Both the position numbers and the translations under genes were made by a program. The notes under the pieces are model-generated. The model was not told where the DNA came from, did no database searches, and saw only the letters and a program-made list of their open reading frames with translations. A stretch of DNA of 64,000 nt from the sequence record ON286975. One strand, written 5' to 3'. This stretch comes from Escherichia phage I29. Positions 1 through 64,000 of the stretch are shown here, one piece after another; the first letter of the stretch is position 1, and the number at the start of each line of letters is the position of its first letter.

Positions 1-103
1 CCGTAGGTCAATGGATGAGTATAATTTTTGACTGTTTGTATATGAAGCGAACATTCAATGATCAAACAAAACTTGTTAACGTTCTTAGAAATGTTGGAGC
101 AAT

Positions 104-439
104 TTGATGACTAAAAATTCTGTAGATAATGCAATTATGGAAGCTGTTTTTGAGGATGATCATACAACAGGGACCATTAAAACAAAAAATACATTTATTG
201 TTGCCACAGGTATGTGGCGGTTGTATGAAGATGACACTATTTCATACATCCTGTACACGGATGATTACGCAGATGACCGTGTATGGTCTGCTGTTTTAAA
301 AGAGGATTGTGAGCTGATTGAGGGCGAGCGGTTATGCATGTTCACCAGTGTGGAAACAGATGTTAAGCTTTGCTCTCTCGTCCTGTTCAAAGATAAGGCT
401 TATGCTCCTGATGAAGGAGAGGAGGATGAGGAAGCATGA
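104..439 (+). CDS. hypothetical protein
   Basis: 111-aa ORF at head of + strand cluster; stop overlaps next ORF start (ATGA). Confidence 0.4.
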   Translation: MMTKNSVDNAIMEAVFEDDHTTGTIKTKNTFIVATGMWRLYEDDTISYILYTDDYADDRVWSAVLKEDCELIEGERLCMFTSVETDVKLCSLVLFKDKAYAPDEGEEDEEA

Positions 440-1065
440 GAGAGCGTCTATTATCCATAGACCAGTCGTTGACACACACAGCTTGCGTTGTATGGGACGA
501 TGGAAAGCCTGTTCACAAGGTTGTGTTACGAACTCAAAGCTCATCTGCAAAAGAGAAGAAACCAGGGACGGTTTCTTTTGCAACAGCTGCTGAGCGTATT
601 GACTGGATCTGCAAACAGGTCAGATATTATATCCACACGCACCACGTTGACACCGTGGTTATGGAAGGGCTTTCCTTTGGATCACGCGGGGATGCCACAC
701 GTGAACTGGCTGGGTTGTTTTACGGTCTCGAAGTTATGCTTTGGGATGCTTTAGCTGATTGTGAAAATGACGGCCTGTTTAAGGTTCACACAGTGACACC
801 AACAACTGCCAAAAAGTTTGCTCGTAGTCATCTTCCTGAGGAACTTGCTTTTGAGGAGAAGAAAAAGCTTGACAAAAGGACAGGTAAAGAGCATACTGTG
901 AAGAAACCTGTTACGATGGATAAAAAGTTGATGGTTAAGGCCTGCGAAGTATCTGAACCTGGGTTCCTAGATGGGATCAATTTGGTACAAGGTAAGGCCG
1001 ATCTTGCAGATGCTTATTGGATAGGCAGGGCGCATCTGGAGGGATTATCGCAAAGCGTAAAATAA
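436..1065 (+). CDS. RuvC-like (RNase H-fold) resolvase, tentative
   Basis: N-terminal LSIDQSLTHTACVV resembles RuvC/YqgF first strand with catalytic Asp; VMEGLSF acidic motif; weak similarity only. Confidence 0.35.
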   Translation: MRERLLSIDQSLTHTACVVWDDGKPVHKVVLRTQSSSAKEKKPGTVSFATAAERIDWICKQVRYYIHTHHVDTVVMEGLSFGSRGDATRELAGLFYGLEVMLWDALADCENDGLFKVHTVTPTTAKKFARSHLPEELAFEEKKKLDKRTGKEHTVKKPVTMDKKLMVKACEVSEPGFLDGINLVQGKADLADAYWIGRAHLEGLSQSVK

Positions 1066-1622
1066 GAAAGAAAGCTGTCAAAGCTCCCGTTCATAACGGG
1101 TGGTTAAAAGATTCTAAGGACATAGCCAACTTTCGAAAAGAATTGTCAGAGGAGCAGGATGGTCTTGATCCAATCTTGTGCGAGCCACTTCGTAAGCCTT
1201 GTTTAGATCATGATCATCTGACTGGTCGTTGCAGGGGTGTTTTGTCTCAATGCACTAATACCTTTGAGGGGTATGTGCTTAAATACTGGATGAAATACTG
1301 TAACGAGTATACAGATTGCAGTTTATCAGAGGCGTTGCGCCGGATGGCTGACTATTTGGAGAAAGACTACAGCGACTTCCCGCTCCACAAAAACTACAGA
1401 GATGATATGACAAAGTTCTTGAGGAGATGCTCTAAAGCTACGATCATTGCACGAGCAGAATCAGATCTCAATCTTGTCATTAATCCGGAGTGCACCAAGC
1501 ATGAGGCTATTGAGTTCTACATGCAGGAGTTTATAAAGAAAACTGAGGAGAGAGATTTCTATGGGGATGAAAAAGGTATTCAATCCTTGCGACTCAGTCC
1601 TGATCAGGATGAAATACCGTAA
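1017..1622 (+). CDS. recombination endonuclease VII-like (T4 gp49 family)
   Basis: CLDHDHLTGRCRGVLSQCTNTFEG matches endo VII core (HLDHDH..G..RGLLCNLCN..EG); true start uncertain, overlaps upstream ORF. Confidence 0.6.
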   Translation: MDRQGASGGIIAKRKIRKKAVKAPVHNGWLKDSKDIANFRKELSEEQDGLDPILCEPLRKPCLDHDHLTGRCRGVLSQCTNTFEGYVLKYWMKYCNEYTDCSLSEALRRMADYLEKDYSDFPLHKNYRDDMTKFLRRCSKATIIARAESDLNLVINPECTKHEAIEFYMQEFIKKTEERDFYGDEKGIQSLRLSPDQDEIP

Positions 1623-1782
1623 CTGGAAAGGTGTTGTTGCAGATCGCTGCGTTACTGAGCCTAATTTATGGTTTGGCTCTACAGAGTATCATAAAGAAGA
1701 GCAGTGGTTGATGCGTGCCTTCGATGTAGACAAGGGCGAATATCGTGACTTCGCTTTAAAAGACATTCTTCAGTTTTACTAA
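1609..1782 (+). CDS. hypothetical protein
   Basis: 57-aa ORF from ATG 1609 (MKYRNWKG...), overlaps endo VII 3' end; weak RBS. Confidence 0.25.
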   Translation: MKYRNWKGVVADRCVTEPNLWFGSTEYHKEEQWLMRAFDVDKGEYRDFALKDILQFY

Positions 1783-1794
1783 GGAATCTTAACG

Positions 1795-2778
1795 ATGATG
1801 ACAAAGTTAACTCTTGAGCAAATTTTAACACTAAAGCAACAGGGATACACTAATAGACAAATTGCTCGTGAATTTTTAGGCCGTGAGTCACGTGAGAGCT
1901 GGATCCGACTACAGCTTAAACGTGCACAAGAGAATATGTCAGAGATTGTAGGAGAAGCAACGGAGCGCTTCCTTGAAGAGCACAAAGGCGCTAAAGTTTG
2001 GGTGTATGATACAGAGACATCCCCAACAAACGGCTGGTTCTTTGGGCACTATAAGACCAACATTCAAACCTGTGGTATTGAAGTTATGCCTTATATGCTA
2101 ACTTTCGCAGGTAAGTGGTTAGACAGCCCTAGTGTGGTTGACTGCGCTCTTCCCGATTACAAAATGTGGGATGAGGATATTCACAATGATCTCGAATTGA
2201 TTCAGGATTTGTGGTATTATCTGGATAAATGCGATGTCGCAGTAGCCCACAATTCAGGTTTTGACTGCGGGTGGGCCAACCAACGATTTGCATTTCACGG
2301 GTTGCCTCCAACAAGCCCCTACAAAGAGGTTGACACCCTTAAAATGATCAAGAAGGCATTCCGTTTGAATGCAAACACTTTGGAGTATGCATGCAAATAC
2401 TTCCAACTGGCCAGACAGAAACTGATTGATCACACATTTGAAATGTGGATCAAGTGTGTCCATGGCGATCTTGAGGCATTTAAACAGATGCGGGAGTATA
2501 ATGTTGGTGATATCCTGTCTCTGGAAGGACTGTATTTGCTGGCTCGCCCGTTTGCTAAGCAGCACCCAAACATGTCATTGTACTACCAGGACGAGGAGCC
2601 AAAGGTTCGTTGCCCACGCTGTGGTGGAGAACACCTTCACGAGGAAGAAGCTTTGGCATATACTCAGCTGAGTGCATTTAAAACATACCGCTGCGAAGGT
2701 TGTGGATCTGTTGTTCGTGACCGTAACAACATCCGTACCAGAGAAGAAATGAAAAACACCCTGATTCAGATAATCTAA
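1795..2778 (+). CDS. DnaQ-like DEDDh 3'-5' exonuclease with N-terminal HTH and C-terminal zinc ribbon
   Basis: Exo I YDTET, Exo III AHNSGFD (Hx4D); N-terminal NRQIAREF HTH-like; CPRCGG...CEGCG. Confidence 0.6.
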   Translation: MMTKLTLEQILTLKQQGYTNRQIAREFLGRESRESWIRLQLKRAQENMSEIVGEATERFLEEHKGAKVWVYDTETSPTNGWFFGHYKTNIQTCGIEVMPYMLTFAGKWLDSPSVVDCALPDYKMWDEDIHNDLELIQDLWYYLDKCDVAVAHNSGFDCGWANQRFAFHGLPPTSPYKEVDTLKMIKKAFRLNANTLEYACKYFQLARQKLIDHTFEMWIKCVHGDLEAFKQMREYNVGDILSLEGLYLLARPFAKQHPNMSLYYQDEEPKVRCPRCGGEHLHEEEALAYTQLSAFKTYRCEGCGSVVRDRNNIRTREEMKNTLIQII

Positions 2779-2786
2779 CAATTATA

Positions 2787-2808
2787 GGGAGGCTTGCGCC
2801 TCCCTTTT
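2787..2808 (+). terminator. intrinsic terminator hairpin
   Basis: gggaggc-ttgc-gcctccc followed by TTTT. Confidence 0.5.
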
Positions 2809-2823
2809 CCTTTTGGAGGCACT

Positions 2824-3642
2824 TTGAGCAAGAAAGAGTCCAACGACAAATATTACACAAACCCTGAGTATGCAGAATATCTTGTTGGTAAAGTAAAAGA
2901 TAAGTATGGAAATTGTGCATACGTTGAGCCTTCTGCTGGAAGAGGTTCTTTTTCAAAACTATTTTCAGAGATACTGTCGTACGATTTAGTACCAGATCCT
3001 GAATTTGAAGGGCCAACACCGTGCATTCAGGCAAACTTCTTGGAGGTGCACCCCAAGGCAGATGTCTTCATAGGTAACCCACCATTTGGCAAGAATTCAT
3101 CTTTAGCTTGCAAATTCTTCAACCATTGTGCATCATTGCTAGAGCTTGGAGGGGCCATAGCCTTCATCTTGCCACGGACATTTGAAAAAATATTTTTTGC
3201 AAACAAATTGGACATGTCGATGCACCTTGTCTACAGCGAAAGGTGCCCTAAGAATTCGTTTTTACTTAATGGCAAACCTTATGACGTGCCGTGTGTTTTC
3301 CAAATTTGGGAGAAAAAGGCGTGTAATAGGGATCCTGTAGAGATTGGAGAGAATAAGTTATTTTCTTTTAGCACTCCAGATGACTACGACTTCTGTGTAA
3401 GACGTGTTGGGTATAATGCTGGAAAAGTATTGGGGGATGATGACCCAAAATCTGAAGAATCGACATATTTCATAAAATCTTTAGTTGACGGTGTTGACAG
3501 AGTGTTTTCTGAATGCTATTCTTCTTTTCAAGAAGAAGCAGGTAAGACTGCCGGAATGAAGAGTATAGGCAAGAAAGAACTACAATACATTTTGGAGACC
3601 AGGTATGATCAAAAGCATAGACTTGACCAAAGAACTCACTGA
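2824..3642 (+). CDS. DNA N6-adenine methyltransferase
   Basis: Motif I EPSAGRGSF, motif IV NPPFG, YYT N-terminal motif; start placed at in-frame TTG after terminator hairpin and GGAGG (track ORF begins 2794). Confidence 0.65.
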   Translation: MSKKESNDKYYTNPEYAEYLVGKVKDKYGNCAYVEPSAGRGSFSKLFSEILSYDLVPDPEFEGPTPCIQANFLEVHPKADVFIGNPPFGKNSSLACKFFNHCASLLELGGAIAFILPRTFEKIFFANKLDMSMHLVYSERCPKNSFLLNGKPYDVPCVFQIWEKKACNRDPVEIGENKLFSFSTPDDYDFCVRRVGYNAGKVLGDDDPKSEESTYFIKSLVDGVDRVFSECYSSFQEEAGKTAGMKSIGKKELQYILETRYDQKHRLDQRTH

Positions 3643-4063
3643 TGCGAAAGCTTTTGGTGAGACAGCGGTACAAAGGGGGCAGGCAATGGGACTGGCACTA
3701 CCTTTCGTCTTAAAAGAGCACTTTACAGATTTTCAACTTATCAAGGGCGATAAGGGAATGCTTATCCTGGAGCATAAGTTGAGTAAGAAACGCTATAAAG
3801 TTGTTTTTAATTCTAAAGCTCCAACAAAACTGGGATTCAGAACTTACAATCTTAACCCATCCTACACTAAGGGTGTTGGAAGGGTAGAACAACAGCATTT
3901 CAGTGCCAGAGCTTCTTTAGCCCCTTTGATGCTAAATTTCTCAGGGGTGGCTTTAGGATACCTTGATAAGAAAAGAGTTCTTCATGTCCGTTTCACAGAC
4001 TTTGTAACGCTTTTAGCTAACAACGAGGTTGATGAAAAGGGACGTGTAAAAACAAACTTCTAA
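3605..4063 (+). CDS. hypothetical protein
   Basis: 152-aa ORF on cluster strand, overlaps methyltransferase 3' end. Confidence 0.4.
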   Translation: MIKSIDLTKELTDAKAFGETAVQRGQAMGLALPFVLKEHFTDFQLIKGDKGMLILEHKLSKKRYKVVFNSKAPTKLGFRTYNLNPSYTKGVGRVEQQHFSARASLAPLMLNFSGVALGYLDKKRVLHVRFTDFVTLLANNEVDEKGRVKTNF

Positions 4064-4090
4064 TAACGCATAATATGATTGGAGACCACA

Positions 4091-4282
4091 ATGACACTAA
4101 AGTTAACAATTCCAGACAGCTTTTCAGAAAACTTTATCCCAGAAATGATGAGTAAGATGCGATCATTGCTTGATCAGATTGAGGAGGCTGTTTGGGAAGA
4201 CGATGCTGTAGTGGCTAACGAGCTGGTAGATAAGTGTAAAAGTATTATTGATGCAGTTGAAGAATACCACGGAGGTTTTTGA
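4091..4282 (+). CDS. hypothetical protein
   Basis: ATG 4091 preceded by GGAG; stop overlaps next start (ATGA). Confidence 0.4.
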   Translation: MTLKLTIPDSFSENFIPEMMSKMRSLLDQIEEAVWEDDAVVANELVDKCKSIIDAVEEYHGGF

Positions 4283-4896
4283 TGGATATTATTGTTCTTA
4301 ACGCCCCACCCAGCAGTGGTAAGGATCACATTGCAGATCTCTTGTTGGAAGCTATTCCTAACTCACACCACCGTGAGGTTAAGGAGATGCTCTTCAGTGT
4401 GGCAATTAAGGCAGCTGGTGTAACTCCTCAACTCTGGAATGCCCTTTATGACCGCCACTACAAAGAAGAGCCTTGCCCTTTCTTAATGATAGACGGCAAG
4501 CATGTTTCTCCGCGAGAATGGATGATCCATTGTAGTGAAAATCTGATTAAACCTATCTTTGGTGAAGATGCTTTCGGTAAAGCCGCAGTCACATCTTTGA
4601 AGAAAGATTTCCCTGAAGGTAAAGGGGTTATTGTTTACTCCGATGGGGGATTCAAAGAGGAGCTGGCATGCCTTAGTGAGTACGCATACAGTACAGGTGG
4701 AGATCTGTTGTTGTTCCGTATTCACCGTGTAGGATATGACTGGGGAAATGATTCCAGAACCTACCTAAGTCTGGAAAAGAACGGAATAAAAGGGGTTGAG
4801 TTTGATGTTGTAAACCCTGAAGGTGCACCTTGGGAGTGTGCATCGGAGATTGTGTGCAAGTATATTGATGCTAAAGAGGCCCAAGAAGAATGTTAA
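4279..4896 (+). CDS. deoxynucleoside monophosphate kinase-like P-loop protein
   Basis: N-terminal P-loop-like NAPPSSGKD HIADLL, resembling phage dNMP kinases. Confidence 0.5.
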   Translation: MMDIIVLNAPPSSGKDHIADLLLEAIPNSHHREVKEMLFSVAIKAAGVTPQLWNALYDRHYKEEPCPFLMIDGKHVSPREWMIHCSENLIKPIFGEDAFGKAAVTSLKKDFPEGKGVIVYSDGGFKEELACLSEYAYSTGGDLLLFRIHRVGYDWGNDSRTYLSLEKNGIKGVEFDVVNPEGAPWECASEIVCKYIDAKEAQEEC

Positions 4897-5483
4897 TCGG
4901 AATTGATGTAGATCTGACACTGGTAGATTCAGGAACAGCATGGTGGGAGTGGTTGGAGCGTTTGTATGGTCCAGCCAGTAAGACAGTCGCTAAACCTTCT
5001 AATGGGTTAATGTATTACGATCTGTCAAAGTATTGGCCTGATCGCCCCAAAGAAAACATCATAGGGCCTTTTGATTTCTGGAGTGACCCGTTCCTTTACG
5101 ACTTTCTTAAGCCTGAAGAGGGGGCTATTGAGGTTATGAAAGATTTGGTGGCTCGTGGTCACAAGCTTGCGTTTATCTCGGTATGCAAGAAAGGTCACCT
5201 TGCATCTAAATCAAGGTTCTTAAAGCGTTGGACCAGTGATTTTATGGATCTGGACGATCACACCCAGGGCCACGGATTCTACGCCACACATTTCAAAGGG
5301 AATGTGGCTGTAGATGTTATAATTGACGACAGGCATGAATACCTGAACCAATTCGCTTCACGACCTGAAGTTATTAAAATCCTAAAAGATACGCCTTATG
5401 AGCAATTCGAGGAGTTAAAGGTCAGTATTGACTATACCGCCAATAGCTGGTATAAAATAGGAAAGTTTTTAGAAGGTATTTGA
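4890..5483 (+). CDS. HAD-superfamily phosphatase (putative 5'-deoxynucleotidase)
   Basis: HAD motif I IGIDVDLTLVDS (DxDxT) and VIIDDR motif; adjacent to nucleotide-metabolism genes. Confidence 0.5.
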   Translation: MLIGIDVDLTLVDSGTAWWEWLERLYGPASKTVAKPSNGLMYYDLSKYWPDRPKENIIGPFDFWSDPFLYDFLKPEEGAIEVMKDLVARGHKLAFISVCKKGHLASKSRFLKRWTSDFMDLDDHTQGHGFYATHFKGNVAVDVIIDDRHEYLNQFASRPEVIKILKDTPYEQFEELKVSIDYTANSWYKIGKFLEGI

Positions 5484-5484
5484 A

Positions 5485-5685
5485 ATGGGCAGATGTTCTA
5501 AAGGTGGCGATCCTGTAGTCAGATACGGAGACTGGCTAGAGGTATATAATCTGGAGGGAAAGCTAGTGTATGCTTCCAGGATCACCCAGGATATGTGCTC
5601 TGATATGTTTAACAGGTACCTTGCATTTAAGGCCAACATAAACCCAGACGAAATTTCCAAAATTAAAACAAGGAGAGCTAAATAA
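5485..5685 (+). CDS. hypothetical protein
   Basis: 66-aa ORF with GAAGG RBS; stop overlaps thyX start. Confidence 0.4.
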   Translation: MGRCSKGGDPVVRYGDWLEVYNLEGKLVYASRITQDMCSDMFNRYLAFKANINPDEISKIKTRRAK

Positions 5686-6668
5686 TGCTAAAACTGTGCA
5701 CTGCAAAGATTATTGCTGACAGCATTTCCGAGAAAGGTAAGCGTATAACCACTTTTGAGCTAGAGTATCCTAGAATCATTCACTCTGAACTCATGACACA
5801 CCGAGTTTTCAGCAGAAACGCCATGTCCTCTCGTGCAGTACCTGTTAACAAAATGCTGCAGCAGGTTGTGGAAAATCCTGCAATGCCAGTTCGTTTTGGT
5901 GTAAACCAGCGAGGTATGGAGGATGGTGGCGATCACGATCAGAAGATCCGTGTAGAGTATACTGATCTTGAGTTCTCTCCTGAAGAGTTCTGGAAAGAAG
6001 CTGCCAAAAATGCAGCCTGGCATGCAGAGAAGTTCGCACTTGCTGGTTACCATAAGCAAGTATGTAACCGCTTAGTGGAGCCTTTTCAGCGCATGAAAAC
6101 AGTTGTAACAAGCACCGAGTGGAATAATTTTTTCCACCTCCGTTGCTGGCACGATGCGGATCCTACGATTCAGATGTTGGCTAATTGTATGTGGGAGGCT
6201 CTTGGGAATAGCACTCCTGAAATCCTTAAACCGGGTCAATGGCACACCCCATATGTAGAGCACGTTTATTTGGACGGAGAGTTTAACTACGCTGTGCGTG
6301 ACACAGAAGGAAAGCTCTGCATTCTCGATACTAAAGAAGCTCTGTCTATCAGTGCTAGTTGCTGTGCACAAGTATCTTATCGAAATATTGACAGCACGTT
6401 TGAAAAGGCAGACAGTGTGGCTAAAAAATTGATTGGTGGGGATCGTATTCATGCAAGCCCTTACGAGCACCAGGCAACACCTATGGATCACGATAACGCA
6501 ATGGAACGTTTAAACTACTACCTGTCTTCATGTGAAATCACACAAGACATCAGTACTTGGCAGGAAGGTGTAACCCATCAAGACCGTGATGGTAAATTCT
6601 GGTCTGCCAACTTTTGTGGGTGGGTTCAGCACAGACAACTGCTTAATAACCACTTCGTGAAAGGTTAA
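5685..6668 (+). CDS. thyX: flavin-dependent thymidylate synthase ThyX
   Basis: ThyX signature region LMTHRVFSRNAMSSRAV (RHR-x7-S-like); AGGAGAG RBS. Confidence 0.7.
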   Translation: MLKLCTAKIIADSISEKGKRITTFELEYPRIIHSELMTHRVFSRNAMSSRAVPVNKMLQQVVENPAMPVRFGVNQRGMEDGGDHDQKIRVEYTDLEFSPEEFWKEAAKNAAWHAEKFALAGYHKQVCNRLVEPFQRMKTVVTSTEWNNFFHLRCWHDADPTIQMLANCMWEALGNSTPEILKPGQWHTPYVEHVYLDGEFNYAVRDTEGKLCILDTKEALSISASCCAQVSYRNIDSTFEKADSVAKKLIGGDRIHASPYEHQATPMDHDNAMERLNYYLSSCEITQDISTWQEGVTHQDRDGKFWSANFCGWVQHRQLLNNHFVKG

Positions 6669-6697
6669 TCCTATCACAGCGATAGGTAACTTTTGTG

Positions 6698-6726
6698 TTG
6701 ACTAATAGTATCAGATAATCTATAAT
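6698..6726 (+). promoter_or_regulatory. sigma70-type promoter
   Basis: TTGACT-17-TATAAT upstream of ORF 6767. Confidence 0.55.
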
Positions 6727-6766
6727 AATGGCTCACTTTGTTAGTGAGCCAGAAATGGAGACAGAT

Positions 6767-7228
6767 ATGAGTAATGTTATGATTCCTAAAAAGACATTTA
6801 TTTCAGTTACTTTGGATTTCCTATCTACCGTTCCCGGGTTTAACGTTCGCACACGAAACGGTCTCCGAGCTGCACTCTTTGCCGTAGGGTTCGATTTAAA
6901 AAGTATTGATGTTCTTCGTGGAAAAAACGTTCGATGCAAAAATAAGCCAACACATTATCGAAAGGCAGATGTATTTGCTGGTGTCATGCGTGCAGACTTT
7001 AGATATCCGCAAATGTATAACGGTGTAGATATTTTAGATGTAGATAAAGCACCCGGTGAGGCAATGCTTGTTCAAGATCTTCCGTATGATATCCCTGTAG
7101 AGGATCGTGTTAATGTAAGAAAGTATACAAAACAATCTGAAAAGGCTGAAGATATTCATATTGTTGATGAACCTTTCAATTTTGAAGATCTGCATCGCCT
7201 GGAAAAATTATTCGGTATTGAAAGCTAA
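6767..7228 (+). CDS. hypothetical protein (possible HhH-like DNA-binding motif)
   Basis: ATG 6767 after GGAGACAG; FNVRTRNGLRAALFAVGFDL resembles helix-hairpin-helix; weak. Confidence 0.45.
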   Translation: MSNVMIPKKTFISVTLDFLSTVPGFNVRTRNGLRAALFAVGFDLKSIDVLRGKNVRCKNKPTHYRKADVFAGVMRADFRYPQMYNGVDILDVDKAPGEAMLVQDLPYDIPVEDRVNVRKYTKQSEKAEDIHIVDEPFNFEDLHRLEKLFGIES

Positions 7229-7238
7229 GGTGGTGAAG

Positions 7239-7469
7239 ATGAGTCATAACTCCAAGTGGAAGGATCTTGGTTTTGCAAGCCGGGCAGAGTATGTTGGTTG
7301 GCTTTGGTTCAATGGCCTGACAAACGATATTAAAATGTATGATGATGTCTATTATGACGAGTATACAGGTAAAATTATAAATATCTCTGTAGAAGAGGAT
7401 ACTTTTATCCAGCAAGATACTGATACCTGCCTTGATAAATACGTTAGTGAAGTGGAGGAAGCAAATTGA
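7239..7469 (+). CDS. hypothetical protein
   Basis: ATG 7239 after AAGGTGG RBS; overlaps nrdA start. Confidence 0.45.
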   Translation: MSHNSKWKDLGFASRAEYVGWLWFNGLTNDIKMYDDVYYDEYTGKIINISVEEDTFIQQDTDTCLDKYVSEVEEAN

Positions 7470-9781
7470 TCACCAAGGTAATTAAAAGCAACGGATGTGA
7501 AGTGGCATTCGATCCAGAACGTTTAAATAAGGCAGCTATTTTCGGTGACGACGGTAACGGCAATTGGTCACACATTGCACTGGATGCATACAAACGACTG
7601 TATGATGGATGTACAACCAAAGAAGTTAACCAAGCTATCATAGACTCCTGTGTTAGCCGTAAAGACGAAGCACATTCCCGTATGGCTGGTCGTGTTCTTA
7701 TTGGTCAGATTTATAAAGAGGCTTTTGGAGGGTTTACAAAGATCCCTTCCTTACCATCATTTTACAATACCATGGTTGAGAAAGGGTATTGGGAGGATAT
7801 GGGCTATAGCTTTACCGAGCTAAACACTTTAGACGCTGTTATTGACCACAGTAAAGATCTCGGTTATGGCTATGCAGTCCTTAAACAGTTTCGCGACAAA
7901 TACGGGATCAAGGATACTCTTAAAGACACCCTGTTTGAATCTCCCCAGATGATGTTTATGGGGATAGCAATGGCTGTCATGAAGAATATGCCGAAAGAAC
8001 GTCGTATCAACGATGTTGTAAAATTGTACACTTATCTGTCCGACTTAAAGATCAATGCCCCGACACCGTACTTAAACGGGCTGCGCACAGGTAAGACAGG
8101 GTATGCATCTTGTTGTGTAATAAAAGCTGACGATACAGCAAAATCTATTGGTGTGGCACGTGAAGTTGCGTACACAATGACGGTTAACCAAGCAGGTATC
8201 GGCTACTATTTATCATCAAGATCTGCAGGCGATGGTGTTCGTGGTAACACTATTAAACATATGGGTAAGATTCCATATTATCGAGGTATTGATGCTGGGG
8301 TTAAGGAGAACAGACAACAATCACGTGGCGGTTCTGCAACAGTATCATTCCTTGCACTGGACCCGCAGATTGATGAGCTAATCCGTTTGAGAAACCCTAT
8401 GACTGTTGCTTCAAAAAGAATCAACACCATGGACTACTCCATCGGTATTAATAGGTCGTTTATCAACCGTGTGGCTAAGAATTTGGATTGGATGCTTGTT
8501 TCTTATAAGCACGCGCCTCAACTGCATGAGGGTATCTTCACCATGTCTATGGAGGAGTTTGATGCAGAGGTTGATCGTATCGCTAAAGATGACAGTATTC
8601 CTAAAACATGGATCCGAGCTAGAGATCTTGCTGTTGAGCTGATCACGCAGCGTACCGAGGTGGGAAGACTGTACGTATACTGGACAGATGAGATGAATAG
8701 ACATACACCTTTTAAAGATGTGATCTATTCAAGTAACCTGTGTGCAGAAATAGCTCTCCCGACAAAAGGCTATTCAGATATGCGTAATATCTTCAAGCAC
8801 GATGTTGATGATGGCGAAGTTGCATTGTGCTTCCTGTCATCTCTTGTAGCTGGAAGGGTTACCCCAGAGGAGTATGAGGATGTTGCATACTACACGGTGC
8901 TTATGATTGACAATGTTATGGAAATCATGACATATCCGTATGAAAATATGGAAAGCACAGTTAAAAAACGCAGATCCATCGGGGTTGGCCTTACCAATGT
9001 TGCACATTTTATTGCCAGCCACAAGGTTACTTACGGATCTCCTGAAAGTAAACAGCTCGTTCACGATCTTGCAGAACTTCACAGCTACAGCTTGCATAAG
9101 GCAAGTTTACGGTTGGCAAAAGAGCGTGGTGTCTGCGAGTGGATGCATAAAACAAAATATCCAGAAGGTTGGTTACCAATCGACACCTACAACAAAGAGG
9201 TCGATAGCGTGGTGAAAGATCCTTCTCTTAAACAGGATTGGGAAGGGTTACGTAAAGAAATCATTGAAAATGGTGGGCTACGTAATAGCGTTCTTGAAGC
9301 ATATATGCCTAATGAAAGCTCTTCGCTGGCAACAAACACCACTAACGGGGTTTATCCTGTCCGTGAGCACATTATCTTTAAAAAGTCGCCACAAGGGCAG
9401 GTGCTGTTTATCGTTCCTGACTATGATGAGTTGAAAGAGTATTACACCTCGGCTTGGGACGTTGATACTAACGACATGATCGATATGTATGCTGTAATTC
9501 AAAAATTCACAGGTCAGGCAATCAGCGCGGATTTATACATAGACTACACCAAGTTGAAAGATGGTAAAATTTCAATGAAGGAGCAGTTAGGGTACCTTAT
9601 CCGTGCCACTAAATTCGGGATGAAGACATGGTATTATTTAAACTCTAGGGTTGGTGCTGGTGACTCCTTGGCAGAGGAACTTCATGCCAAGAAACAGGCT
9701 GAAGATGAAACCAGAAAGAACTATCCTTTGATTGCAGATAGTTCAGTTGAAGATCCGTATTGCGAAAGCTGTGCACTATAA
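7466..9781 (+). CDS. nrdA: ribonucleoside-diphosphate reductase alpha subunit (class I)
   Basis: 771 aa; N-terminal ATP-cone; class I active-site NLCAEIALPT; TTG start after GGAGGA. Confidence 0.9.
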   Translation: MITKVIKSNGCEVAFDPERLNKAAIFGDDGNGNWSHIALDAYKRLYDGCTTKEVNQAIIDSCVSRKDEAHSRMAGRVLIGQIYKEAFGGFTKIPSLPSFYNTMVEKGYWEDMGYSFTELNTLDAVIDHSKDLGYGYAVLKQFRDKYGIKDTLKDTLFESPQMMFMGIAMAVMKNMPKERRINDVVKLYTYLSDLKINAPTPYLNGLRTGKTGYASCCVIKADDTAKSIGVAREVAYTMTVNQAGIGYYLSSRSAGDGVRGNTIKHMGKIPYYRGIDAGVKENRQQSRGGSATVSFLALDPQIDELIRLRNPMTVASKRINTMDYSIGINRSFINRVAKNLDWMLVSYKHAPQLHEGIFTMSMEEFDAEVDRIAKDDSIPKTWIRARDLAVELITQRTEVGRLYVYWTDEMNRHTPFKDVIYSSNLCAEIALPTKGYSDMRNIFKHDVDDGEVALCFLSSLVAGRVTPEEYEDVAYYTVLMIDNVMEIMTYPYENMESTVKKRRSIGVGLTNVAHFIASHKVTYGSPESKQLVHDLAELHSYSLHKASLRLAKERGVCEWMHKTKYPEGWLPIDTYNKEVDSVVKDPSLKQDWEGLRKEIIENGGLRNSVLEAYMPNESSSLATNTTNGVYPVREHIIFKKSPQGQVLFIVPDYDELKEYYTSAWDVDTNDMIDMYAVIQKFTGQAISADLYIDYTKLKDGKISMKEQLGYLIRATKFGMKTWYYLNSRVGAGDSLAEELHAKKQAEDETRKNYPLIADSSVEDPYCESCAL

Positions 9782-9788
9782 TTTTAAA

Positions 9789-9808
9789 GGGGCTTCGGCC
9801 CCATTTTA
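9789..9808 (+). terminator. hairpin with UUCG loop after nrdA
   Basis: ggggc-ttcg-gcccc followed by ATTTT. Confidence 0.45.
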
Positions 9809-9819
9809 GAGGTAGAATA

Positions 9820-10908
9820 ATGGCTGTATTTAATGCTGAGAACACCGCTCATAAAACTGGTGACTATCCGCTGTTTCTGGGACAGCAAATGGGTATGTAC
9901 GACTCTATCAACAAAAAATATCCACAACTGTTTGAACTATACAAAAAACAAAAAGAGCAAGATTGGGCAGAGGATGAAGTGGATTTGTCGCAATCTATTT
10001 CAGATTTTGTAACATGCTCAAAGTCAACTTATGACGTGATGGTACAGACCTTGATGTGGCAATGGGAGGCTGATAGCGTTGCGGCAAGATCGATCATCTG
10101 CCTCTTTTCACCATTCATCACTAATAGTGAGCTTTTCACTCTATTGATGAAACAGTCAGAGATTGAAGTTCTTCACGCACTAACTTACTCAGAGATTGTT
10201 AGACAATGCCTCCCCAATGCCCGTGAGATTATAGAAGAGATTCAGGAAAACCAAAACGTTCTGAGCAGATCCGGCGTTATTGTCAAATACATGCAAGAGC
10301 TTGAGGTTATTGGTGCAAAATACCGCCTGGATCCTTCTAGTGTTGAAGAAGATATTGTGCGGAAATGCATTCTTAGAGCGCTTTTTGCACTTTTAGCCCT
10401 GGAAAGTATTGAGTTTATTGCAAGTTTTGCATGCACTTTCGCAGTAGCTGAACAGGGTATTTTTGTTCAGGTGGCGCAGCTTGTTCAAAAAATCATGCTT
10501 GACGAAATGCTACATTCGAAAGGTGATTTTGCCATCATTGATATCTTGCTTAACGATCCCGCATGGGAGAAAAGCTTCCTGGAGATAAAAGGGGAGTTAA
10601 AAGAGATTCTTGATGAAGTACGAACCAAAGAGTACGGTTGGAGTGACTATATTTTCAGCGAAGGAAGAGCGATTATAGGTCTTAACTCACCGTTGCTTAA
10701 AGAATGGGTTGACTATAACTGCTCACCGATTTATGATTACTACGACATCGACAAAGACTTTGTGCCGCCAACAAAGGACCCGCTACCGTTTATGCAGGTG
10801 TGGATGAAACCTTCATTGCAACAGACGGCGAACCAAGAAATGTCGAACACTGACTACCGCGTCAACACAACTGTTAACGACGCTGAAGAAGAAATTTGGG
10901 AGTTTTAA
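9820..10908 (+). CDS. nrdB: ribonucleoside-diphosphate reductase beta subunit
   Basis: ATG 9820 after hairpin and GAGGTAGAAT; ferritin-like ExxH (DEMLHSKGDF); directly follows nrdA. Confidence 0.8.
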   Translation: MAVFNAENTAHKTGDYPLFLGQQMGMYDSINKKYPQLFELYKKQKEQDWAEDEVDLSQSISDFVTCSKSTYDVMVQTLMWQWEADSVAARSIICLFSPFITNSELFTLLMKQSEIEVLHALTYSEIVRQCLPNAREIIEEIQENQNVLSRSGVIVKYMQELEVIGAKYRLDPSSVEEDIVRKCILRALFALLALESIEFIASFACTFAVAEQGIFVQVAQLVQKIMLDEMLHSKGDFAIIDILLNDPAWEKSFLEIKGELKEILDEVRTKEYGWSDYIFSEGRAIIGLNSPLLKEWVDYNCSPIYDYYDIDKDFVPPTKDPLPFMQVWMKPSLQQTANQEMSNTDYRVNTTVNDAEEEIWEF

Positions 10909-10911
10909 TAT

Positions 10912-11190
10912 ATGAGCTGCGAAAAATCTTTTTTCATCATCATTTACGGTAAGGATAACTGCCCACATTGTGTCAGAGCAAAAGAATTTGCAATCAGCAA
11001 AGGTCTGCCTTTTGTATATAAGACACTTGGCGAGGGCTACACAAAAGAAGAGCTTATTGAGAAGTGTAGTCCAATCGTCCCCCGAACGTTGCCGCAGATC
11101 TTCTTAGAAAGCGATCTTGACAGTATCCATATAGGCGGTGCCGACGATTTCATCTCTTTTGTTAAGAATGGTTTTGGAGAGAAAAAGTGA
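10912..11190 (+). CDS. glutaredoxin/NrdH-like redoxin
   Basis: CPHC thioredoxin-fold active site near N-terminus; 92 aa; between nrdB and nrdD. Confidence 0.75.
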   Translation: MSCEKSFFIIIYGKDNCPHCVRAKEFAISKGLPFVYKTLGEGYTKEELIEKCSPIVPRTLPQIFLESDLDSIHIGGADDFISFVKNGFGEKK

Positions 11191-13325
11191 AAGTTGTAAA
11201 ACGGGACGGTAGAGAAGAGTTCTATAACGGAATTAAGGTGATCAAGGCGGCAGAGTCCGCCTTACTTGAGTCTGGACATACTGAAGAAGAAGCTTACCGG
11301 ATCGCTTGTGCGGTTAATGAAGTTGTTGCTAACAATCTGCCAACCGACCAGTGCACGATCTCTGTAAAAAATATCCATATCCTTGTTGAAGATGCTCTTA
11401 TGGATATGGGTTTAAAATGTGCAGCCAGAGAATACATCCAGTATAGACAGACAAGAGATAATAACAGAGAGGCAGGTGGAAAACTGCTTGCAGATATTAG
11501 TGGCTTCTTGGATCGAACTTGTGATGAATTTACAAAAGAAAACGCAAATAAGCCCACTAATCATGTACACACTCATCGTGACCTGCTTGCAGGCATCCTT
11601 AGCAAACACCTTGCATCAACACAGATCCTGCCAGACCGTGTCTCCGAAGAGCACAATAAAGGCTTCATCCATGTGCATGATCTTGACTACTTGATCAGTC
11701 CGTTAACAAACTGTTGTTTGGTAAATTATCCAGATATGCTGGAAAACGGATTCAACATTGGTAACGCCCATGTCAGTAAGCCGAAGTCAATAGGGGTTGC
11801 AACAACAATCCTTAGCCAAATCTCCAGTGCGGTAGCTAGTGCTCAATATGGTGGTCAGACTATGAGCCATATTGATCATTATCTGGCACAGTATGCTGAA
11901 GCGACCTATGAGAAGAACCTTAAATTTTGCCAGGAACATTGGTTGCCAGATGCTGAGACCGTTGCAATGCAAATGACAGATAAAGACGTGTTTGACAGCA
12001 TGCAGACTTTGCTCTATCAAATCAATACGTTAACCTCTGTCAACGGGCAAACTCCATTCATCACATTAAGTTTAGGACTGGATACCTCGGTCTTTGGTAG
12101 AATGATTACCAAAAATTACTTGAAAGTCCACAAAATGGGTCTTGGTGAAGAACGGATCACACCTGTGTTCCCTAAAGTGCTGTTCTTCCTAGAAGAGGGT
12201 GTCAACATGAGCCCTAGAGATCCTAACTATGATTTGAAACGATTAGCTCTGGAATGCTGTGCAGAACGTATCTATCCTGACTTCGTATCTGTACCACTAA
12301 ATAGAAAAGTGACAGGCTCGACAGATGGCAAAGTAACGAGCATGGGTTGCCGGAGTTTTCTTAGCAAATACAATGACTTGGAAACAGGCGAGGAGAAATA
12401 CCTTGGCAGATTTAACTTAGGCGTTGTTAGCCTTAACCTGCCAATGATTGCGGCAAAAGCTAAGACGGAAGGTGTTGATTTCTTTGCAGTTCTTGACGAA
12501 TACTTAGATCTTGCATACGAGGCTCACCTTGTAAGGGTTAACCGTCTAAAAGGAACAAAGGCAGGGCAGAACCCCATCATGTGGTGTGAAGGCGCTCTTG
12601 CTCGCCTGGATCCTGAAGAAAGTATTGATAAACTCTTCTATGACGGGTACGCTTCCATCAGCATTGGGTACATTGGTGTGTATGAAACCTGTCAGATTTT
12701 GGGCAGAGAAGGTGACAAGGCTTTAGCTCTTGGAATCCTTCAGCACATGAGAGATGCTTGTGAGCGATACAAGAAGGAAAGTAGACTAGCATTTAGCTTG
12801 TACGGCACTCCTTCTGAGAGTCTATGCTATAAAGCTGCAACCTGTCTGGATCGTGAATATCCAGAAGTGTTAAAGCACGAGCATGAATATCTCACCAACA
12901 GTTTCCATCAGCCAGTATGGATCAATAGCTCTCCTTTTGATAAGTGGGAGTATGAGGAAGGTTTTGCTATGATCTCCTCCGGTGGCAACATCGGATACGT
13001 AGAGACACCTAACCTGAAAAACAACCTTGATGCTTTAGAGGCTCTTGTTGACTTCGGGTATAAACACATTATGTATTTTGGTATTAACCAACCTGTGGAT
13101 AAATGTCTCAAGTGTGGTTTCTCTGGTGAGTTCAGTGCAACAGCTAAAGGGTTCTGCTGCCCTGCGTGCGGATGCCACGATGAACAATATATCTCAGTGA
13201 TCCGAAGAGTGTCTGGCTATCTCTCCAGCCCGAACAGTAGGCCGTATAACACAGGTAAACAAGCAGAGGTTATCGAACGTGTTAAACATGTTGGGAATGT
13301 AGACTGTTGTCCGTTGAGTAAATAA
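11187..13325 (+). CDS. nrdD: anaerobic ribonucleoside-triphosphate reductase
   Basis: GTG start after GGAGAG; N-terminal ATP-cone (MKVVKRDGREEFY); C-terminal glycyl-radical RVSGYL and CxxC...CxxC. Confidence 0.9.
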   Translation: MKVVKRDGREEFYNGIKVIKAAESALLESGHTEEEAYRIACAVNEVVANNLPTDQCTISVKNIHILVEDALMDMGLKCAAREYIQYRQTRDNNREAGGKLLADISGFLDRTCDEFTKENANKPTNHVHTHRDLLAGILSKHLASTQILPDRVSEEHNKGFIHVHDLDYLISPLTNCCLVNYPDMLENGFNIGNAHVSKPKSIGVATTILSQISSAVASAQYGGQTMSHIDHYLAQYAEATYEKNLKFCQEHWLPDAETVAMQMTDKDVFDSMQTLLYQINTLTSVNGQTPFITLSLGLDTSVFGRMITKNYLKVHKMGLGEERITPVFPKVLFFLEEGVNMSPRDPNYDLKRLALECCAERIYPDFVSVPLNRKVTGSTDGKVTSMGCRSFLSKYNDLETGEEKYLGRFNLGVVSLNLPMIAAKAKTEGVDFFAVLDEYLDLAYEAHLVRVNRLKGTKAGQNPIMWCEGALARLDPEESIDKLFYDGYASISIGYIGVYETCQILGREGDKALALGILQHMRDACERYKKESRLAFSLYGTPSESLCYKAATCLDREYPEVLKHEHEYLTNSFHQPVWINSSPFDKWEYEEGFAMISSGGNIGYVETPNLKNNLDALEALVDFGYKHIMYFGINQPVDKCLKCGFSGEFSATAKGFCCPACGCHDEQYISVIRRVSGYLSSPNSRPYNTGKQAEVIERVKHVGNVDCCPLSK

Positions 13326-13336
13326 GGAAAGAGGTG

Positions 13337-13369
13337 GAGAGCAAGGATGCTCTCATTTTTTTTTTTTTT
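13337..13369 (+). terminator. strong intrinsic terminator after nrdD
   Basis: gagagc-aaggat-gctctc hairpin followed by a 14-T run. Confidence 0.7.
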
Positions 13370-13376
13370 GTTTTTA

Positions 13377-13405
13377 TTGACTTCTATTCCTCTTTTCTAT
13401 AGTAT
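13377..13405 (+). promoter_or_regulatory. sigma70-type promoter
   Basis: TTGACT-17-TAGTAT upstream of ORF 13444. Confidence 0.5.
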
Positions 13406-13443
13406 GCAATATAAAGTGAATAGCGGAAGGGTCTGGTCTGGTA

Positions 13444-14376
13444 ATGAGAAGACTAACAACCGAAGAGTTTATAGAAAAAGCTCAGACTATACATGGTGAC
13501 AAATATGATTACTTCAAAGTGGAGTATAAAAACAACAAGACACCTGTGTGTATAATTTGTCCTGAGCACGGTGAGTTCTGGCAAACCCCTGTGGCACATG
13601 CTTTCAAGAATCATGGTTGTCCAAGGTGTGGTGGGTCAGCGAAAAAGAACACTGAAGAGTTCATAAAAGAGGCTATGGCTGTTCATGGGGACAAGTACGA
13701 TTACTCATTAGTCAAATATGCGAACATGAGAACGCCTGTAAAAATTGTTTGCCCTGAACACGGTGTGTTTGAACAATACCCTGAAAACCACTTATACCAA
13801 AGAAACGGCTGCCCAGAGTGCTATGACTTAAGACGTGGGCAAAGTCAAGCGTTAACCCATAAGGAGCATGCTGCAATTATCCACAAAGCCAACCCAGACA
13901 TAGAAATATTAGAGAAAATTGCCAATGATAACACAAAAGTGCAATGTAGGTGCAAAATTTGTGGGTATAAGTGGTCTGCTAAACCTAATAACCTAAAAAG
14001 TGGTCGTGGCTGCTGTAAATGCGCACAAAATGGATTCTTATCTCATGAGTACGGTAAACTCTACATTATGGTTGATGACTTAGAAGTGCCAACACTTATG
14101 AAAATCGGTGTATGCGTTAAAATGCACAGGAGGAAAAATGAGGTGCTTAACAGTGCTCGTAAATCTGGCGCAGGTGTCCACACTCTTCACGTAGTAAAAA
14201 CATGGAGCGGATCAACTCAAAACATGGTAGATTTAGAAAAATCTGTGCATAAGGCCTTGAGCAAGTATAAAATAAACTTTCCTGTAAAATTTGACGGTAG
14301 CACTGAGTTTTTCTACTACAGGCCTGAAGTGTTTGACACGGTAGAAGAGGTATACAAGAAGATTTGTGGTAAATGA
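13444..14376 (+). CDS. free-standing homing endonuclease-like protein (tandem zinc-ribbon repeats, GIY-YIG-like C-terminus, tentative)
   Basis: Three repeats of HGDKYDY...CPEHGxFxQxP..H...GCPxCGG; C-terminal KLYIMVDD...LMKIGV...RR..E resembles GIY-YIG; inserted between nrdD and nrdG with own promoter and terminator. Confidence 0.45.
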   Translation: MRRLTTEEFIEKAQTIHGDKYDYFKVEYKNNKTPVCIICPEHGEFWQTPVAHAFKNHGCPRCGGSAKKNTEEFIKEAMAVHGDKYDYSLVKYANMRTPVKIVCPEHGVFEQYPENHLYQRNGCPECYDLRRGQSQALTHKEHAAIIHKANPDIEILEKIANDNTKVQCRCKICGYKWSAKPNNLKSGRGCCKCAQNGFLSHEYGKLYIMVDDLEVPTLMKIGVCVKMHRRKNEVLNSARKSGAGVHTLHVVKTWSGSTQNMVDLEKSVHKALSKYKINFPVKFDGSTEFFYYRPEVFDTVEEVYKKICGK

Positions 14377-14428
14377 TTGTAGAAAGATATGCATATCTTA
14401 AACATGCTATTAACTAAGGAGGTGCAGT

Positions 14429-14545
14429 ATGTCATCAGGTATTTATAAAATTTGCAAGTGCGGCTGTAGTTGCAATCTTCGTTGGTGCAAGGCACTAGAC
14501 GATTTTATTTGGCATTGCCCTAAATGTGATGCGGAGTATCTATGA
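14429..14545 (+). CDS. small Cys-rich (zinc-ribbon-like) protein, 38 aa
   Basis: MSSGIYKICKCGCSCNLRWCKALDDFIWHCPKCDAEYL; AAGGAGG RBS; stop overlaps nrdG ATG (ATGA coupling); below track length cutoff. Confidence 0.5.
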   Translation: MSSGIYKICKCGCSCNLRWCKALDDFIWHCPKCDAEYL

Positions 14546-15015
14546 ACATTGTCGGATACACAGAAATATCTTACACCGAAGGGCCAGGTATTAGAACTGC
14601 CTTGTGGGTATCTGGGTGCCCACACGCTTGCCCTGGTTGCTTTAATCAGGCATTTTGGTCAAAAGATAAGGGGAGGGAGTTCACTGAAGAAGACTTGCAA
14701 AAAATCTTGTCAGATTTAGATAACCCGTCTGTGTGCGGTATCTCTCTGCTGGGTGGAGAACCCTTAGCATACTATAATGAGCCAGATATTATTAGCCTGA
14801 TGGAGAAAATTAAGGAAAAATTTGGTGACAAGAAAACTATTCTTGTATATACTGGGTTCACATTTGACCATATCTCTAGTGATGTTCTTAAACTGGCTGA
14901 TATCATCATTGACGGTAAGTATGTAAAAGATTTACCAACCAAGAAACCGTTCCGAGGCAGTGATAACCAAAGAATGTTTAAAAAAGTATCAGGCGGTTGG
15001 GTTCAGGTAGACTAG
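14542..15015 (+). CDS. nrdG: anaerobic ribonucleotide reductase activating protein (radical SAM)
   Basis: CPHACPGC (CxxxCxxC) radical-SAM motif; 157 aa; follows nrdD. Confidence 0.85.
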   Translation: MNIVGYTEISYTEGPGIRTALWVSGCPHACPGCFNQAFWSKDKGREFTEEDLQKILSDLDNPSVCGISLLGGEPLAYYNEPDIISLMEKIKEKFGDKKTILVYTGFTFDHISSDVLKLADIIIDGKYVKDLPTKKPFRGSDNQRMFKKVSGGWVQVD

Positions 15016-15018
15016 TTG

Positions 15019-15048
15019 TTGACAAAGCTTTGTTTAGATAGGTATAAT
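15019..15048 (+). promoter_or_regulatory. sigma70-type promoter
   Basis: TTGACA-18-TATAAT. Confidence 0.6.
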
Positions 15049-15079
15049 TATCGTAAAATGAAAGTAGAGGAGGTGCCAA

Positions 15080-15193
15080 ATGGCTAAAAAAGCCTTGAAG
15101 AAGGCGTACAAGAAAGAGATTGCGCTTGAGCTTAAGAAAAAACACAAGCGTGAAAAGAAACATCATGGAGATGAAGAGGGGGTGCAACAGTGA
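15080..15193 (+). CDS. small lysine-rich protein, 37 aa
   Basis: MAKKALKKAYKKEIALELKKKHKREKKHHGDEEGVQQ; GAGGAGG RBS; stop overlaps next start. Confidence 0.4.
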   Translation: MAKKALKKAYKKEIALELKKKHKREKKHHGDEEGVQQ

Positions 15194-15540
15194 CACAAGA
15201 ACGTATCGATTTGGCTAATAAGTTTGTAGATCTCATTTTGCCACGGTTAGTTACTCAACATGCAGATGCTATTTCTACTAATCTTGATGGCTTACGCCTA
15301 ATGCTGAATCGCACAGATGACCCTCGTATTCGGGCTGATTTAGAAGCCTCTGCCAACAAACTGGAAAAGTTCTTGCAAGTAGACACGCAAGAAGCCTTGC
15401 ACAAGATTATGGTGGAAGGTTTCTCTAAAGAATTTACCATTAAAGAGCTTAAGGAGCTGATCCACCAAGAAGAGATGAATATCCGAGTTCAGGCTGTTGC
15501 AAGCAGCATGGAAGCGGCTATTGAAAAACTGTTGCAGTAA
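15190..15540 (+). CDS. hypothetical protein
   Basis: 116-aa ORF, GTG start coupled to upstream small ORF. Confidence 0.45.
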   Translation: MTQERIDLANKFVDLILPRLVTQHADAISTNLDGLRLMLNRTDDPRIRADLEASANKLEKFLQVDTQEALHKIMVEGFSKEFTIKELKELIHQEEMNIRVQAVASSMEAAIEKLLQ

Positions 15541-15578
15541 AAGTACTTGGCACATCTCAATCTGAAAGGAGTCCCAAC

Positions 15579-16367
15579 ATGGGTCGAGCTAAAGAAACAA
15601 AACGCATGCGTGATGAAGCTAGAGAGGCTCGCAAATCTGATCGCTTGCGTAAGGCTGCTGAGAAATTTGCTGACGAAAGAGAGCACACCGCTCCAGCTCT
15701 CCGACCAATGAATAAGAAGCAGCAAAAGTATCTTGATTATCTAGGGTCACGTAAGATTATTATTGTAAACGGTGTGTTTGGATCCGGTAAGACATTTATG
15801 GCATCTGCATATGCAGGTGATCTTCTGCGTAAGAACGAGATTGATAAGATCATTGTTGCACGTCCTTACGTCCAGACAGGAAAGACTTCAGGATTTAAAC
15901 CCGGAAATGCAATTCAGAAACTGTGGCCCTATCTTCGAAGCATGATGGACACGATTTGTCGTCGTGTTGGCAAAGGTGCTTTTGCCGCAATGCTGGGAGA
16001 CGGTCAGAACAGTCGTATCGAGATTTGTGAGGTTGAAAGCATTCGTGGTCGTAGTTTCGATGAGCGATGCTTTGTCCTGATTGACGAGGCACAGCAAACT
16101 AACCCTGAAGAAATGTTGTCAATTATCACAAGGATCTCTGATCAAGCCACCCTTGTAATTATGGGTGATAATAGCCAACGTGACATCCCTGGTAAATCTG
16201 GCCTTGCGTGGGTGACGGATTTCTTTACTCGTCATCCAGATCCTGAGGTTGGAATGATCAGCTTTGATAGTCCAGACGATGTCGTTCGTTCCGGGTTGGG
16301 CCGTCAGATCGCACTCAATCTTATTGAGGATCGTGCAAATCATATTTGGACCCCTGTTTCCGAGTAA
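15579..16367 (+). CDS. phoH: PhoH-like ATPase
   Basis: Walker A GVFGSGKTF; PhoH-like IIVARPYVQTGK; AAAGGAG RBS. Confidence 0.8.
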   Translation: MGRAKETKRMRDEAREARKSDRLRKAAEKFADEREHTAPALRPMNKKQQKYLDYLGSRKIIIVNGVFGSGKTFMASAYAGDLLRKNEIDKIIVARPYVQTGKTSGFKPGNAIQKLWPYLRSMMDTICRRVGKGAFAAMLGDGQNSRIEICEVESIRGRSFDERCFVLIDEAQQTNPEEMLSIITRISDQATLVIMGDNSQRDIPGKSGLAWVTDFFTRHPDPEVGMISFDSPDDVVRSGLGRQIALNLIEDRANHIWTPVSE

Positions 16368-16372
16368 TACAG

Positions 16373-16393
16373 AAGGGTGGTTATTCCACCCTT
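16373..16393 (+). terminator. hairpin after phoH
   Basis: aagggtgg-ttatt-ccaccctt; no strong T-run. Confidence 0.35.
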
Positions 16394-16411
16394 AAATATC
16401 TAAAACAGTTG

Positions 16412-16440
16412 TTGACAAATAGGTAAGCTTTAGATATTAT
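16412..16440 (+). promoter_or_regulatory. sigma70-type promoter
   Basis: TTGACA-17-TATTAT. Confidence 0.55.
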
Positions 16441-16468
16441 TATCGGACAAAACAGAGAGAAGGACAGT

Positions 16469-16780
16469 ATGGCTACAATACAAGAGAAACTGAATAAAAT
16501 ATACTGCCTGTTTGTCTATAACGGCGAGACAATTTTGGCAAATAAAGGATCCAAGAATGTGTGGACCAAGGACAGCGGTGGTAATATAATTAACTTAGCG
16601 TTGCTACGTGAGCGCCGACACAGATTCTTTATCGAGTCTCGAATTATTGAAAGCAGCACTTGCTACAGAACAGGCGATAAAGTAATTGTTGACAATGATA
16701 CGTGGTATGTGGTAGATTGGCAATCATTGAGTTGTGATGCTTCTGACAATCGTAAGTACTCCATAGTGATTGCTAAATAA
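16469..16780 (+). CDS. hypothetical protein
   Basis: 103-aa ORF downstream of promoter. Confidence 0.5.
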   Translation: MATIQEKLNKIYCLFVYNGETILANKGSKNVWTKDSGGNIINLALLRERRHRFFIESRIIESSTCYRTGDKVIVDNDTWYVVDWQSLSCDASDNRKYSIVIAK

Positions 16781-16840
16781 AGGTAAATGTGAATCAGGTT
16801 TAAATAAATAGCTTTCAACTTCCAATATTAAGGATTTCTC

Positions 16841-17890
16841 ATGAATTTAACACCTCGCAGCACCATGGTACACGGCATGAAAGAAAAACAGAACGGTTTC
16901 GAACCTATGAGTAATAAAATGTTTGGTATGCCGGGCGGTATCATGGAAACATACAGCTACCCAACACCTGTTGTTGACCACGTTCTTTATATCGACGATT
17001 TGGAGGACCTGCAGGATCATATGTCTCGTCTGCAGACGATCCGTATGGCTCAGCCGGAAGAAAGCATTCGTGTGATCATCAATAGCCCTGGTGGTTGCGT
17101 GCACATTGCAATGGCTTATCTGCAGGCATTCCGCGAGTCTCAGGCAAGCGTTGTTGCACATGCTGAAGGGATGTGCTGCTCTGCTGGAACAATCTTATGG
17201 CTTGGTTGCAAAGAACGTACTGTGGCTCCGGACACAGAATTTATGTTCCACTACTATCAAGGTGGCACTTATGGTAACGGTGTTAACATGAATACTCAGG
17301 TCAGCTACTGGAAAAAACGTTTTGAACACCTGATCGAAAAATACTACGGTGGGGTGCTGACAGAAGATGAGATCGCATCCATCACAGCTGGTGGCGAAGT
17401 GTGGTTGGACGGAGAAGAGTTGGCAGCACGCACTGGAGCTATTATTCTGGATGAAGGCAACATACAACGCATCCAGAACGGACAAAAACCGAAAAAGCTT
17501 CTGGCAAAAGGTGATGAAGAAGGCGTGTTAGGTGAAGCAGGTCTTCCGGAGATTCATCAGTGCACATCTTTAGATGAGTTAGTTCATGCTGTTGAATCTG
17601 CAAAAGCGGGTGGTTCGAAAGGTGATGTTCACACTGTGTTCCTGAATCTGCAGATGGAAAGTGGCGAGACCGTCCGAATTGCCCTGGGTGAGATTACTTC
17701 AGAAGATCTGCAGAGATTCTCTGTCGTTGAACTTCAGGATATTCTGTCTCAATTGAAGACTACTCTGAACGGCGGTGAAGAGGTTAAGGTGAAAGATAAG
17801 ACTCGCAAGCGTCTTGTGGACAATATTATTAAAACAGCAAAAGAGCTCAATGAAAAAATCCTGGGTGCAGGAATTGTCGAAGAAGCTTAA
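16841..17890 (+). CDS. ClpP-like serine peptidase (S14 family) with C-terminal extension
   Basis: IINSPGGCVHIAMAYLQAF ~ ClpP YINSPGG; GMCCSAGT (Ser nucleophile); MFHYYQGG (His); AAGGA RBS. Confidence 0.6.
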   Translation: MNLTPRSTMVHGMKEKQNGFEPMSNKMFGMPGGIMETYSYPTPVVDHVLYIDDLEDLQDHMSRLQTIRMAQPEESIRVIINSPGGCVHIAMAYLQAFRESQASVVAHAEGMCCSAGTILWLGCKERTVAPDTEFMFHYYQGGTYGNGVNMNTQVSYWKKRFEHLIEKYYGGVLTEDEIASITAGGEVWLDGEELAARTGAIILDEGNIQRIQNGQKPKKLLAKGDEEGVLGEAGLPEIHQCTSLDELVHAVESAKAGGSKGDVHTVFLNLQMESGETVRIALGEITSEDLQRFSVVELQDILSQLKTTLNGGEEVKVKDKTRKRLVDNIIKTAKELNEKILGAGIVEEA

Positions 17891-17903
17891 ACATTAATTC
17901 TAA

Positions 17904-17925
17904 AGCCCTCTTCGGAGGGCTTTTA
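17904..17925 (+). terminator. intrinsic terminator
   Basis: agccctc-ttcg-gagggct followed by TTTT. Confidence 0.65.
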
Positions 17926-17941
17926 TGATCTGGAGATTTGC

Positions 17942-18475
17942 ATGACTTGTGCTAGAAAACCTGATGAACAACGTAACGCCTACGATGAGTATGTGACACC
18001 GGAGTGGTGTGCAGAAGGGCTGTATGACCTTATTCCGTTCCCAGAAGACTGGACCTACTTAGAGCCTTGCAGGAATAGTGCCTCAGGTGTGTTCTACTCC
18101 CGTATGCCGTTAGGATCTGCATGGGGAGAAATCCAAGAAGGTGTTGACTATCTGAATACAGAATACAACCATGTTGACTGTATTATCACCAACCCGCCGT
18201 ACAGCCTGGCTCGTGAGTTTGTGGACAAGGCGTTGAAAGATGCCGACGTAGTTATTATGCTTTTGCGTCTTAATTTTCTGGAAAGCAAGGCCAGATTTGA
18301 ATGGTGGCTTGATAATGCACCTACCACTGTGATCACAATATCTAAGCGTCCGTCATTCCAATCTAATGGTAGAACGGATGGGCAGGCATATGCATATTTT
18401 GTGTGGGATAAGAAAAACCGTTTAGACTTGCCGCCATTTATGTGGTTGGCACCCCCAGAGGTAGACCTGAAATGA
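17942..18475 (+). CDS. small phage Dam-like DNA N6-adenine methyltransferase
   Basis: DCIITNPPYS (motif IV NPPY) and YVTPEW; 177 aa. Confidence 0.6.
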   Translation: MTCARKPDEQRNAYDEYVTPEWCAEGLYDLIPFPEDWTYLEPCRNSASGVFYSRMPLGSAWGEIQEGVDYLNTEYNHVDCIITNPPYSLAREFVDKALKDADVVIMLLRLNFLESKARFEWWLDNAPTTVITISKRPSFQSNGRTDGQAYAYFVWDKKNRLDLPPFMWLAPPEVDLK

Positions 18476-18756
18476 AAATGAGTGCTAAGGACAAATTACA
18501 CCAGTTAGCGCTAAAACGTCCTGTAACGCTCCCTGACGAGCTTAACTCCATTTATGATGCGATTGTAGGGGAGATACAAAATAAAGCGTTAGCAGGCTTT
18601 CTGGGATGCGGATTTTCGATAAATCTACCGTCGCATCTCTCAGATTACTTCCCGCACATTGTTGGAGATTTAAGGGCAGGAGGTTTGCAGGTAGATGTTG
18701 TCGGCATCTCTCCAGAGAAAAATAACACGGTTGCCTACTTGACAGTAACCTGGTAG
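18472..18756 (+). CDS. hypothetical protein
   Basis: ATG overlaps upstream stop (ATGA); GAGGT RBS. Confidence 0.45.
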   Translation: MKMSAKDKLHQLALKRPVTLPDELNSIYDAIVGEIQNKALAGFLGCGFSINLPSHLSDYFPHIVGDLRAGGLQVDVVGISPEKNNTVAYLTVTW

Positions 18757-18790
18757 TTGTGTATTGTTGTTCTCAACAAGGGGGTCATTT

Positions 18791-19030
18791 ATGTACAAGT
18801 CATTCTCAATTTACTCAAGACAGGCGAAACACTACACAGAGATCCTGATTACTCAGAAAAAATCTGTAGAAGGTGAGTGGGAATATCACCATAAAATGTT
18901 GCGTCCAGATTGGGTTTTTGATAGACTTATTGCCATGATCCCTCTTGGGGAAGTATACCCTCTGACAGCCCATCGCGATGCTTGGGATTTAATTGATTAC
19001 ATAGATTCATTTAAGGAGCCTAGATTATGA
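18791..19030 (+). CDS. hypothetical protein
   Basis: ATG 18791 after AAGGGGG RBS. Confidence 0.45.
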   Translation: MYKSFSIYSRQAKHYTEILITQKKSVEGEWEYHHKMLRPDWVFDRLIAMIPLGEVYPLTAHRDAWDLIDYIDSFKEPRL

Positions 19031-19428
19031 AGATTGAGATTACTAAAGAAGGTAAGAAAGTGTCCGGCAACTATGCAACAGTAATTCGGGATTTAATGTT
19101 TGAAGCCACCAAGATAGGTACATCTAAAGTTGGTCAAACTGTTAGTGTGAAAAGTAATATCGCCACAGGAGAGAAGGTATTCATTGTGGTCAAAGGGCAG
19201 GATCCTGTGGAAGGAACAGTGGGCCGAGGAGGTTACCTGTGCATTTCTGAAGAGCCTCGTATGCTAGTGGCTGACTCCGCTACTATAGGTGGGAAACGTG
19301 TGTGCGAGGCGGATGAGGTAATGATTATCCAGCCTGTTGACCCAGATGATCCAGCAACTTGGGTGGTAGGAAATGAAATCTTCTCTTTAGAAGAGTTATC
19401 CTTCCCAGCCCCGCGCTCTGTTCAGTAA
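19027..19428 (+). CDS. hypothetical protein
   Basis: 133 aa; ATGA overlap with upstream. Confidence 0.5.
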   Translation: MKIEITKEGKKVSGNYATVIRDLMFEATKIGTSKVGQTVSVKSNIATGEKVFIVVKGQDPVEGTVGRGGYLCISEEPRMLVADSATIGGKRVCEADEVMIIQPVDPDDPATWVVGNEIFSLEELSFPAPRSVQ

Positions 19429-19467
19429 TAATTTATCTTACCAGGGACGGTAGAAGCAGGAGGTAGC

Positions 19468-19701
19468 ATGAAAGTTAAATTTCTTACAGATTTAGGGTAC
19501 CCTTCCTTGGTTGACTGTGTTGGTAAAATTGTGGAAGCAAAACGGCTATCTGCAAACGAGAATGTTGTCCTGGTTAAAGGGAAGGATTTACTAGCTGCAG
19601 GTGCAGAGTCTGGCAGGATCTCTCCTGATTATATGTATTACCTATCTTTAAGTAATCTGCCAGAGCGAGGCGGTAAAGGCCTTGAAGTTGTGGAGGAGTG
19701 A
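19468..19701 (+). CDS. small acidic protein, MKVK-family paralogue
   Basis: MKVKFLTD... VLVKGKDLLAAGA... C-terminal LEVVEE; GGAGG RBS. Confidence 0.5.
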   Translation: MKVKFLTDLGYPSLVDCVGKIVEAKRLSANENVVLVKGKDLLAAGAESGRISPDYMYYLSLSNLPERGGKGLEVVEE

Positions 19702-19706
19702 CAGGT

Positions 19707-20231
19707 ATGCTTCTGATTAACTGGGAAGACCTCTATGGGGACAAAGACCCTGTTGCGTTTGTTGATCGTAGGTGGAGATACACTGAAGAACAACTGGCGG
19801 CAAAAAATTTAACTGCAAAACGCAGAAAGATCATCCAGTGCAAGTACAAATACGCACAGTTTGCTGCAAAAGTGTCTCCACAAATCGAGAGCTTTGTGCT
19901 TAAATTGTATGACGAGTACCTCAAATTCAAATTGGATTTTGTACAGGTGTACCGTGCACAGGTACGACCAGATACCAACATATGTAGATGGAAGGTTGTT
20001 TGTGACGGTAAAGATTTGCCGCTCAGCTTGACAATTGAGTGGCGTTATGGGTATCATGAGTGTGGTCTGTATGATATTTGGGATGTCATTGTAGATCCTG
20101 CTAAGCATCTGAACACAGAGGAGCTGGAATATATCAATAAGGTTATTCTCGATATGTTTTTCAGCTACACCCATGAAAACTCTGAGAAAGAACGGGATAA
20201 TTTTCTTGACACCCTCAGCTGCCATTTGTAG
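19707..20231 (+). CDS. hypothetical protein
   Basis: ATG 19707 after GAGGAG; 175 aa. Confidence 0.5.
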   Translation: MLLINWEDLYGDKDPVAFVDRRWRYTEEQLAAKNLTAKRRKIIQCKYKYAQFAAKVSPQIESFVLKLYDEYLKFKLDFVQVYRAQVRPDTNICRWKVVCDGKDLPLSLTIEWRYGYHECGLYDIWDVIVDPAKHLNTEELEYINKVILDMFFSYTHENSEKERDNFLDTLSCHL

Positions 20232-20261
20232 TATACAATTTAACCTACAAAGGGAGGACCA

Positions 20262-20498
20262 ATGAGTATAAATGTTGTGCTAATAGGTTACCTGGTAATG
20301 TCCGTTATAACAGCGGTATTCTTGACAGGTGTATGCATCGTGTCCAGACGAAGGGTGAAGTTTGATGATTTTATCACCATCATCACTGCTGCACCTTTTT
20401 GGCCTGTTGTTATCTTCATCGTGATAATGTGCCTGGTTGATTACTACAAGAATATCCGTAAGGAGAAAAAGGAGGGTAGGGATGGAGACCGCACCTAA
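20262..20498 (+). CDS. small membrane protein
   Basis: Two hydrophobic segments, basic C-terminus; GGGAGG RBS. Confidence 0.5.
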   Translation: MSINVVLIGYLVMSVITAVFLTGVCIVSRRRVKFDDFITIITAAPFWPVVIFIVIMCLVDYYKNIRKEKKEGRDGDRT

Positions 20499-20634
20499 AA
20501 CTGTTTATACTGTTCTTAAAGAGATTGCGTTCTACGCAGATCTTAGTCAGGCACCTTTATGGGAAAAGAACATGTATTTAAAATGGTGCGTTAATTTAGG
20601 GAGACCTTCCAGTGTTTCAAGCCATGTTTATTGA
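20482..20634 (+). CDS. hypothetical protein
   Basis: ATG 20482 (METAPKTVY) after AAGGAGGG; overlaps upstream 3' end. Confidence 0.3.
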   Translation: METAPKTVYTVLKEIAFYADLSQAPLWEKNMYLKWCVNLGRPSSVSSHVY

Positions 20635-20717
20635 GATGCTATCTGGGGTATTGTTACTGGTAGCCATCTTAGGTGGTGCAGTTCTGATGTATAACTATCT
20701 TGAAAAAGGAGACAGTA

Positions 20718-20903
20718 ATGGCAAAAAATAAATCTTTAGAGCAGGCTGAAAACCTTCTCCACGAGCTGGTAAAGGAGTGGAAAGTCGAATACTCAGATTT
20801 TAATGCACGAGAGGGTGAAGATTATTGGCCTACGGAGCGCTCCGAGGGTGAATGGTATCAAGATTTTATAGAGTGGTTATATCAGACGTGCGATGAGGGG
20901 TGA
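20718..20903 (+). CDS. hypothetical protein
   Basis: ATG 20718 after AAAGGAG. Confidence 0.45.
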   Translation: MAKNKSLEQAENLLHELVKEWKVEYSDFNAREGEDYWPTERSEGEWYQDFIEWLYQTCDEG

Positions 20904-20905
20904 CG

Positions 20906-21370
20906 ATGTTTGTTAAATATGTAAAAACGTGCCTCAACAGCCTTGGCAGAGAGCATTGGTACACCTTGCTTGAAAAAGGAGAAATTTTAACAAAATCTGG
21001 AAAGATAACTTTGATACCTCTTGATAGTAAAGGTAAAGACCCGTCACGACTTGTTATAGATGATTACGTTACAGGTGTGACGTTCGAGGTCTCTGTGGAG
21101 AGGTTAATACGCAGAGCTGGCGGCCCTTATGACCGAAGAGAGTATGTTTTCGATTCCGTTACAGAGATGGGGGAGCATCCGTCTTTAATGTTCAGGATGG
21201 TAATCAGAGATATGAGGTCATCTATAGATAGGATCGTAAAGGACATTAAGGAACCTTTTAGAGTAAAAGTTAAGAAGTTTTTCGATTCTAAGATTAACAT
21301 ACTCGCCGTTGCACTAGGTGTAGTTCAACTTCTGTTAATTTTGCACTATTTTGAACTGTTGTTTAAGTAG
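20906..21370 (+). CDS. hypothetical protein with C-terminal transmembrane helix
   Basis: ATG 20906 after GAGGGG; C-terminal ILAVALGVVQLLLILHYF. Confidence 0.5.
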   Translation: MFVKYVKTCLNSLGREHWYTLLEKGEILTKSGKITLIPLDSKGKDPSRLVIDDYVTGVTFEVSVERLIRRAGGPYDRREYVFDSVTEMGEHPSLMFRMVIRDMRSSIDRIVKDIKEPFRVKVKKFFDSKINILAVALGVVQLLLILHYFELLFK

Positions 21371-21430
21371 TGTGCAACAAGGCACAAAGGATGTGCCATA
21401 ATTAAACAAATTAAGAAAGAGGTAGAGAGA

Positions 21431-21778
21431 ATGTCAAAGATTAAATCGATATTAATGTGGGTAGCTGTTGTGGCTTTTGTAGGATACTGGACTTGGGAAA
21501 CTGAATTAAAAGATATCGGATATACCAGTCTTGAGAGCAAGGCGTGCATTGGCATAACCGATGCATTCAGGCAAAATGCTATGGATCACGAATGTGTCGA
21601 TGCAGATATAGATGAGAAACTGTCTAAGGACAAGGATTTTTACCATGGTCATGCCTTGCTTGATAGTGGTGACACTGTAGAATTCTGGTCGTGGTTCCGT
21701 GAAGATGGAACAATAAAGACAGCAGTAAAGATTTCCAACAAAGAGTTAATGCTGTTGCAGCAGAAGGAGGTGCAATGA
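21431..21778 (+). CDS. membrane-anchored hypothetical protein
   Basis: N-terminal hydrophobic helix; GAGG RBS. Confidence 0.5.
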   Translation: MSKIKSILMWVAVVAFVGYWTWETELKDIGYTSLESKACIGITDAFRQNAMDHECVDADIDEKLSKDKDFYHGHALLDSGDTVEFWSWFREDGTIKTAVKISNKELMLLQQKEVQ

Positions 21779-22062
21779 TTTGGATATCCTACACTGATGG
21801 CACCATGCTGTATACTGCAGGTACCAGATATGAAGTTCAGGAGAACGATAAAAAATTTATCGTAAAAACATTTGACAAGGACGACAACCTTTTGCTAGAA
21901 TTGACTTACAAAGTTGGAGAGGTATCCAATATCCAGTTGGATTGTGGTCATAAAGATAATCCACTCAAAAAACCTGGAGTAGGTAAGGCTTCAGAAGAAC
22001 GTCTGTCTCGTATTGCAGAAAGCGTTTCTCCCCAAAAATCTAAGAAGAGGACTAGAAAATGA
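21775..22062 (+). CDS. hypothetical protein
   Basis: ATGA coupling with upstream ORF. Confidence 0.5.
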   Translation: MIWISYTDGTMLYTAGTRYEVQENDKKFIVKTFDKDDNLLLELTYKVGEVSNIQLDCGHKDNPLKKPGVGKASEERLSRIAESVSPQKSKKRTRK

Positions 22063-22253
22063 AAAACTTACGTTTTAACACTTATTACTACAACACATTG
22101 AATGATTTGTATTATATTGTTCGAAGTAAAAGTCCTGAAACAGTCCTATTCTGCCGCGAACCTTTCAAAGGGGAGGAAGTAGAGTCTGAGATGAATGTTA
22201 GCCAGATCACCTCTTTGTTGCTCTCAGGCGCAATGGAAGAAGCAATATTCTAA
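22059..22253 (+). CDS. hypothetical protein
   Basis: ATGA coupling; 64 aa. Confidence 0.45.
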   Translation: MKNLRFNTYYYNTLNDLYYIVRSKSPETVLFCREPFKGEEVESEMNVSQITSLLLSGAMEEAIF

Positions 22254-22271
22254 ACCAGGCGGGAGGGTTTT

Positions 22272-22457
22272 ATGAAGCACTATTGCCTGTCTGGTAGAAT
22301 GGGTGCAGATTGTGATTGGGTTTTCTTAAAACTTGTCAGCATTCGAGAGTTCATCCCAGAGGAAGAGCAAGAAAGCGAGCTGATGTCATGGATCAACCAT
22401 TACGGTAACACTTTTCGGCATGTTAAGGTGGAAGAGTTGCCAAGCGAGGCTGATTGA
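22272..22457 (+). CDS. hypothetical protein
   Basis: 61-aa ORF with GGAGGG RBS. Confidence 0.45.
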   Translation: MKHYCLSGRMGADCDWVFLKLVSIREFIPEEEQESELMSWINHYGNTFRHVKVEELPSEAD

Positions 22458-22459
22458 CT

Positions 22460-22549
22460 ATGATTGCATCAATATTAACGTTTATGGGTGGCGTGGCATT
22501 CGGATTCATTGTTTGCCTGTTTATAGTGATTATGTCTATGCGAGGCTGA
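22460..22549 (+). CDS. small hydrophobic peptide, 29 aa
   Basis: MIASILTFMGGVAFGFIVCLFIVIMSMRG; fills the gap between flanking genes. Confidence 0.35.
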   Translation: MIASILTFMGGVAFGFIVCLFIVIMSMRG

Positions 22550-22552
22550 ATT

Positions 22553-22849
22553 ATGAAACTTTTTGAGTGGTTTAAAAAGTTTAAATATAAAGCTGTAGCC
22601 ATCGTGCCGTGGTCCATTCAGTGGGTTGATGAAGGTGGTCTACCAATACCTGGTGACAAAGATACTGGGTACTGGATTATGATGGAGAACGGGTTTGGAA
22701 AGCGAAAGTATACGTGCACAAACTCTACTCGATCTGCACTTAATAGAGTGCCTGGTTACAAACTTATGGTTGTGTGGAAAATGTCAGGTGTGCCTCCAGC
22801 TAATGCTCAATTTCTTACTGACAATCCGACCACGGTGGAGGGAGATTGA
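22553..22849 (+). CDS. hypothetical protein
   Basis: 98 aa on cluster strand. Confidence 0.5.
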   Translation: MKLFEWFKKFKYKAVAIVPWSIQWVDEGGLPIPGDKDTGYWIMMENGFGKRKYTCTNSTRSALNRVPGYKLMVVWKMSGVPPANAQFLTDNPTTVEGD

Positions 22850-22851
22850 TA

Positions 22852-23133
22852 ATGAAAAAGATTAACAGTGGTGAAGTTGAGTTTAAACTTGTCGGGAAAG
22901 GCACTTACTGGGAAGTTCGTCAAAAGGTATATTTGTTCGGTCTTATTCCCTATTGGTCTAAATTCTACTGGGGAGCTAACGAGTGGGGAAGATACGCCAC
23001 CAAATCAATGGCACTTATTGGTATAGCAGAGTACATTGCAGCCAGAGATAGGGTTGGAGACACTTATTACTATACTGCGGACGATATTCGTAACAGTGTT
23101 TACGTCCCACAACCACCTGATGGAGACCGTTGA
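22852..23133 (+). CDS. hypothetical protein
   Basis: ATG 22852 after GGAGGGAG. Confidence 0.5.
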   Translation: MKKINSGEVEFKLVGKGTYWEVRQKVYLFGLIPYWSKFYWGANEWGRYATKSMALIGIAEYIAARDRVGDTYYYTADDIRNSVYVPQPPDGDR

Positions 23134-23357
23134 TGAAAGTTAAAGTTTTAGATTCAAGCTTCTATATTGGTCAGGAGCCTTTAGTAGGGAAATTGTTTAC
23201 TGCTGTCCCTAACGAAGATTACCCTGACCTTTTAAAAATAAAAGGGGCAGATCTTATTGCCGCTGGTGCATCTCAGGAATGCTTTGACAGTCAGTGGACC
23301 TACAACTTTGCCCTAGGTGAGGATGTAGAGGTAGTGGAGGACGATCATGAAGGTTAA
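23133..23357 (+). CDS. small acidic protein, MKVK-family paralogue
   Basis: MKVKVLDS... KIKGADLIAAGA... DVEVVEDD; coupled to upstream stop. Confidence 0.5.
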   Translation: MKVKVLDSSFYIGQEPLVGKLFTAVPNEDYPDLLKIKGADLIAAGASQECFDSQWTYNFALGEDVEVVEDDHEG

Positions 23358-23601
23358 AATTCTTGATTCTAACGTCTACTTGGGACAATCCTTCCTGAAT
23401 GGAAAGGTCGTTCCTGCGGTATACTTTGAAGGGTTGCCGTGGGATGATCCTGTGCGGCAACATCACAGTTATGTAGGCCACAACGTGGTGTTTATCTTGG
23501 GATCAGACCTGATCACCGCTGGTGCACCTGAATATTATTTCGGGGAAGAGTCCTACTATGCCTTTGGGGTAGGGTCAGATGCAGATATTGTAGAGCTGTG
23601 A
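23347..23601 (+). CDS. small acidic protein, MKVK-family paralogue
   Basis: MKVKILDSNVYLGQ... ILGSDLITAGA... DADIVEL. Confidence 0.5.
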   Translation: MKVKILDSNVYLGQSFLNGKVVPAVYFEGLPWDDPVRQHHSYVGHNVVFILGSDLITAGAPEYYFGEESYYAFGVGSDADIVEL

Positions 23602-23613
23602 TGGGTAACCGTT

Positions 23614-24012
23614 GTGAAAAATAAACTGTTTAAAGTTACAATGAAAATTCGCGGGGCTTGGAGCGTAAAGCAAGGGCGTATTCCAGAATTTGAGAAGGAC
23701 TTCTACGTAGTCTCCACCTCGGAGGAGGCTGCATGCTGGCAGGCTGGCTATGCCTATGCAAGAACCTGGTACGAAGGATACCAGACTGGGGGCTATGACG
23801 GAGAAATTATCAGCAAGGGTGTAGAAGAAATTAATGTGTTGACAAGTGAAAAAGTTTTTGTTATAGTGCATCCAGATTCCAGAGTGAAGCATTACTGGAA
23901 TTCCAGAACAAAAACTTGGACACCGTTTGCAGATTCTGCTACACCACTTTTAAACCAGAAAGCTCTTGATTCTGTCCCAAGCTATGGGGTTGTTGAAGAA
24001 AAGCTAAACTGA
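23614..24012 (+). CDS. hypothetical protein (paralogue of 25819-26214)
   Basis: VIVHPDSRVKHYWNSRTKTWTPF resembles FVMRHPHSNIAYYWDVLNNEWTP. Confidence 0.45.
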   Translation: MKNKLFKVTMKIRGAWSVKQGRIPEFEKDFYVVSTSEEAACWQAGYAYARTWYEGYQTGGYDGEIISKGVEEINVLTSEKVFVIVHPDSRVKHYWNSRTKTWTPFADSATPLLNQKALDSVPSYGVVEEKLN

Positions 24013-24029
24013 AACAGTGAGGTGCCACT

Positions 24030-24320
24030 ATGATGGATTTAGTTCTGAATATTGATAACGCAGGAGAGGTTAAAGACGATGGTGTAACAAGCATGGACCA
24101 GCCATGCCCTGCCAAGATTGACTCAAAATGGACCTATAAGTTTGACGGAGAGATCTTTGCAAATGATGAAAAGGTTGTAGATGCTGCAGCCATTTTGAAC
24201 GCTCTAGGGTACGACCCTGTAAATTCTTTGATCAAGGATCCTGTTGAGTTTGCAGAGTATGTTCGAAAAATGGCAGATCTTGCTGTAGATATTTTAAATA
24301 CTATCGACAACAATCTGTAA
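24030..24320 (+). CDS. acidic hypothetical protein
   Basis: GAGGTG RBS; 96 aa. Confidence 0.5.
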   Translation: MMDLVLNIDNAGEVKDDGVTSMDQPCPAKIDSKWTYKFDGEIFANDEKVVDAAAILNALGYDPVNSLIKDPVEFAEYVRKMADLAVDILNTIDNNL

Positions 24321-24326
24321 AAACTG

Positions 24327-24355
24327 TTGACACAACGCTTCAGATTTAGTATCAT
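24327..24355 (+). promoter_or_regulatory. sigma70-type promoter upstream of HPF homologue
   Basis: TTGACA-17-TATCAT. Confidence 0.5.
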
Positions 24356-24402
24356 TGTTTTCAAAGAGGGTTTGGTTCCCTCTTCTTTAAAAGGAACACG
24401 TT

Positions 24403-24720
24403 ATGCAAATTGAAATCACTGGCAACGTAGAAATCACTGAAGGTATGGTGTCTTTCATTTCCCACAAAATGTCTAAGCTGGAGCGTTTGCACCCCTCTGC
24501 CAACTATGCACGTGTGAGTGTAAAAGTTGAAAATGATCACCAGGAAGTTATGGCGTTCATTTTTGACAATTCTGGAAAAGAAGTTATTGCCAAAGCTAAA
24601 GGCAGTGATGCTTACGAGGCAACTGACCGTATGGTAGATGTTGCAGCACGTCAGCTGGCTAAATGTGGTGGAAAGAAAGGTAAGGGGAAAGGCAAAGTAA
24701 AGATTGACTTTGGAGAATGA
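24403..24720 (+). CDS. hpf: ribosome hibernation promoting factor / RaiA (S30AE) homologue
   Basis: MQIEITGNVEITEGM...KLERL...AKGSDAYEATDRMVDVAARQLAK aligns with E. coli HPF MQLNITGNNVEITEA...KLEQ...AEGQDMYAAIDGLIDKLARQLTK; Lys-rich tail. Confidence 0.8.
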   Translation: MQIEITGNVEITEGMVSFISHKMSKLERLHPSANYARVSVKVENDHQEVMAFIFDNSGKEVIAKAKGSDAYEATDRMVDVAARQLAKCGGKKGKGKGKVKIDFGE

Positions 24721-24729
24721 GGTGCTACA

Positions 24730-24831
24730 ATGGGTGTGATTAAGAAATTAGTCCCAAATGTAGAGATTGCATGCTTTGAAATTATGTTTGCAATCGCAGT
24801 TGTAGTTAATGTGTTAGGTTACGGCTATTAA
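24730..24831 (+). CDS. small hydrophobic peptide, 33 aa
   Basis: MGVIKKLVPNVEIACFEIMFAIAVVVNVLGYGY; GAGGTG RBS just after HPF stop. Confidence 0.4.
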   Translation: MGVIKKLVPNVEIACFEIMFAIAVVVNVLGYGY

Positions 24832-24857
24832 TATCAAATAATTGAGGAGACCTCTAA

Positions 24858-25127
24858 ATGAAAATTAAATTATTCAAAACTGAGCTGGCAGACAAAAACT
24901 GTGGACTGGTTGAAGGCATGATTGTCGAAGCACAACCAGTTGACTATATGAAGGTGGTTCGTGATGCCCTGGGTGAAGGTTTTGATCTGATGGAGCCAGC
25001 TCTGCGCGAAGATGTTATCGAGATGGCTAAAAAGCACACACCTGAAGGTTTGGTGGTGTTTGTTGCACCGGGTAACGGAGAAGAGTTGATTGTAACTCCT
25101 GATGTGTATGAGATTGTAGAGGAATAA
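24858..25127 (+). CDS. small acidic protein, MKVK-family paralogue
   Basis: MKIKLFKTEL... C-terminal VYEIVEE; GGAGA RBS. Confidence 0.5.
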   Translation: MKIKLFKTELADKNCGLVEGMIVEAQPVDYMKVVRDALGEGFDLMEPALREDVIEMAKKHTPEGLVVFVAPGNGEELIVTPDVYEIVEE

Positions 25128-25218
25128 TCCTGCTTGGATTAGCATACTTCCTCGATAAGGAAGATTTGTAATTATTTGTGGGAAAGGAATCCCAATCTCT
25201 TACCAGAGGTGATACTAT

Positions 25219-25482
25219 ATGATTGTTTATTTTAAAACTTCAGGTGGATACCCTGATTCTCAAAGCTTGATCGGAAAAACGTGCACAGCATACTCACCTC
25301 TTGATGAGGAGGTAAGCGATATTCTACGAAATATGTATCGGATTGATCCCCAAGAAGCTTTTGATCAAAACCTTGTATTTGTCAAGGGCTCAGACATGAA
25401 GTCTTTGGGAGCATTCCCTGAAGCAGATGATGATGCCGTTTATTCGTTCATGACCCCTTTTGAAGCTATGGTTGTTGGGTGA
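25219..25482 (+). CDS. small acidic protein, MKVK-family paralogue
   Basis: LVFVKGSDMKSLGAFPE core shared with family. Confidence 0.5.
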   Translation: MIVYFKTSGGYPDSQSLIGKTCTAYSPLDEEVSDILRNMYRIDPQEAFDQNLVFVKGSDMKSLGAFPEADDDAVYSFMTPFEAMVVG

Positions 25483-25486
25483 TAAT

Positions 25487-25819
25487 ATGAAAGTACGCTT
25501 TATTGGTGAAACAATTCCTGTGCATCTCCGGTCGCCTGAAGATTCTGCGGATCTTGCATCTCAGAAGGCGAGAGGTTATGATAAGAAAGTAATCTCAACC
25601 GATGTAGAACTTGAGGCTACTAGTCTACCTGACCCTGCTGCATTCTTCAATCATTATGGATACTATTTCAGCAATCTGATGAATATCGGTGAGCTTGTGT
25701 TTATTAGTGGTGGAGAGATTGTTAGCAAGCTTGGCGGCGATCCAGATGTCTTTCATGAAACCTGTCCTTTTGCATTTGTGGTAGGTTCAGATGTGGAAGT
25801 TATTGAGGAGGTGCGGTAA
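25487..25819 (+). CDS. small acidic protein, MKVK-family paralogue
   Basis: MKVRFIGE... LVFISGGEIVSKLGGDPD... DVEVIEEVR. Confidence 0.5.
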   Translation: MKVRFIGETIPVHLRSPEDSADLASQKARGYDKKVISTDVELEATSLPDPAAFFNHYGYYFSNLMNIGELVFISGGEIVSKLGGDPDVFHETCPFAFVVGSDVEVIEEVR

Positions 25820-26214
25820 TGGTAAGCCTATACCGTGTTGAGTATAGCTCAGATACTGTATACAACGTAAGAAGCAAAGATCGCAGCGACAGAGTGCAAG
25901 AAATGTATGTTCTTGCCGACAGTCCGTTATCTGCAGCGTTCAAGGCAGGGGCTCTTGCATCTCGTTGGAAATTTGAAGGCGGATCTTTCTATGAAGAAAC
26001 CCTTGAAGATTCTGTTGTTATTTCTTCTGTAGAGGTTTCAGACGACTACGAAGGGAAAAAGTTCGTAATGCGGCACCCACACAGCAACATTGCGTACTAC
26101 TGGGATGTTCTGAACAACGAGTGGACCCCAGATCTTCAGAAGGCTACTGTGCTAACACCGTTTTTGGCAGATAAGTTCCCACCAGAAGGTAATTTATCCG
26201 CACTGTTTCAGTAA
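25819..26214 (+). CDS. hypothetical protein (paralogue of 23614-24012)
   Basis: Shared YYW...WTP motif; ATG overlaps upstream stop. Confidence 0.5.
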   Translation: MVSLYRVEYSSDTVYNVRSKDRSDRVQEMYVLADSPLSAAFKAGALASRWKFEGGSFYEETLEDSVVISSVEVSDDYEGKKFVMRHPHSNIAYYWDVLNNEWTPDLQKATVLTPFLADKFPPEGNLSALFQ

Positions 26215-26232
26215 TTTTCTTGCACACAGGTG

Positions 26233-26261
26233 TTGACAACGCCAACCCTGTGTGAAATAAT
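26233..26261 (+). promoter_or_regulatory. sigma70-type promoter (extended -10)
   Basis: TTGACA-17-AATAAT with upstream TG. Confidence 0.4.
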
Positions 26262-26293
26262 ACCTTCATCTTAACAAGACAGGAGACCGATTG

Positions 26294-26551
26294 ATGAAGA
26301 TTAAATTGAAAAACCTTGAAACGGCAGAGATTCAGGACGGTGTTGATTTCCGTTCTAAAGATGGTGACATCTTAGAGGTAAATATTCCAACCTACGAGCT
26401 GATTAAAGGTTTTGGCAACGTTCCGGAAGAGGATATTACAGAAATTCTTATGATGTTGATTCTTGACGGAACTGTGTTTGTAGGTGAAGGTGAGAACGCT
26501 ATTGCAATCCCAGGCCATTTTTATGAAGTAGTTGACGAAGAGGTGCTGTAA
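26294..26551 (+). CDS. small acidic protein, MKVK-family paralogue
   Basis: MKIKLKNLE... C-terminal FYEVVDEEVL; AGGAGA RBS. Confidence 0.5.
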   Translation: MKIKLKNLETAEIQDGVDFRSKDGDILEVNIPTYELIKGFGNVPEEDITEILMMLILDGTVFVGEGENAIAIPGHFYEVVDEEVL

Positions 26552-26902
26552 ATGAAAGTAGAAATTACCGGTTTTGATGTGAATGTGGTTCCGGAAGATA
26601 TTTTAGCTAAACTTCCAGAAGGTTTTGGTAACGGCGTTGTGGTGGATGCTGTTCCTCCTACCAAAGACATTCTGCTGCAGTATGGTGTAGCAGAGGAAGA
26701 TGTCGATAAAGTTCTTACAATGATGGCAATCGATCGTGTTGTCGTTGTTAAAGGTCTCGATAATTTTGAGAGTGATCCCCTGATTATTCGTGGAGATGAC
26801 TACAAAATCATCGATAATGAAGGCCAAGAGTTCTATGAACCTTGTGCAGAAGATATTCTTAACTTATTACTGGAAGCAGGTACCGAAGAGGAGGACGAAT
26901 AA
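26552..26902 (+). CDS. small acidic protein, MKVK-family paralogue
   Basis: MKVEITGFD... VVVVKGLDNF...; acidic tail. Confidence 0.5.
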   Translation: MKVEITGFDVNVVPEDILAKLPEGFGNGVVVDAVPPTKDILLQYGVAEEDVDKVLTMMAIDRVVVVKGLDNFESDPLIIRGDDYKIIDNEGQEFYEPCAEDILNLLLEAGTEEEDE

Positions 26903-27231
26903 TGAAGATTGACCCGTTACTGAAGGCTCGTGCAGAAAAAGCGTACACCATTAAGCTGACCAACCTGGTTCCTACTTGTCATCCAGATGTAGGTTGGCCT
27001 GAAGGTCTGGTAGAGGGGACTGTAACAGCTGCATACCTCCCTAACATCAAATACCTTATGGAAATCTTGGAGCTGGATGAGGAAACGGCAGAAGAGTTAC
27101 AGTTGGACATGAAACAAAGTGGGACTCTGGTTATTCACGGGTGGTATAATACTAAAGACGCAGAAGACCCTCTTGTAACTTCTAATCTGGCATATGAAAT
27201 CTTAGGACCTTTGAACCTGGGGGAAGACTAA
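26902..27231 (+). CDS. small acidic protein
   Basis: ATGA coupling; 109 aa. Confidence 0.5.
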   Translation: MKIDPLLKARAEKAYTIKLTNLVPTCHPDVGWPEGLVEGTVTAAYLPNIKYLMEILELDEETAEELQLDMKQSGTLVIHGWYNTKDAEDPLVTSNLAYEILGPLNLGED

Positions 27232-27524
27232 TGAAAGATCTGGTTAAGATTAAGATTAAGATTAAAGATACCAACGGCGAACTCAGCCATTTTGGAATTA
27301 ATGATGGTGACGAGCTGATCGCACACCTTCCTACCAAGGAAGTTGTAAGCAAGGCGGTTGCCGGAGAAGAAGATGCAATGCAGGCTGCAGGTGTGGATGA
27401 AAACTATGTAGCCATGTGCATGTGCCGAGATCAGGTTGTTCTGTATAAAGCGTATCGACCAAACGGAGCCACGGAGTGGCTTGTATTCCGACCAGAAGGA
27501 TATGAAATCTTAGAGGCACTATGA
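27231..27524 (+). CDS. small acidic protein
   Basis: ATGA coupling; MKDLVKIKIKIKD...; C-terminal YEILEAL. Confidence 0.5.
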   Translation: MKDLVKIKIKIKDTNGELSHFGINDGDELIAHLPTKEVVSKAVAGEEDAMQAAGVDENYVAMCMCRDQVVLYKAYRPNGATEWLVFRPEGYEILEAL

Positions 27525-27613
27525 TAAATCTTGCCAAGGTTGCAACGGCACTATTAATTATTTGCTGGTCAGTAACCTTAACACTGTGTCTTGTATTTCA
27601 GTAAGGTGCTTGT

Positions 27614-27877
27614 ATGAACATCCTGATGTGGGTTATAGCAGTGGCGTTTGTTGCATGTTTTTGCTGCTGGGTTGCGGTGAGGATTTCTGTAGCTACCCTT
27701 CGGAAGTTGGGGTTCTCAGAATGGGATATTAATATCCTTTCTTTTCGCAATGAAACAATCTCAGCCGCCCTGCTTTGTAAGAAATTTAAGTGGGAACCTT
27801 GTGAGGTCATGAGCTATCTAAGAACAGGCGATATCCCTGAAAGATTTAAAAAAGTTCTTGACGGCAAGGATAAATAA
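27614..27877 (+). CDS. membrane-anchored hypothetical protein
   Basis: N-terminal hydrophobic helix MNILMWVIAVAFVACFCCWVAV. Confidence 0.45.
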   Translation: MNILMWVIAVAFVACFCCWVAVRISVATLRKLGFSEWDINILSFRNETISAALLCKKFKWEPCEVMSYLRTGDIPERFKKVLDGKDK

Positions 27878-28032
27878 CAGTATAGTGACTAACAAGAGGT
27901 GAGGGGTGACTGATTTTACTGAAGCTTTAATGATGGCCTTGTCTGTTTTAGCGCTATCGGTGTGTTTTGGGGCGTTATTCACATCTCTGGTTAAAGTTTT
28001 ACATACAGTATTATTACCCAAGGAGCGCAGTA

Positions 28033-28284
28033 ATGACGAAGATTGACTTGAATGCTGGTGATCATGTTGTTGTCAAATGCATTGGAGATTATCTTGGATT
28101 CACAATCGGCAATACTTATGAGGCGGTAGTGGCGAAGGTTTATCATGATAAAGTCCTCAGTCTTGTATTTGACTGCGATGATGATGGGGATGACCGATAC
28201 GTCTGTGAGGTGCTGGCACGAGACGATAGTGAAGACCAGAAATTCCTGGTTATTGAACTGAACGGTATTTTTGTAGAACGTTAA
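28033..28284 (+). CDS. hypothetical protein
   Basis: ATG 28033 after AAGGAG; acidic. Confidence 0.45.
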   Translation: MTKIDLNAGDHVVVKCIGDYLGFTIGNTYEAVVAKVYHDKVLSLVFDCDDDGDDRYVCEVLARDDSEDQKFLVIELNGIFVER

Positions 28285-28312
28285 TTTAAAACAACATAAG
28301 GAGACTCTTACT

Positions 28313-28618
28313 ATGGCTAAATCTAAAGTTGAACTGTTCACCTCTCTTCCTTCTGACACTGCAGAACGTGATCGCCTTCGCAAAACAATCGAAGAACTGG
28401 TGGAACTCCAGCTTCAGATTAAAGACCTGAAAGATGCCATCAAGGATATCATTCTCGTTGAGAAGCAGGATCATCTGTATTCTCCTAAATTCATCAAATC
28501 TCTGGTGGCTACAGAGTTCGATATTCGCTATGAGGCTGAAAAACGTCGCGCTAAAATCGAAGAAGAGGTTGAGCACATGTCTGAGGCAGACATTCTGTTC
28601 AAACGCTCTGTAGAATAA
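28313..28618 (+). CDS. coiled-coil hypothetical protein
   Basis: AAGGAGA RBS; heptad-rich sequence; followed by terminator. Confidence 0.5.
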   Translation: MAKSKVELFTSLPSDTAERDRLRKTIEELVELQLQIKDLKDAIKDIILVEKQDHLYSPKFIKSLVATEFDIRYEAEKRRAKIEEEVEHMSEADILFKRSVE

Positions 28619-28626
28619 TGACAAAG

Positions 28627-28650
28627 AGAGGGGCTTGGGCCCCTCTTTTT
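28627..28650 (+). terminator. intrinsic terminator
   Basis: gaggggc-ttgg-gcccctc followed by TTTTT. Confidence 0.65.
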
Positions 28651-28673
28651 ACTATCTATGAAGGAGATTTGAG

Positions 28674-29000
28674 ATGGGTATACCGATCACTGTAAAAGAA
28701 TTGAATGAGCGTGATGCAGGCGGTCTATGGCCTGCACGAAAAATACGCTGCGTCCGTATGAAAGAGAATCTTGAACATCTTGATCAACAGATCAAGGTAG
28801 GTGATATTTTTGAGGTCTTCTATTCCAATCGTCGCAACTGGGAAACCATTCAGCCTTCTGGTTTTGTTCTTGCCAAACTTGACACCGGAGAAGTGATTAT
28901 CCCTGGGTTAGATATTGTCTTCGAAATTATCCAGGAGTGGGATCCGGATAAGATTAGATACGAAGAGTTATTCGGTAAAGGTATTATCAAACCTGTGTGA
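28674..29000 (+). CDS. hypothetical protein
   Basis: AAGGAGA RBS; 108 aa. Confidence 0.5.
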   Translation: MGIPITVKELNERDAGGLWPARKIRCVRMKENLEHLDQQIKVGDIFEVFYSNRRNWETIQPSGFVLAKLDTGEVIIPGLDIVFEIIQEWDPDKIRYEELFGKGIIKPV

Positions 29001-29008
29001 GGTGGATT

Positions 29009-29308
29009 ATGTCTACAAAGGCGGCTAAATACTCTTACATGCCATCAACCTCTGCAGAGGTAGACTTTAGTTTCGATGTGTTTCCACTGTTTGAGGTGGT
29101 TCTGGCATACCCAACAATACTATCTACTCCTGAATCACTTGTGCCTGTTAAGTTGCAGAACGCTATGCATTCTATGCACTACAACAATAAATGTAGGCAC
29201 AGATGGTGTCAGGACGAGGAAAAAGATTTGGATAGTTTGAGAGATTTTGACAGTCACCTTTTGACACCTTTCAGCTACTCCAACCTTGATAAGCCCTCAT
29301 GGGTATAG
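29009..29308 (+). CDS. hypothetical protein
   Basis: ATG 29009 after GAGGTGG. Confidence 0.45.
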   Translation: MSTKAAKYSYMPSTSAEVDFSFDVFPLFEVVLAYPTILSTPESLVPVKLQNAMHSMHYNNKCRHRWCQDEEKDLDSLRDFDSHLLTPFSYSNLDKPSWV

Positions 29309-29332
29309 CAAAATATCAAATTTAAGACACCT

Positions 29333-29359
29333 AGGACGCTCTGTGGCGTCCTTTTCTTT
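29333..29359 (+). terminator. intrinsic terminator
   Basis: aggacgc-tctgtg-gcgtcct followed by T-run. Confidence 0.6.
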
Positions 29360-29521
29360 ATCTGGTGCACGATTGCATACCTTGGACAGATAATCTCATT
29401 ACAGAGCGTTTAAGAGCTTCCTACAAACAAATCTCTCTTTCGAGCGTAGCGAGAACGCACGTCCGTTTTGACCCAAATCACCATACGCTCGGATTTTAAC
29501 CAAACCCTCGCGGCGTTTCTG

Positions 29522-29550
29522 TTGACACATTACCGATCCAGTGATAGTAT
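29522..29550 (+). promoter_or_regulatory. sigma70-type promoter (extended -10)
   Basis: TTGACA-17-TAGTAT with TG at -15/-14. Confidence 0.55.
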
Positions 29551-29582
29551 CCACACATAGTTTGTAGAATATGGAGTACACA

Positions 29583-29672
29583 ATGAGAACATTGTCCGAA
29601 GTTTTAGTGGTGATCCTGATGATCATTACGTCCATAGCGGCTGTTGCCGGAATACTCACGGGTGGAACATGA
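29583..29672 (+). CDS. small hydrophobic peptide, 29 aa
   Basis: MRTLSEVLVVILMIITSIAAVAGILTGGT; GGAG RBS; stop overlaps next ATG. Confidence 0.4.
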   Translation: MRTLSEVLVVILMIITSIAAVAGILTGGT

Positions 29673-29881
29673 TAAACACACATGCATCTGAAGAGACATC
29701 CAAAGGAGTGACTATATGTCCCTTGGCTGAGCCAGTGAAAGAGGAAAACTTAGATTCTGAAGATTCTCCATCTTCGCTCCAGGTAGATCCTGAGGCTGAT
29801 GACCTAACGTGGGAAGACATCGTAGACATCTGGTTCTCCATTATGCCTGAGCACGAAGAGTTCAGAGGTGGTAGACTATGA
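29669..29881 (+). CDS. acidic hypothetical protein
   Basis: 70 aa; coupled to upstream peptide ORF. Confidence 0.45.
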   Translation: MINTHASEETSKGVTICPLAEPVKEENLDSEDSPSSLQVDPEADDLTWEDIVDIWFSIMPEHEEFRGGRL

Positions 29882-30001
29882 AGCACCGAGCCCACACAGG
29901 TTCCTCATGCTAAAGCATGGCCTGAAGAGGCAAACGTGCATAATTCCTGTGCATTGTGACGTATAAAACCCGTTCACACTCTCATTTCCAGAGGAGATTT
30001 T

Positions 30002-30217
30002 ATGAAGATAGAAATATTTGGTGGAGCTGACAACACTCGTGGCCTGATTTACCTGGAATTCGATGAATCATACCTGCCAGAGGTGTTAAATATAGACTCT
30101 GTTGCTGAGGCTTTGGGAGTAAACCCTAAAGAACTCCACTCTTGTGCTGAGATCGATGGTTGGGAAGAGACCATGAACATTGATTTCAGTGAAGTAGAGG
30201 ATGAACCGCTGGACTGA
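30002..30217 (+). CDS. small acidic protein
   Basis: MKIEIFGG...; GGAG RBS; last gene of + cluster. Confidence 0.45.
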   Translation: MKIEIFGGADNTRGLIYLEFDESYLPEVLNIDSVAEALGVNPKELHSCAEIDGWEETMNIDFSEVEDEPLD

Positions 30218-30344
30218 CACACAATTAGCTGCCCGACTAAAGGGCTGGAAGCACCTATAACACATCTTTCAACTAAATTTCCTACCACCACAATCACTTA
30301 CCTCCCACACATGACTGTTTGCTTGTTTAGTGAGCAGTCATGCC

Positions 30345-30372
30345 TTGACATTCTTGCCTATCCTGATAAAAT
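30345..30372 (+). promoter_or_regulatory. sigma70-type promoter reading into the non-coding repeat region
   Basis: TTGACA-16-TAAAAT with upstream TG; no convincing ORF downstream. Confidence 0.45.
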
Positions 30373-30850
30373 TAAGTTCTTCTCTTTTCTTTTACCGAGT
30401 AATTCGGGTTTTCTGTTCTCTTCGGTTTGAAGGGGTATGGAGATACACCTGAGTGAACAGGGTGAACAACCGAACATTTGGCTATGGCATTAGCATGGCG
30501 AAGCGGACGGGTGACGAAAGAGGGGCCGGAGGACACCAGTCACTGCCATATGATATATGGGTGATAACCTGAAGAGTCTGAATAAGTGTTTAAGTACCAG
30601 TCAGAGGAAAAGGTGAATGGTAGCCGAAGGGGGAGGGGGGTTTCTTGTATCTTTAATTTGTATATTATGTATACACTCGTAAACCAATCTCATCTGAATC
30701 TGTTTACCACACAAAGTAGATAGGGACAAATATCACCTATTAAACTTGAATTATTTATAGAAAATACCACAACACCACTTAAGTCTTTGATTTTACACAC
30801 AAATTCTACAGATATTCAACCTCCATATTTAACATACTTGTAACATATTC

Positions 30851-31990
30851 CATACTCTACCTGTCTGATCAATTTCCCCAACCACATCCTCCATATTTTC
30901 CCTGTCTGTACTACCCCTGCCCCGCCGTGAGTCCCGTCATATCTGGCTTTCCAGCAAATATCACACCCACAAATATCATTGCCTGAAGAGGGTTTCATCT
31001 CATAATATATGCCTTACCTGAAGAGCGCTTCATACACCACGTAATTTTTTTTTTAATTGACCCCCTCCCCGCCGCTGGAGAGGTTGGCTTTTCCCACACA
31101 GACCTGAAGAGTCAGCCAGAAATATCTGAACAGGCCCAATTCTACCACGATTTTGACCTGACCTACAGGAGTGCTGCCAGGCGGACGAAATGGGAATCAT
31201 TCTCATTCTTATAACAATTCTCAAATATCGAGGCAGTGAGGCAAATTAATAGGTGAGGCCGTTCACACAATGGCACAACATTTGCAACCTATCTTGTGGG
31301 AGTGAATGAGAATACCTATCATTGTGAGAATAGTTATCATTACGGGCAATTTAACATAATACCCATTATGCGCACCGCTGGTGATACATACAGGGAAAAT
31401 ATGGAGGATGTGGTTGGGGAAATTGATCAGACAGGTAGAGTATGCATACTCTACCTGTCTGATCAATTTCCCCAACCACATCCTCCATATTTTCCCTGTC
31501 TGTACTACCCCTGCCCCGCCGTGAGTCCCGTCATATCTGGCTTTCCAGCAAATATCACACCCACAAATATCATTGCCTGAAGAGGGTTTCATCTCATAAT
31601 ATATGCCTTACCTGAAGAGCGCTTCATACACCACGTAATTTTTTTTTTAATTGACCCCCTCCCCGCCGCTGGAGAGGTTGGCTTTTCCCACACAGACCTG
31701 AAGAGTCAGCCAGAAATATCTGAACAGGCCCAATTCTACCACGATTTTGACCTGACCTACAGGAGTGCTGCCAGGCGGACGAAATGGGAATCATTCTCAT
31801 TCTTATAACAATTCTCAAATATCGAGGCAGTGAGGCAAATTAATAGGTGAGGCCGTTCACACAATGGCACAACATTTGCAACCTATCTTGTGGGAGTGAA
31901 TGAGAATACCTATCATTGTGAGAATAGTTATCATTACGGGCAATTTAACATAATACCCATTATGCGCACCGCTGGTGATACATACAGGGA
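30851..31990. repeat. tandem direct repeat, 594-bp unit x 1.9 copies
   Basis: 30851-31444 is repeated at 31445-31990 with identical sequence where compared; unit contains three CCTGAAGAG motifs and a T10 run. Confidence 0.9.
31393..31496. repeat. perfect 104-bp palindrome at the tandem-repeat junction
   Basis: gggaaaatatggaggatgtggttggggaaattgatcagacaggtagagtatg is immediately followed by its exact reverse complement. Confidence 0.9.
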
Positions 31991-32272
31991 TTGATAACAT
32001 GAGTTACAGTTTACACACATAACAATTATATTTCTTACTATTTGTGTGGGATATAGTTAGCAACCAATAGATTAGATATTGACCTGTAGACTTCCAACCG
32101 TCTAGACGTCTAAACGCCCACACAACAAGGCTTATACATACACAACTGAATGTAAACAGGGCCGCAAAAATGCTACCATACCAGATTGTAAATTTTCATG
32201 CAGCACTTGACAAAGAGGAGAAAAACTTGTCTGACATAATGGTGACACTGAACATAATTGACATGCCTGACT

Positions 32273-32372
32273 GTTTACGCTATCACTATTCACTCCCTTT
32301 ACTGTTTACATTCTCAATAGTTTACATGTCTAATAGTTTACATAGCTAACTGTTCACGCATAGATTGTTTAC
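32273..32372. repeat. iteron-like array of GTTTAC(A) motifs
   Basis: Six (A/T)GTTTACA-like sites; the last five are spaced 15-17 bp apart (32304, 32320, 32337, 32352, 32367). Confidence 0.6.
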
Positions 32373-32385
32373 TCAAAAATGATAA

Positions 32386-32664
32386 GCCATGCCATTCGTT
32401 TGCATGATAAAGATTAGCAAGTTAATAATCTTTCGCTGGCTATGCCAGGTGACTAGGTCACCCCTTCGGGCGTTCCTATGACATAATATAAAAGCAGGGC
32501 AACTATTAGCAGATCTATAGTTGCCTTGCTTGTTATGTCATGATTAACTAAATACAAGGCAACTATGATCTGATTAATAGATTGCAGACAAACTATCACG
32601 GGGGTGATGGTTACTGCTTTTATATTATGTCGCGACTCCGTCGCGCCATGCCATTCGTTTGCAT
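32386..32664. repeat. symmetric element: paired 20-mers flanking inverted repeats
   Basis: gccatgccattcgtttgcat at 32386 and 32645; palindrome ggtgactaggtcacc; inverted 19-mers tgacataatataaaagcag / ctgcttttatattatgtc; GGCAACTAT x4 in both orientations. Confidence 0.6.
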
Positions 32665-33280
32665 AGTTGCCTTATTGTTACAGATAAAATAATTGTATTG
32701 TTAATTATTTCTTATCTTTCTCTTAGTCATCTAATGATTCCAGTCAGTATAGTAATGTACAGTAAACATTAGACGACTAAAGATTTCTCTGTTTATGATA
32801 ACTCACCGTGATAATTTCAGACTGTTTACGAAAAATGTTGACACCTAAGCTGATTTATGCTATGCAGTTTACACGAATAATTATTTTATGCAGGTATTGA
32901 CTATTCCGTTATTCTATGGTTGGAATAAATACTTAGTAGGCTATAGAATGGCGAGCGTACGTAAATTCTGAGATCTGGCGGCTATAGTTATACTCGATTT
33001 TTCACGTAGAACACGCTTTTGTGGTTATGTAAGTGTATGACTTATAAAGATTTTTAGTTGTTGACAAGATACTGAAGATGTGCATCAGGTTAAATTTTAT
33101 GCAATAGCTGCATTACGTGCAATTTTGGAAGGAAAAACGTGTAAAAATGGCCCTGCTACCACACAATGAAAGATTATGCAATAGCTATTTTACATGTATA
33201 TTTGTACAGTGTGTGGGATTGATGGCTAGTCAATTATTCCACTTGCCAGGTAGGGCCGTTTATGGTAGGAGAAGAGCAGA

Positions 33281-33308
33281 CAAAAAGAAAGGGGCCTTTA
33301 AGCCCCTT
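33281..33308. terminator. bidirectional terminator-like hairpin
   Basis: ggggc-ctttaa-gcccc flanked by an A-run upstream and T-rich downstream; just 3' of minus gene 33327-33746. Confidence 0.5.
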
Positions 33309-33326
33309 GATAATTCAGTTAAGAAA

Positions 33327-33746
33327 TTATAATGATTCGTATATTTCAAAAATCCGATTTGCCAGGTCGTTACGGTAGCGGAATTTTTCCTCACGTTTGA
33401 TCATCAGATCTTTAAAGCCATATTCTTTAAGCACTTCATTAACTTTATGGCGGCACACCTTCATATTATCTTGAGCGTCACCAATAAACTTGTTGCTGTG
33501 GTGCATTGCTTTAATTTCTTCTTCCAGGACCAGGGCAACTACCCGGACCGGATCAAGCTGGTAGGCGGTAACATCGATGCGGCATTGTAGACGGCTTTTA
33601 ACGTCTGCCACCGGATATACTGCAACCTCTTCCCCGTCAACATTGACAATAACTAGTTTACCATCGATTTCGAATCCTTTCGCCGCCGGACCGTGACAAA
33701 AAGCGTTATCAAAGCTATATGCCGGATTATTAGATTTAATGTTCAT
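33327..33746 (-). CDS. hypothetical protein
   Basis: 139 aa; first gene of - strand cluster. Confidence 0.5.
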   Translation of the reverse strand: MNIKSNNPAYSFDNAFCHGPAAKGFEIDGKLVIVNVDGEEVAVYPVADVKSRLQCRIDVTAYQLDPVRVVALVLEEEIKAMHHSNKFIGDAQDNMKVCRHKVNEVLKEYGFKDLMIKREEKFRYRNDLANRIFEIYESL

Positions 33747-33890
33747 GGTGTTTTTACCTCTTAGTTAATTTTCTTACAACTTCCCTTCAAAAAAGAATAT
33801 AGCAAAACTGCCGATCCCTGTCAACCAAGGATGGCATAATTTTTATGTGATCAAGGGGCTTTATTGCCCCTGACCATGTAACTTGTTGTA

Positions 33891-34154
33891 TTATTTGTTA
33901 TTCATCCAGTTTTCCCAAGCTGCCTGATAATCTGCCTCACTGCGGCGGATCTCTTCTTGCTCTTCAAGCCGGATCTCTTCTTCCAGGTACCCCAAGATAT
34001 CGGCTTTTTTGGTCTGGCGTAACATCCAATCATCTTTTTTGCGAGTGAAGATCTTATAAGCTTTCTCGCAAACCTCTTTTTTGCTACCTTTCTGGACTTC
34101 AAGAACACGATAAGCCATATATTGAACTAATTTGAGCTGATCAAGACGTTTCAT
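33891..34154 (-). CDS. hypothetical protein
   Basis: 87 aa, charged/coiled-coil-like. Confidence 0.5.
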   Translation of the reverse strand: MKRLDQLKLVQYMAYRVLEVQKGSKKEVCEKAYKIFTRKKDDWMLRQTKKADILGYLEEEIRLEEQEEIRRSEADYQAAWENWMNNK

Positions 34155-34216
34155 GATGTTTTTCCTCTTTATGTGGTTTTTGTTTAGTGGGCCTTTTGGC
34201 CCGTGTCATTATCTTA

Positions 34217-34489
34217 TTACTTACGGCGGCAGAATTCAAGCGTTTTTAATTGATAATCTTCCTCAGCCTGGAGTACAACCGCCTCGATCATTTCGTTGGC
34301 ATTGTTGAAGCCATATCCTTTAGCGAATTCATCCGCACCACCTTCGTGATCATGTTCTGCGTTCATCGCTTCCACAAAATGGAATTCAAGATTATTGAGG
34401 TAGGGGCTTGATGTTCCGTCCTCTTTTTCAATGAGATCCCAAATAGCATTAAAACGTGATTCGACTTCTTGGTTAATCCAACTTGACAC
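34217..34489 (-). CDS. acidic hypothetical protein
   Basis: GTG start after AGAGGAAAAC; 90 aa. Confidence 0.5.
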   Translation of the reverse strand: MSSWINQEVESRFNAIWDLIEKEDGTSSPYLNNLEFHFVEAMNAEHDHEGGADEFAKGYGFNNANEMIEAVVLQAEEDYQLKTLEFCRRK

Positions 34490-34703
34490 GGCGTTTTCCT
34501 CTCTTCTGGTTGTGTGGGCACTTTTGCCCTTTCAAGATAAATGTTACCTCACCCCATGGCAGATGTCAACGGTTTTTATAGTTCTTATATGACAGGCAGG
34601 CCCGGTGATTGTCTCCCCCTGTTCCCAAGTGCCGCCCGTTTAATAAGAATAGCAAAAGGGGCCGAACAAGTCAACCCCAAAATCAGTACCAAAACACTTT
34701 TAT

Positions 34704-35015
34704 TTATACGGTCCGATCATTGGCCTTTGTCCAGGACCTGGCGATCCGTTTCCCGGTCACCTGGAACGGAGGCTGCATTGTGTGTAATGAGTCCAGCGTA
34801 AGGGAGGACCGTTTACGGCGTATCTTCAGGATCGCTAACGTATTGTCCATCTCACGGCCAGGTCCTGGGCGGTATGGTGTGCCTCCAGCGTTAAGGTTGA
34901 TGATCTCATGTATTGAGATCCGGCGTTGTTTTGCTTCCGCATCTTTGAAGATAGCCAGCGGAGGCGCTATGCGTTGCCGATACCAATCTAAAACGGTTGG
35001 CGTAATAGCGATCAT
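34704..35015 (-). CDS. hypothetical protein
   Basis: 103 aa; ATGA coupling with upstream minus ORF. Confidence 0.4.
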   Translation of the reverse strand: MIAITPTVLDWYRQRIAPPLAIFKDAEAKQRRISIHEIINLNAGGTPYRPGPGREMDNTLAILKIRRKRSSLTLDSLHTMQPPFQVTGKRIARSWTKANDRTV

Positions 35016-35203
35016 ATTTTACCCCCTATGTAGTCCGGTCGGTTTTTCTCTGTCATGCGCTTTAGCAATTCTTGAATAATCCCTATTGCGGTCAATGTCT
35101 CATCTTCACGCTTTGAGTCAACATAATCAGGATCGTTTATAACTTTTGTCTGATTATGATATCTCAATACCGCCAACACTTTTACAGCTTCATCAGTGGT
35201 CAT
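35012..35203 (-). CDS. hypothetical protein
   Basis: AGGTG RBS; 63 aa. Confidence 0.45.
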   Translation of the reverse strand: MTTDEAVKVLAVLRYHNQTKVINDPDYVDSKREDETLTAIGIIQELLKRMTEKNRPDYIGGKI

Positions 35204-35211
35204 TATCGCAC

Positions 35212-35346
35212 CTAAAACAGTAAGTTAATATATAACACCAGATCGCTGACCACTAGAACAGCACGGATCAGCACATACCTAACCATAAGGGGAAAGAGCG
35301 CCAATATTGCCACCACAATCCCAAAGGTGATGATTATCTTTCTCAT
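35212..35346 (-). CDS. small hydrophobic peptide, 44 aa
   Basis: MRKIIITFGIVVAILALFPLMVRYVLIRAVLVVSDLVLYINLLF; ATG 2 nt after upstream stop. Confidence 0.35.
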   Translation of the reverse strand: MRKIIITFGIVVAILALFPLMVRYVLIRAVLVVSDLVLYINLLF

Positions 35347-35348
35347 GG

Positions 35349-35633
35349 TTAACGGTTTACGTAAGCTTTACCGTTTACGGTGATGGGCAAATCTTCCAGG
35401 TCTGGATCTTCCTTAAGGTCGCGAGCAAGCTCACCGCACCGGACACCCTCGAATCCGTAGTACTCTGTTGTGCCGTCCTTAAAAGTTTTAGCGGCAAGGC
35501 ATAAGCGATAAGTAACCCCGATTCGATTGACGGCATGAATATCCGTTAGATTAACCTCTTTTGCCAGCTCTTTAGCCATTACAGGCGCATTAAGTCCAAC
35601 AACCAGGGCAACCACTGCGATCATCTTTTTCAT
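35349..35633 (-). CDS. secreted (signal-peptide) small protein
   Basis: N-terminal MKKMIAVVALVVGLNAPVMA|KE signal peptide, no lipobox; 94 aa. Confidence 0.5.
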   Translation of the reverse strand: MKKMIAVVALVVGLNAPVMAKELAKEVNLTDIHAVNRIGVTYRLCLAAKTFKDGTTEYYGFEGVRCGELARDLKEDPDLEDLPITVNGKAYVNR

Positions 35634-35724
35634 TGTGTCTATCCTCTTTCTGCTACGTTTAAGGCGGCGGTAACCGTCTGTTTATGCCTTGTTGGTTAAT
35701 TTTCGGGTATCGGTATAAATTAAA

Positions 35725-35940
35725 CTATGCTGTACGCTCAACTATAACAACGGTTTGAGGGATCTCACCTTCCACCACTATCAAGGCTTTTTTCTGCGTG
35801 ATGGATATCTTTACCCGTTGCAGCGTGGCGGTGAAGTCTTTCATTTCGTCACGTGGTGTTTTAGTGCAATACCAGATCTCAGGCTTGCCGATCTGCAAGT
35901 TGCGTAAAAATTCTGTTTTGCCTGTTTTGTTAGTGATCAT
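35725..35940 (-). CDS. hypothetical protein
   Basis: 71 aa on cluster strand. Confidence 0.45.
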   Translation of the reverse strand: MITNKTGKTEFLRNLQIGKPEIWYCTKTPRDEMKDFTATLQRVKISITQKKALIVVEGEIPQTVVIVERTA

Positions 35941-35949
35941 TTGCCAACC

Positions 35950-36054
35950 TCACCCGATACCGTTGGAAGATAAGATCACATTAGCCATGGTTGCAATCAG
36001 GCCAATACCCAGGGCAATAACCAGGATCACCGCATCAATTAATTTCTGTTTCAT
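35950..36054 (-). CDS. small hydrophobic peptide, 34 aa
   Basis: MKQKLIDAVILVIALGIGLIATMANVILSSNGIG; AGAGGAAAAC RBS. Confidence 0.35.
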   Translation of the reverse strand: MKQKLIDAVILVIALGIGLIATMANVILSSNGIG

Positions 36055-36144
36055 TTTGTTTTCCTCTTCTTGTTCCAGGTGGCGGACCATTCCACCGCCT
36101 TATGTATTATGCTTTGTAAGATGGTTGTTTGTTTTCAAACTATT

Positions 36145-36324
36145 TTAACGATAATCATCGTACGCTTTATTAACCTGGCGAATATAACATTCAAAAGCCA
36201 GATCAATAGATTTATATTCACGGATATACTCACCATAGGAAACCACATACATTTCTATAGCTTCCTCATATGCGAGGAGAATAGAATCCAAGCCTACGAT
36301 CTCAGTCTTTGCAATAATAGCCAT
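36145..36324 (-). CDS. hypothetical protein, 59 aa
   Basis: ATG 36324 after AAGAGGATAAAAATC; below track cutoff. Confidence 0.4.
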   Translation of the reverse strand: MAIIAKTEIVGLDSILLAYEEAIEMYVVSYGEYIREYKSIDLAFECYIRQVNKAYDDYR

Positions 36325-36395
36325 GATTTTTATCCTCTTTGTGGTTGGTGGGGCTTGCCCCTTTGATTTATATACTACAGTCTTATATGGTCATG

Positions 36396-36629
36396 TCAAC
36401 TATTTTCAAAAAATTTTTCTGCTGTGATATTTTTCCCGGTAGGATTGGCTACTTTTAAAATTCTATCATGCACCGGACGCCCGAAAGAATAAGATCCGTA
36501 TACAGTAAACCAATAATCGCCGTCAGGTTGTACTATTACCGCCGCATATGGTACGCCTTTTTCGTTTTTGCTGACAAAATAGATCACATTGCCATTAATA
36601 GCCTCAGCGCGTTTAATTTGTTCCATCAT
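36396..36629 (-). CDS. hypothetical protein
   Basis: 77 aa; AGAGAGG RBS. Confidence 0.5.
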   Translation of the reverse strand: MMEQIKRAEAINGNVIYFVSKNEKGVPYAAVIVQPDGDYWFTVYGSYSFGRPVHDRILKVANPTGKNITAEKFFENS

Positions 36630-36683
36630 GATGATTTACCTCTCTTTATTTTCATAATTGGGGCCTTTTCGGCCCCGCCAGGT

Positions 36684-36968
36684 TTATTTATTGATAGCGT
36701 GCAGCGGGAAAGGTACGCCAGGTTGATAGATAACTTTTACAACCTCATCAGGGCAAAAGAAATTGCAGAATTCACCCTGATAAGCCTCATCCTCTTTTAA
36801 TTCTTCATCAACATACTGGAAAAAGTAGTCAATGCTTGGATAATCCTGACCGGGATTATATTCAACCATGGTTAATAACAATTCTTGATCATTCCGTACG
36901 ATATGCATACCAGCTTTTAAGTATTTGGCTTCCATTTCTACTACATCGCCAACGGTAACAATAGCCAT
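36684..36968 (-). CDS. acidic hypothetical protein
   Basis: 94 aa; AGGAG RBS. Confidence 0.5.
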   Translation of the reverse strand: MAIVTVGDVVEMEAKYLKAGMHIVRNDQELLLTMVEYNPGQDYPSIDYFFQYVDEELKEDEAYQGEFCNFFCPDEVVKVIYQPGVPFPLHAINK

Positions 36969-37173
36969 GGTTTTAACTCCTATCTATCCGGTTAATGATT
37001 GGAGGCCTCACCGCCCCCGACACCCTTTATTATCCATATTGTAGGACTTGATGCAAGTACTTCTTTAAAAATTTTTTAAGCGCCTTGGGGGCCGCTGTAA
37101 CGCCAAAATAATAAAGGCTATGCAACCGCATAGCCTTTATGTGATTATATCGCTGCAGGCCCTGCCAGGGGCC

Positions 37174-37524
37174 TTATTTTGCATTCTTTCCTATATTGCC
37201 GCTACGGTACCAGCGTTTACGGTGAAAATGGTAATAATCACCATCGGCATTAAACATCAGATGATTTTCAATAACCAGCTTACGAAGGTGGGCCGGATCT
37301 TGTTCCATTCTTGCCAGATTCTGGCGGCTGTTACGTAAGCGGATAAATTCCATATTCAGGCCGTTGATTGCAGCATGGATGTCAAAGTAACCACCTTTGA
37401 GACGTTCACGCATGGCGTTAAGCTCAACACAATATACAGATTTCTCACAAATCAAGGTATTAGCCAGGGCGCGGACCTGGGCAAGGGGGTTAAGCTCATT
37501 AAGGTAATATAGTTTTACTTTCAT
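37174..37524 (-). CDS. hypothetical protein
   Basis: 116 aa, basic. Confidence 0.5.
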   Translation of the reverse strand: MKVKLYYLNELNPLAQVRALANTLICEKSVYCVELNAMRERLKGGYFDIHAAINGLNMEFIRLRNSRQNLARMEQDPAHLRKLVIENHLMFNADGDYYHFHRKRWYRSGNIGKNAK

Positions 37525-37541
37525 AAAATCACCTGCTGAAA

Positions 37542-37841
37542 TTAGTTTGAGAAAACATCGTTCACAATAGCGATCACAATGCCGCCCACCTTGTCACGGT
37601 CAACAATGCACAAATCACCATAGATCATGTGGTAGTCTGGATGATCTTTGACGGAATAGTCGATAAGTGTTTTCTTGTCATCCAGCTTACTAACTTCCAT
37701 TCTCATAACGATATGAGAATCATCAAAGGCATTATTCCGAAAAGTCATAACCTGACCGCCAGGGCACCCGGTGATTTCCACCTCCACGCCGTCTACGATC
37801 TGACCATCAAAGAAATAAAGATTATTAGCCTGGATAAACAT
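37542..37841 (-). CDS. hypothetical protein
   Basis: Start placed at second ATG (37841) 8 nt after AAAGGAG; track ORF begins GTG 37862. Confidence 0.5.
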   Translation of the reverse strand: MFIQANNLYFFDGQIVDGVEVEITGCPGGQVMTFRNNAFDDSHIVMRMEVSKLDDKKTLIDYSVKDHPDYHMIYGDLCIVDRDKVGGIVIAIVNDVFSN

Positions 37842-37885
37842 GATCATTACTCCTTTTTGCACTGATTATTTTAACAGGGTTTAAA

Positions 37886-37929
37886 TTTACTTTATTGATG
37901 GCCCTGGAGTCAAGGCCATCTAAAAATAA
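37886..37929 (-). repeat. 45-bp promoter/stem-loop repeat element, copy 1 (PeSL-like)
   Basis: On minus strand: TTATTTTTA-GATGGCC-TTGACTCCAG-GGCCATC-AATAAAGTAAAC; hairpin with TTGACT in the loop, TAAATT -10 about 18 bp downstream. Confidence 0.6.
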
Positions 37930-37932
37930 ATT

Positions 37933-38133
37933 TTACAGGCCTACAATCTCTTTAATTCGTTTTACTGCTGCCTCAGCGCCTTGAGGGTAAAAATTATGGT
38001 AACCAATCACGCGAGTGATACTAATCGCCGTTTGATGATCTTCATAATCACCTTTAAAGATTTCTTGACCGTCAATCAGCACGGCAATTTTTTCTTCTTT
38101 TTTGAAGTTAATAACGCGGATATTGTTGCTCAT
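37933..38133 (-). CDS. hypothetical protein
   Basis: 66 aa; AAAGGAGAAAC RBS. Confidence 0.45.
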   Translation of the reverse strand: MSNNIRVINFKKEEKIAVLIDGQEIFKGDYEDHQTAISITRVIGYHNFYPQGAEAAVKRIKEIVGL

Positions 38134-38221
38134 TTTGTTTCTCCTTTTGGAACTTTGTCTATGCGGTGGGGAGTGTCTCCCCGTTGATTGATATTATCCA
38201 TATTCTGGATCGGATTGCAAC

Positions 38222-38259
38222 ACTCAGGGAGAAAAAATTTGAAAAGTTAGGCCCCAGGG
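38222..38259 (-). terminator. intrinsic terminator (minus strand)
   Basis: ggcccc-agggatc-ggggcc hairpin followed on the minus strand by a T-rich tract. Confidence 0.5.
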
Positions 38260-38611
38260 ATCGGGGCCGTTATCAGTTACTTACAGCGATAAAATACATC
38301 CCTACGCCTAACAATATTTCAAGGGCGATGATCTCAAGCCATACCATAACACGGCGCGCCTTATCGGTGCGGGGCTTATCCTTGGGTGTCATCGTCTCCC
38401 CCTTTCCTCCTGTTAGCAGTGACGTGGTTTGCAATGGCCCCCAGGAGTATTATCACCACGCACATTACAAGAAAAATTATCTCTGTCGTTGTTCGATCCA
38501 TTGTTATAAAATTCCTTAAGATCAGGCCTGAAAATAAAGCTTTCGTTATTGAATCCATCCCGCCAGGCGGCTGGCTTCAAATCTTCACTAAAGGGGTTAA
38601 TTAACGTGGCA

Positions 38612-38983
38612 TTATTTAAACGGCTGGTCCACATATTTTCTATTCCTCTCAAATAGGCGATCCGCCTCAGTTAAACAAATCTCATGGGCGTGATCTCTGG
38701 TTTTAGCTTCATCGAAAACCTGTTGTGCAAGGCTGCAACGTAGGGAGACTGGAAGATCGCTGTAGTAGGCGTTGACAAATGTTTGAGCGTCGTACAGGTC
38801 TGAAAATACTTTACCCTTTCTATTATTCCCCTTGTCAACAATTGCAAGGATAACCAATACAATAGTTGCAACCACTCCCAGGAAAATAGATATAACAAAC
38901 CATAGAAAAGCGGATCTACCCATCTTGCCAGCGATCCAGGCGTTGAACAAGGCAACTACTACAGCCAAAATAATAAATTCCAT
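38612..38983 (-). CDS. membrane protein (two predicted TM helices)
   Basis: Start at MEFIILAVVVALFNAWIAG after AAAGAGG; second hydrophobic segment FLWFVISIFLGVVATIVLVILAIV. Confidence 0.5.
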   Translation of the reverse strand: MEFIILAVVVALFNAWIAGKMGRSAFLWFVISIFLGVVATIVLVILAIVDKGNNRKGKVFSDLYDAQTFVNAYYSDLPVSLRCSLAQQVFDEAKTRDHAHEICLTEADRLFERNRKYVDQPFK

Positions 38984-39008
38984 TCTATGTACCTCTTTTG
39001 CAGTTCTG

Positions 39009-39038
39009 TTTAACAATAAGGCGGCAAATATGCCGCCT
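39009..39038 (-). terminator. intrinsic terminator (minus strand)
   Basis: ggcggca-aata-tgccgcc hairpin followed on the minus strand by TTATTGTT. Confidence 0.55.
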
Positions 39039-39047
39039 GTTACCTGA

Positions 39048-39428
39048 TTAAAAATTATCGCCGTAAATCTTTCCGCTTTCTGCCCACACCACCACGCGGG
39101 GCATGTTATCCCATACGTCTTGTTTTAGATTTAACGCGTGCAATTCTTCTGTGGTGCTCATACCAGGCACGGGCTGATTGTATACTGCAAAACGACCACC
39201 TGCATAATCATAAGCTAAAGTCAAATCGCACTGAATCATTTTCTTGATCATGGCGTTAAGCATAGCGTTAGCCGCGTACTGGTCACGTTTTAAAGGCAAC
39301 TCTTTGATTAGTTTGCGATAGTTTTCGATATGGTCGCACACTGTTTCACGTGGAAGATCTTTCATATCTTCACGGAATGTAACCAGGTTAAACATAACGG
39401 TGTCAATAGCTTTAGTAGTGTTTTTCAT
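39048..39428 (-). CDS. hypothetical protein
   Basis: 126 aa; AGAGGAAAAC RBS. Confidence 0.5.
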   Translation of the reverse strand: MKNTTKAIDTVMFNLVTFREDMKDLPRETVCDHIENYRKLIKELPLKRDQYAANAMLNAMIKKMIQCDLTLAYDYAGGRFAVYNQPVPGMSTTEELHALNLKQDVWDNMPRVVVWAESGKIYGDNF

Positions 39429-39519
39429 GATGTTTTCCTCTTTGTTTTGTGTGGGGGCAAGTCATCTCGCCCCCTTAAGTTTTAATATAGCAGGTTTTTA
39501 GATTATTGCAACACTTTAT

Positions 39520-40143
39520 TTATGAAAAACTCATCTCTCCATATTCATCCACATCAAACCGCCAATCATTGGCTTCAATAAGGCCGATCAAGTTTTCGGT
39601 AGTAAACTGTTCAAGATAGGCCTCCTCCAGGTCTACATAAACCTTGCGGGATAGCTCCCGTACCGTCTCGGTGATCAGCTCTTCCAGATCTTCCACTTTA
39701 TTTTCTTGTTTTGCGGTCAGATCTAGCCAGGTAGTATCAATATATCCGCTTACAGTGTTTTCATGGCTGTAATGGCTGTACTTGTCGCGTTCAACACTGG
39801 CTGATAGTTCGCCATCGTGCATTGTGCCGAACAAGTGACGAATTGATCGGAACTTGGTCAGGGCCTTGACTTTACGCAAGAATTTCTCTAAGTCTACATT
39901 TTCAGCACTAATTGACGCGCCATCGCCTTGACACCAAAAGCCGGACCAATGTACATCGGTATCTTCAAGGCCGTACTCTGGAAAAACTTGTTCTTTATAA
40001 TATTCAATTACACTTTCTGCGAAAAAATCCTCTCCGCTGTGTTCTTCTCTTTCGCGGACCATTTCAATAGCTTTTTCTTTTTGTTCGTCGGTCAGCACGT
40101 CGAAAGATAAATTGCAACCTGTGGTAATGTTAACGGTAGTCAT
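39520..40143 (-). CDS. acidic hypothetical protein
   Basis: 207 aa; contains HWSGFWCQGDGASI; no confident family assignment. Confidence 0.5.
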   Translation of the reverse strand: MTTVNITTGCNLSFDVLTDEQKEKAIEMVREREEHSGEDFFAESVIEYYKEQVFPEYGLEDTDVHWSGFWCQGDGASISAENVDLEKFLRKVKALTKFRSIRHLFGTMHDGELSASVERDKYSHYSHENTVSGYIDTTWLDLTAKQENKVEDLEELITETVRELSRKVYVDLEEAYLEQFTTENLIGLIEANDWRFDVDEYGEMSFS

Positions 40144-40199
40144 GATATTTTCTCCTATTTTCTTTGTTAGTGGCGGGAAGTTTTCTCGCCTGTGTGTTT

Positions 40200-40228
40200 A
40201 AGTATACTTATTGAGGCTTACTTGTCAA
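40200..40228 (-). promoter_or_regulatory. sigma70-type promoter (minus strand)
   Basis: Minus strand TTGACA-17-ATACTT, followed by 5'-UTR hairpin ggcgagaaaacttcccgcc. Confidence 0.5.
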
Positions 40229-40478
40229 CACTATTTTTTAAATTATTGTGGCGTAAAATGTTTAGAATCTCTTCAACGTCATCAACACGGCGGCAATTTT
40301 TAAACGCTACCAATTGCCCCATGATTTTAATCACTGGGCGGCCTTGCCAGTGCCCCTGGAGAAAGCGCGCCTTGACTTTATCGGTGGAACTATCACGCCA
40401 CCAAATGGCCTTGTTGTTGCAGTAGTAAAAATTATTCAGGACAACATCAACTTTATCAAAATTTTTTAATTTACGCAT
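40218..40478 (-). CDS. hypothetical protein
   Basis: 86 aa; AAAGGAGTAAAC RBS. Confidence 0.45.
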   Translation of the reverse strand: MRKLKNFDKVDVVLNNFYYCNNKAIWWRDSSTDKVKARFLQGHWQGRPVIKIMGQLVAFKNCRRVDDVEEILNILRHNNLKNSVDK

Positions 40479-40510
40479 GGCGTTTACTCCTTTCTCTCTT
40501 TGATGTGGTT

Positions 40511-40538
40511 AGTATAGCTAACCTGTTTAAGATGTCAA
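40511..40538 (-). promoter_or_regulatory. sigma70-type promoter (minus strand)
   Basis: Minus strand TTGACA-16-TATACT upstream of gene 40218-40478. Confidence 0.55.
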
Positions 40539-40685
40539 GCTTTAAATAAAATCACTGTCAATGATATTTTTAACGCCATAAAACGGCCCTAAGCGATGTT
40601 TTCAGGTTAAAGGGGGGCGATTGCATAGGTGGGGCCTTTTTGGCGCTTACAGGGCCAACCAGGGGCGCTATTCGTAGGATAGAAA

Positions 40686-40711
40686 TAAAAAGCCCCGCAC
40701 AATGGCGGGGC
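40686..40711 (-). terminator. intrinsic terminator (minus strand)
   Basis: gccccgc-acaatg-gcggggc followed on the minus strand by TTTTTA. Confidence 0.6.
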
Positions 40712-40719
40712 GTTGGTTG

Positions 40720-40917
40720 TTATTTGTCTTTATGGCGGTATCGTTCTGCCTGTCGTTCACGTTCCAAAAGTAGGCCAGGCAATTTACGATCATAATGATT
40801 CCGCCAGATCTTCCCAAATCTTTTTGGCTTATTCAGTTTATTGTTGCGCTGGCGACGTTCCGGCAACTCTTCGGAATCATGAGGGCGCTTTACAATTTTT
40901 TCGAAATTAATTTTCAT
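40720..40917 (-). CDS. small basic protein
   Basis: Start MKINFEKIV after AAGGGGGG; Arg/Lys-rich. Confidence 0.45.
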   Translation of the reverse strand: MKINFEKIVKRPHDSEELPERRQRNNKLNKPKRFGKIWRNHYDRKLPGLLLERERQAERYRHKDK

Positions 40918-41278
40918 AACTTCCCCCCTTACTGATCTCAATATTTGCCTGAATCGCCCGGATACGCCGTTTTATAACCTCCTGATCCTTGCAATCATAT
41001 CCCCAAAAGTCTACGATTTTTGCGCCTCCAGCCTTTAGGCGGTATAGTGTTTCTTGCATCTTGTAGGCCGGGATCGGTCGCGGTGTTACCTGGTCGCCCT
41101 TCTCATTCTTGTACTTGATAATGTAGTCTTCATTGTCGTTGAATACCCAAAATGGGTATTCTGTGAGCGCGTTGCTCTCTTTTTCGTTTTTAGATTGGAT
41201 CTTGTTTACAATTAAAGCCGTAGCAATAGCGCCAATAATAAAACTTGCCCCACTGATCATGTTACTTTCTCCTTTCAT
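40907..41278 (-). CDS. membrane-anchored hypothetical protein
   Basis: N-terminal hydrophobic helix ISGASFIIGAIATALIV; 123 aa. Confidence 0.45.
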   Translation of the reverse strand: MKGESNMISGASFIIGAIATALIVNKIQSKNEKESNALTEYPFWVFNDNEDYIIKYKNEKGDQVTPRPIPAYKMQETLYRLKAGGAKIVDFWGYDCKDQEVIKRRIRAIQANIEISKGGSYEN

Positions 41279-41336
41279 TGTATTGATAAACTATCTTTAT
41301 AGATGGCCCTGCTACCAGGACCACCGAAAAAACAGT

Positions 41337-41582
41337 TTATTTGACGATACCGACAAAACAGATCCCGCCTTCCCCTATATAGGCAATATCGGTAATTTTA
41401 TAATTTGTCAAGATCCGCGTGTTCAGCTCATTAATAAAATCTGTCATCGCGTTGGTGTAGTTGTCTTCCGTGTCTAAGGCATAATCCCAGGTGTAAACCT
41501 TTTTACGTCCGAAGCCTTTTACCATGATACGGGCGCTTTTGGTGTTGGTAGGGGCATAATATTTGGTGATTAGTGCTGCCAT
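41337..41582 (-). CDS. hypothetical protein
   Basis: 81 aa; AGGAG RBS; downstream of 45-bp element copy 2. Confidence 0.45.
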   Translation of the reverse strand: MAALITKYYAPTNTKSARIMVKGFGRKKVYTWDYALDTEDNYTNAMTDFINELNTRILTNYKITDIAYIGEGGICFVGIVK

Positions 41583-41625
41583 GGTTTTAACTCCTATGCA
41601 TTAGTTCAGTGTTAACAGTATAAAG

Positions 41626-41669
41626 TTTACTTTATTGATGGCCCTGGAGTCAAGGCCATCTAAAAATAA
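41626..41669 (-). repeat. 45-bp promoter/stem-loop repeat element, copy 2
   Basis: Near-identical to 37886-37929; -10 TAAACT. Confidence 0.6.
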
Positions 41670-41671
41670 TC

Positions 41672-42022
41672 TTACTCGTTTTCTTCCAGCTCCGCAAGCT
41701 CTTCTTTTGCTTCTTCCAACTCTGTCTGTAATTCCTGGTATTCTTCATCGTCCTCAATATCCAGGCTGTCGATGTAGTCGCTAAATCCGCAGCGGTAAGC
41801 GATAGGATCTAGCTCTTTGAGGATACGCGACGGAAGAAAAGAAATGTTTCCGATCATAATTTCGCCGTAGATCTCGTCTAACCATTCATCATAGTTTTCG
41901 TCGTACTTGTCCTCGTCGATTTCAAAGTTATCGATCTTGTCTTCAAGTTCTGCAATCTGTTTTTTCAGGGCGGCGATCTGCAGGGCTTTTTCTTCGGCGG
42001 TCATAGTGATGGAAGTATTCAT
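41672..42022 (-). CDS. highly acidic coiled-coil protein
   Basis: 116 aa, about one-third Asp/Glu (EDKIDNFEIDEDKYDENYDEWLDEIY...EDDEEYQELQTELEEAKEE). Confidence 0.5.
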   Translation of the reverse strand: MNTSITMTAEEKALQIAALKKQIAELEDKIDNFEIDEDKYDENYDEWLDEIYGEIMIGNISFLPSRILKELDPIAYRCGFSDYIDSLDIEDDEEYQELQTELEEAKEELAELEENE

Positions 42023-42074
42023 AATGTTTTCTCCTTTTGGTGTTCTGGGAAGTTTTCCCGTTTATGTGCTTAGT

Positions 42075-42102
42075 ATTATACTGATTTAAGTTAGCTTGTC
42101 AA
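42075..42102 (-). promoter_or_regulatory. sigma70-type promoter (minus strand)
   Basis: Minus strand TTGACA-16-TATAAT, then 5'-UTR hairpin gggaaaacttccc. Confidence 0.55.
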
Positions 42103-42222
42103 TTAAAAGTTTAAGAAAAATTTTGCGAAATCATTGGCGCTACTCATCAACATTTGCGCCAGGATGTAACCAATGATGCAAACGATAATAGTTACCTTTG
42201 TGTGCTGGCGTGTAGTGCTCAT
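42103..42222 (-). CDS. small hydrophobic peptide, 39 aa
   Basis: MSTTRQHTKVTIIVCIIGYILAQMLMSSANDFAKFFLNF; GGAGG RBS; downstream of 45-bp element copy 3. Confidence 0.4.
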   Translation of the reverse strand: MSTTRQHTKVTIIVCIIGYILAQMLMSSANDFAKFFLNF

Positions 42223-42251
42223 CTTCAAGCCTCCTTTTTAACTGGGATTAG

Positions 42252-42295
42252 TTTACTTTACTGATGGCCCTGGAGTCAAGGCCATCTAAAAATAA
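42252..42295 (-). repeat. 45-bp promoter/stem-loop repeat element, copy 3
   Basis: GATGGCC-TTGACTCCAG-GGCCATC with -10 TAAACT; one substitution vs other copies. Confidence 0.6.
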
Positions 42296-42297
42296 AC

Positions 42298-42693
42298 TCA
42301 ATAAGTTTTTAGTACTTTCCCGTCCAATCTGTCAAGCTGGATCTCGATAGCTGCAGAAAACCTATTGTAAACCACATCGCCCAAGGAGTCCAGCCAATCT
42401 ATGACGTTATACACCTGCTCTTTATTCTTGCAAGTCCGGATCCGTTTCATTACGTAAGACGGATCAATATTAGCGCTCTCGTTGTTGTGGTCATGCTCCT
42501 GGCCTGCTGCATTAGTTATAGATTTTACAACCACCTGAAAAGGCTTTAAGGTGCCTTTTGCGTTCATCTCACGCGCTTTTGCGGCGCGGTTGTTATATGT
42601 TACACAACGGCGGCAAATGTTGACCAAATGCATGTCAATAATTTTTTCATCGTTTGCCAGTTCGTTCATGATGCGGCGTACGTTCTTATTCAT
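42298..42693 (-). CDS. hypothetical protein
   Basis: 131 aa; AAGGAAAAAGATC RBS. Confidence 0.5.
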   Translation of the reverse strand: MNKNVRRIMNELANDEKIIDMHLVNICRRCVTYNNRAAKAREMNAKGTLKPFQVVVKSITNAAGQEHDHNNESANIDPSYVMKRIRTCKNKEQVYNVIDWLDSLGDVVYNRFSAAIEIQLDRLDGKVLKTY

Positions 42694-42712
42694 GATCTTT
42701 TTCCTTTGTGTT

Positions 42713-42731
42713 GGCGGGAAACATTCCCGCC
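42713..42731 (-). promoter_or_regulatory. conserved 5'-UTR stem-loop
   Basis: ggcgggaa-acat-tcccgcc directly after predicted TSS; similar hairpins at about 40170, 42040 and 39450. Confidence 0.4.
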
Positions 42732-42741
42732 TTTTGTGATT

Positions 42742-42769
42742 AGTTTACTTGAATTTTGCAGCGTGTCAA
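42742..42769 (-). promoter_or_regulatory. sigma70-type promoter (minus strand)
   Basis: Minus strand TTGACA-16-TAAACT. Confidence 0.5.
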
Positions 42770-42775
42770 CAATTT

Positions 42776-43174
42776 TTATTCGTGGGCGCATGTTACAATG
42801 TGCTTTTTATAGCCCAGGTGGTTAGCAAGTGCCGACAAAAACTCTTCTTCATAGATCCAGCCGTTGGCAGTGATCCCCATAGCATTTAATGCGCTCTCAA
42901 GTGCTGCATTAGCTTTATCGTAACCGTGACCGCTCGCCTTCCCGCCAGTATAACCGTACTTATTGTTCTTGTTGTCGTGAATCCAAAAAACGCAGTATTG
43001 AGTGTTCCCGCTGGCGGCGGCATAATACCGGATCTCAGCTACTTCGTGCAAATTATTGTCATCGTCCAGGCCCACCAGATTATAAGCCTTGTAAAATCCA
43101 CGATCCCGGCGGCAGTTCTTGACATCAGAAAAAGAAAAGTCCGCATTATCAAAATTAAAGGTAGTGGTTTTCAT
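42776..43174 (-). CDS. hypothetical protein
   Basis: 132 aa; contains GYTGGKASGHGYDKANAALESALNAMG. Confidence 0.5.
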   Translation of the reverse strand: MKTTTFNFDNADFSFSDVKNCRRDRGFYKAYNLVGLDDDNNLHEVAEIRYYAAASGNTQYCVFWIHDNKNNKYGYTGGKASGHGYDKANAALESALNAMGITANGWIYEEEFLSALANHLGYKKHIVTCAHE

Positions 43175-43238
43175 GATTTTATCCTCTTAGTGTCTTTTGT
43201 GCTTTTAGTGTATTTGGTGTCAGACTATATGTCAATAC

Positions 43239-43436
43239 TTATTTTTTATTAAACCAGTGGTTGATCTGGCCTTTTGTCAGGGCGCAACGATTAAGCTGTT
43301 GCCGGGTATAGCTCTGACCGCGACGGAATTTATAAAGGCCTTGCCCGTTGTTGATGGTTACGTCCACCTGGCAAACCATTTGATCGGTGACGGCCTGGTA
43401 AGTGTTGCGACGTACTTTAATTCCGTAGGCGTTCAT
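43239..43436 (-). CDS. small basic protein
   Basis: 65 aa; AGAGGATAAAAAATC RBS. Confidence 0.45.
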   Translation of the reverse strand: MNAYGIKVRRNTYQAVTDQMVCQVDVTINNGQGLYKFRRGQSYTRQQLNRCALTKGQINHWFNKK

Positions 43437-43805
43437 GATTTTTTATCCTCTCTGTTAATTAGTGTGGTGTTGTTCACCTTGCGAGGATAAGAATAACAGA
43501 ACTCTCCGAGCTGTCAACCATTAGTTAGAATTATTTTTTGGGAAGAATTCTCCAGCCGCCGCCCCTGCCAGGTTAACCATCATTTTTCGTACTCTTCTTT
43601 ATGTTCCAACGCTCCCGCCATAGCCTTTTCAACCAGGGTGATAACTTCAGCGGCGTTGATCGCTACATTTTCCAGGGGATTATATTACTTTTCATTTTTG
43701 TACCTCCTCTTCAATTGTTACCTGCCCTGTAGCATAGGCCTGCCAGGCTGGCCCCGCCAGGTTGCAACGGTTAGCGCATCAGGTTAGAAAAATTTTTTGA
43801 AAAGT

Positions 43806-43834
43806 GTTGACAGCGGCCCCGCCAGGTGGCACAA
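43806..43834 (+). promoter_or_regulatory. sigma70-type promoter (plus strand, inside minus-strand region)
   Basis: TTGACA-17-CACAAT; overlaps GCCCCGCCAGGT motif. Confidence 0.4.
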
Positions 43835-43841
43835 TATACCT

Positions 43842-43935
43842 ATCGAAAGGACGGCAGGCACCGGTGACGGGGGAGACAACCACCGGGGATGGGCGCTGCA
43901 TAAAATGAGAACGGTTATCATTATCATTTAAAAAT
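43842..43935 (+). ncRNA. candidate small RNA unit 1
   Basis: Hairpin ccggtg-(acgggggagacaac)-caccgg; about 75% nucleotide identity to unit 2; contains an 8-codon Ile-rich mini-ORF (MRTVIIII, 43904-43930). Confidence 0.3.
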
Positions 43936-43949
43936 TTATGCAAAAAATC

Positions 43950-43980
43950 CTTGCTTTCTTTGTCCTGTGTGATACTATAA
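43950..43980 (+). promoter_or_regulatory. sigma70-type promoter (plus strand)
   Basis: TATAAT -10 at 43975-43980; weak -35 TTGCTT. Confidence 0.4.
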
Positions 43981-43986
43981 TAACAA

Positions 43987-44072
43987 GCCGGGGCAACAGG
44001 GGCCGGGAGACAATCACCGGGGGTGCCCGTTATTCTGCAAACGAGAATGATTATCATTCAAAATTCTAAATG
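43987..44072 (+). ncRNA. candidate small RNA unit 2
   Basis: Paralogue of unit 1: shared GGGAGACAA(C/T)CACCGGGG and GAGAA(C/T)G(G/A)TTATCATT; mini-ORF MIIIQNSK at 44046-44072. Confidence 0.3.
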
Positions 44073-44169
44073 AGAACTCCTCGCATTTAATAAATTTAAT
44101 TAGCGTGCTAATTACCCTCCGTAACAATTTCCTATAAAACAGTATCCCATAAAATATTCCCATATAGAA

Positions 44170-44350
44170 ATTTTAAAAATCCATTTCTGAAAACGAAAAA
44201 TCGATTTCGTTCCCAAAAATTTCAGGTCGAGCTCCGGAACGATTTCCAGAAAATCCGATTCAGAAAACGAAAAACAGATCGAGTACTGAGAAATTTATCG
44301 AGAAAAATTTTCAGAAAATTCAATCTTTGAAACGAAAAACAGATCGAGTA
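44170..44350. repeat. degenerate tandem repeats (about 3 copies, 65-75 bp period)
   Basis: Cores GAAAACGAAAAA(T/C)(C/A)GAT... at 44188, 44262, 44328; copy 1 carries inverted repeat AACGAAA/TTTCGTT. Confidence 0.6.
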
Positions 44351-44596
44351 CCCGGAAAGCTGTACCGCAACCTCAAGATAGTGGTTAGACTATTACCATA
44401 AAAAGTCAAGGGTAAGTGGAGGAAGTTCTAGTAGAAGGATGTGAGCATGTGCGGGAAATCTGTAGTGGTGGTCTGGAATATGGTGCAAACGATAGGATGA
44501 GCGATTCAGCTTGTCGCGCCTACTCTGAAAAATCCATTTTAGTTTTCGATCCATTTTCTGATTTTCTAAGAATTTTAAAATATCTGGTCCGGTGAA

Positions 44597-44631
44597 ATAT
44601 CAAAAGGAGGAAATCCATTTTAGAAATCCTC
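44597..44631 (-). terminator. intrinsic terminator (minus strand)
   Basis: ggagga-(15 nt)-tcctcc followed on the minus strand by TTTTGATATTT; 3' of gene 44664-44996. Confidence 0.55.
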
Positions 44632-44663
44632 CTGATCTCTAGCAACCTGATAACTTAAAAATA

Positions 44664-44996
44664 TCAGGTGCCCAGTTTGTTCTTTCCTTTATACAACCGT
44701 AAGGGTATAGTTTTTGTAACAGTCCATCTCCCCAGCCCTTCCCAGTTCCAGTTGTAGGCATGGTACCCGGTTACGCATGCACTGCTAGAGTGGTCATAGG
44801 CATAAGAGAACGCTATACGCACCAAATGGAACCAGTCTTTCCACGGTTGTGGTCCGTAAGCTTTTCTCCAACACCGACACAAACTAAATGTCTCAAGAAT
44901 AGGTAGGATAACAAATCCATACACCGCCACCAGAATAGCCAGCGCAATGATTGTCAGGAATACATACCCTGCAGTTGAAACGATGATCTCTGTCAT
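44664..44996 (-). CDS. membrane protein
   Basis: N-terminal hydrophobic region EIIVSTAGYVFLTIIALAILVAVYGFVILPIL. Confidence 0.5.
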   Translation of the reverse strand: MTEIIVSTAGYVFLTIIALAILVAVYGFVILPILETFSLCRCWRKAYGPQPWKDWFHLVRIAFSYAYDHSSSACVTGYHAYNWNWEGLGRWTVTKTIPLRLYKGKNKLGT

Positions 44997-45196
44997 TTGT
45001 CGTCCCCTTTCTTACGGATATAGATGTGAGAGCCTGCCTGTATATAAATTTCTCGACCATCTTCTGCAAAGATATGAAATACACGATCACCTTCATACTC
45101 GATACGTGATATCTTCATAATGGTCTTTCCACCTGGGATGCGGATCTCGTCCCCCACAGCGATGTTCCATGCAGATTTAAGCTTAAACATCTGCAC
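44993..45196 (-). CDS. hypothetical protein
   Basis: 67 aa; ATGA coupling. Confidence 0.45.
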   Translation of the reverse strand: MQMFKLKSAWNIAVGDEIRIPGGKTIMKISRIEYEGDRVFHIFAEDGREIYIQAGSHIYIRKKGDDK

Positions 45197-45428
45197 CCTC
45201 CTTTGGGAGCTCTAACTCTGGCATAGCCATATACGCCACAACAGGGTTGTAATCAAAGTAGAAATGACCGTTAATTATCCCAGTTTTGTGAGCATAGTCA
45301 CCAGATCCTGCAAGAACAACCTCGCAAACTCCGAAATCCACCTTGCCATTCTCATCTGCCATGGCTACAATATACTTTCCTAGAGGCATGTTTTTAACGC
45401 CGTCTACAAATGTCCACCCTTTGTTCAT
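45183..45428 (-). CDS. hypothetical protein
   Basis: 81 aa; AGGAG RBS. Confidence 0.45.
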   Translation of the reverse strand: MNKGWTFVDGVKNMPLGKYIVAMADENGKVDFGVCEVVLAGSGDYAHKTGIINGHFYFDYNPVVAYMAMPELELPKEGADV

Positions 45429-45448
45429 ACTTTATCTCCTGCATTCTC

Positions 45449-45781
45449 TTAAGGTAACCAGTAAACAATCTCGCCTTTCAGCTTCATGTCGTTTCCAACA
45501 TAAATTTGCCAGCCATCCATCTTAGCAGCTGCAGGCCCAAAGTCATCCGCACCCCTTACCTCTTTCCAGGTCCCGTAGTCAGGTTGCCAGATGTAAAATC
45601 CACCTTCTTTGTCCCATGCTCCATACACTACGTTTAACAAGTTTCCCATTGCAACAATAGTGGGCCGTGGGAACAATGCATCTACAGATGCGCCACAATA
45701 TTTGGTATCTTTTAAATTGCACTCCCAAAAGATGTCTGCCAGTGTGGCGGCGATAGCTTTACGTCTTTCTAATGTTACCAT
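45449..45781 (-). CDS. hypothetical protein
   Basis: 110 aa on cluster strand. Confidence 0.5.
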   Translation of the reverse strand: MVTLERRKAIAATLADIFWECNLKDTKYCGASVDALFPRPTIVAMGNLLNVVYGAWDKEGGFYIWQPDYGTWKEVRGADDFGPAAAKMDGWQIYVGNDMKLKGEIVYWLP

Positions 45782-45788
45782 ATCATAC

Positions 45789-45980
45789 TCACTTGTTGTT
45801 AATAAGTTCTAAAACTTTCTGTCTTACCTTATCAATATCTGTTGATTCAAAAACTGTACGATATCCCCAACTTTGCCCATAAGAATGGCTGCAATCACCA
45901 TAACACCATTGCTCAATTTGATAGTATTCAAGGAACGGGTGCTGTCTAACTATGATACCGTCCCGGTTAAAAATTACCAT
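45789..45980 (-). CDS. hypothetical protein
   Basis: 63 aa downstream of minus promoter 46012-46039. Confidence 0.45.
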   Translation of the reverse strand: MVIFNRDGIIVRQHPFLEYYQIEQWCYGDCSHSYGQSWGYRTVFESTDIDKVRQKVLELINNK

Positions 45981-46011
45981 AATACATCACTCTCTGTTAG
46001 TTTATGCGTAT

Positions 46012-46039
46012 ATTATACACTGCAGTTTTCAGATGTCAA
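46012..46039 (-). promoter_or_regulatory. sigma70-type promoter (minus strand)
   Basis: Minus strand TTGACA-16-TATAAT. Confidence 0.55.
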
Positions 46040-46043
46040 CCTC

Positions 46044-46238
46044 TTACAGATTGCTCCAGTACAATCGGCATTTACATTTTGGGCAATGAGGTTCTTTTAT
46101 GTAATAACCGTCAGTCTTTGGAACACTTTTTGGTGCAGTTTTAAGATTGTACCTGGTAAAACATCGGAAGCAGGTTACCTCTCCCACCTGTTGATCGTTG
46201 ATCCACTCACCAGAGTAAAGTTCTTTCTTGTTTCTCAT
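46044..46238 (-). CDS. small zinc-ribbon-like protein
   Basis: CFRCF...CPKCKC Cys pairs; start placed at internal MRNKKE after GGGAGAG. Confidence 0.4.
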   Translation of the reverse strand: MRNKKELYSGEWINDQQVGEVTCFRCFTRYNLKTAPKSVPKTDGYYIKEPHCPKCKCRLYWSNL

Positions 46239-46489
46239 AATTCTCTCCCAAATCCTCTGCAATCTTATACCAAAATCTCCAGCCAGAAAGCACACGGGAA
46301 CACTTTGAGGATTGAATCTTTACTTGGCTCGGAAGTTCTTTTTCCGTATGGTAGGTAGAAATACCCTCCTGCAGATTCGAATATAGCTCCTTCGGTTGTA
46401 TCTACCACAGCAAGAATTAAGATTTTAGTCTCCACAGTGCTCTCCTCTCTTAGTTGTCGTGGAAACTATATCACCTCAGAAGATGGTCG

Positions 46490-46948
46490 TCAACACTTTT
46501 TGTACTCCACCACGACAATATCTATGTCGAAAGTGGCAAGGTTAATAACGTCCTCTACGTGTTCCCACTTCAAACCGCCTATGCCGCACCCGATCTTAGG
46601 TATGTAGAATGGTAAAGTCGATCCGCTGAATACTTCATTGACTAGCTCAAAGCCTTTCAGGATTGAGAAATACTCAGCATTAGGTCCTGGGTAGAACTGG
46701 GTATATAGATTGATTCCGTAGACAATACCTATCGGAGATAAGTGCTCCCATCGGGAGAACGCACCCAGTTTACTTAGGCAACCGTATCTAGTCTCTTTGT
46801 CGGCTGACAGTGCTTGAGGAAACTCACGGGCAATCTGTTTTGCTATACCCTTGCCCATTGTGTGGAAGCAGTTACAACCGTGGATCAGGTGACCAGCACC
46901 GCTCTTAAAAAGGGAGATTAAATCTCCCTCTACAGTATCAATAATCAC
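46490..46948 (-). CDS. TARG1/OARD1-like macrodomain protein (DarG-type ADP-ribosyl hydrolase fold)
   Basis: GDLISLFKSGAGHLIHGCNCFHTMGKGIAKQIAREF and PKIGCGIGGLKWEHVEDVI match TARG1 GDLF..HCIS.DCRMGAGIA / PRIGCGLDRLQWENV; GTG start coupled to upstream stop. Confidence 0.7.
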   Translation of the reverse strand: MIIDTVEGDLISLFKSGAGHLIHGCNCFHTMGKGIAKQIAREFPQALSADKETRYGCLSKLGAFSRWEHLSPIGIVYGINLYTQFYPGPNAEYFSILKGFELVNEVFSGSTLPFYIPKIGCGIGGLKWEHVEDVINLATFDIDIVVVEYKKC

Positions 46949-47363
46949 GGTAAGCCAGCTCCTCTTCCGCAATTTCAAAAAACTCAGTCCAGCACTGTGG
47001 CATATTGGAGTTACCGAAGTGGCTTTCATAGTAAAGGTTCTTACCGCTAGGAAGGTAGAAATCTGTTACCTCATAAAATCCACAATCGTCGCACTCACCT
47101 TCTTCAAACTTGGCCTTAACCTTAATACCGAGGAAGGTGAAAAGTTTATGGACATCTTCAGTTTCGAACTCCCAGGGAATGTTGTTTTCCGCATCGGTGT
47201 AGAACTGGATCAGCAGACCATTGTCCAGTTTACCAAAATACTCTGTGAAGTAACTTCCTTCCCAGAAATCTTTATGACAAATAATATCCATGCGTTTGCC
47301 CATAATAATGGTGTGAGCGTTTTGGGCATCGTCACGAATCAGTTTTGGCATTTCATAGATCAT
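46938..47363 (-). CDS. hypothetical protein
   Basis: 141 aa; AGGAGAAC RBS. Confidence 0.5.
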   Translation of the reverse strand: MIYEMPKLIRDDAQNAHTIIMGKRMDIICHKDFWEGSYFTEYFGKLDNGLLIQFYTDAENNIPWEFETEDVHKLFTFLGIKVKAKFEEGECDDCGFYEVTDFYLPSGKNLYYESHFGNSNMPQCWTEFFEIAEEELAYRDY

Positions 47364-47431
47364 CTTAGTTCTCCTGGTTCAACAGGTGGTGGCGCTACAG
47401 GAAGATCATAAAACATAGCTATCACAGTCTC

Positions 47432-47629
47432 TTACACAGGAATTGCTTCAAACAGGCCGTTATCTATACCGTCCTTCAGATAGAGATTATATTCTATGTC
47501 GGTATCTGTGTAAAGGGCAGCATCCAGCATTCTATCTGTGAGTCCATCCATTGGGTGGAGAAACCACCACCCACGCCAGTCAAAGTAACAGCCTGGTGCA
47601 TCTTCTCTTACACGGATTCGATAAATCAT
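47432..47629 (-). CDS. hypothetical protein
   Basis: 65 aa; AGGAGG RBS. Confidence 0.45.
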   Translation of the reverse strand: MIYRIRVREDAPGCYFDWRGWWFLHPMDGLTDRMLDAALYTDTDIEYNLYLKDGIDNGLFEAIPV

Positions 47630-47725
47630 GGGCAGTGGCCTCCTGTTAGTTATACATCCCAGTTTTCTTCGTTCATCACGTCCTCCCGTTCTATGAAGTT
47701 ATAATTGCACACCTTTCAATCTGTG

Positions 47726-48142
47726 TCAACAGAAAACTTCAACAAATTCTTCCACAGTTTTAATGTCGTGGGAAAAAGGTTTACGGCTATAACGGGCAAT
47801 AGCACTATCAACCACCGCCCGGTACTCCAAATCTTCAGAATATTTCATGAAGCATTGTAGCGTCTCTGGACAGATAGCTAAATAGCTCCACCACCCCTCT
47901 TCAGATTGGTAGTCGAATCCCATACTCTCCAACCATGAAGCATATACGCCTGCACCCTCAAGCCAGTGAGTATTTTCATCCAGAAACTTGTTAATAGACA
48001 TGTGAGCTTCTAAGCATTTATCCAGCTCCTTTCCGTTAACCAGCCACGCACTGACCGTGGCGCATCCAAGGTCTACAGATTGAGTTGACAGGTTGTATTG
48101 GTCATAGTTCTCAGGCTTAACAATGATATCTTCTAATGTCAT
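47726..48142 (-). CDS. hypothetical protein
   Basis: 138 aa; AGGAGA RBS. Confidence 0.5.
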   Translation of the reverse strand: MTLEDIIVKPENYDQYNLSTQSVDLGCATVSAWLVNGKELDKCLEAHMSINKFLDENTHWLEGAGVYASWLESMGFDYQSEEGWWSYLAICPETLQCFMKYSEDLEYRAVVDSAIARYSRKPFSHDIKTVEEFVEVFC

Positions 48143-48161
48143 TTTTCAGATCTCCTTATAC

Positions 48162-48189
48162 AAAAATGCCCCACCCTTTCGGGCAGGGC
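48162..48189 (-). terminator. intrinsic terminator with GAAA loop (minus strand)
   Basis: gccctgccc-gaaa-gggtggggc then TTTTT on minus strand; same 22-mer recurs at 59796-59817. Confidence 0.6.
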
Positions 48190-48204
48190 TATGTCAGTTA
48201 GGTG

Positions 48205-48828
48205 CTAAAAGTATTCATAGAGGTATCCATCGGGAGCTGGAATTTTTTCATGAATGTAGTAATCAACACATATTCCGGTTTCTCTTCTACAAGAATTGTG
48301 GGATACCCATTCTTTAAGAACGTTGCCATTCATGTCCAGCCTCCTTACATTTTTACACCGTCTACCGCTGGTGCTTCTATGCAACAGAATATCCTCCGTC
48401 TGCTTGTCTTTATTTTCTCCCCAGGTCGTTAAACGGATATTATCAAAAGAGTACCCTTTGAAATCATCTATCCTATCACAAGAAGGCTTTTTCCTTTTGT
48501 CGTATCCGCTGGCTACCCACTGATCATACAACTCTTTGTAACCGTTCAGGTATAGCCACTCCTTAAACTCCTTTTTGGTGTAAGTAGGAGGCGGGTGACC
48601 TCTCTTCTTACTGTTGCACTTTTGAGTCTTGTACAACACGCGGATAACACCTTTTTCTGAAGAGTCGTGGGAAAATTGGTCAGCCTCCCTGCTGGCCTTC
48701 TTACAACACTCTTTGCACTTATTAAGATGACCGTCAGACATCTTTGGGTGTTTGTAGAACTCGGAGAGGTTTTTCACCTCTCCGCACTTGATGCACCTCT
48801 TACAATGCGTGGATTCTACTTTTGCCAT
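48205..48828 (-). CDS. putative HNH-like homing endonuclease (degenerate), Cys-rich N-terminus
   Basis: N-terminal [10 protein letters not shown]...[11 protein letters not shown] zinc-finger-like; C-terminal [15 protein letters not shown] resembles HNH NLxLVT..EN; start at MAKVESTHC overlapping SSB-like 3' end. Confidence 0.35.
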
Positions 48829-50071
48829 ATTGCAAACCCACCGGAGCGAAAGGTATGTCATCACAGAAGTCATACTGTGCTGGATTCTGATCCATTGGGT
48901 CATCTTCCTCATCATTTACAGGAGGAGCGTCTACAGTGTTTTGCTGTGGAGCTGCTTCCTGTTTGGCAGCCTGGGGTTCTTGATAGTCAGTTGACCCAGC
49001 ACCGTTCTTGATCCAATCGTACAACGGCTCAGCCAGATTAGTCAAGACATCTTTTGCTTCTGCAGTAATTGCCGCTGCAAAATCATCAACTTTCGTTTTC
49101 TTGTCAATACGGCGACAAGCGTTCAACACCGCATTGCCGACACTGGCACCTACTTCATCTTCAGTTCGGTTGGTGGCTTGAGCATACTCTTTCTTAAGCT
49201 CAATGGTGACTACGTGCAGTGTTTTAGCCACGCCTAGTGGGTCGTCCACCTTAAACCCGCGATCCAGGATGATCTGCAACGCATTGATGCTATGTCCCGT
49301 CTCCACACCGATAGGGTCGTAAGAGGATTTACGCTTGCCACCAGAGCCTTGAGTGCCGTTCTCTGCCTTAGGAGGATAGGCCTTGAAACCACTGATAATG
49401 TTTCCGGTGTCTTTGTCAACAATGGCTGCAACACGACCACCTACCACCAGGTCTTTAAGCTGCTCATCAGTGACAACCATAGCACCTTCGCCAATCTTGT
49501 GGTCATTAACAGTAACCACGTTGCCAACAATCTGAGTCACATCACCATAGATGCGTAAAACGTCTTGATTGGCATTCTGCTGAGGTTTCTGCTTCTGGCC
49601 TTGTGATTGTGCACCTTGTTGCTGTTTTTGCTGCTGAGTCGCTGCTGGAGCCTCTCCTGCACCCAGCTTAACCATCTTAGCCAGTGAGCCTTTGTAATAG
49701 GTCTTACCGTTATGCTCGTTTGCCTTCAAAGGGATATTTACGATCCATCCTGGCGTTACGGTTTCCCACTTGTCATCAATCTTAACAGAGACAGAGTCTT
49801 GATGACCCGGTTTAAGCAGTTTATCACCCATGCTGATCCAGACTTCTTCACCACCTTGAAGCAGGTTATCAGAGGAATCCAGTTCAGAAATCAGTAAAGA
49901 GATGGTGTGGCTGGATTCAATTTTCTTACCTTGCCACACAGTGGTTTTAATACCTGTTGTAGGATCAGCACCTTTGATAGGCTTGATGCTGACACGTTTA
50001 ATCATGCCGTGAGCCAGTAAAACAGTTTCACGCGGATTCATCGGGTTAGCGAATTGTTGAATAACGCTCAT
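48800..50071 (-). CDS. SSB-like protein (OB-fold N-terminus, Gln-rich linker, acidic DDIPF tail)
   Basis: Acidic tail ...[22 protein letters not shown] resembles SSB C-terminal DDDIPF but is followed by 15 more residues overlapping the HNH-like gene. Confidence 0.5.
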
Positions 50072-50436
50072 TATTTGTCTCCTTGTTCTTCGTTAGTGTT
50101 TGCCGTGTGTGCAAACCCTGCTTGAATTAATTTGTCCTGAACTTGAGCCAACAGCCCCATTGCAAAACTTGTGGTCCCAGAGAGGGCCATCAGCATATCT
50201 CGTTGTTGAGCTACCCAACCTAAGGCATAGTCCAAACGACGATATTTTTCTTCTTCACGCAGAGCTTGAAATAATTGTTCAGCCTCTGGTTGTTGTGTGA
50301 GCTCCTGAAGTCTTCCCATGAAAGAAGAAAGCACTAGCAGAAGAGACACTTGATCTTTACTTAACCCTAAGAAAAATTCTTGAGGTTGTTCTTGCTCGTT
50401 CATCGCAACCGACGCTTGATCGTTCATTTGTTCCAT
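50071..50436 (-). CDS. hypothetical protein
   Basis: 121 aa; ATGA coupling to SSB-like gene. Confidence 0.5.
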   Translation of the reverse strand: MEQMNDQASVAMNEQEQPQEFFLGLSKDQVSLLLVLSSFMGRLQELTQQPEAEQLFQALREEEKYRRLDYALGWVAQQRDMLMALSGTTSFAMGLLAQVQDKLIQAGFAHTANTNEEQGDK

Positions 50437-50519
50437 TATGGAATCTCCGATTTTATTTGAACAACATAGAAGGAGACACTATTTTAGCATCCCCTTCTGC
50501 AAATTACAATAGGTATTTG

Positions 50520-50765
50520 TTAGCCAATCACTTCGAAAGTTCCCCAATTCCCGTCCAGCAGGCAGGTGATCGGATCCCCATCGTCGTCAAAGATTTCAAA
50601 GTTTTCAGCATCCAGGATGTGGCCCTCGAACACAATACTTTCGTCGCCACCACCAGAAATAACAGCGTATTCCTTACCTTGAGTCAAGTTTTGACACCCT
50701 TTGCCACCAAAACCTACTTCCACACAACGTACTTTCTGTCCTGCGCGAGCAACTACTTCAGCCAT
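50520..50765 (-). CDS. hypothetical protein
   Basis: 81 aa; AGGAGACC RBS. Confidence 0.45.
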   Translation of the reverse strand: MAEVVARAGQKVRCVEVGFGGKGCQNLTQGKEYAVISGGGDESIVFEGHILDAENFEIFDDDGDPITCLLDGNWGTFEVIG

Positions 50766-50782
50766 CTTAAGGTCTCCTGATA

Positions 50783-51103
50783 TTAATCGTCAAGTTCAAA
50801 ATAGATTTTAACAGCTTCATCAAAGATTGGAATCCCGATGTTGTTGATAAGCTGCCAAACTACCATATCTTTACCTGGGTCTGGGAGAATGTCAACCTTT
50901 CTCCATGCGCTGTATATCCAGTTCGGACCACCTTCTGCACTAACTGGCAGATTTTCACCAGCCTCCTGCAGATACTTATACAGCAAAAGATACTCTGGAT
51001 ACTCTAGAACACTGTCCTCTGTAGTATATAGCAGTTCACGGTATACTTTTAAGAACCCTGCTGGGGTAATGTTTTCAGTCTTCATTTGCCGCTTCTCCTG
51101 CAT
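50783..51103 (-). CDS. hypothetical protein
   Basis: 106 aa; AGGAGAAGCGGC RBS. Confidence 0.45.
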   Translation of the reverse strand: MQEKRQMKTENITPAGFLKVYRELLYTTEDSVLEYPEYLLLYKYLQEAGENLPVSAEGGPNWIYSAWRKVDILPDPGKDMVVWQLINNIGIPIFDEAVKIYFELDD

Positions 51104-51467
51104 TCATCAGGTCTGCCATAGCGTCACCCACGAAGAGAACAACCACATCGTTGACAGCGTCAGCATCATCTTTGTTGACGTTGCTGAATTTAGGACACAC
51201 AGCAATGATCATATAGACACCGTTACCCACCTGAACTGTCTGTGTGGTGCACATCATGGCTGTATTTGTGCCTTCTTTGAAGGCGAAGCCTTGAAGACGC
51301 TCCTCTAAAGTGTTACCGGTAGATTTCAGAAGCGCCAGCTCGTCCAAGGCATAGATGATATCTCCTGAAGTTAGTGTTGCCTTGCCATCAGACACCATAA
51401 TCACTCCATCAGCACCGTCAAGCTTAGAGGCTTCAAAGATATCAATATCCCAAATATTTTTCATCAC
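51075..51467 (-). CDS. hypothetical protein
   Basis: 130 aa; coupled to upstream gene. Confidence 0.5.
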   Translation of the reverse strand: MMKNIWDIDIFEASKLDGADGVIMVSDGKATLTSGDIIYALDELALLKSTGNTLEERLQGFAFKEGTNTAMMCTTQTVQVGNGVYMIIAVCPKFSNVNKDDADAVNDVVVLFVGDAMADLMNAGEAANED

Positions 51468-51796
51468 GCTTCCTCGTCGTCTAAGTAATCATCAAGAGAG
51501 GTGAAGATTTCACCGAAGTATTCTAAGATTTCTAGCTCACGTGTGGTGCAGAAAACACAGTCACCGTTGTCATCCTCGATAACGGCCTTTTTACCCAGCA
51601 CATCTACTTCAAGTTTATCGTTCAACAGGACAGCTCCTGTGTAAACTTTGTCGGCTGTACAGTCCCGAAAAGCAGAATCCTTCTCCAGATAGTCTGGCTT
51701 AACCTTGGCTTTAATTCGTTGATATTGTTTAGTCATTGCTGTGGTCCCCTTTCGTTTTGATAGGGCCATTATATTAGGCCCCATCACTGTTGTCAA
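51464..51796 (-). CDS. hypothetical protein (paralogue of 51800-52054)
   Basis: Shared AFRDCT/AFKDCT motif and CxxC pairs. Confidence 0.45.
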   Translation of the reverse strand: MTTVMGPNIMALSKRKGTTAMTKQYQRIKAKVKPDYLEKDSAFRDCTADKVYTGAVLLNDKLEVDVLGKKAVIEDDNGDCVFCTTRELEILEYFGEIFTSLDDYLDDEEA

Positions 51797-51799
51797 GTA

Positions 51800-52054
51800 T
51801 TAATGTTCAGGTTTTACAAAAACTACTTCGTTAACAGTGCACCAGACAGAATCTCCTTCGTCATCTTTAAAGGTAAGGCACTGGGCTGAGTTTTCCAGCT
51901 CATCAATCTCTTCTTGTGATAAAGGAGCCCCTTCTTCCAAAAGGGCTTTTACTAAAGGGTTCTCACAAAACTCTGCTTCATAAATAGCACCAAGCGTGCA
52001 ATCTTTAAAAGCTCGGTCATTTGCAACGCATGCTGGTTTCAACATGATTTTCAT
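51800..52054 (-). CDS. hypothetical protein (paralogue of 51464-51796)
   Basis: 84 aa; GAGGAGACTGC RBS. Confidence 0.45.
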   Translation of the reverse strand: MKIMLKPACVANDRAFKDCTLGAIYEAEFCENPLVKALLEEGAPLSQEEIDELENSAQCLTFKDDEGDSVWCTVNEVVFVKPEH

Positions 52055-52130
52055 TTTAGCAGTCTCCTCAATTATTTAAAAATCAACTCTCTGTTTGTGT
52101 GAAGCATCTTATATCTAATCTTACTTCTTG

Positions 52131-52502
52131 TCAATGACTATTTTCAATCAGCCACACAGGGTCGAGGTAAATTTGTTGGCGTGTTGCCCAATGACAAACT
52201 TCATTGTACGTCTGAACCTCTTTGTCTGTCAATTCACGAATAGGCTCATCTATACCCTCATTTTTGTGGTAATCCCAGTCGGCATCGATTTCCCACAGCC
52301 ATGACTTGTTGTCACCACGCTTACGCACACAGAAGTCACCAGGACGGCCTGCCAGTGCATTTAAGAACTCGTTCTCTGCTCGCTCCTGAAGAATGCTAAG
52401 GAGCAAAACGTTGGAGCATGACCGTAAAATATGCTTCAGCTCGCAGTCATCAATCTCAACTTCAATACGTTGTTTGACTGTGTGGGTACCTTTTACTAAC
52501 AT
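52131..52502 (-). CDS. hypothetical protein
   Basis: Start MLVKGTHTV after AGAGGAGG. Confidence 0.5.
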   Translation of the reverse strand: MLVKGTHTVKQRIEVEIDDCELKHILRSCSNVLLLSILQERAENEFLNALAGRPGDFCVRKRGDNKSWLWEIDADWDYHKNEGIDEPIRELTDKEVQTYNEVCHWATRQQIYLDPVWLIENSH

Positions 52503-52512
52503 TCTACCTCCT

Positions 52513-52707
52513 CTATACAAACTCTGCAAGTGTTGTGTTGTTCACTGCACCGCAGTAAATGGAGTATCCCAGCCCATTAGGGTGCAGAAACCACGGCGTG
52601 CCGAAATTATCTTTCACGTAGACATCGCCGTTGCTTGTAAAGGGCCAATATTCTTCACCAAGGGTGAAATACCTACTCATACCCTCAGCCAGATACTTTA
52701 CTTTCAT
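52513..52707 (-). CDS. hypothetical protein (WF-family paralogue)
   Basis: GTPWFLHPNGLGYSIY resembles neighbours 52704-52931 and 52928-53212. Confidence 0.45.
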   Translation of the reverse strand: MKVKYLAEGMSRYFTLGEEYWPFTSNGDVYVKDNFGTPWFLHPNGLGYSIYCGAVNNTTLAEFV

Positions 52708-52931
52708 AGGTCCTCTTCAACAGCTACAAACTTGGCAAGCAGGGTGGTTCCGTAGATATGATACTCACCGTTTGCCAGATGGGAGATAAACCAGGCAATC
52801 CCTTCCTCGTCTTTAATCATCTTGTTTGCACGAGCTTTATCGTAATAAACCTCGTAGGTCTTTCCTTCTTTAAAGAATGACAGGTCTGTCATCTTTTCTT
52901 CTACAAAGGTAGCTTTAACCAAAGTCGTCAT
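52704..52931 (-). CDS. hypothetical protein (WF-family paralogue)
   Basis: EGIAWFISHLANGEYHIYG; ATGA coupling. Confidence 0.45.
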   Translation of the reverse strand: MTTLVKATFVEEKMTDLSFFKEGKTYEVYYDKARANKMIKDEEGIAWFISHLANGEYHIYGTTLLAKFVAVEEDL

Positions 52932-53212
52932 TGATCAGTCTCCTTCTTGTTAAGTCTGAATACTGCAATAATAGCATTCCCAAGGTGCAGTGTCAAATCA
53001 TTTCCAAGATACCACAGCATTCCACGGTCATCTTTGATGAAAGGGTGACAATCTGGTGCCTTCCAGACATTGTACACTTTCCCAACCTGAAAGAAATCAG
53101 GCCCTGTTGGGATTTTAGTGCCTGGCCACACTTGAGATACCTGAACACACTCCACCTGCATAATAACAGGGATAGTCATGGATGTAAATGTTTTTGTTGG
53201 TTCTACTACCAT
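52928..53212 (-). CDS. hypothetical protein (WF-family paralogue)
   Basis: Start MVVEPTK after AAAGAGGAG; RGMLWYLGNDLTLHLG. Confidence 0.45.
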   Translation of the reverse strand: MVVEPTKTFTSMTIPVIMQVECVQVSQVWPGTKIPTGPDFFQVGKVYNVWKAPDCHPFIKDDRGMLWYLGNDLTLHLGNAIIAVFRLNKKETDQ

Positions 53213-53261
53213 AAAAGTCTCCTCTTTGCTCAACAACACTTCCATGTGTTGATAGTTTACA

Positions 53262-53615
53262 TTAGTGACAATCACCCCAATTACGACCACACAGGTATTC
53301 ACCTGTGATCTGGAACGGGACGCCCATCATTTTAGAAGCTTGCCAGAAGCAATGCACCACCATTTCACCCACAGGGCTCCAGATAAGTTCAAGCTTTCCG
53401 TCATCGTTCAGGATAGGATCGTACACCGTGTTTCCGTCTCTGTCAACCACTTCGTTTCCGTCCTCATCCTTGCGTGCCTTTTTGTACTTATGACCGTCGA
53501 ACACATGAAGTTTGGCCTCCTGCTCTGCCTTAAATGCTTCCAGTTCTTCGATTGTGTCGAAGGTGTACACAGTCTTATACTTAGGCGTGTCAGGGACCTG
53601 AAGTTGGTACTCATC
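53262..53615 (-). CDS. DNA polymerase (family A), exon 2
   Basis: Begins DEYQLQV (motif C Asp/Glu) and ends ...GRNWGDCH, cf. Pol I ...GENWDQAH and T7 ...GPNWAICH; in frame with exon 1 after removal of 53616-54457. Confidence 0.75.
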   Translation of the reverse strand, partial: DEYQLQVPDTPKYKTVYTFDTIEELEAFKAEQEAKLHVFDGHKYKKARKDEDGNEVVDRDGNTVYDPILNDDGKLELIWSPVGEMVVHCFWQASKMMGVPFQITGEYLCGRNWGDCH

Positions 53616-54457
53616 CAATAGTTCAGGTAGGTCGTTAAGCTACCCCGCACCATTACGTGCACAGCCATACGGTTTCCTGTATGGATCGGACTATCTCATT
53701 ACCTTGTTACCAAGGCACCTCTCATTTCGACCGCACTTGCTGGCCTACTCTACTCGCTTCTTCACACCAAACTATGTTGGAGCTATGCTTTCGATAGTCT
53801 CTGAACGTTACTACCAGGTGTAGTTTTTAGAGATATGTTTCCACTGTCTTCTTTGCTTTATGGCTCTGACCGTCTCATAAGGATACCCAAGATCCCTAAT
53901 CTCGCATTGTCGTAGACCACTCTGCAACAGTTCGCAAATCTCCGTTACCTCATCCTCGGTCAGCACAGCGTTGGCATTATACTCACCGACTGGCCTTACT
54001 CTGAGTTCATTATCGTAGGCGTGTTTGATATTTCCACCAGGGGTAGTCCATTCCAGGTTCCAGTGTGCATTGTTGTACTTATTTCCATCCTTATGGTTCA
54101 CCCATGTGAGCTTTTCAGGATCAGGGTTCGGTACAAAGCATTCAGCAACCAAGTGGTGGACACCTTTTGTGCACTGCTTCCCCTCGATGAGCATGGTTAC
54201 GCAAAGGTAACCTCTACCATTATCAAAACAAAACATTGTTGTATGATCACGTTTCGATAAAGGTATTGTTCCATCATCAAACACGGTATACCCGTGATAA
54301 TCAGCTGATCTAGCCATTTTAACTACACCCCTTTAGTCTTCGCTGCGGATTAGCATATTGAGCTTTTACCATGTTCAGGTGTAAAAGTCAACTTAGCCTT
54401 CCCGTCAATTAAAGAGGTTTTCGACGTGCATCACTGCACGAAGCCACAATGTTATTT
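53616..54457 (-). mobile_element. group I intron (842 nt) with HNH homing endonuclease ORF
   Basis: Conserved P (aattgacgggaagg), Q (aatccgcagc), R (gttcagagacta), S (gagatagtcc) elements; IGS 5'-CAUUGUGG-3' pairs with exon 1 end CCAU (U-G at splice site) and exon 2 start GAUG; intron ends in G. Confidence 0.8.
53811..54317 (-). CDS. HNH homing endonuclease (I-HmuI-like), intron-encoded
   Basis: GVHHLVAECF...VNHKDGNKYNNAHWNLEWTT matches VHRLVA...DHKDGNKDNN..NLRWVT; C-terminal HTH-like LTEDEVTEICELLQSG...WKHI; closed by stem gtgtagtt/aactacac. Confidence 0.8.
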   Translation of the reverse strand: MARSADYHGYTVFDDGTIPLSKRDHTTMFCFDNGRGYLCVTMLIEGKQCTKGVHHLVAECFVPNPDPEKLTWVNHKDGNKYNNAHWNLEWTTPGGNIKHAYDNELRVRPVGEYNANAVLTEDEVTEICELLQSGLRQCEIRDLGYPYETVRAIKQRRQWKHISKNYTW

Positions 54458-56881
54458 ATGGTAATAGATAATACGACGAACACCTTCATCGTACCACCCA
54501 CGCTTCACCATTTGATGGTGCATGAGTATCCCAACTAAGTCACACAACGATGCGCCGCCATTTTGTTGGTATGCATTAAGTAAAGAGTGTTTAGATCGGG
54601 TCCAGATAGCATGACCATCAAAAGAGTAGATAAACTTCTTACCCGTTGCTTCCCAGAATTTCTCCAGATCTTCTTTACGCCCCTTAAGACCAGGGTTGGC
54701 ATCCCAGAGTGCATCGATTACCCTTTGTCCCAACTCTGGAGAGATGTCCAGCATATCTGCAACTTTATCTTTTTGTGCCCCATACATAACCCCATACGTG
54801 ATAGGTTTACCGTCGTTACGAGACACCTCTCTACCTGCTACTTTTGTATATGCCTCAGCATTGTTTTGGTGTGCGTCCCCGTTACTTACAACATCGTAAT
54901 ACAGGCCGTTGTCGAACTCAAAGGCACCCCAAGCCCCGATAAGCTGCTCTAAGTTGGACCCGTCAATACCGATCTCAAAGTATCCTGGAGGAACACCCCA
55001 CAGACTGCGCATCTCTTTACCCATAACCACTTTAGGAGATGGTTTAGGCATGTTTGCACAAATACTGTGTTTCTGTCGGGAAGTGTTTGTTAATCCAGAA
55101 CTTTTAGCAGGAAGCTTATGGTCAATCTTCAAACGTGGGTGATTAAGAAGACCAGTATCAACCTTATCCTCCTTGATTGGATCAAGGACCGATCTGCGGT
55201 TTCGCAATGATAACCACAAGACGATATCTTTAGCCATCTCTCCGTTCAATTTTTCAAGATTCGGGCATAGGTGTCCAAACGTATCTTTCAGTTGCGGAGA
55301 AGTAATAAGTGCCCTAGCTTTTCTACGTATTTTCCCGAATACTTCCTTTTTAATCCTTTCGGAGTTAGGAAAGCTTCGGAACTTGTGCACGGTTGTCTGA
55401 AACTTAGCATCAGTTTTGTTCCAGAAGTTGATAATCAGGTCACAATACTCTGACTCTAAAAGCTCGTCCATGTATGCATATACTCGTGCATCAACATCTG
55501 CATCAGGTAGAGCTTTCTTCTTGCTGTCTTTAGTTACATCCTTAGTTCTCCACATTGTCGGAAGCCAACCAGCACTGATCAGGTATCGCTTAATGTCGTC
55601 CTGATTGCTGATTTTCATAGGTATCTTGCAGTCCGGCATTCGCTTCTGCTGTAGATCACTTATTGCCTGATCCATCAGCTCTTTAGGTAAAGGTTGTGGT
55701 GTGGAAGTGCCCTTAATATAGCCTCTCAAGAAATCAGCCATCTTATCAGGGTCTTTGCAGCCCATCTCTTCACACCATTTTATCCCCATCTTGCTGACAT
55801 CTCCTGTGGAGGTAAATGCTCGCTTAGGCGGGGCTTTGAACTCCAAAGCACTCATGTCCACAGGATAGCCAAGCTTATCTTTTAACCATTTCCAACCATT
55901 GTTGGAGATTGTCCCATCTTGGTTAAACGGCTTTTCAGGGAACTTGGGCCGCTGAGACATTGACAGCTCTTTTAAAGGAAGTTGAGGTTCAACACGATCA
56001 GCGATTTCTTTCATCCACGCATCGCAACGGTCACGTAAAGCAATAGCTCCATCTATGTCGAAGTATACACCCTGACGGGCCTGCAGCTCCATCAGGAAGT
56101 GCTGCAGCATGCCTCGGCGTAATGCGTTCTTCCAGGTGATTTTCTTGAACCCTTTCGGCTTCTCTTTGGCTGGATCGTACATAAAGTTCTGCATGTCAGA
56201 TTTGCCGTAGAATACACCTTTTGATTCCGCTACCAGCTCTTTCCAGAGCAGCTCCTGGATGATAACGTCCTCGAATACACGATCCACATACTTCCACAAC
56301 GGAAGATCGCGCCAGTCATCAATTTGAACTTTCTGGTTACCAAGGGCGTAGCCCCATGCCATAAGGCCGTGAGGACCAACAGGCTGCATTTTCTTAGTAA
56401 CCGGGTTGAATACAGAGTCCGGACAACCTTTTGGTAAAGGGCGATCAGGCCACAAGATTCTGCTCATCGCCAACGTATCAAACAGGTTAACCTGGTGGTC
56501 GTTGATAGTCCCCATGCATTTAGGATCACGGAACATATCAAAATGAATACCGGATAATCTTTCCATCAGCATAAAGTCATAACTGTAGCAGTTATGGCAG
56601 TTCAAAGCTGTTGGTGACCAGTCGGAATTGCCTGTAAGCCAACCTTCCAACTCCGAAAAATCTGCTATGCGAACTTCAAAATCTTTATGAAGAGTTTTCT
56701 TTGCCAGAATAAAGTTCTTAGCCTTCTCTATATCCTCTTCGGAGTAGTGTGTGCGGTCATTTAGAGGAAGGAACAGCATAAAACGGTTCTTATTCAGCTC
56801 TTTAAACAGGCCGCAGTGATAATAAAGATCTGGATCTTCCAGCAAACCGGATGACTCAAAGTCGAACGACCACATGCTCAT
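54458..56881 (-). CDS. DNA polymerase (family A) with 3'-5' exonuclease, exon 1
   Basis: Exo I FDFESSG; motif A DGSNLEQLIGAW; motif B KPITYGVMYGAQ; ends ...GWYDEGVRRIIYYH just before motif C; AAGGAG RBS. Confidence 0.85.
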
Positions 56882-56939
56882 ATACAGTTCTCCTTAAAGG
56901 GGAGGCGGTTGTACTACCCCTCCCACTCTTTGTTAAACA

Positions 56940-59018
56940 TTAAAAAGGTGTTTCATCATCCTCAAAACCAGGGACCGGATCAGAGGATGGATCATCGTAT
57001 TGGAGGTCTTCCTGCGTGTCAATAGGCTTGACAGTGGGTGTTACAACCTTATCAGCCACAACCTTGCCCATAGGTGTTTCTACAACTGCATGCTCCTGAT
57101 CCTCAAACATAGCCTGAGGTCTCCAAACAACCTCCCCACCTTCTCCGTCTGTAAACATCTGCATTTCTTTGTCCCAGTACCAATTACTGGCATCATGGAA
57201 CTTACCTGTATGCGGATCCATAACTAAAGTGTCAGCAATACCTAAAGTTTTTGCTGGACGGTTTTTAAGACCTACCAGACGGACACGTCCACGAGAACGA
57301 TCCACCATTTCTTCGGCCTCGACACCTATGACTACCCAACTCAACTGTTCAAGCCCAGCCGATCCTCGCAAATTCTCTTTTCGCACAGGATACCAGAAAG
57401 GTAATGGGTTACCATCCTTGTCCTTAGGGGGCACAATCTCTGTACGTTTGAGGTGAGCGATCACCAAGATAAACACGTTAAACTGCTTACAAAACGCAGC
57501 CAGTTGGGTCATAGCCATGTCCAGTTCTTTTCGCTCATCCTTAACATTAAGCCCTGAAATTACCATGGACAGGTGATCCAGCACAATATAACGACAATGG
57601 TACAGGCAAACCATTTGCTTAAGCTTGGTAATCAACTCGTCCACTGGAATAGACCCGAAATGTTTGAACACTTTGATTTTTCCAGCTTTTGCCCATGATT
57701 GGTGAATCTCTGCGTGTTCTTGATCAGTTAAAAACTGGCTAGGATCTTCAACAAACTCTTTAACATCAAACCCTAACTGGTTTGCATACAAGGAGTTAAT
57801 TGCTTCCTCTGGGTCCTCCTCAAGATGAATCATGCATAGACGATCATCCTCTTCATAGTCATCGGCCTTCGGGCATGTCGGGTCCATTAGGTATCTTGCA
57901 ATACAGTGTTCCAGTTTTTTAGCCACGGTTGTTTTACCGCCGCCTGATGGACCTGTAAGCATTACAAGTGTCCCTTTGTGCAAGCCTTTTAGCATTTTTT
58001 GCAGTTTTGGGAACTCTGCACTGATATCTACCCCGTTGGAAGTCTTTTTCCGCAAAGACTCGATAGAGAAGTCTTCTAAATCCGACACAGCATCAGGCAC
58101 ATATTTAACAGGGTGCCGGAACATGTTGACAATATCTTCCAGCTTTTTAGCCTTCAGCATGTCTCGGATATCTTTTACACCGTCAGGGTCATTTACTTCA
58201 CCAGGGTATTCTACGTGGTAAACGTTATCAGCCATCAAAAATGCTGCGATATTGTGCGTGGCCTCAACACCTTTAATGACGTGTTTTTGCTTCTCTACCT
58301 CGTTAGCTGCATCGTTATCCATTGCCAGCACAACTGTTCCATAGCTACGGATAAACTTCTCATTGTTTGCAAAAGTATCTACTGCGTTTGCACATCCACA
58401 GTTAATTCCAACAAAAGGCAGGCAGGGTTTTCCTGCCAGATCACCACCGTTGATAACTGCGTCGATCCCGTCCTGGACCTCTTTAGCCCACTGCTTCACC
58501 TTTGCCGGGGCTTTAGCGTTGGTGAGAATCCCTTTTACTTGTATCTGATATGCAGCCTGCCATGCTGCAATAACATCACCTTCTCCCTCACAAACGTTAA
58601 TCTGCTTACGGTTGTTGGAAGATGCACACAGCTTTTGACCAAACATCTGGGAGTTGGCCTTTACGATGCCAACAACGGAGAAATGGCCCCTTTGCTCTTT
58701 AGGAATAGTCCAGTCACGCTTTTTGAAACCAGACAGATTTCCGTAGCGGTCGTAATATGGGAAATATGTTGCAGTGACTGTCACACCGTCTTCTTGGGAC
58801 AATGCTGATCGCACACCAAAATATTGTGCAGCCATCAGACCGATATTTTGTTGTGGGACAGGGACAATTTTAGTATTTTCTAAAACAGTCTCTACAGTTT
58901 CAACTTCTTTTTCATCACGATAGTCTCGTTTCACACTTCCCCCACTTTTATACTTAGTTGCTTTCGGGTTTGGCTCACCGAAACGGTTGTATGCAGATGC
59001 CATAAATTTACTTCCCAT
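56940..59018 (-). CDS. primase-helicase (TOPRIM primase + DnaB-like helicase)
   Basis: TOPRIM VCEGEGD...MDNDAANE; helicase Walker A GPSGGGKTT; AAGGAG RBS; no N-terminal zinc finger seen. Confidence 0.8.
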   Translation of the reverse strand: MGSKFMASAYNRFGEPNPKATKYKSGGSVKRDYRDEKEVETVETVLENTKIVPVPQQNIGLMAAQYFGVRSALSQEDGVTVTATYFPYYDRYGNLSGFKKRDWTIPKEQRGHFSVVGIVKANSQMFGQKLCASSNNRKQINVCEGEGDVIAAWQAAYQIQVKGILTNAKAPAKVKQWAKEVQDGIDAVINGGDLAGKPCLPFVGINCGCANAVDTFANNEKFIRSYGTVVLAMDNDAANEVEKQKHVIKGVEATHNIAAFLMADNVYHVEYPGEVNDPDGVKDIRDMLKAKKLEDIVNMFRHPVKYVPDAVSDLEDFSIESLRKKTSNGVDISAEFPKLQKMLKGLHKGTLVMLTGPSGGGKTTVAKKLEHCIARYLMDPTCPKADDYEEDDRLCMIHLEEDPEEAINSLYANQLGFDVKEFVEDPSQFLTDQEHAEIHQSWAKAGKIKVFKHFGSIPVDELITKLKQMVCLYHCRYIVLDHLSMVISGLNVKDERKELDMAMTQLAAFCKQFNVFILVIAHLKRTEIVPPKDKDGNPLPFWYPVRKENLRGSAGLEQLSWVVIGVEAEEMVDRSRGRVRLVGLKNRPAKTLGIADTLVMDPHTGKFHDASNWYWDKEMQMFTDGEGGEVVWRPQAMFEDQEHAVVETPMGKVVADKVVTPTVKPIDTQEDLQYDDPSSDPVPGFEDDETPF

Positions 59019-59772
59019 TAATTCTGCTCCTTACTACAGGCTCGTTTGCTAAGAATACGGCTTTTGCCCAGCCACGTGGTGTGAGGCTTCGGATCATCTT
59101 CGTTCTTGCACTCTTTCCACCCAGCTTGGCGTGTTGCATGGAATACCCGCTAACCGCGTCAACTATTTGCTGGACAGGTTTTGTGGCCGGGATTATAAAT
59201 CCATTACCTATCCAGCCGCAAGTTATTTTTGGATAGGCATCACGTGGAGCTATAAATTCAGGAAACCAGGGGTTTACATCATCCTCCGGTAAATACCCGC
59301 CATAGTCAGAAGGATGAAAACGGTAATCAGGTTTGCGCCACAGTGTGGACATAACACCAACAGGATTCTCTACATGCCACGGGCAATCGTAAATCTCTCC
59401 CAGCTCTTCCGCAACCCGAGCATCCTTTACAGCATTAATTTGGATCAAAGGATCCTTAGCCAGCTTTTTCTTAAAATGTGCAGCACCTGATACCGCTAAA
59501 TGCGTGCACGGAGGAAATGCAAGAACAAAGTCCGGAGCTGGGTACATGCAGAAAGTTTCCTGAGGGAACCATGGATCAATCCAATAATCTACATAGTGAA
59601 TATTTGGATGATCGGTGATCACCTCTGCATAACTGCCGTGGTCAGCACCTTCTGCGTTAAAGCACAGGCACAGATATCCAGCTTTTGCCCAGTCAATGAC
59701 TGCACCGCCAGATCCGTCAAATAGACTCCACACAACACCTTTGTGGTAGTGTTCTTTATAGATAAATTTCAA
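59008..59772 (-). CDS. DNA cytosine-C5 methyltransferase-like protein
   Basis: Motif I LFDGSGGA, catalytic PPC (PCT not PCQ), ENP motif HVENPVG; start placed at TTG 59772 after AGGAG, downstream of terminator. Confidence 0.55.
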   Translation of the reverse strand: MKFIYKEHYHKGVVWSLFDGSGGAVIDWAKAGYLCLCFNAEGADHGSYAEVITDHPNIHYVDYWIDPWFPQETFCMYPAPDFVLAFPPCTHLAVSGAAHFKKKLAKDPLIQINAVKDARVAEELGEIYDCPWHVENPVGVMSTLWRKPDYRFHPSDYGGYLPEDDVNPWFPEFIAPRDAYPKITCGWIGNGFIIPATKPVQQIVDAVSGYSMQHAKLGGKSARTKMIRSLTPRGWAKAVFLANEPVVRSRINGK

Positions 59773-59790
59773 TTTGCTGTCTCCTAATGC

Positions 59791-59817
59791 AAAAAGCCCC
59801 ACCCTTTCGGGCAGGGC
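59791..59817 (-). terminator. intrinsic terminator with GAAA loop (minus strand)
   Basis: gccctgccc-gaaa-gggtggggc then TTTTT; identical to 48168-48189. Confidence 0.6.
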
Positions 59818-59823
59818 CTAGTG

Positions 59824-60306
59824 TTAAACCCGGATACCTATTGTATACTCGGTGGATACCAATGTCAAATCTAAATTTAAAATTTCTTGCATCTCATAGT
59901 ATGCATCCAGGGTGAGATACATTTCCCCATCCTTTTCTACATACTTGTCAAGGTGTTTGAGGCACTTTGGATAACTATTAAGGGCAGCCTTTAGGCACTC
60001 AAACTCTGTGCTGTTGATGAATCCTTCCATCTTGGCTACCCGTTCTGGGGTAACGATAGCACTGTAGTGAGATTTAGCTTCCTGAATGCAATGGGTCCAA
60101 GCATCAACTTTCTCTTCGAAAAGTCCGAAGAACTTCTTTTTGGTGAGCTTCAGATTCTTTAAGTGCTTAAGCACTCGGTTGCCGATCACAGATACATCAC
60201 GAAACTTAAAGATCACTTTGTCAATATCCTCGCGGCCTATTTTTACAAAGCAAGCCTCGCACATTTCAGGAGAGGCATAACCTACTTTCCACATAAAATC
60301 TGACAT
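59824..60306 (-). CDS. hypothetical protein
   Basis: 160 aa; AAGGAGAGAG RBS. Confidence 0.5.
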   Translation of the reverse strand: MSDFMWKVGYASPEMCEACFVKIGREDIDKVIFKFRDVSVIGNRVLKHLKNLKLTKKKFFGLFEEKVDAWTHCIQEAKSHYSAIVTPERVAKMEGFINSTEFECLKAALNSYPKCLKHLDKYVEKDGEMYLTLDAYYEMQEILNLDLTLVSTEYTIGIRV

Positions 60307-60318
60307 AACACTCTCTCC

Positions 60319-60714
60319 TTATTCCTGAAAAGCAACGATATCATATGCACTTACCAATGATTCCGGTGAAGAATGACTCCAGTCCAGGTTATCAGAGTAT
60401 CCAGCGTACTGTGCGCCACTACGCAGTTTGTATTTTACCCACTTACCTGGTGCAGGGTTTTCACCACCTTCCCATACTTCCCAGCCTTCTGGCAGGCCGT
60501 CCTGAGCGTAGTCATCCACCTCACTAATGATCTTAGGGTTTGGCACCAAGATCCCCGCAGGCTCTTCCTTCCGGATAAGTGTCCACACAGCGTATGTGTC
60601 TGAGCAGGCGCATGATAGCAAAGTATATCCACTATTCAGAACTTCTGCAAGCTCTTTTTCAGCATCTTCCAATTTGGTTAAGTGGTATTGGATAATCTTC
60701 ACACCTGTAATCAT
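60319..60714 (-). CDS. hypothetical protein
   Basis: 131 aa; coupled to upstream gene. Confidence 0.5.
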   Translation of the reverse strand: MITGVKIIQYHLTKLEDAEKELAEVLNSGYTLLSCACSDTYAVWTLIRKEEPAGILVPNPKIISEVDDYAQDGLPEGWEVWEGGENPAPGKWVKYKLRSGAQYAGYSDNLDWSHSSPESLVSAYDIVAFQE

Positions 60715-61016
60715 CAGAAACCTCCCACTTCTTCAGCAAATGCAGCTGCTGTCGTCGCTGCATCCAGATAGGACTCTAGTTCACGGGCTGCACGTTTGTA
60801 AATTGAGTGGCGCATATCGTTTGGCAGTTGGTGGAAGTCCACCTCTTCACCGTTGTGGTAAACACGCACATCGGTAATTTGTCTAAACCCGTAATAGTCA
60901 ACATCAGAGTCACGGCACTCCGAGTCTGGCAACTGGACAACTGCCTGAGCTTCCACAGTAAACATATCGTCAAGTTCGAAATCGATTTCAAAAGTGTATG
61001 GTTTATAACGTTTCAT
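60714..61016 (-). CDS. acidic hypothetical protein
   Basis: 100 aa; AAGGAAG RBS. Confidence 0.45.
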   Translation of the reverse strand: MKRYKPYTFEIDFELDDMFTVEAQAVVQLPDSECRDSDVDYYGFRQITDVRVYHNGEEVDFHQLPNDMRHSIYKRAARELESYLDAATTAAAFAEEVGGF

Positions 61017-61076
61017 CGTTTAGTGCTTCCTTAGTTTTTGTGGGGAGGAGTGCCTCCCCTTTATACTCACATCTTA

Positions 61077-61418
61077 CTACTCAAGGTCTTCAGAGTCAAG
61101 CTCAAAAAGAATCAAACTGTGCATGCCTGCAGAGAGATCAACACACCCTGCAACAATAAGGGTTTGATAGTAAGGTTCAGCACCCTCAATGTCTTCGTTA
61201 AAATCCACAACAAGGTAGTCACCTTTGTTAAAGGTGTATTTGTCCGATGTAAACGCAAAACCTGCCCAGTCCCCTACTGCAGGATCTTTATCAGTCACCT
61301 TTGTTAGCAGTAGATCTTTTTCACGAGATCTTTTAGTAAAATCGTGAATCACAACATCCTTCTCTTCAGGAGTTGGATTGCCGCACACGTAGTTAACGAT
61401 ATTTCTCCACAAACTCAT
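61077..61418 (-). CDS. hypothetical protein
   Basis: 113 aa; ATGA coupling to helicase gene. Confidence 0.5.
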   Translation of the reverse strand: MSLWRNIVNYVCGNPTPEEKDVVIHDFTKRSREKDLLLTKVTDKDPAVGDWAGFAFTSDKYTFNKGDYLVVDFNEDIEGAEPYYQTLIVAGCVDLSAGMHSLILFELDSEDLE

Positions 61419-62785
61419 ACGTCACCCTCTTCTGCTCTGGTTTCAAAATCTTTCCTGACAATTTTGTCTAAGTCAGGGAATGTTGTATTGTAAAACTCTA
61501 CGACTCGCGGGTCAACAATAATGTCAACCTCTCTTAGTGGACGCAACAAGTTTATTCCTTGTATTGTCTTAACTCTACTCAAAGCGACATACGTCATCCC
61601 AGGAGAGAAAGCTCCGTTCTTTCCAAGGTCTAGGTTGTAACAATCTAGTGTAAGTCCTTGACTTTTATGAGATGTTACAGCGTACCCAGATTTCAGAGGA
61701 AGTTGCTTGTATGACCCAATCACTACCCTCTCTATAAACTTCTCCATCTTCCTTTCTGCAATGTTGTATCTCTGGGATGGCTTATACTCGTTATTCTCCC
61801 ACAACCTCTGCTCTATGTCAACCTGTGTTCCATCTTCAAGCTCTACCACCACCGCCTTGTTCTTAAATTTAACAATTGTAGCACGTGTTCCGTTAACATA
61901 ATAAGGTACTTTGTGCGTCGGGTCAACATCGTTGGCGGTTATCATAACTTTCATGCCAATTTTCAACTTCATCTCCTGCTCAACTGGCAGGGTGGAGGGA
62001 AACTTACCCTTCATTTCACCAGTGTATACCTTCTCTGGGGCGTTGATGGCATCATAGAACCTTCTGTTCACTTCCTCTGCTTGTTTGTTGGTGGCGCAAA
62101 TTGTGAGAGCGTCTGTTGGTACACCTCCTTTGTAACAGCGAGCATTAAGTTCTGCTACAACCTCTTTTATGCGACGACCCTCACGAACACAGTTGAGCAT
62201 TGTAGCAAATCGAATAGACTCCTGTCGGAACTGATCTATTAGGGCTATGTTGTGGAGGTCAAGCTCTTTCCAAGATTCGGTATAGCAACACAGGTCCGTA
62301 TGGTAGAAGTTGAAGTAGGCTTCCTTCTCCATAGAAGAGACAACAGGAGGTGCCTGGTAAAAATCGCCAAACAATATGACCTGTATGCCTCCGAAAGGTT
62401 TGTCATTTTTTCGAAGGAAGCGGAGTTTCCTATCCATCTCTATAAACTTATCAGCACGGATCATAGAGATTTCATCGATAATTAGGATGGTAAATGCCTT
62501 GCTTTTCAAAGGCTTTGCTGTTTTTGCCCTTATTGCGGTCCAGTCTGACTCCATGCTCACACCTGCTGCAAGATCGAAGGTTCGGTGTGCTGTTGCTCCA
62601 TTAACGTTTAAAGCGGCTACCCCTGTCGGGGCAACCGTTATGCAAGAGTCTCCATACATCGACTGGATCATGTTGATGAGATACGTCTTCCCACAACCTG
62701 CAGGTCCTGAAACGAAGACATTCTCACCGCTCATGATTGCAACGAGGGCAGCATCTGTGCCTACATCATACTGCCCTTTTTCCAT
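61415..62785 (-). CDS. Dda/Pif1-like SF1B DNA helicase
   Basis: Walker A GPAGCGKT, Walker B IIDEISM, GDFYQAPPV, VTSHKSQGLT. Confidence 0.8.
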   Translation of the reverse strand: MEKGQYDVGTDAALVAIMSGENVFVSGPAGCGKTYLINMIQSMYGDSCITVAPTGVAALNVNGATAHRTFDLAAGVSMESDWTAIRAKTAKPLKSKAFTILIIDEISMIRADKFIEMDRKLRFLRKNDKPFGGIQVILFGDFYQAPPVVSSMEKEAYFNFYHTDLCCYTESWKELDLHNIALIDQFRQESIRFATMLNCVREGRRIKEVVAELNARCYKGGVPTDALTICATNKQAEEVNRRFYDAINAPEKVYTGEMKGKFPSTLPVEQEMKLKIGMKVMITANDVDPTHKVPYYVNGTRATIVKFKNKAVVVELEDGTQVDIEQRLWENNEYKPSQRYNIAERKMEKFIERVVIGSYKQLPLKSGYAVTSHKSQGLTLDCYNLDLGKNGAFSPGMTYVALSRVKTIQGINLLRPLREVDIIVDPRVVEFYNTTFPDLDKIVRKDFETRAEEGDV

Positions 62786-63990
62786 TACGCCTCCTCGTAA
62801 AGAATGTCGATAGTGTTACCGTCACGATCAACTACATATTCAATAGGGTCTCCATCTTTGCGTGCTTCCGGAGCTACCACAATCTCATAGCGGCATGCAC
62901 GGCACTTGGCGCTATTGTGTTGGTATGGCACACTAACCACATCTGCAGGGTCAACCATGACAGTCATTACAGTGCCGTAGCTCTTTGCATACTCTTTGCT
63001 GGCGCAGTGTAAGCCATAGGAGCACGCAGCTTCCGGATCATCCTCTACAAAGTTACGAGGCATGGATACAAAAGCACCCTGGTATTGTGGAACTTTACCG
63101 CTGTGCCAATCCACCCACTTGCTTCCGTTAAACTGAACCCCTTTGTAGCAAATGATTCGACCATCTTCTGCAATCTGGATATCGTTGGCCTGCATAAAAT
63201 CGTAGAGCATGTTTACAGATTTTGCAGAAGGATTGCGTAGCAGGCGAACGAGGAATTTCACATAGCGGTCATCCAGCGTTCCGTCTGCATAATCTTTCTC
63301 AATTTTCTTTGCAATGGTGGATCGCATCTCTACACCGTAGTAGTAGAGCTTACCATCTTTCATGATCAGGTTGTCTGCAAGTGTGGTGAACTCATTCTTG
63401 CGTTCCAGCCAGACAAGGATTTCACCAATTGCCTCATCATATTCCTGAACAGAGATATGGTCGAAGACTTTCTGGTAAACTTCCTCACTTTCGCTGCGGC
63501 GAATTTCAAAAATGCCTTCGTTGCAGGTGATCTGGAGGAGTTCCCCACAAATAACTACCAAAGGCTCGATGCTTCGAGTCTGTTGCTGAGACACACTGCT
63601 CACCACCTCCAGCACCGGATCTTTGACTTCTACTAAAGGTTCTTCTGACTTGATTGCTACCCCAGTGAACCCCACACCGTGAACAACACACAGTGGGTAT
63701 ACCACGCCCCAACGTTTAACGGAACCTTCGCCTAAATCTAAGATCATAGCGTACTTACCGTTATCTTCCAGACCGTATCGAAATAAACGGGCCTCTTCGC
63801 GGGTTTCAAAATCCTCACGGGTGTAGCAGACGCTGTCACGGTCAGGATCGAACAACTCTGGGGCACCAACTGCCAGTGTCCAGGTTGTGTCGCCTTTCTC
63901 AATGGCACATGTGAAACCCTTCTTCTCAAGTTCTGCACGGCGGTCTCGTGCTTCTTTACGGGTTTTGAAATGTTCGTAGATGAAAATCAT
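62785..63990 (-). CDS. hypothetical protein with duplicated N-terminal motif
   Basis: 401 aa; N-terminal repeats F(K/E)TR(K/E)EAR...G(F/L); GGAGACC RBS at 63990; no family assigned. Confidence 0.5.
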   Translation of the reverse strand: MIFIYEHFKTRKEARDRRAELEKKGFTCAIEKGDTTWTLAVGAPELFDPDRDSVCYTREDFETREEARLFRYGLEDNGKYAMILDLGEGSVKRWGVVYPLCVVHGVGFTGVAIKSEEPLVEVKDPVLEVVSSVSQQQTRSIEPLVVICGELLQITCNEGIFEIRRSESEEVYQKVFDHISVQEYDEAIGEILVWLERKNEFTTLADNLIMKDGKLYYYGVEMRSTIAKKIEKDYADGTLDDRYVKFLVRLLRNPSAKSVNMLYDFMQANDIQIAEDGRIICYKGVQFNGSKWVDWHSGKVPQYQGAFVSMPRNFVEDDPEAACSYGLHCASKEYAKSYGTVMTVMVDPADVVSVPYQHNSAKCRACRYEIVVAPEARKDGDPIEYVVDRDGNTIDILYEEA

Positions 63991-64000
63991 CTTGGTCTCC

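Follow-up and report, generated by a model that had tools for sequence, protein, structure and literature searches.

A private 594-bp insertion with a perfect palindrome in the non-coding gap of a Vequintavirus sequence, a putative fold-back or template-switch product

Template-switch mutagenesis at quasi-palindromes is reportedly the subject of models by Ripley and Lovett, and a hairpin intermediate in the processing of T7 concatemers is said to have been described by Chung, Nardone and Hinkle in 1990. Replisomes of the T7 type switch strands at short inverted repeats (Nye & Tanner 2022, PMC9484634). Chimeras are also formed in strand-displacement amplification, more than 85% of these are inverted and they mostly show 2-21 nt of complementarity (Lasken & Stockwell 2007, PMC1855051).

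The Vequintavirus phages are rV5-like myophages with genomes of ~137 kb. Their terminal repeats have been published for EdH4, HdK5 and Gotham and are 458 or 459 bp long. The replication genes of rV5 are T7-like and comprise a family-A polymerase and a gp4-like helicase-primase (rV5 paper). In the same paper a gap between ORF163 and ORF164 is drawn as a 'non-coding' box; the authors, who were seeking an origin, noted a change of skew at its position.

The sequence analysed here is a stretch of 64,000 nucleotides from Escherichia phage I29 (ON286975), the whole of which is referred to as the window. The part of the window around the repeat described below matches ~120 phage records at 90-97% identity, all of them Vequintavirus or collinear with Vequintavirus though labelled otherwise. 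Nineteen unannotated 'Campylobacter phage' records (GenBank MG0656xx, host C. jejuni) are 91-98% identical across the region, and the host labelling of these records looks doubtful.

The equivalent of the rV5 gap lies at 30218-33326, between convergent gene blocks, and is 3,109 bp long, compared with ~2,470-2,600 bp in relatives. The last plus-strand gene before the gap encodes 71 aa (30002-30217), and the minus-strand block starts at 33327 with a gene encoding 139 aa (33327-33746). A PHROG search matched these flanking genes to phrog_12108 and phrog_12277 and found no family for the ORFs within 30218-33326. GC skew turns at the gap, which is 90-100% conserved at the nucleotide level among nine genomes.

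Within this gap a unit, A-B, is present twice in direct orientation on the plus strand; A denotes its first 55 nt and B the rest. Copy 1 (30851-31396) and copy 2 (31445-31990) are identical over 546 nt (100%, 0 mismatches) with a period of 594 nt, and identity between them ends on both sides, with no leftward extension. No further exact repeat of at least 30 nt is found anywhere in the 64-kb window, the repeat is therefore far beyond chance. The 48 nt between the copies, A' (31397-31444, plus strand), are the exact reverse complement of 30851-30898, and the normal right flank, R, begins immediately after copy 2. A perfect palindrome of 110 bp (31390-31499) is centred at 31444/31445, with 55-nt arms at 31390-31444 and 31445-31499 that go on imperfectly to 65 nt at 95%. 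As single-stranded DNA the palindrome folds with -67 kcal/mol (z = -19), and an ATGCAT (NsiI) site is created at its centre.

An earlier note on this DNA had described a direct repeat with a truncated second copy, three CCTGAAGAG motifs per unit and a run of ten T residues, all of which are present, the motifs at 30982, 31017 and 31103 and the run at 31046-31055. It had also taken the repeat to be non-coding and to lie in a gap of ~3 kb, which agrees with the lack of a PHROG match for the internal ORFs and with the 'non-coding' label on the rV5 equivalent. The perfect palindrome is at the centre that it gave, the length of 104 bp is replaced by the 110 bp above. An Rfam scan of 29000-35000 placed only eukaryotic microRNA-precursor models on the palindrome, all below their gathering scores; identity as a microRNA precursor was rejected, these sub-threshold matches being generic long-hairpin look-alikes.

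Alignment with relatives gives the layout L/A-B/A'/A-B/R, compared with the ancestral L/A-B/R, which amounts to an insertion of 594 bp. Just two adjacencies in the window are new, J1 at 31396/31397 and J2 at 31444/31445, and A', which they flank, is the one arrangement of sequence that relatives lack. J1, where B ends and inverted A begins, lies on a conserved 17-nt quasi-palindrome. One arm of this is the B-end, GGTGATACATACAGGGA (31380-31396, plus strand, with a second copy at 31974-31990), and the partner arm, TCCCTGTCTGTACTACC (30899-30915, also 31493-31509), is complementary to it at 14 of 17 positions. Both arms are found in essentially all of ~30 relatives. The last 7 nt of the GGTGATACATACAGGGA arm, ACAGGGA (31390-31396), are the perfect microhomology at J1; at a random join, 7 bases would match with a probability of ~6e-5. 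J1 is inverted and intramolecular, with its partner site ~490 nt away. As in template switching, opposite strands are joined at a nearby, pre-existing inverted microhomology, the two copies are identical, and apart from J1 and J2 every adjacency is that of the wild type, removal of the 594 bp giving back the sequence of an independent contig.

At J2 inverted A meets forward A at the same nucleotide, head-to-head and with no spacer. An origin of J2 from a restriction site or sticky end was rejected: the wild-type join of L and A (ATTC/CATAC) contains no palindromic site, and it is the new join itself that creates ATGCAT.

The physical ends of Vequintavirus genomes map close to the repeat. The equivalent of the direct terminal repeat (DTR), 458 nt long, lies at 31774-32231 on the plus strand, partly inside copy 2. 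Its left physical end is at 31773/31774 (GGCGGACGAAATGGG...) and its right end at 32231/32232 (...AAAACTTGTC); through the duplication the left-end sequence occurs also at 31179/31180 in copy 1. In the HdK5 record a repeat of 459 bp is found at either end and maps to 31774-32231, and the annotated repeat_region of Gotham maps to the same place. The YN3 record begins at the left-end base of the DTR and the bov22_2 record stops just before it. The duplicated unit begins 329 nt before the left end of the DTR and ends 241 nt short of its right end. The possibility that the unit is the DTR itself was rejected because its boundaries differ from the mapped ends.

Shigella phage CM1 (MK962749.1) contains, at locus 2535-3580, an exact 523-bp tandem duplication that starts from the conserved left terminus. 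It probably represents the two copies of the DTR, which would have stayed next to each other when the genome was re-opened.

The insertion is private to this sequence. The ~120 Vequintavirus records in the GenBank phage collection are all single-copy and none covers A' in register, and ~55 further independently assembled loci (Logan, ENA, JGI and NCBI) all have single-copy spacing. Among the 33 of these further loci that were checked by BLAST, none crosses J2, and four have a match spanning J1, apparently reverse-complement matches of arm A; in all relatives A' aligns solely as the reverse complement of A. The palindrome centre was not found by exact scans of IMG/VR, JGI metagenome contigs and GTDB genomes, and a strain-specific 27-mer had no match in these three collections. 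The junction region has no match in E. coli complete genomes and one match among plasmids, a plasmid-labelled phage record with a single copy. Two ORFs run across both junctions (109 and 94 aa), and look-ups gave no record of either.

Contigs of the same strain, 100% identical to the window, were found in several sequencing runs by exact look-up with strain-specific proteins. Once the 594 bp are taken out, window positions 28755-37915 agree with Logan contig SRR18842488_235 (132 kb) at 8,567 of 8,567 positions: the first 8,567 nt of the contig, reverse-complemented, match the window, and neither J1 nor J2 is present. With k = 31-127, the de Bruijn graph of the window has branches at several points, among them 30851, 30905 and 31396; the graph of the collapsed, single-copy sequence has no branch there. 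This k=31 contig runs unbroken through A-B, so reads across J1 and J2 would have been absent or rare in that dataset. The contig stops at another repeat, its end at 37915 falling inside a 62-nt repeat family. Judged from this contig, the insertion is not a fixed property of the strain. The two copies in the window are 100% identical and share strain-specific SNPs, the event is therefore very recent or not biological.

Another Logan contig (L046, SRR9161590) is 100% identical to the window and ends at 30899 in arm A; it was not counted as evidence of a graph branch. From the predicted branch points, a contig that approaches from the left should stop at ~30880 (k=31, in-branch at 30851) or at 30905, and the sister contigs of L046 end at 30380 and 29989. 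The end of L046 at 30899 looks like low-coverage fragmentation.

The same strain occurs in at least three SRA accession series (SRR61280xx, SRR91615xx-916xx and SRR188424xx), the first of which is human stool virus-particle DNA according to an SRA text search. Logan contigs L045-L047, L050, L052 and L053 match the window over 2.8-8.6 kb with an identity of 99.99-100%, and contigs L068-L071 share an exact strain-specific protein. These occurrences suggest a phage strain that is widespread or comes from a shared source.

On the comparison of sequences given above, the 594-bp insertion is a fold-back or template-switch product private to this sequence and not a functional element. A duplication or chimera of this type is a known kind of event, here in a known region. 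Two strand switches by a DNA polymerase would create an inverted-then-direct duplication. After copying B, the 3' end would anneal to the complementary short repeat in A, on the displaced or the same-sense strand; the new strand would then copy A backwards to its first base (A1, 30851), and synthesis or joining would resume forward through A-B-R. For J2 to form, either the template would have a 5' end at 30851 and joining would follow, or the polymerase would make a further, non-homologous switch, unless a fold-back read is responsible. The same chemistry could take place in an infected cell or in a tube.

We consider it moderately probable that the product is a chimera of a minority molecule or one made in vitro, by strand-displacement amplification or in the library, which was threaded as a loop by the assembler. 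An amplification or assembly chimera or minority variant is favoured over a genuine high-frequency duplication in the stock because an otherwise identical genome lacks the insertion, the copies show zero divergence and the strain is present in stool virus-particle datasets. Stool virus-particle samples are often amplified. Against a chimera, simple microhomology priming does not account for a J2 without spacer, which would need run-off, end-joining or a fold-back read. A k-mer artefact of SPAdes, for which the 55-nt arm would correspond to a common k, was rejected, since adjacency in a de Bruijn graph needs an overlap of k-1. The overlap between the B-end and A' is only 7 nt, J1 must therefore have been present in real molecules or reads. 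A comparable artefact is found in 0 of ~175 other assemblies of the locus, so there is no systematic locus-driven assembly error; it follows that one-off events in vitro and in vivo are about equally rare a priori. A genuine, heritable and very recent duplication in vivo, now at high frequency in the sequenced stock, is a possibility to which we give distinctly less weight. Here the T7-like replisome of the phage, or repair of a broken fork, would have switched strands at the quasi-palindrome. The junction signature is equally that of quasi-palindrome template switching in vivo, and the replication genes of rV5 are of the type whose replisome, in T7, makes such inverted-repeat switches (PMC9484634). 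In the window both copies and both flanks are cleanly resolved, and since the graph can be walked only with the support of read pairs or long reads, some data would seem to have spanned the structure. A palindrome of 110 bp is short enough for E. coli to tolerate, being below the size of lethality. These points are offset by the lack of the insertion in every relative as well as in the otherwise identical genome, by the zero divergence between the copies, and by J2, which without a spacer would need hairpin closure or blunt end-joining, for which there is no obvious enzyme here.

The remaining explanations are all of low probability. An artefact at the genome ends had been among the candidates of the earlier note, and of this the artefact stands as an option while the ends do not. 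If two DTRs had stayed adjacent in the course of circularising or re-opening a linear assembly, as in CM1, a tandem duplication of similar size would result, and the feature does lie within 330 bp of the left terminus; we regard this as very unlikely, because the repeat boundaries (30851-31396 and 31445-31990) match neither the left end at 31180 (equivalent to 31774) nor the right end at 32231, and the part of the DTR right of 31990 occurs once only. Such an artefact would also be a plain head-to-tail repeat of ~458-523 bp and could make neither an inverted A' nor the microhomology at J1, whereas here 546 nt of identity recur with a period of 594 nt around a 48-nt inverted insert. About as improbable is that the palindrome is a trapped natural intermediate of an rV5-like duplication of the terminal repeat, captured once by this assembly. 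The conserved quasi-palindrome that brackets the left cut site would then regularly prime fold-back synthesis during concatemer processing, from the arms at 30899-30915 and 31380-31396, as proposed for T7. A functional palindrome, whether a replication origin, a cruciform packaging signal or a protelomerase target like the N15-type telRL, seems more improbable still. It is long and perfect and lies in non-coding DNA at the turning point of GC skew near the genome ends, but it is missing in all relatives, in which the surrounding non-coding DNA is 90-100% conserved, and from the 132-kb contig of the same strain. The genus moreover has defined ends with terminal repeats of 458/459 bp, not hairpin telomeres of the N15 type. 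A functional cis-element would be expected to be conserved and the palindrome is private, so that the readings as origin, terminus structure and telomere-resolution site are ruled out for the palindrome itself. Of the functions put forward in the earlier note, the replication origin and the telomere-resolution-like site thus fall, neither the palindrome nor the duplication being found among the ~120 GenBank relatives, the ~55 assemblies (together ~175 related loci) or the identical-strain contig. The comparison with related phage genomes that it had proposed returns single-copy loci without the palindrome throughout. Its association with packaging or termini holds for the neighbourhood, where the DTR at 31774-32231 lies partly in copy 2, and not for the palindrome, which is not a conserved structure. 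Least probable of all, and hardly credible, is a miniature inverted-repeat mobile element, in which A-B-A' would be a 594-bp element with terminal inverted repeats of 55-65 nt inserted beside related sequence. The segments 30851-30915 and 31380-31444 do form 65-nt inverted repeats (95%) flanking 464 nt. Against this, A-B without A' is the ancestral resident at the exact place in all relatives, the 64-kb window shows neither a target-site duplication nor another copy, and the palindrome centre, made where the right end of such an element lies beside A, is absent from IMG/VR, JGI and GTDB.

Other features in and near the gap are conserved. CCTGAAGAG occurs at 11 sites in the window compared with 0.53 expected. 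Five of these are on the plus strand at 29921, 30568, 30982, 31017 and 31103, from 1259 to 77 nt left of the left terminus, and keep their relative positions and orientation in ~30 relatives despite indels between them. The last three are duplicated at 31576, 31611 and 31697, the other three copies in the window lie inside ORFs. These sites are candidate binding sites for a protein, such as terminase or another DNA-binding protein.

A nested inverted-repeat block at 32481-32631, ~250 nt right of the DTR right end, is nearly invariant. The outer stem of the block (GACATAATATAAAAGCAG / CTGCTTTTATATTATGTC) is 18 nt long and perfect. The block also has GGCAACTAT/ATAGTTGCC at four sites, and as DNA it folds with z = -9; across 28 loci it shows few substitutions and no clear covariation. 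Between this block and the DTR, 32232-32470 is the only poorly conserved part of the gap (51-81% column identity) and holds short TAGTTTACAT-like repeats.

A conserved non-coding block of ~340 nt at 30300-30640 has 99-100% identity in nine genomes, which elsewhere diverge by 3-8%. The conserved stretch is preceded by a sigma-70-like promoter (TTGACA-16-TAAAAT, 30345-30372, plus strand) that is close to the consensus and has an extended -10. The RNA fold of 30300-30640 is unremarkable (z = -1.8), and the Rfam scan of 29000-35000 gave no match to it. The fixed termini, the CCTGAAGAG sites and the blocks at 30300-30640 and 32481-32631, and not the palindrome, are candidates for packaging or replication signals.

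Two further repeats lie outside the gap. The 62-nt family is present at 37869-37930, 41609-41670 and 42235-42296 with 82-85% identity, it consists of a hairpin (GATGGCC...GGCCATC) followed by an A/T-rich tail, and Logan contigs of the strain break there. It looks like a repeated intergenic cassette of terminator or promoter type. At 44163-44358, where AT skew flips, there are three tandem-like units of ~57 nt with a period of 65-74, which are rich in GAAAACGAAAAA.

The result has value for curation, as a palindrome with a tandem repeat beside the genome ends invites readings as an origin, a telomere or a packaging signal, and comparison shows it to be private. If the insertion is real, the stock would have two copies of the left terminus (31180 and 31774) and three extra CCTGAAGAG sites. 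Terminal repeats of either 458 bp or 1,052 bp would then be packageable, a small natural experiment on the choice of cut site. Experiments in this region would best be directed at the termini, which are fixed, at the five CCTGAAGAG sites on one strand and at the block at 32481-32631, which is structured and invariant.

The known systems each resemble this locus in part. The T7 hairpin intermediate, as it is reportedly described, is likewise a fold-back in a phage with DTRs, and the short inverted repeat at which it forms lies a few hundred bp to the left of the terminal repeat. In T7 this structure is said to be transient and to form at a natural palindrome, whereas in Vequintavirus the wild-type sequence lacks a palindrome at 30851 and the fold-back structure shows no sign of recurring. 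Like the window, the CM1 record (MK962749) is a Vequintavirus sequence in which ~0.5 kb of this non-coding region is exactly duplicated in tandem. The CM1 repeat is plain head-to-tail and begins at the mapped left terminus, whereas the repeat described here is offset 329 nt upstream and includes an inverted segment.

The likeness to polymerase strand switching is closer. As in T7-type template switching (Nye & Tanner 2022, PMC9484634), the switch would have occurred at a pre-existing short imperfect inverted repeat, and as in quasi-palindrome mutagenesis a quasi-palindrome has been turned into a long perfect palindrome. Unlike in these systems, the arms are ~470 nt apart rather than adjacent, and the outcome is an insertion of 594 bp instead of a conversion of a few bases or a free hairpin molecule. 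A typical MDA chimera has one inverted junction with an intervening deletion, whereas here there are two junctions and a net direct duplication, and the second junction, J2, has neither spacer nor microhomology. J1 in turn resembles the inverted chimeras of MDA (Lasken & Stockwell 2007, PMC1855051): it is an inverted intramolecular junction whose partner lies a few hundred nt away on the same-sense strand, and its 7 nt of complementarity are inside the reported range of 2-21 nt.

Follow-up and report, generated by a model that had tools for sequence, protein, structure and literature searches.

A conserved folded element, probably a plus-strand RNA, and a hypervariable repeat island beside the terminal repeat of rV5-like phages

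The linear genome of phage phi29 encodes, a few hundred bases in from its left end, a structured RNA of 120–174 nt, the pRNA, whose 5′ and 3′ ends are paired with each other. At transcript-dependent origins (ColE1 RNA II, T4 oriF and oriG, and the T7 primary origin) a structured or promoter-driven transcript is followed by an AT-rich unwinding region, and such origins are dispensable when other origins exist. Nearer to the locus described here, the Mydovirus KPP-1, from another genus, has a 514-bp direct terminal repeat (DTR) and T7-type packaging, and its repeat lies in the same convergent gap. The phage rV5 encodes a T7-type primase–helicase and Pol A; its authors could not locate the replication origin, and the bidirectional terminators that they expected between genes 163 and 164 were not found. 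A terminal redundancy of 458 bp has also been reported (Korf 2019). Our search for literature on a mapped origin, a transcriptome or the DTR of Vequintavirus returned nothing beyond Korf 2019 and the KPP-1 and rV5 reports. A non-coding repeat RNA with a fast-evolving copy number, pseudo-ToxI, was described in phiTE, an rV5-like phage of the Vequintavirinae (PMC3475682).

Phages of the rV5 type are common in typing sets, the BASEL collection and therapy cocktails, and their gene-free gap of 2.6–3.1 kb has until now been drawn only as a grey 'non-coding' box. Here we place this gap at the physical end of the genome and tell apart, within it, a fast-evolving repeat island and a conserved folded element.

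The repeats flank a fixed genome end

The window, a 64-kb stretch of phage DNA analysed as a whole, comes from a Vequintavirus (rV5-like coliphage), and the region of interest is matched by 119 Vequintavirus records. A first-pass annotation had noted repeats and symmetric motifs between convergent gene clusters, and this placement is correct: the plus-strand cluster ends at 30217 and the minus-strand cluster at 33327. The region is non-coding, with open reading frames of at most 59 amino acids and with indels among relatives that are not multiples of three. Small protein genes were rejected, as these frames are neither conserved nor left intact by the indels; two 20-mers give rise to mini-ORFs (MPFVC), but these lack a ribosome-binding site, and the related locus L035 does not conserve them. 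Searches of the window for tRNA, tmRNA and known RNA families found none. The principal landmarks are as follows.

31774–32232, no strand: direct terminal repeat, 459 bp; the packaged genome starts at 31774 and ends at 32232
32207–32232, plus strand: conserved right edge of the DTR, CTTGACAAAGAGGAGAAAAACTTGTC, 99% identical across Vequintavirus
32671–32730, no strand: AT-rich tract with 20% GC, less than in any other 60 bp of the gene-free gap

We placed the ends of the DTR through the records of two relatives, EdH4 and bov11CS3, and through homology with the KPP-1 edge. The first 459 bp of the EdH4 record equal its last 459 bp and map to 31774–32231/2 of the window. The independent bov11CS3 record opens at the counterpart of base 31774 and closes at that of 31773. 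The KPP-1 homologue of the right edge, CTTGACAAGGAGAGAGAATTGTGT, lies at the mapped end of the KPP-1 repeat, and the L035 version reads TTGACAAAAAGAGCGTAATTTGTT. The 459-bp repeat of EdH4, the same start base in bov11CS3 and the homologous KPP-1 edge all point to a short DTR with fixed ends. The window also shows an apparent 546-bp duplication with a palindrome (30851–31990). The annotated feature begins 41 bp inside the right boundary of this DTR (32232), within the known gene-free gap. It flanks the left genome end of an rV5-like phage on the inner side and is composed of two unlike halves. In a scan of IMG/VR, the 20-mer found only two Vequintavirus contigs and the DTR-edge pattern found one.

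A hypervariable island opens at the repeat boundary

The first half is a hypervariable island (32233–32479) that starts exactly at the DTR boundary and holds two types of repeat unit and an interchangeable cassette.

32233–32272, plus strand: array (a), 9–11-bp GACAY(A/T)(A/C)T units, hypervariable in copy number in a 22-locus alignment
32273–32385, plus strand: array (b), the 'iterons' of the first-pass annotation, degenerate 15–16-bp tandem units with the core A-Y-T-G-T-T-Y-A-C-R-Y
32386–32405, plus strand: DR-L, left copy of the 20-nt direct repeat GCCATGCCATTCGTTTGCAT
32406–32479, plus strand: variable cassette, three hairpins followed by TTCCTAT
32436–32448: cassette hairpin CTGGC-TAT-GCCAG
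32448–32462: cassette hairpin GGTGAC-TAG-GTCACC
32459–32472: cassette hairpin CACCC-CTTC-GGGCG

Across 22 loci, the segment between conserved anchors ranges from 207 to 560 bp. Identity drops from 0.99 to 0.44–0.70 over 32225–32475 and then returns to 0.94–1.00; array (a) opens at the first base beyond the DTR, exactly where identity falls from 0.99 to 0.70–0.44. Units like those of array (a) are also present in L035 (AGGCATAC) and in A5-4.

Array (b) contains six GTTYAC sites in the window (GTTTAC at 32273, 32304, 32320, 32336 and 32367, and GTTCAC at 32352) at successive intervals of 31, 16, 16, 16 and 15 bp, the last five sites being tightly spaced as first noted; TRF reported a period of 16. 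GTTYAC occurs 52 times on the plus strand of the 64-kb window, so that 0.08 sites per 100 bp were expected and six observed (Poisson P ~4e-10; ~2e-7 after correction for 640 windows). The number of units per phage varies from 1 to 11 among the 22 loci, and 72 of the 98 intervals between units measure 15 or 16 bp. There are 1–3 units in PDX, nom and P203, and V18 has two matches 171 bp apart and no array at that position. The A at position −3 of the unit is 93% conserved even though it lies outside the search pattern. GTTYAC is enriched in this region and a degenerate 15–16-bp array recurs in nearly all relatives, so the motif cannot be dismissed as unconserved or as a chance product of base composition. 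The arrays keep the core of their units and leave the unit number free, which fits either a dosage-type binding-site array or slippage-prone spacer DNA.

The cassette slot is occupied by at least five unrelated types among relatives, with an identity of 0.50–0.62, and gives weak matches of ~50 nt to small E. coli plasmids. The annotated palindrome GGTGACTAGGTCACC is indeed present at 32448–32462, but it belongs to this non-conserved cassette, and its form in relatives is a looped hairpin, GGTGACC-TTT-GGTCACC. In practice, the island as a whole can serve for strain typing and is likely to cause errors in assemblies.

The 20-mer GCCATGCCATTCGTTTGCAT occurs identically at 32386 and 32645 and nowhere else in the window. 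Of the 22 loci, 20 have both copies, and FV3 and V18 have one each. L035 has a 20-mer variant of its own, GCCATGTTATCGTTGCAT, in two copies at the same positions; the direct repeats thus differ between lineages and are identical within each genome. We found no partner sequence for the 20-mer, as its best duplex (−14.9 kcal/mol) equalled the shuffle mean (−14.0).

A nearly invariant element follows the island

The second half is the element at 32480–32631, with conserved sequence directly downstream.

32480–32497, plus strand: P1 5′ arm, GACATAATATAAAAGCAG, a perfect inverted repeat with 32614–32631
32492–32585, plus strand: P2 region, either two local hairpins (32492–32506/32517–32531 and 32559–32566/32577–32585) or, alternatively, one long hairpin (32499–32528/32555–32585)
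32591–32612, plus strand: P3 hairpin, AACTATCAC-GGGG-GTGATGGTT, flagged by a terminator scan
32614–32631, plus strand: P1 3′ arm, CTGCTTTTATATTATGTC, pairing with the P1 5′ arm
32632–32648, plus strand: GC-rich motif GCGACTCCGTCGCGCCA, 100% identical in Vequintavirus
32645–32664, plus strand: DR-R, right copy of the 20-nt direct repeat, the sole copy kept in FV3

The core (32480–32631) is nearly invariant and present in 117 of the 119 Vequintavirus records, 46 of them at 99% identity or above; none of the 119 reached that level over the adjacent 200 bp. It is single copy, with 117 places in 117 records. We also found homologous elements in at least four other lineages of the Vequintavirinae, including Mydovirus, A5-4 and metagenomic lineages, and in four lineages the element lies 220–330 bp from the DTR edge. 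FV3, a viable, propagated phage, lacks everything between the two 20-mers, which shows that the element is dispensable.

All motifs listed in the first-pass annotation are where it had placed them, far beyond chance. The inverted repeat that it gave as 19-mers is a perfect 18-mer (32480–32497/32614–32631) whose 19th position is a T·G, and it constitutes the closing helix of a folded domain. The motif GGCAACTAT occurs four times in both orientations as described (plus strand at 32498 and 32558; minus strand at 32517–32525 and 32663–32671), and these are four of the five copies in the window. All P2 hairpins consist of four GGCAACTAT/ATAG(A)TTGC segments. Substitutions in relatives lie in loops or bulges of the two local P2 hairpins; the common C32510A, found in 7 of 22 relatives with no compensating change, would break one pair of the long form, which weakens the long hairpin as the only fold. 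P3 together with GCAG/CTGC and the TTTT at 32618–32621 resembles an intrinsic terminator. Its L035 counterpart, AATAACAC-GGGG-GTGTTATT, has the same loop and a compensated stem. The GC-rich motif has the family form TGTCGC, 5–12 nt, TCGCGCCA, and follows the 3′ arm in Mydovirus, A5-4, L032 and L035. Both arms of the inverted repeat also contain the GACAY of array (a); the longer GACAYWATA is found nowhere in the 64-kb window besides the P1 arms.

Pairing is conserved and favours the plus strand

The inner 134 nt (32492–32625) have a folding z-score of −9.3 on the plus strand, and the full 152-nt element folds with −71.2 kcal/mol on the plus strand versus −64.2 kcal/mol on the minus strand. The plus strand was the more stable one in all 11 elements from about five lineages, by 2.8–17.9 kcal/mol, a test that is statistically weak because the lineages are few. 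The closing helix exists in nine sequence variants across lineages, all perfectly complementary over 16–21 bp, and 9 of 16 positions show at least two types of Watson–Crick pair. Among ~155 pairs of this helix there is no G·U. Such a lack is uncommon in RNA and could equally be expected of a hairpin in DNA.

Of the cells in the Mydovirus-type alignment, 98% are paired, and ten pairs have changed on both sides; none of 500 shuffles reached the observed value, and slid controls gave 0–1. The U·G pairs of the Mydovirus-type P2 are conserved on the plus strand, and RNAalifold scored this alignment at −79.5 for the plus strand versus −75.0 for the minus strand. Both G·T positions of the window, one of them in the first P2 hairpin, are valid pairs in plus-strand RNA only. 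The inner hairpins of the window are supported by loop and bulge substitutions, by one U·G to C–G change (the P3 U·G is C–G in slur16) and by the comparison with L035; because the Vequintavirus core is near-invariant, covariation of the window's own helices rests on the cross-lineage comparison and a few substitutions.

Compensatory changes and strand asymmetry, both characteristic of structured RNA, are therefore seen in this element. The first-pass annotation had assigned the symmetric element to a binding region for initiators or regulators. Compensatory changes across genera and strand-specific G·U pairs disfavour protein-binding palindromes, and the repeats behave instead as helices of a folded single strand. 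No Rfam family matched at the gathering threshold in the window or in four related loci, and the three matches below threshold (E 2.9–4.5) were to eukaryotic or unrelated families. We found no copy of the core in 5,426 E. coli genomes and no chromosomal homologue, and on this ground rejected a host-derived sequence or sRNA mimic.

A model of the element as an RNA

On the basis of its folding and covariation, 32480–32631 is probably an undescribed non-coding RNA. We put it at slightly better than even that the locus comprises a structured plus-strand RNA, so far undescribed, at the genome end, flanked by 20-nt repeats that evolve in concert; this concerted evolution is not accounted for by the RNA model. 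The folded form would be RNA rather than single-stranded DNA. Inside its 18-bp closing helix would lie the hairpin of the GGCAACTAT segments, either long or bipartite, and another hairpin with a GGGG loop, and the GC-rich motif, the second 20-nt repeat and the AT-rich tract would lie downstream. The element would act as a plus-strand RNA of ~150 nt, read away from the genome end by the host RNA polymerase, and would be accessory rather than essential. As to its role, our leading guess is that the transcript works at the end of the genome, where it might, for instance, feed the AT-rich tract as an R-loop or primer RNA; an RNA directed at the host or against its defences comes a close second.

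The terminator scan places a terminator-like 3′ end at 32591–32621. Alignment of the 22 loci revealed no conserved promoter upstream of the 5′ arm; the DNA just 5′ of the closing helix varies among relatives, and the window has a terminator-like hairpin there. The best promoter-like element, TGACATAAT, sits inside the 5′ arm, so that a transcript starting from it would be without that arm. A convergent pair of sRNAs driven from a CATAAT in each arm was also considered. We dropped it because its transcripts would be without the 5′ arm, whose pairing is under selection; the minus strand also has no TG and no −35.

A wider version of the model, in which the element is a subfamily-wide, undescribed RNA in the genome-end biology of myoviruses with T7-type DTRs, seems a long shot to us. 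Under it, the RNA could be a primer or R-loop that starts replication beside the DTR, or a cofactor of end maturation or packaging, and could be a functionally distant analogue of ColE1 RNA II or phi29 pRNA. The ACTGTTYAC array could then be a tunable decoy or landing pad for an origin-binding protein of the primase–helicase type, and the alpha proteins of resident P4-like satellites could be candidate binders.

Alternative explanations

The first-pass annotation had considered this architecture typical of binding regions for replication initiators or regulators. What stands of this is a cis-acting non-coding control region in which GTTYAC is enriched and an AT-rich tract adjoins the repeats. 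A replication origin, in which the ACTGTTYAC units are iterons and the folded or transcribed element helps to open the tract at 32671–32730, strikes us as unlikely. Synthesis would be started there by the T7-like primase–helicase and Pol A, as at the T7 primary origin, T4 oriF or ColE1. In its favour, the repeated motif has a conserved core and a free spacer, and the repeats adjoin the 60 bp with the lowest GC content in the gap, an AT-rich tract on the far side of the folded element and ~300 bp away from the array; in KPP-1 and L035 the element is likewise followed by AT-rich DNA. Type-1 repeats annotated in the P4 ori have ACTGTTCAC in common with the units, the conserved outer arm of the element, GACAC/GTGTC, equals a T7 primase recognition pentamer, and rV5, whose origin was not located, has both enzymes. 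The details fit less well. Units spaced by 15–16 bp are not helically phased (10–11 or 21–22 bp), and their number and arrangement are not conserved among close relatives, as the range of 1–11 copies and the missing array of V18 show. DnaA boxes are not enriched: TTWTNCACA has no exact match in 31774–33300, and with up to one mismatch it occurs at 4.6 per kb there versus 2.8 per kb over the window as a whole. The region has no neighbouring initiator gene, there being no gene within 650 bp on either side, and neither the window nor any Vequintavirus record yielded a P4 alpha-like DNA-binding domain. Gene clusters converge at the site, and the change of skew there tracks the direction of transcription. 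FV3 has lost the whole folded element, a loss that would be tolerable if origins were redundant, as in T7 and T4.

The start of the island at the exact DTR boundary could instead mean that the arrays and the inverted repeat are a terminase or end-processing signal in T7-type concatemer cutting, akin to the T7 SRL/pac region or the hexamers of P1 pac. The T7 CCTAAAG array, spaced by ~13 bp, begins 15 bp after the 160-bp repeat, KPP-1 packaging has been called T7-type, the GACAY of array (a) is shared with both inverted-repeat arms, and the distance to the DTR edge is similar in four lineages. We nevertheless regard this as doubtful, since a conserved terminase would not be expected to recognise sites whose number and sequence are hypervariable, and FV3 and V18 have both been propagated, the one without the inverted-repeat element and the other without array (b). 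The inner arm varies freely with perfect compensation, which indicates pairing rather than a protein site; the conserved candidate for a cut signal is the DTR edge itself, and to our knowledge no function has been established for the T7 SRL. A pure transcription insulator appears still less probable. Here two terminators would part the convergent clusters and shield the concatemer junction, the hairpin at 32492–32531 with a leftward T-tract stopping the minus strand and that at 32585–32617 with TTTT stopping the plus strand. This would supply the bidirectional terminators missed in rV5; the Murica record annotates a minus-strand terminator over the first hairpin, the scan flagged a plus-strand terminator at 32591–32612, and both 18-nt arms are the two T-tract tails. 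However, the two terminators overlap by ~125 bp, the wrong order for non-overlapping termination, and a strong minus-strand terminator already follows the last gene (33308–33289). A5-4 and Mydovirus have neither a U-tract after the arm nor local terminator hairpins, yet keep the long-range helix and the covarying inner hairpins, and a perfect long-range helix of 16–21 bp is not needed by terminators. Least plausible of all, and very improbable in our estimate, is a small mobile or inserted element, a 259-bp unit (the element plus one 20-mer) with a long target duplication, for which FV3 would be the empty site and high identity would reflect recent spread rather than constraint. FV3 does have one 20-mer with nothing between, the flanks differ more among phages than the core does, the inverted repeats of 18 bp have the look of terminal repeats, and the direct repeats differ among lineages and match inside each genome. 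Deletion between 20-bp direct repeats explains FV3 equally well, though, and homologues at the same position in distant genera argue for vertical descent. There is one copy per genome in the 117 records, none in the E. coli genomes searched, and no transposase or homing gene; a MITE was rejected on the single copy and because the direct repeats, 74 bp and 13 bp from the inverted repeats, do not abut them.

The structured RNA that we prefer gives a testable candidate: ~150 nt from the plus strand at 32480–32631, absent in FV3. If the element is an RNA, it would constitute a new Rfam family and give access to early events at the end of the genome; a DNA structure would bear on how short terminal repeats are replicated or cut. 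Annotators should no longer call small ORFs in this region.

Comparison with known systems

Two likenesses considered during the analysis were set aside. The iss (injection-stop-signal) region of T5, untranslated DNA at the left end, has eight ordered DnaA boxes and lies inside a 10-kb terminal repeat; by contrast, the feature described here has no enrichment of such boxes and lies just outside a 459-bp repeat, and two-step injection is not known for rV5-like phages. A T5-type injection stop signal or an oriC-like DnaA cluster was rejected on the lack of DnaA-box enrichment. The pseudo-ToxI of phiTE has 36-nt units with no sequence similarity to ours, which at 15–16 nt also fall short of the ~36–45-nt, pseudoknot-capable units of type III antitoxin-like repeats. 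It was rejected as the equivalent locus, being situated among plus-strand genes near tRNAs and the terminase and not at the DTR.

The type-1 iterons of P4 ori/crr, which are bound by the alpha primase–helicase, resemble array (b) in being clustered direct repeats in an E. coli phage and in their unit core, where ACTGTTCAC is identical to (C/A)CTGTTCACC of the annotated P4 repeats. They differ in spacing (10–11 bp in P4 versus 15–16 bp) and at the eighth base, which is C in P4 and never C in 81 array (b) units; in two thirds of the units a T stands where P4 has C. The resemblance may be due to chance. The layout of the transcript-dependent origins, with an AT-rich tract after a transcript, is matched by analogy in the window, where the transcript is a candidate, and their sequences have no similarity to the element.

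With phi29 pRNA, the element would share a structured RNA with paired ends near the left genome end, a likeness that in our case is predicted from folding. Unlike the element, pRNA is essential, and it is confined to podoviruses of the phi29 type, whose genomes are protein-primed; the element has no Rfam match, is lacking from the viable FV3 and belongs to a phage with a classical terminase. The left end of T7 offers a comparison for the locus as a whole. Both have a short DTR (160 bp in T7) and T7-type packaging, short repeated units that set in only a few bases beyond the repeat boundary (in T7, CCTAAAG at intervals of about 13 bp from 175; in the window, GACAY and ACTGTTYAC units from 32233) and a leftward promoter-like site near the end. 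The arrays may be comparable to that of T7 by analogy only, as there is no sequence homology. In T7, promoters and inward genes come after the array, whereas in the window it is followed by 1.1 kb of non-coding DNA and then outward genes, and at that place, where T7 has no known folded element with a long closing helix, the rV5-like phages carry theirs.

A repeat island at the end of the packaged genome

The region examined here, 32273–32670, lies among features that we located in the window and in aligned relatives:

31774–32232: terminal repeat
32233–32479: hypervariable island
within the island, array (a): 9–11-bp GACAY(A/T)(A/C)T units
within the island, array (b): degenerate 15–16-bp tandem repeat, core A-Y-T-G-T-T-Y-A-C-R-Y
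left 20-mer to inverted repeat, cassette: at least five unrelated versions among relatives
33092–33127 and 33169–33204: imperfect direct repeat of 36 nt (copies 75% identical, spaced 77 bp apart), within the conserved non-coding stretch that separates the element from the first gene
33308–33289, − strand: strong terminator

The 1.7 kb around the region matched 119 phage records, all of them Vequintavirus rV5-like coliphages, at 89–94% identity. Eighteen are UNVERIFIED 'Campylobacter phage' records (MG0656xx, for example, L008); these are Vequintavirus genomes, 92–94% identical to this E. coli phage region, and their host label is probably wrong. As the first-pass annotation had proposed, the region lies between convergent gene clusters; we placed the end of the + strand cluster at 30217 and that of the − strand cluster at 33327, and found no coding potential in the region. 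The equivalent 2.6 kb of rV5 and Murica likewise separates convergent clusters and holds no accepted gene. The rV5 paper draws this gap merely as a grey 'non-coding' box; its authors anticipated bidirectional terminators there but found none, and were unable to place the replication origin (PMC3606486).

Korf et al. reported that EdH4 and HdK5, both Vequintaviruses, are terminally redundant by 458 bp (PMC6563267). The EdH4 record carries an identical 459 bp at both ends, mapping to 31774–32232 of the window, and bov11CS3, a record from another laboratory, begins at the same base as the EdH4 repeat and ends one base before it. Klebsiella phage KPP-1, from another genus of the subfamily, has a 514-bp terminal repeat and T7-type packaging (PMC9862379); this repeat occupies the same convergent gap, and CTTGACAAGGAGAGAGAATTGTGT, at its right edge, has its homologue in CTTGACAAAGAGGAGAAAAACTTGTC of the window. 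The region therefore starts 41 bp beyond the terminal repeat, at the left end of the packaged genome.

We also observed an exact 546-bp direct duplication in the window (30851–31396 = 31445–31990). The 48 bp between the two copies form the reverse complement of the unit's first bases, producing a perfect 110-bp palindrome centred at 31444/31445. Neither EdH4 nor bov11CS3 has this duplication, through which the left boundary of the terminal repeat occurs twice (31180 and 31774); it may be a real rearrangement or an artefact of assembly at a genome end. CCTGAAGAG (29921–31697) occurs ten times on the + strand of the window; eight copies are in the gene-free DNA that precedes the terminal repeat on its left side, and three of these eight arise through the duplication. 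Inside the terminal repeat, at 31901–31935, TGAGAATACCTATCATTG forms an 18-bp tandem repeat of 1.9 copies, which is duplicated at 31307–31341; KPP-1 has AATGAGAAT(A/C)ATT twice at the equivalent place.

Every motif listed in the first-pass annotation was present at its place in the window: GTTTAC at 32273, 32304, 32320, 32336 and 32367, GTTCAC at 32352, identical 20-mers at 32386 and 32645, and GGCAACTAT twice on each strand. Six GTTYAC sites in 100 bp compare with 0.08 expected (P ~4e-10), and exact 20-nt and 18-nt repeats inside 400 bp are not due to chance. The reported inverted 19-mers are a perfect 18-nt inverted repeat (32480–32497/32614–32631), and the palindrome was found at 32448; it belongs to one of the cassette versions.

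Aligning 22 loci between conserved anchors, we found that identity to the window was 0.99 at 32200–32224, 0.44–0.70 over 32225–32475 and 0.94–1.00 thereafter. The variable island adjoins the terminal repeat directly, starting with the very next base, and the segment from this boundary to 32700 ranges from 207 to 560 bp. The number of array (b) units, the sites described as iterons, is clearly free, ranging from 1 to 11 per locus; in V18 the array is absent from this position. The A at −3 of the unit is 93% conserved despite lying outside the search pattern, and spacer positions are near random, which suggests a recognised motif rather than neutral duplication. The most defensible description is a hypervariable island of short repeats adjoining the inner boundary of the terminal repeat. 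Five further (C/T)(A/T)GTTTAC sites (32009, 32157(−), 32767(−), 32824 and 32867) lie in conserved DNA on both sides of the array and in both orientations, giving 11 sites within ~900 bp; when the window is divided into 500-bp bins, the one ranked highest falls here. The hairpin and terminator-like part of the cassette (32429–32479) has weak matches (83–87% over ~50 nt, E ~2e-3) in small 13–40-kb E. coli plasmids.

A conserved folded element follows the island

The core, 32477–32644, was found in 117 of the 119 records and was at least 99% identical in 46, whereas the adjacent 200 bp reached 99% in none. FV3 is the exception: it retains one 20-mer, and the DNA missing from it is exactly that between the two copies, an allele that we attribute to recombination between them. 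A propagated phage can therefore do without the element. Both 20-mers are kept in 20 of the 22 Vequintavirus loci; the L035 lineage carries a distinct version, GCCATGTTATCGTTGCAT, likewise as an identical pair occupying those two positions, and other repeats, similarly arranged, are present in A5-4 and the Mydovirus type. Because each lineage carries its own version in identical copies, the two copies evolve in concert, possibly as two sites for one factor or possibly through repeated gain or loss via the repeats. No complementary partner for the 20-mer was found.

We searched IMG/VR with a pattern built from the 3′ arm and the motif after it, and added KPP-1 and A5-4. Homologous elements occur in at least four further lineages (IMG/VR, KPP-1 and Septuagintavirus-type A5-4), each 220–330 bp right of the terminal-repeat edge. 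They share a perfect 16–21-nt inverted repeat around 71–188 nt, and TGTCGC followed after 5–12 nt by TCGCGCCA, usually with AT-rich DNA next. We found no E. coli homologue of the core and no matching Rfam family for the region. The most defensible view is of an element that is conserved throughout Vequintavirinae and plays an accessory part in growth.

The arms are conserved in their outer half (GACAYWATAA) and free in their inner half, which is nonetheless always perfectly matched in the partner arm (TAAAAGCAG, CACGGGAG, CACTAGGG, CGCAGTAG, CGCTGAG, CACGAGGG, CACGAGAG and AACGAG). Across nine variants this closing helix had no mismatches, with at least two Watson–Crick pair types at 9 of 16 positions. 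The inner hairpins also covary (for example, CGATCACGC/GCGTGATCG with CGATCAAC/GTTGATCG; ATCATTAC/GTAATGAT with ATGATTAC/GTAATCAT; ATGATAA/TTATCAT with ATGCGA/TCGCAT), and L035 retains the GGGG loop of the 32591–32612 hairpin on a compensated stem. In the Mydovirus-type alignment (seven sequences), 98% of cells were paired and ten pairs had changed on both sides; none of 500 shuffles reached the observed values, and slid controls gave 0–1 such pairs. Complementarity kept without sequence argues that the symmetric element is a folded single strand, not a protein-binding palindrome. The four GGCAACTAT-type segments could form two local hairpins or one long hairpin, and substitutions in relatives favour the local ones.

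Two lineages carry additional copies of helix strands. Upstream of its 5′ arm, L035 (reverse strand, 1040–1125) has two further sequences similar to its 3′ arm, CTCAGCGTTATAGTCAC and ATCAGCGTTATAGTAAC; they could take the place of the true 3′ arm as partners of the 5′ arm, a hint of alternative folds. In the Mydovirus type (KPP-1, 2979–2996 and 3065–3082), the direct repeat that follows the element, CCACGAT(A/T)ACGCGAACGA, duplicates the long inner helix's 3′ strand, so the 5′ strand has two possible partners.

Strand, RNA and the origin question

Several lines, including predicted folding energies, point to the + strand. G·U pairs fall on this strand, which reads away from the genome end, and one U·G is invariant in the Mydovirus-type long helix. 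Both G·T positions of the window pair only as + strand RNA, and slur16 changes one to C-G. The + strand folded better in 11 of 11 elements, by 2.8–17.9 kcal/mol (window, −71.2 versus −64.2 kcal/mol; Mydovirus-type consensus, −79.5 versus −75.0 kcal/mol), and the inner 134 nt of the window's element (32492–32625) had z-scores of −9.3 (+ strand) and −8.8 (− strand). The covariation-supported element is most likely an undescribed + strand non-coding RNA. We consider RNA somewhat favoured over a single-stranded-DNA structure, the main alternative, because aligned relatives share no conserved promoter upstream of the 5′ arm, the window has a terminator-like hairpin there, and the closing helix contains no G·U in ~155 pairs.

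The observation is confirmed, and its interpretation as a region bound by a replication initiator or regulator is partly supported. An origin gains from the AT-rich tract at 32671–32730, which at 20% GC is the lowest-GC 60 bp of the gap and lies directly beyond the right 20-mer, and would be compatible with a T7-like replisome and with origin redundancy. The origin reading fails in that the sites are not helically phased, the array is not constant, DnaA boxes are not enriched and no initiator gene adjoins the region. A transcript-dependent origin, with the folded RNA feeding the AT-rich tract, could conceivably reconcile the RNA and origin views.

Comparison with known systems

The pseudo-ToxI of phiTE was considered as an equivalent locus and rejected, as it sits elsewhere. 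The annotated type-1 repeats of the P4 ori share the array (b) unit core, ACTGTTCAC, but differ in spacing and at the eighth base, and no alpha-like binding domain was found in Vequintavirus; this likeness is a lead that may possibly reflect chance. The T5 injection-stop region is likewise a thicket of repeats and palindromes, yet is defined by DnaA boxes, which are not enriched here. For the arrays, the nearest architectural parallel is T7, in which CCTAAAG units ~13 bp apart start 15 bp after a 160-bp terminal repeat. In the window, a good sigma-70-like promoter (TTGTCA-17-TACAAT, 32185–32213, − strand) sits at the right edge of the terminal repeat and is directed leftward into it; in T7, too, a promoter close to the left end, A0, points leftward.

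Follow-up and report, generated by a model that had tools for sequence, protein, structure and literature searches.

In phage T7, a small family of similar hairpins (R0.3, R0.5, R1, R1.1 and R1.3) lies between cistrons of the early operon, which is transcribed by the host RNA polymerase, and these sites are processed by RNase III. Their upper stem, of about 10 bp with G.U pairs, is separated from a lower stem by a small asymmetric internal loop, some 10 bp away from the terminal loop; the sequence of the terminal loop is unimportant, and at R0.5 and R1 the upstream stop codon is located at or in the hairpin base. Folding of the T7 early R-site spacers gave this same two-tier design, with 18-21 bp and -21 to -30 kcal/mol. 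The R1 spacer also carries an annotated minor E. coli promoter (C). Substrates of E. coli RNase III are intramolecular RNA duplexes of about two helical turns (20-22 bp), in which coaxial stacks are allowed (PMC1540722). An internal loop confines cleavage to one strand, leaving a protective 3' hairpin, and at least 11 bp are needed between the cut and the tetraloop, the sequence of which is irrelevant (PMC1540722, PMC3867540).

A second type of early-region element, the PeSLs (promoter-early stem-loops) of T4-type phages (RB49/phi1, PST and nt-1; PMC2839356, PMC4122927), comprises intergenic composites that begin at an upstream stop codon within an AT-rich tract and end at the SD/ATG of the following gene. 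PeSLs carry promoters of strong consensus and stem-loops shown to terminate transcription. Their many heterogeneous copies border ORFans of the plastic early region, where recombination between neighbouring copies removes or inserts ORFans and accounts for most indels. The stem-loop tolerates G.T(U) pairs and may overlap a -35-like hexamer, and a subclass with the stem-loop overlapping the -35 is known (PMC2839356).

The minus-strand early operons of rV5-like phages contain a four-member family of cassettes with likenesses to both systems and, by analogy, these look most like RNase III-type mRNA processing or stability hairpins with PeSL-like recombination behaviour. The hairpin layout, the position of the upstream stop codon and the indifference to loop sequence are common to T7 and rV5. 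However, T7 is a podovirus and the rV5-like phages are 137-kb myoviruses; the rV5 lower stem is almost pure A/U, the UUUAU/GAU internal-loop consensus of T7 is absent from the rV5 copies, these copies are putative processing sites, and they show gene conversion and repeat-mediated gene loss. The best matches of an rV5 covariance model in the T7 early region were R1, R1.1 and R0.3, at 9.8-11.9 bits (E 0.9-3), values that are not significant, and no homology to T7 was detectable. Resemblance to PeSLs, as proposed in the initial annotation, holds for the layout and for recombination between copies but not for promoter conservation, copy abundance or share of indels: in rV5, which belongs to the Vequintavirinae rather than the T4-type phages, the hexamers are weak and missing from one copy, the hairpin lacks a U-tract, and four fixed sites account for one of about 17 indels.

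A four-member family in early operons

The window (the whole stretch of DNA analysed, 64,000 nt) is of the rV5-like Vequintavirus type, with CM1 as the genome used. A 24-nt core, GATGGCCTTGACTCCAGGGCCATC, occurs exactly three times, always on the minus strand and identical among cassettes A, B and C (Table 1); none of 100 shuffles gave any occurrence. These three copies had been recognized previously, and the description of their flanks (TTATTTTTA upstream and A(A/G)TAAAGTAAA(C/T) downstream of the core), of a TTGACT hexamer spaced 18 nt from TAAACT or TAAATT, and of a small gene downstream of each copy was confirmed, with start codons 29-43 nt away. The repeat unit is about 62-72 nt rather than the 45 bp given earlier, and a fourth, divergent member (cassette D), which follows an 81-aa gene with its stop codon at the hairpin base and lacks TTGACT, had been missed. 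A covariance-model search of the window returned exactly these four members, with scores of 75-87 bits on the sense strand versus 30-40 bits on the antisense strand, and no further member in the 74 kb of CM1 outside the window.

Each cassette lies in the middle of an operon, in the order promoter, gene, cassette, gene(s), terminator. As a consensus promoter is located upstream and no terminator intervenes, host RNA polymerase presumably reads through each cassette. On neither strand is the stem followed by a U-tract; AAUAAAG follows it and the sequence is A-rich on both strands. A terminator scan that found neighbouring terminators listed no cassette, and a canonical intrinsic (Rho-independent) terminator was rejected on these grounds. 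In the Murica annotation copies A and D are labelled 'terminator', which is doubtful for the same two reasons.

Table 1. Positions of the cassettes and associated features in the window
Feature	Position	Strand	Remarks
Cassette A	37871..37942	-	72-nt model match; covariance model 84.4 bits
Cassette A hairpin	37883-37933	-	Upper stem and tetraloop (core) 37897-37920; sense RNA fold -25.2 kcal/mol, z -4.8
66-aa gene stop codon	37933-37935	-	At lower-stem base of cassette A
Cassette D (divergent)	41276..41347	-	Covariance model 75.5 bits; found in all panel genomes
Cassette D hairpin	41288-41338	-	Upper stem and loop 41302-41325 (GGUGGUCCUG-GUAG-CAGGGCCAUC); sense fold -28.2 (z -7.4) versus antisense -14.6
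Cassette B	41611..41682	-	Covariance model 87.1 bits
Cassette B hairpin	41623-41673	-	Core 41637-41660; -23.5 kcal/mol, z -5.1
116-aa gene stop codon	41672-41674	-	At hairpin base of cassette B
Cassette C	42237..42308	-	Covariance model 86.2 bits
Cassette C hairpin	42249-42299	-	Core 42263-42286; -26.4 kcal/mol, z -6.0
131-aa gene stop codon	42298-42300	-	At hairpin base of cassette C
Internal-loop alignment columns 47-49	about 37894-37896, 41299-41301, 41634-41636, 42260-42262		
626-bp C-to-B unit	41670..42295	-	39-aa gene, promoter, 116-aa gene and one cassette
39-aa gene	42103-42222	-	Within 626-bp unit
Consensus promoter	42075-42102	-	Within 626-bp unit
116-aa gene	41672-42022	-	Within 626-bp unit
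Likely promoter TTGACA-16-TAAACT	42742..42769	-	Feeds transcript through 131-aa gene into cassette C; -35 invariant in 13 genomes; 13-nt AAGTAAACTAATC in common with 3' half of cassette C
Likely promoter TTGCAA-16-GATAAT	38193..38220	-	Feeds 66-aa gene and cassette A
Canonical intrinsic terminator (GC stem and U-tract)	40692..40711	-	Ends operon with cassettes C, B and D
Canonical terminator-like hairpin with U-tract	37111..37140	-	Ends operon with cassette A

Sense-strand structure and pattern of constraint

The sense-strand (minus) RNA of each copy folds into a 21-bp hairpin in which a G/C-rich upper stem of 10 bp, including a U.G pair and capped by a tetraloop, is joined across a 2x3 internal loop to an A/U lower stem of 10-11 bp. 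In all four cassettes the upstream stop codon is located at the base of the lower stem, at its 5' end. RNAalifold independently gave the same two-stem structure, and fold energies were -23.5 to -28.2 kcal/mol for the sense strand (z -4.8 to -7.4) compared with -10 to -21 for the antisense strand. The perfect 7-bp inverted repeat reported at the outset is present as DNA in A-C, but the stem formed in the sense-strand RNA is larger.

Among 34 distinct copies, pairing was kept in 96.5% of cells, against 35-55% with slid partners, and the geometry of the 2x3 internal loop, 10 bp below the tetraloop, was invariant. Changes on both sides were observed at four lower-stem pairs (GC<->AU, UA<->CG, UA<->AU/GU and AU<->UA), and four upper-stem pairs underwent one-sided changes, always to G.U or back, which are compatible with pairing in the sense strand only; G.U-type states outnumbered A.C-type states in the stems. 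None of 500 shuffles equalled the observed covariation score, which rests on few independent events (the split of A-C from D, two D lineages, and A versus B/C). Gene conversion among A-C could by itself hold their stems uniform. No Rfam family reached its gathering score, the best overlapping matches scoring 23 bits (E 1.4-1.8) where 50-55 was required. Together with the pattern of variability described below, these data indicate that the conserved functional unit is very probably the sense-strand RNA hairpin.

Variability (pi) was 0.004-0.012 in the upper stem and 0.017 in the lower 3' arm, compared with 0.075-0.09 in flanking CDS/UTR, a difference of 10-20 times between stems and flanks. The tetraloop, which holds the last '-35' positions, was hypervariable (pi 0.23, at least 12 loop variants). 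The '-35' of the cassettes had a pi of 0.093 (0.38-0.46 at the sixth position) and the 'spacer' 0.04, whereas nine genuine consensus promoters of the same region gave 0.000 at the -35 and 0.13 in the spacer. This constraint is the reverse of that at real promoters and does not support a promoter as the conserved function. The hexamers of A-C, spaced 18 nt apart, match at 9/12 positions, a level often reached by chance in the region (57 matches found versus 36 expected), and in copy D the hairpin is kept with TTGACT replaced by CTGGTA or CTGGCT, giving a 7/12 match that fails the promoter scan. The drifting '-35', the constrained spacer and copy D speak against the promoter initially assigned to the repeat as the function that is conserved, and sequence conservation gives no indication of the strong, maintained sigma-70-like early promoter of PeSLs. 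Judged from sequence, the TTGACT/TAAAYT hexamers in A-C appear to be coincidental, or to give no more than a weak secondary promoter.

Recombination between copies

Comparison of related genomes demonstrated repeat-mediated gene conversion between the cassettes and occasional loss or insertion of the genes between them. The 626-bp unit between C and B is missing from ECP26, phiWec189 and an IMG/VR contig (L004), so that at least three genomes lack two ORFans (encoding 39 and 116 aa) and a consensus promoter; this is gene loss at the cassettes of the kind for which a comparative check had been suggested. The deletion junction lies within a hybrid C/B cassette, and ordinary homologous recombination over the 49-61 nt of C x B overlap accounts for the indel. 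Tetraloop variants were common to paralogous copies of one genome, indicating gene conversion among A-C. A-C are near-identical over a stretch of about 60 nt, and this allows the recombination machinery of the phage to use the copies for gene conversion and for occasional gene deletion or insertion. The same four copy contexts were present in all genomes and metagenomes examined, and one of about 17 distinct indels in the cluster was cassette-bounded, which indicates that the cassette is not the main shuffling device. The earlier claim of a recombination site is upheld by the C x B indel and by gene conversion.

Candidate functions of the hairpin

Were the cassettes PeSL-type composites, a sigma-70 early promoter (UP-like T-tract, TTGACT, 18-nt spacer, TAAAYT) would drive the small gene, and the stem-loop would attenuate or terminate upstream transcription, insulating ORFans and serving as a recombination linker. 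The layout agrees with that of PeSLs in the stop codon within an AT-rich tract, the stem-loop over the -35, the G.T stem pairs and the downstream SD/ATG (PMC2839356), and the rV5 early region has ORFans in common with RB49, the type phage of PeSLs. The cassette-bounded ORFan indel and gene conversion are also consistent with this interpretation, as are the passing of the 9/12 scan by the A-C hexamers, PhagePromoter predictions at copies A and B in Gotham, a loop variant that improves the -35 to TTGACA, and the occurrence of TAAACT as the -10 of the canonical-format promoter that has AAGTAAACTAATC in common with cassette C. We nevertheless consider it unlikely, given that the -35 varies where real promoters do not and the spacer is constrained rather than free, that copy D retains the hairpin as a non-promoter, that 9/12 matches in the region are mostly chance, that real terminators nearby possess the U-tract missing here, and that neither a promoter nor a terminator would have any use for the covarying A/U lower stem; the four fixed sites per genome and their small share of indels point the same way. 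A hairpin acting independently of a nuclease, either as a 3'-exonuclease barrier or decay insulator between cistrons or as a roadblock by the stop codon that modulates termination, the recycling of ribosomes or coupling to the following cistron, without RNase III cleavage, would draw on the same structural and conservation evidence as RNase III processing and would suit the constant position of the stop codon at the stem base. This too is quite unlikely, since a mere barrier needs just the G/C upper stem, whereas the covarying A/U lower stem and invariant 2x3 loop suggest a defined helix length of about two turns, as RNase III requires. REP/BIME elements of E. coli offer a parallel: they are repeated imperfect palindromes that fold in operon mRNA and, like the rV5 cassettes, are also recombination substrates, and REP palindromes are intercistronic, stabilise the message upstream of them and, where a stop codon is within about 15 nt, affect translation. 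They differ in that they belong to the host, number in the hundreds and follow a consensus of their own, and we know of no REP with a two-turn helix and fixed internal loop or with embedded promoter-like hexamers.

Function at the level of DNA, with GATGGCC-N10-GGCCATC acting as an operator over the -35 for a dimeric phage or host protein, or as an attC-like folded single-strand site for recombination or replication, is most improbable. The perfect 7-bp inverted repeat in A-C and the location at the edges of losable gene cassettes are in its favour, but the arms of copy D are asymmetric as duplex DNA (GGTGGTC versus GATGGCC) yet paired in RNA via G.U, strand asymmetry is strong, with G.U-type states exceeding the A.C type, and the loop and centre are hypervariable. 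The 17-bp half-site spacing was judged awkward for a dimer, no integrase or recombinase is associated with the cassettes, and homologous recombination suffices for the indel.

The preferred interpretation is that the interrupted helix, whose 21 bp make up about two turns, serves as an RNase III processing signal of the T7 type. By analogy with T7, one cut in the internal loop, on its 3' side, would part the two cistrons, the upper stem-loop would be left as a protective 3' end of the upstream message and the downstream message would gain a new 5' end. Stems of 10 and 10-11 bp stacked across the 2x3 internal loop conform to the two-turn substrate, the tetraloop varies freely, and the position is intercistronic with transcription through the cassette probable. 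If the cut fell at least 1 nt into the internal loop, its distance from the tetraloop would be at least 11. Compensatory changes fall mainly in the A/U lower stem, a part for which neither a mere exonuclease barrier nor a terminator would have need. A post-transcriptional action of the hairpin on mRNA processing or stability is on balance probable. The statement as a whole, that of an RNA-hairpin family serving as a T7-type RNase III processing signal and also as a recombination substrate, is plausible and is put forward tentatively, and RNase III specifically, suggested by the T7 likeness, is a possible but more doubtful choice of nuclease.

In an elaboration of this scheme, the stop codon built into the base of the two-turn helix means that ribosomes terminating there would have to open the A/U lower stem, and RNase III or a phage factor would cut only messages with an untranslated upstream cistron, the cassette acting in addition as a recombination linker. 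Such a translation-gated switch is improbable, with only a slight chance of being correct; if true, translation of one early ORFan would be coupled to the stability and expression of the next, and homologous recombination over the same roughly 60-nt sequence would let the phage exchange the ORFans that it flanks.

Several details bear on RNase III cleavage itself. The pair beside the internal loop is G-C, and a G-C immediately beside the cut is a catalytic antideterminant for the enzyme (PMC1540722). Also against cleavage, the U.G pair close to the loop, which recalls the distal box of T7, is replaced by C-G in copy D. At position 2 of the proximal box, where GC or CG acts as an antideterminant, a cut within the 3' internal loop would place A-U (G.U in D) or U-A.

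Repeat family in the minus-strand early cluster

Shigella phage CM1 (MK962749), an rV5-like Vequintavirus, matches the window at 99.9% identity, and between 33 and 48 kb the window holds a minus-strand cluster of small hypothetical genes. A 24-nt core (GATGGCCTTGACTCCAGGGCCATC) occurs exactly three times in the window, always on the minus strand and with 0 copies expected by chance, confirming the three near-identical minus-strand copies (cassettes A, B and C) reported in the initial annotation. The flanks, the TTGACT hexamer and its 18-nt spacing to TAAACT or TAAATT were also as reported there, and the next start codon lies 29–43 nt from the element, consistent with the described position just upstream of a small gene. 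Repeat family analysis gave a unit of approximately 62 nt, compared with the 45 bp first proposed. The repeat is carried by approximately 120 phage records, in nearly all of them at three places per genome. When copies were collected across 15 rV5-like genomes, every genome proved to have a divergent fourth one (D) directly after the 81-aa gene. With 34 distinct copies as its input, a covariance model matched exactly four loci in the window, scoring 75–87 bits on the sense strand and 30–40 bits antisense, with the next best match in the window at 13.7 bits; a search of the remaining 74 kb of CM1 with the same model gave no further copy.

Cassette copies and the operons that contain them (P, likely promoter; T, terminator)
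Feature	Position	Strand	Content or basis
Core GATGGCCTTGACTCCAGGGCCATC, cassette A	37897-37920	minus	exact match
Core GATGGCCTTGACTCCAGGGCCATC, cassette B	41637-41660	minus	exact match
Core GATGGCCTTGACTCCAGGGCCATC, cassette C	42263-42286	minus	exact match
Copy D	41276-41347	minus	sequence and covariance model
Operon 1		minus	P(42769), 131 aa, C, 39 aa, P(42102), 116 aa, B, 81 aa, D, 117 aa, 65 aa, T(40711)
Operon 2		minus	P(38220), 66 aa, A, 101 aa, 116 aa, T(37140)

Apart from one chance match (contig L145), a metagenome scan with a 20-base pattern returned rV5-like contigs only, and their copies all fall in the four genomic contexts already described, so there is no sign of the cassette moving to new sites. 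A loop-anchored scan of IMG/VR recovered one true relative (contig L004), the rest being chance matches. The stem alone (GATGGCC-N10-GGCCATC) was rejected as an IMG/VR probe, this unspecific 14-base palindrome matching more than 120 unrelated contigs. Campylobacter phage A147 had been listed with a fourth place, but the stretch analysed, which reaches the end of this unverified record, holds three copies of the A–C type only. Public annotation of the element is inconsistent: it is a 'promoter' in Gotham (PhagePromoter), a 45-bp 'terminator' in Murica and is not annotated in rV5 or EdH4. Its sequence is in neither the 33 promoters (listed as sigma-70) nor the 20 terminators of the rV5 genome paper, no Rfam family came near threshold for the hairpin and a literature search found no transcript maps for Vequintavirus or rV5-like phages. 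The hairpin family is real and conserved, and apparently undescribed so far.

Sense-strand RNA hairpin and its conservation

Folded as sense (minus)-strand RNA, each copy produces a hairpin far larger than the 7-bp stem initially annotated. In its place there is a 10-bp upper stem (GAUGGCCUUG/CAGGGCCAUC) that includes one U.G pair and is capped by a tetraloop, and beneath it a 2-nt by 3-nt internal loop followed by a 7–11-bp A/U lower stem with a further U.G pair. Sense folds of A–C range from -23.5 to -26.4 kcal/mol (z -4.8 to -6.0) and antisense folds merely from -16.6 to -20.7 kcal/mol (z approximately -2.5). For copy D the corresponding values are -28.2 (z -7.4) and -14.6 kcal/mol, and the antisense strand of Murica-type D folds no better than shuffled sequence. 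RNAalifold independently returned the same structure. In all copies the upstream gene ends with a stop codon within alignment columns 8–12, at the 5' base of the lower stem. Gotham copy C (1647–1690 of the Gotham record) carries a 5-nt deletion (GGGCC) that takes out the upper-stem 3' arm and reduces the hexamer spacing to 13, which points to natural inactivation of this copy or to an error in sequencing.

Standard pairs occupy 96.5% of cells in the 34-sequence alignment, versus 35–55% with partners slid, and none of 500 shuffles reached the covariation score, which is to be read with few independent evolutionary events behind the 34 copies. Four lower-stem pairs changed on both sides (12/58 GC<->AU, 13/57 UA<->CG, 15/55 UA<->AU/GU and 16/54 AU<->UA), whilst one-sided changes at four upper-stem pairs always passed through G.U (A-U to G.U, C-G to U.G, U.G to C-G and G-C to G.U). 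In copy D, where CTGGTA or CTGGCT replaces TTGACT, every stem change keeps RNA pairing. Nucleotide diversity (pi) among orthologues was 0.004–0.012 in the upper-stem arms, 0.017 in the lower-stem 3' arm, 0.075–0.09 in flanking coding and untranslated sequence (computed on MAFFT alignments) and 0.23 in the tetraloop. On this alignment and folding evidence the predicted sense-strand RNA hairpin is what selection maintains, copy D being the key case; gene conversion among A–C may contribute to the uniformity of these three.

All of the flanking proteins (8/8) belong to PHROGs of unknown function. By tblastn the 131-aa and 117-aa genes are confined to the genus, and distant homologues of the 81-aa gene occur in other phages. 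Other genera could therefore not supply deep covariation. Two different small genes, of 94 aa and 81 aa, share the same 20 nt (ATAGGAGTTAAAACCATGGC, sense strand) as their translation-initiation region, at 36964–36983 and 41578–41597.

Promoter, terminator and RNA processing interpretations

The initial annotation interpreted the cassettes as promoters resembling the promoter-early stem-loops (PeSLs) of T4-type phages, and the layout and recombination behaviour that they have in common with PeSLs uphold this in part. However, strong promoters and stem-loops that terminate transcription define PeSLs, which are numerous and lie behind most indels (PMC2839356), and as judged from sequence and indel counts the cassettes appear to lack these features. 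The cassette hexamers match at 9/12 positions with an 18-nt spacer; such scores were found 57 times in the region against 36 expected and are mostly chance there. Some promoter character is suggested by a likely promoter at 42769–42742 (minus; TTGACA-16-TAAACT), which uses TAAACT as its -10 and has a 13-nt sequence (AAGTAAACTAATC) in common with the 3' half of cassette C (42240–42262), hinting that this half originated in a promoter -10 region or also serves as one, and one tetraloop variant makes the -35 TTGACA. Against this, nine canonical promoters in the same cluster (TTGACA or TTGCAA, 16–17 nt, TATAAT-like; 6–14 genomes) have a pi of 0.000 in the -35, 0.13 in the spacer and 0.065 in the moderately conserved -10, whereas the cassettes reverse this pattern, the '-35' drifting (0.093, with 0.38–0.46 at its sixth position) while the 'spacer' is constrained (0.04). 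Copy D retains the hairpin and has lost TTGACT, and because of this change the promoter scan listed no site there. The cassettes also lack the layout usual for promoters here, a consensus promoter followed by a short G/C 5'-UTR hairpin and a ACAAAGAGGA-type ribosome-binding sequence. Judged from these sequence comparisons, the cassettes may have some promoter activity but it is not their conserved function, and the PeSL interpretation, although right in part, is probably wrong as to the purpose of the element; a promoter-like match within a repeat can be a by-product of RNA structure. Canonical termination was rejected since the element is without a U-tract on either strand (AAUAAAG follows the stem and a U-run precedes it) and differs from real terminators nearby; the terminator scan detected neighbouring canonical terminators (40711–40692, 37140–37111 and others) but did not list the cassettes. 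An operator or cruciform was rejected on the basis of strand asymmetry and copy D.

Every cassette lies inside an operon and its hairpin should therefore occur in read-through early mRNA. By analogy, the hairpin family probably acts post-transcriptionally and may be processed in the manner of the T7 RNase III signals, with recombination as a side property. T7 early polycistronic RNA contains five intercistronic RNase III signals, and Escherichia coli RNase III substrates typically span approximately two helical turns, with internal loops confining cleavage to one strand so that a protective 3' hairpin is left, and with at least 11 bp needed between the cut and a tetraloop whose sequence is irrelevant (PMC1540722, PMC3867540). 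The RNase III rules published for in vivo cleavage take the form of a position matrix covering double-cleavage sites, and do not apply rigorously to the single-cleavage design proposed for the cassette. T7 spacers were folded at what we take to be the R-site positions of Dunn and Studier 1983, which agree with the intergenic gaps, and gave the same two-tier design (18–21 bp, -21 to -30 kcal/mol). In R0.5 and R1 the upstream stop codon lies in or at the hairpin base, as in the cassettes, and the R1 spacer has E. coli promoter C annotated inside it. The top matches of the rV5 covariance model in the T7 early region were R1, R1.1 and R0.3, at non-significant scores. The two sets of elements are alike in architecture, position and family structure but not in sequence, indicating analogy rather than homology. 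A hairpin serving as a simple exonuclease barrier is less favoured, since compensatory change clusters in the A/U lower stem and the geometry of the internal loop is fixed; both point to total helix length mattering, which favours RNase III.

Phages of the rV5-like group are common in therapeutic and biocontrol collections. Should the hairpins prove to be RNase III signals, processing of mRNA cistron by cistron, as in T7, would extend to a large myovirus. They would then give simple and testable control over early gene dosage and mark natural cut-and-paste points for engineering, tolerated because the unit between C and B is dispensable in nature.

Most minus-strand intergenic spacers within 33000–48000 carry a consensus promoter (TTGACA-16/17-TATAAT), then a short G/C-rich 5'-UTR hairpin (e.g. 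GGCGGGAATGTTTCCCGCC) and then a ribosome-binding sequence of the type given for promoters here. One terminator hairpin (GCCCCACCCTTTCGGGCAGGGC) is used twice, at 48163–48189 and 59791–59817, 11.6 kb apart.

Recombination and indels in the early cluster

The 626-bp unit between C and B is absent, exactly, from IMG/VR contig L004, ECP26 and phiWec189, each of which has a hybrid cassette with the upstream flank of C and the downstream flank of B. This bears out the suggestion of gene loss at the cassettes, with the junction inside the repeat, and the alignment overlap there (49–61 nt) is as expected of homologous exchange within it. Non-reference tetraloops are often common to copies of one genome, with C and B both ACAC (EdH4, JEP1) or both ACUU (APCEc02 and contig L146), or B and A alike (rV5 and contig L139), a pattern that indicates gene conversion. 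Among approximately 17 distinct indels of at least 50 bp in the cluster the C–B deletion alone is cassette-bounded, the remainder ending at short microhomologies or other regulatory hairpins.

Isolate rV5_ev146 has early-cluster deletions of 0.5 kb (42211–42699) and 6.2 kb (34611–40771), so that isolate can dispense with 6.6 kb of the cluster or more. Its loss of copies A and C was rejected as cassette-mediated because the deletions end outside the cassettes, at 13–19-nt microhomologies. A recurrent 545–569-bp indel (33289–33325 and 33840–33871) is absent in EdH4, Gotham, WM, L004 and rV5_ev146; in EdH4, L004 and rV5_ev146 a pair of similar GGGGC...GCCCC hairpins flanks it, overlapping by 18 nt, and recombination thus also occurs at regulatory hairpins other than the cassettes. 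The annotation of rV5 (DQ832317) likens its early ORFs 167, 205, 206, 209 and 210 to proteins of RB49, the phage from which the definition of PeSLs comes, implying from sequence similarity a putative exchange of early ORFans between the rV5 and RB49 lineages. Alignments to related genomes overlap at a perfect 300-nt direct repeat (30851–31150 and 31445–31744, 594 nt apart), which suggests that the repeat arose by duplication specific to CM1 or is an artefact of assembly. At 44164–44392, a 229-nt non-coding spacer contains three repeats of approximately 57 nt (GAAAACGAAAAACAGATCGAGTAC...) at 65–74-nt spacing, an iteron-like array that might be an origin or a regulatory array.
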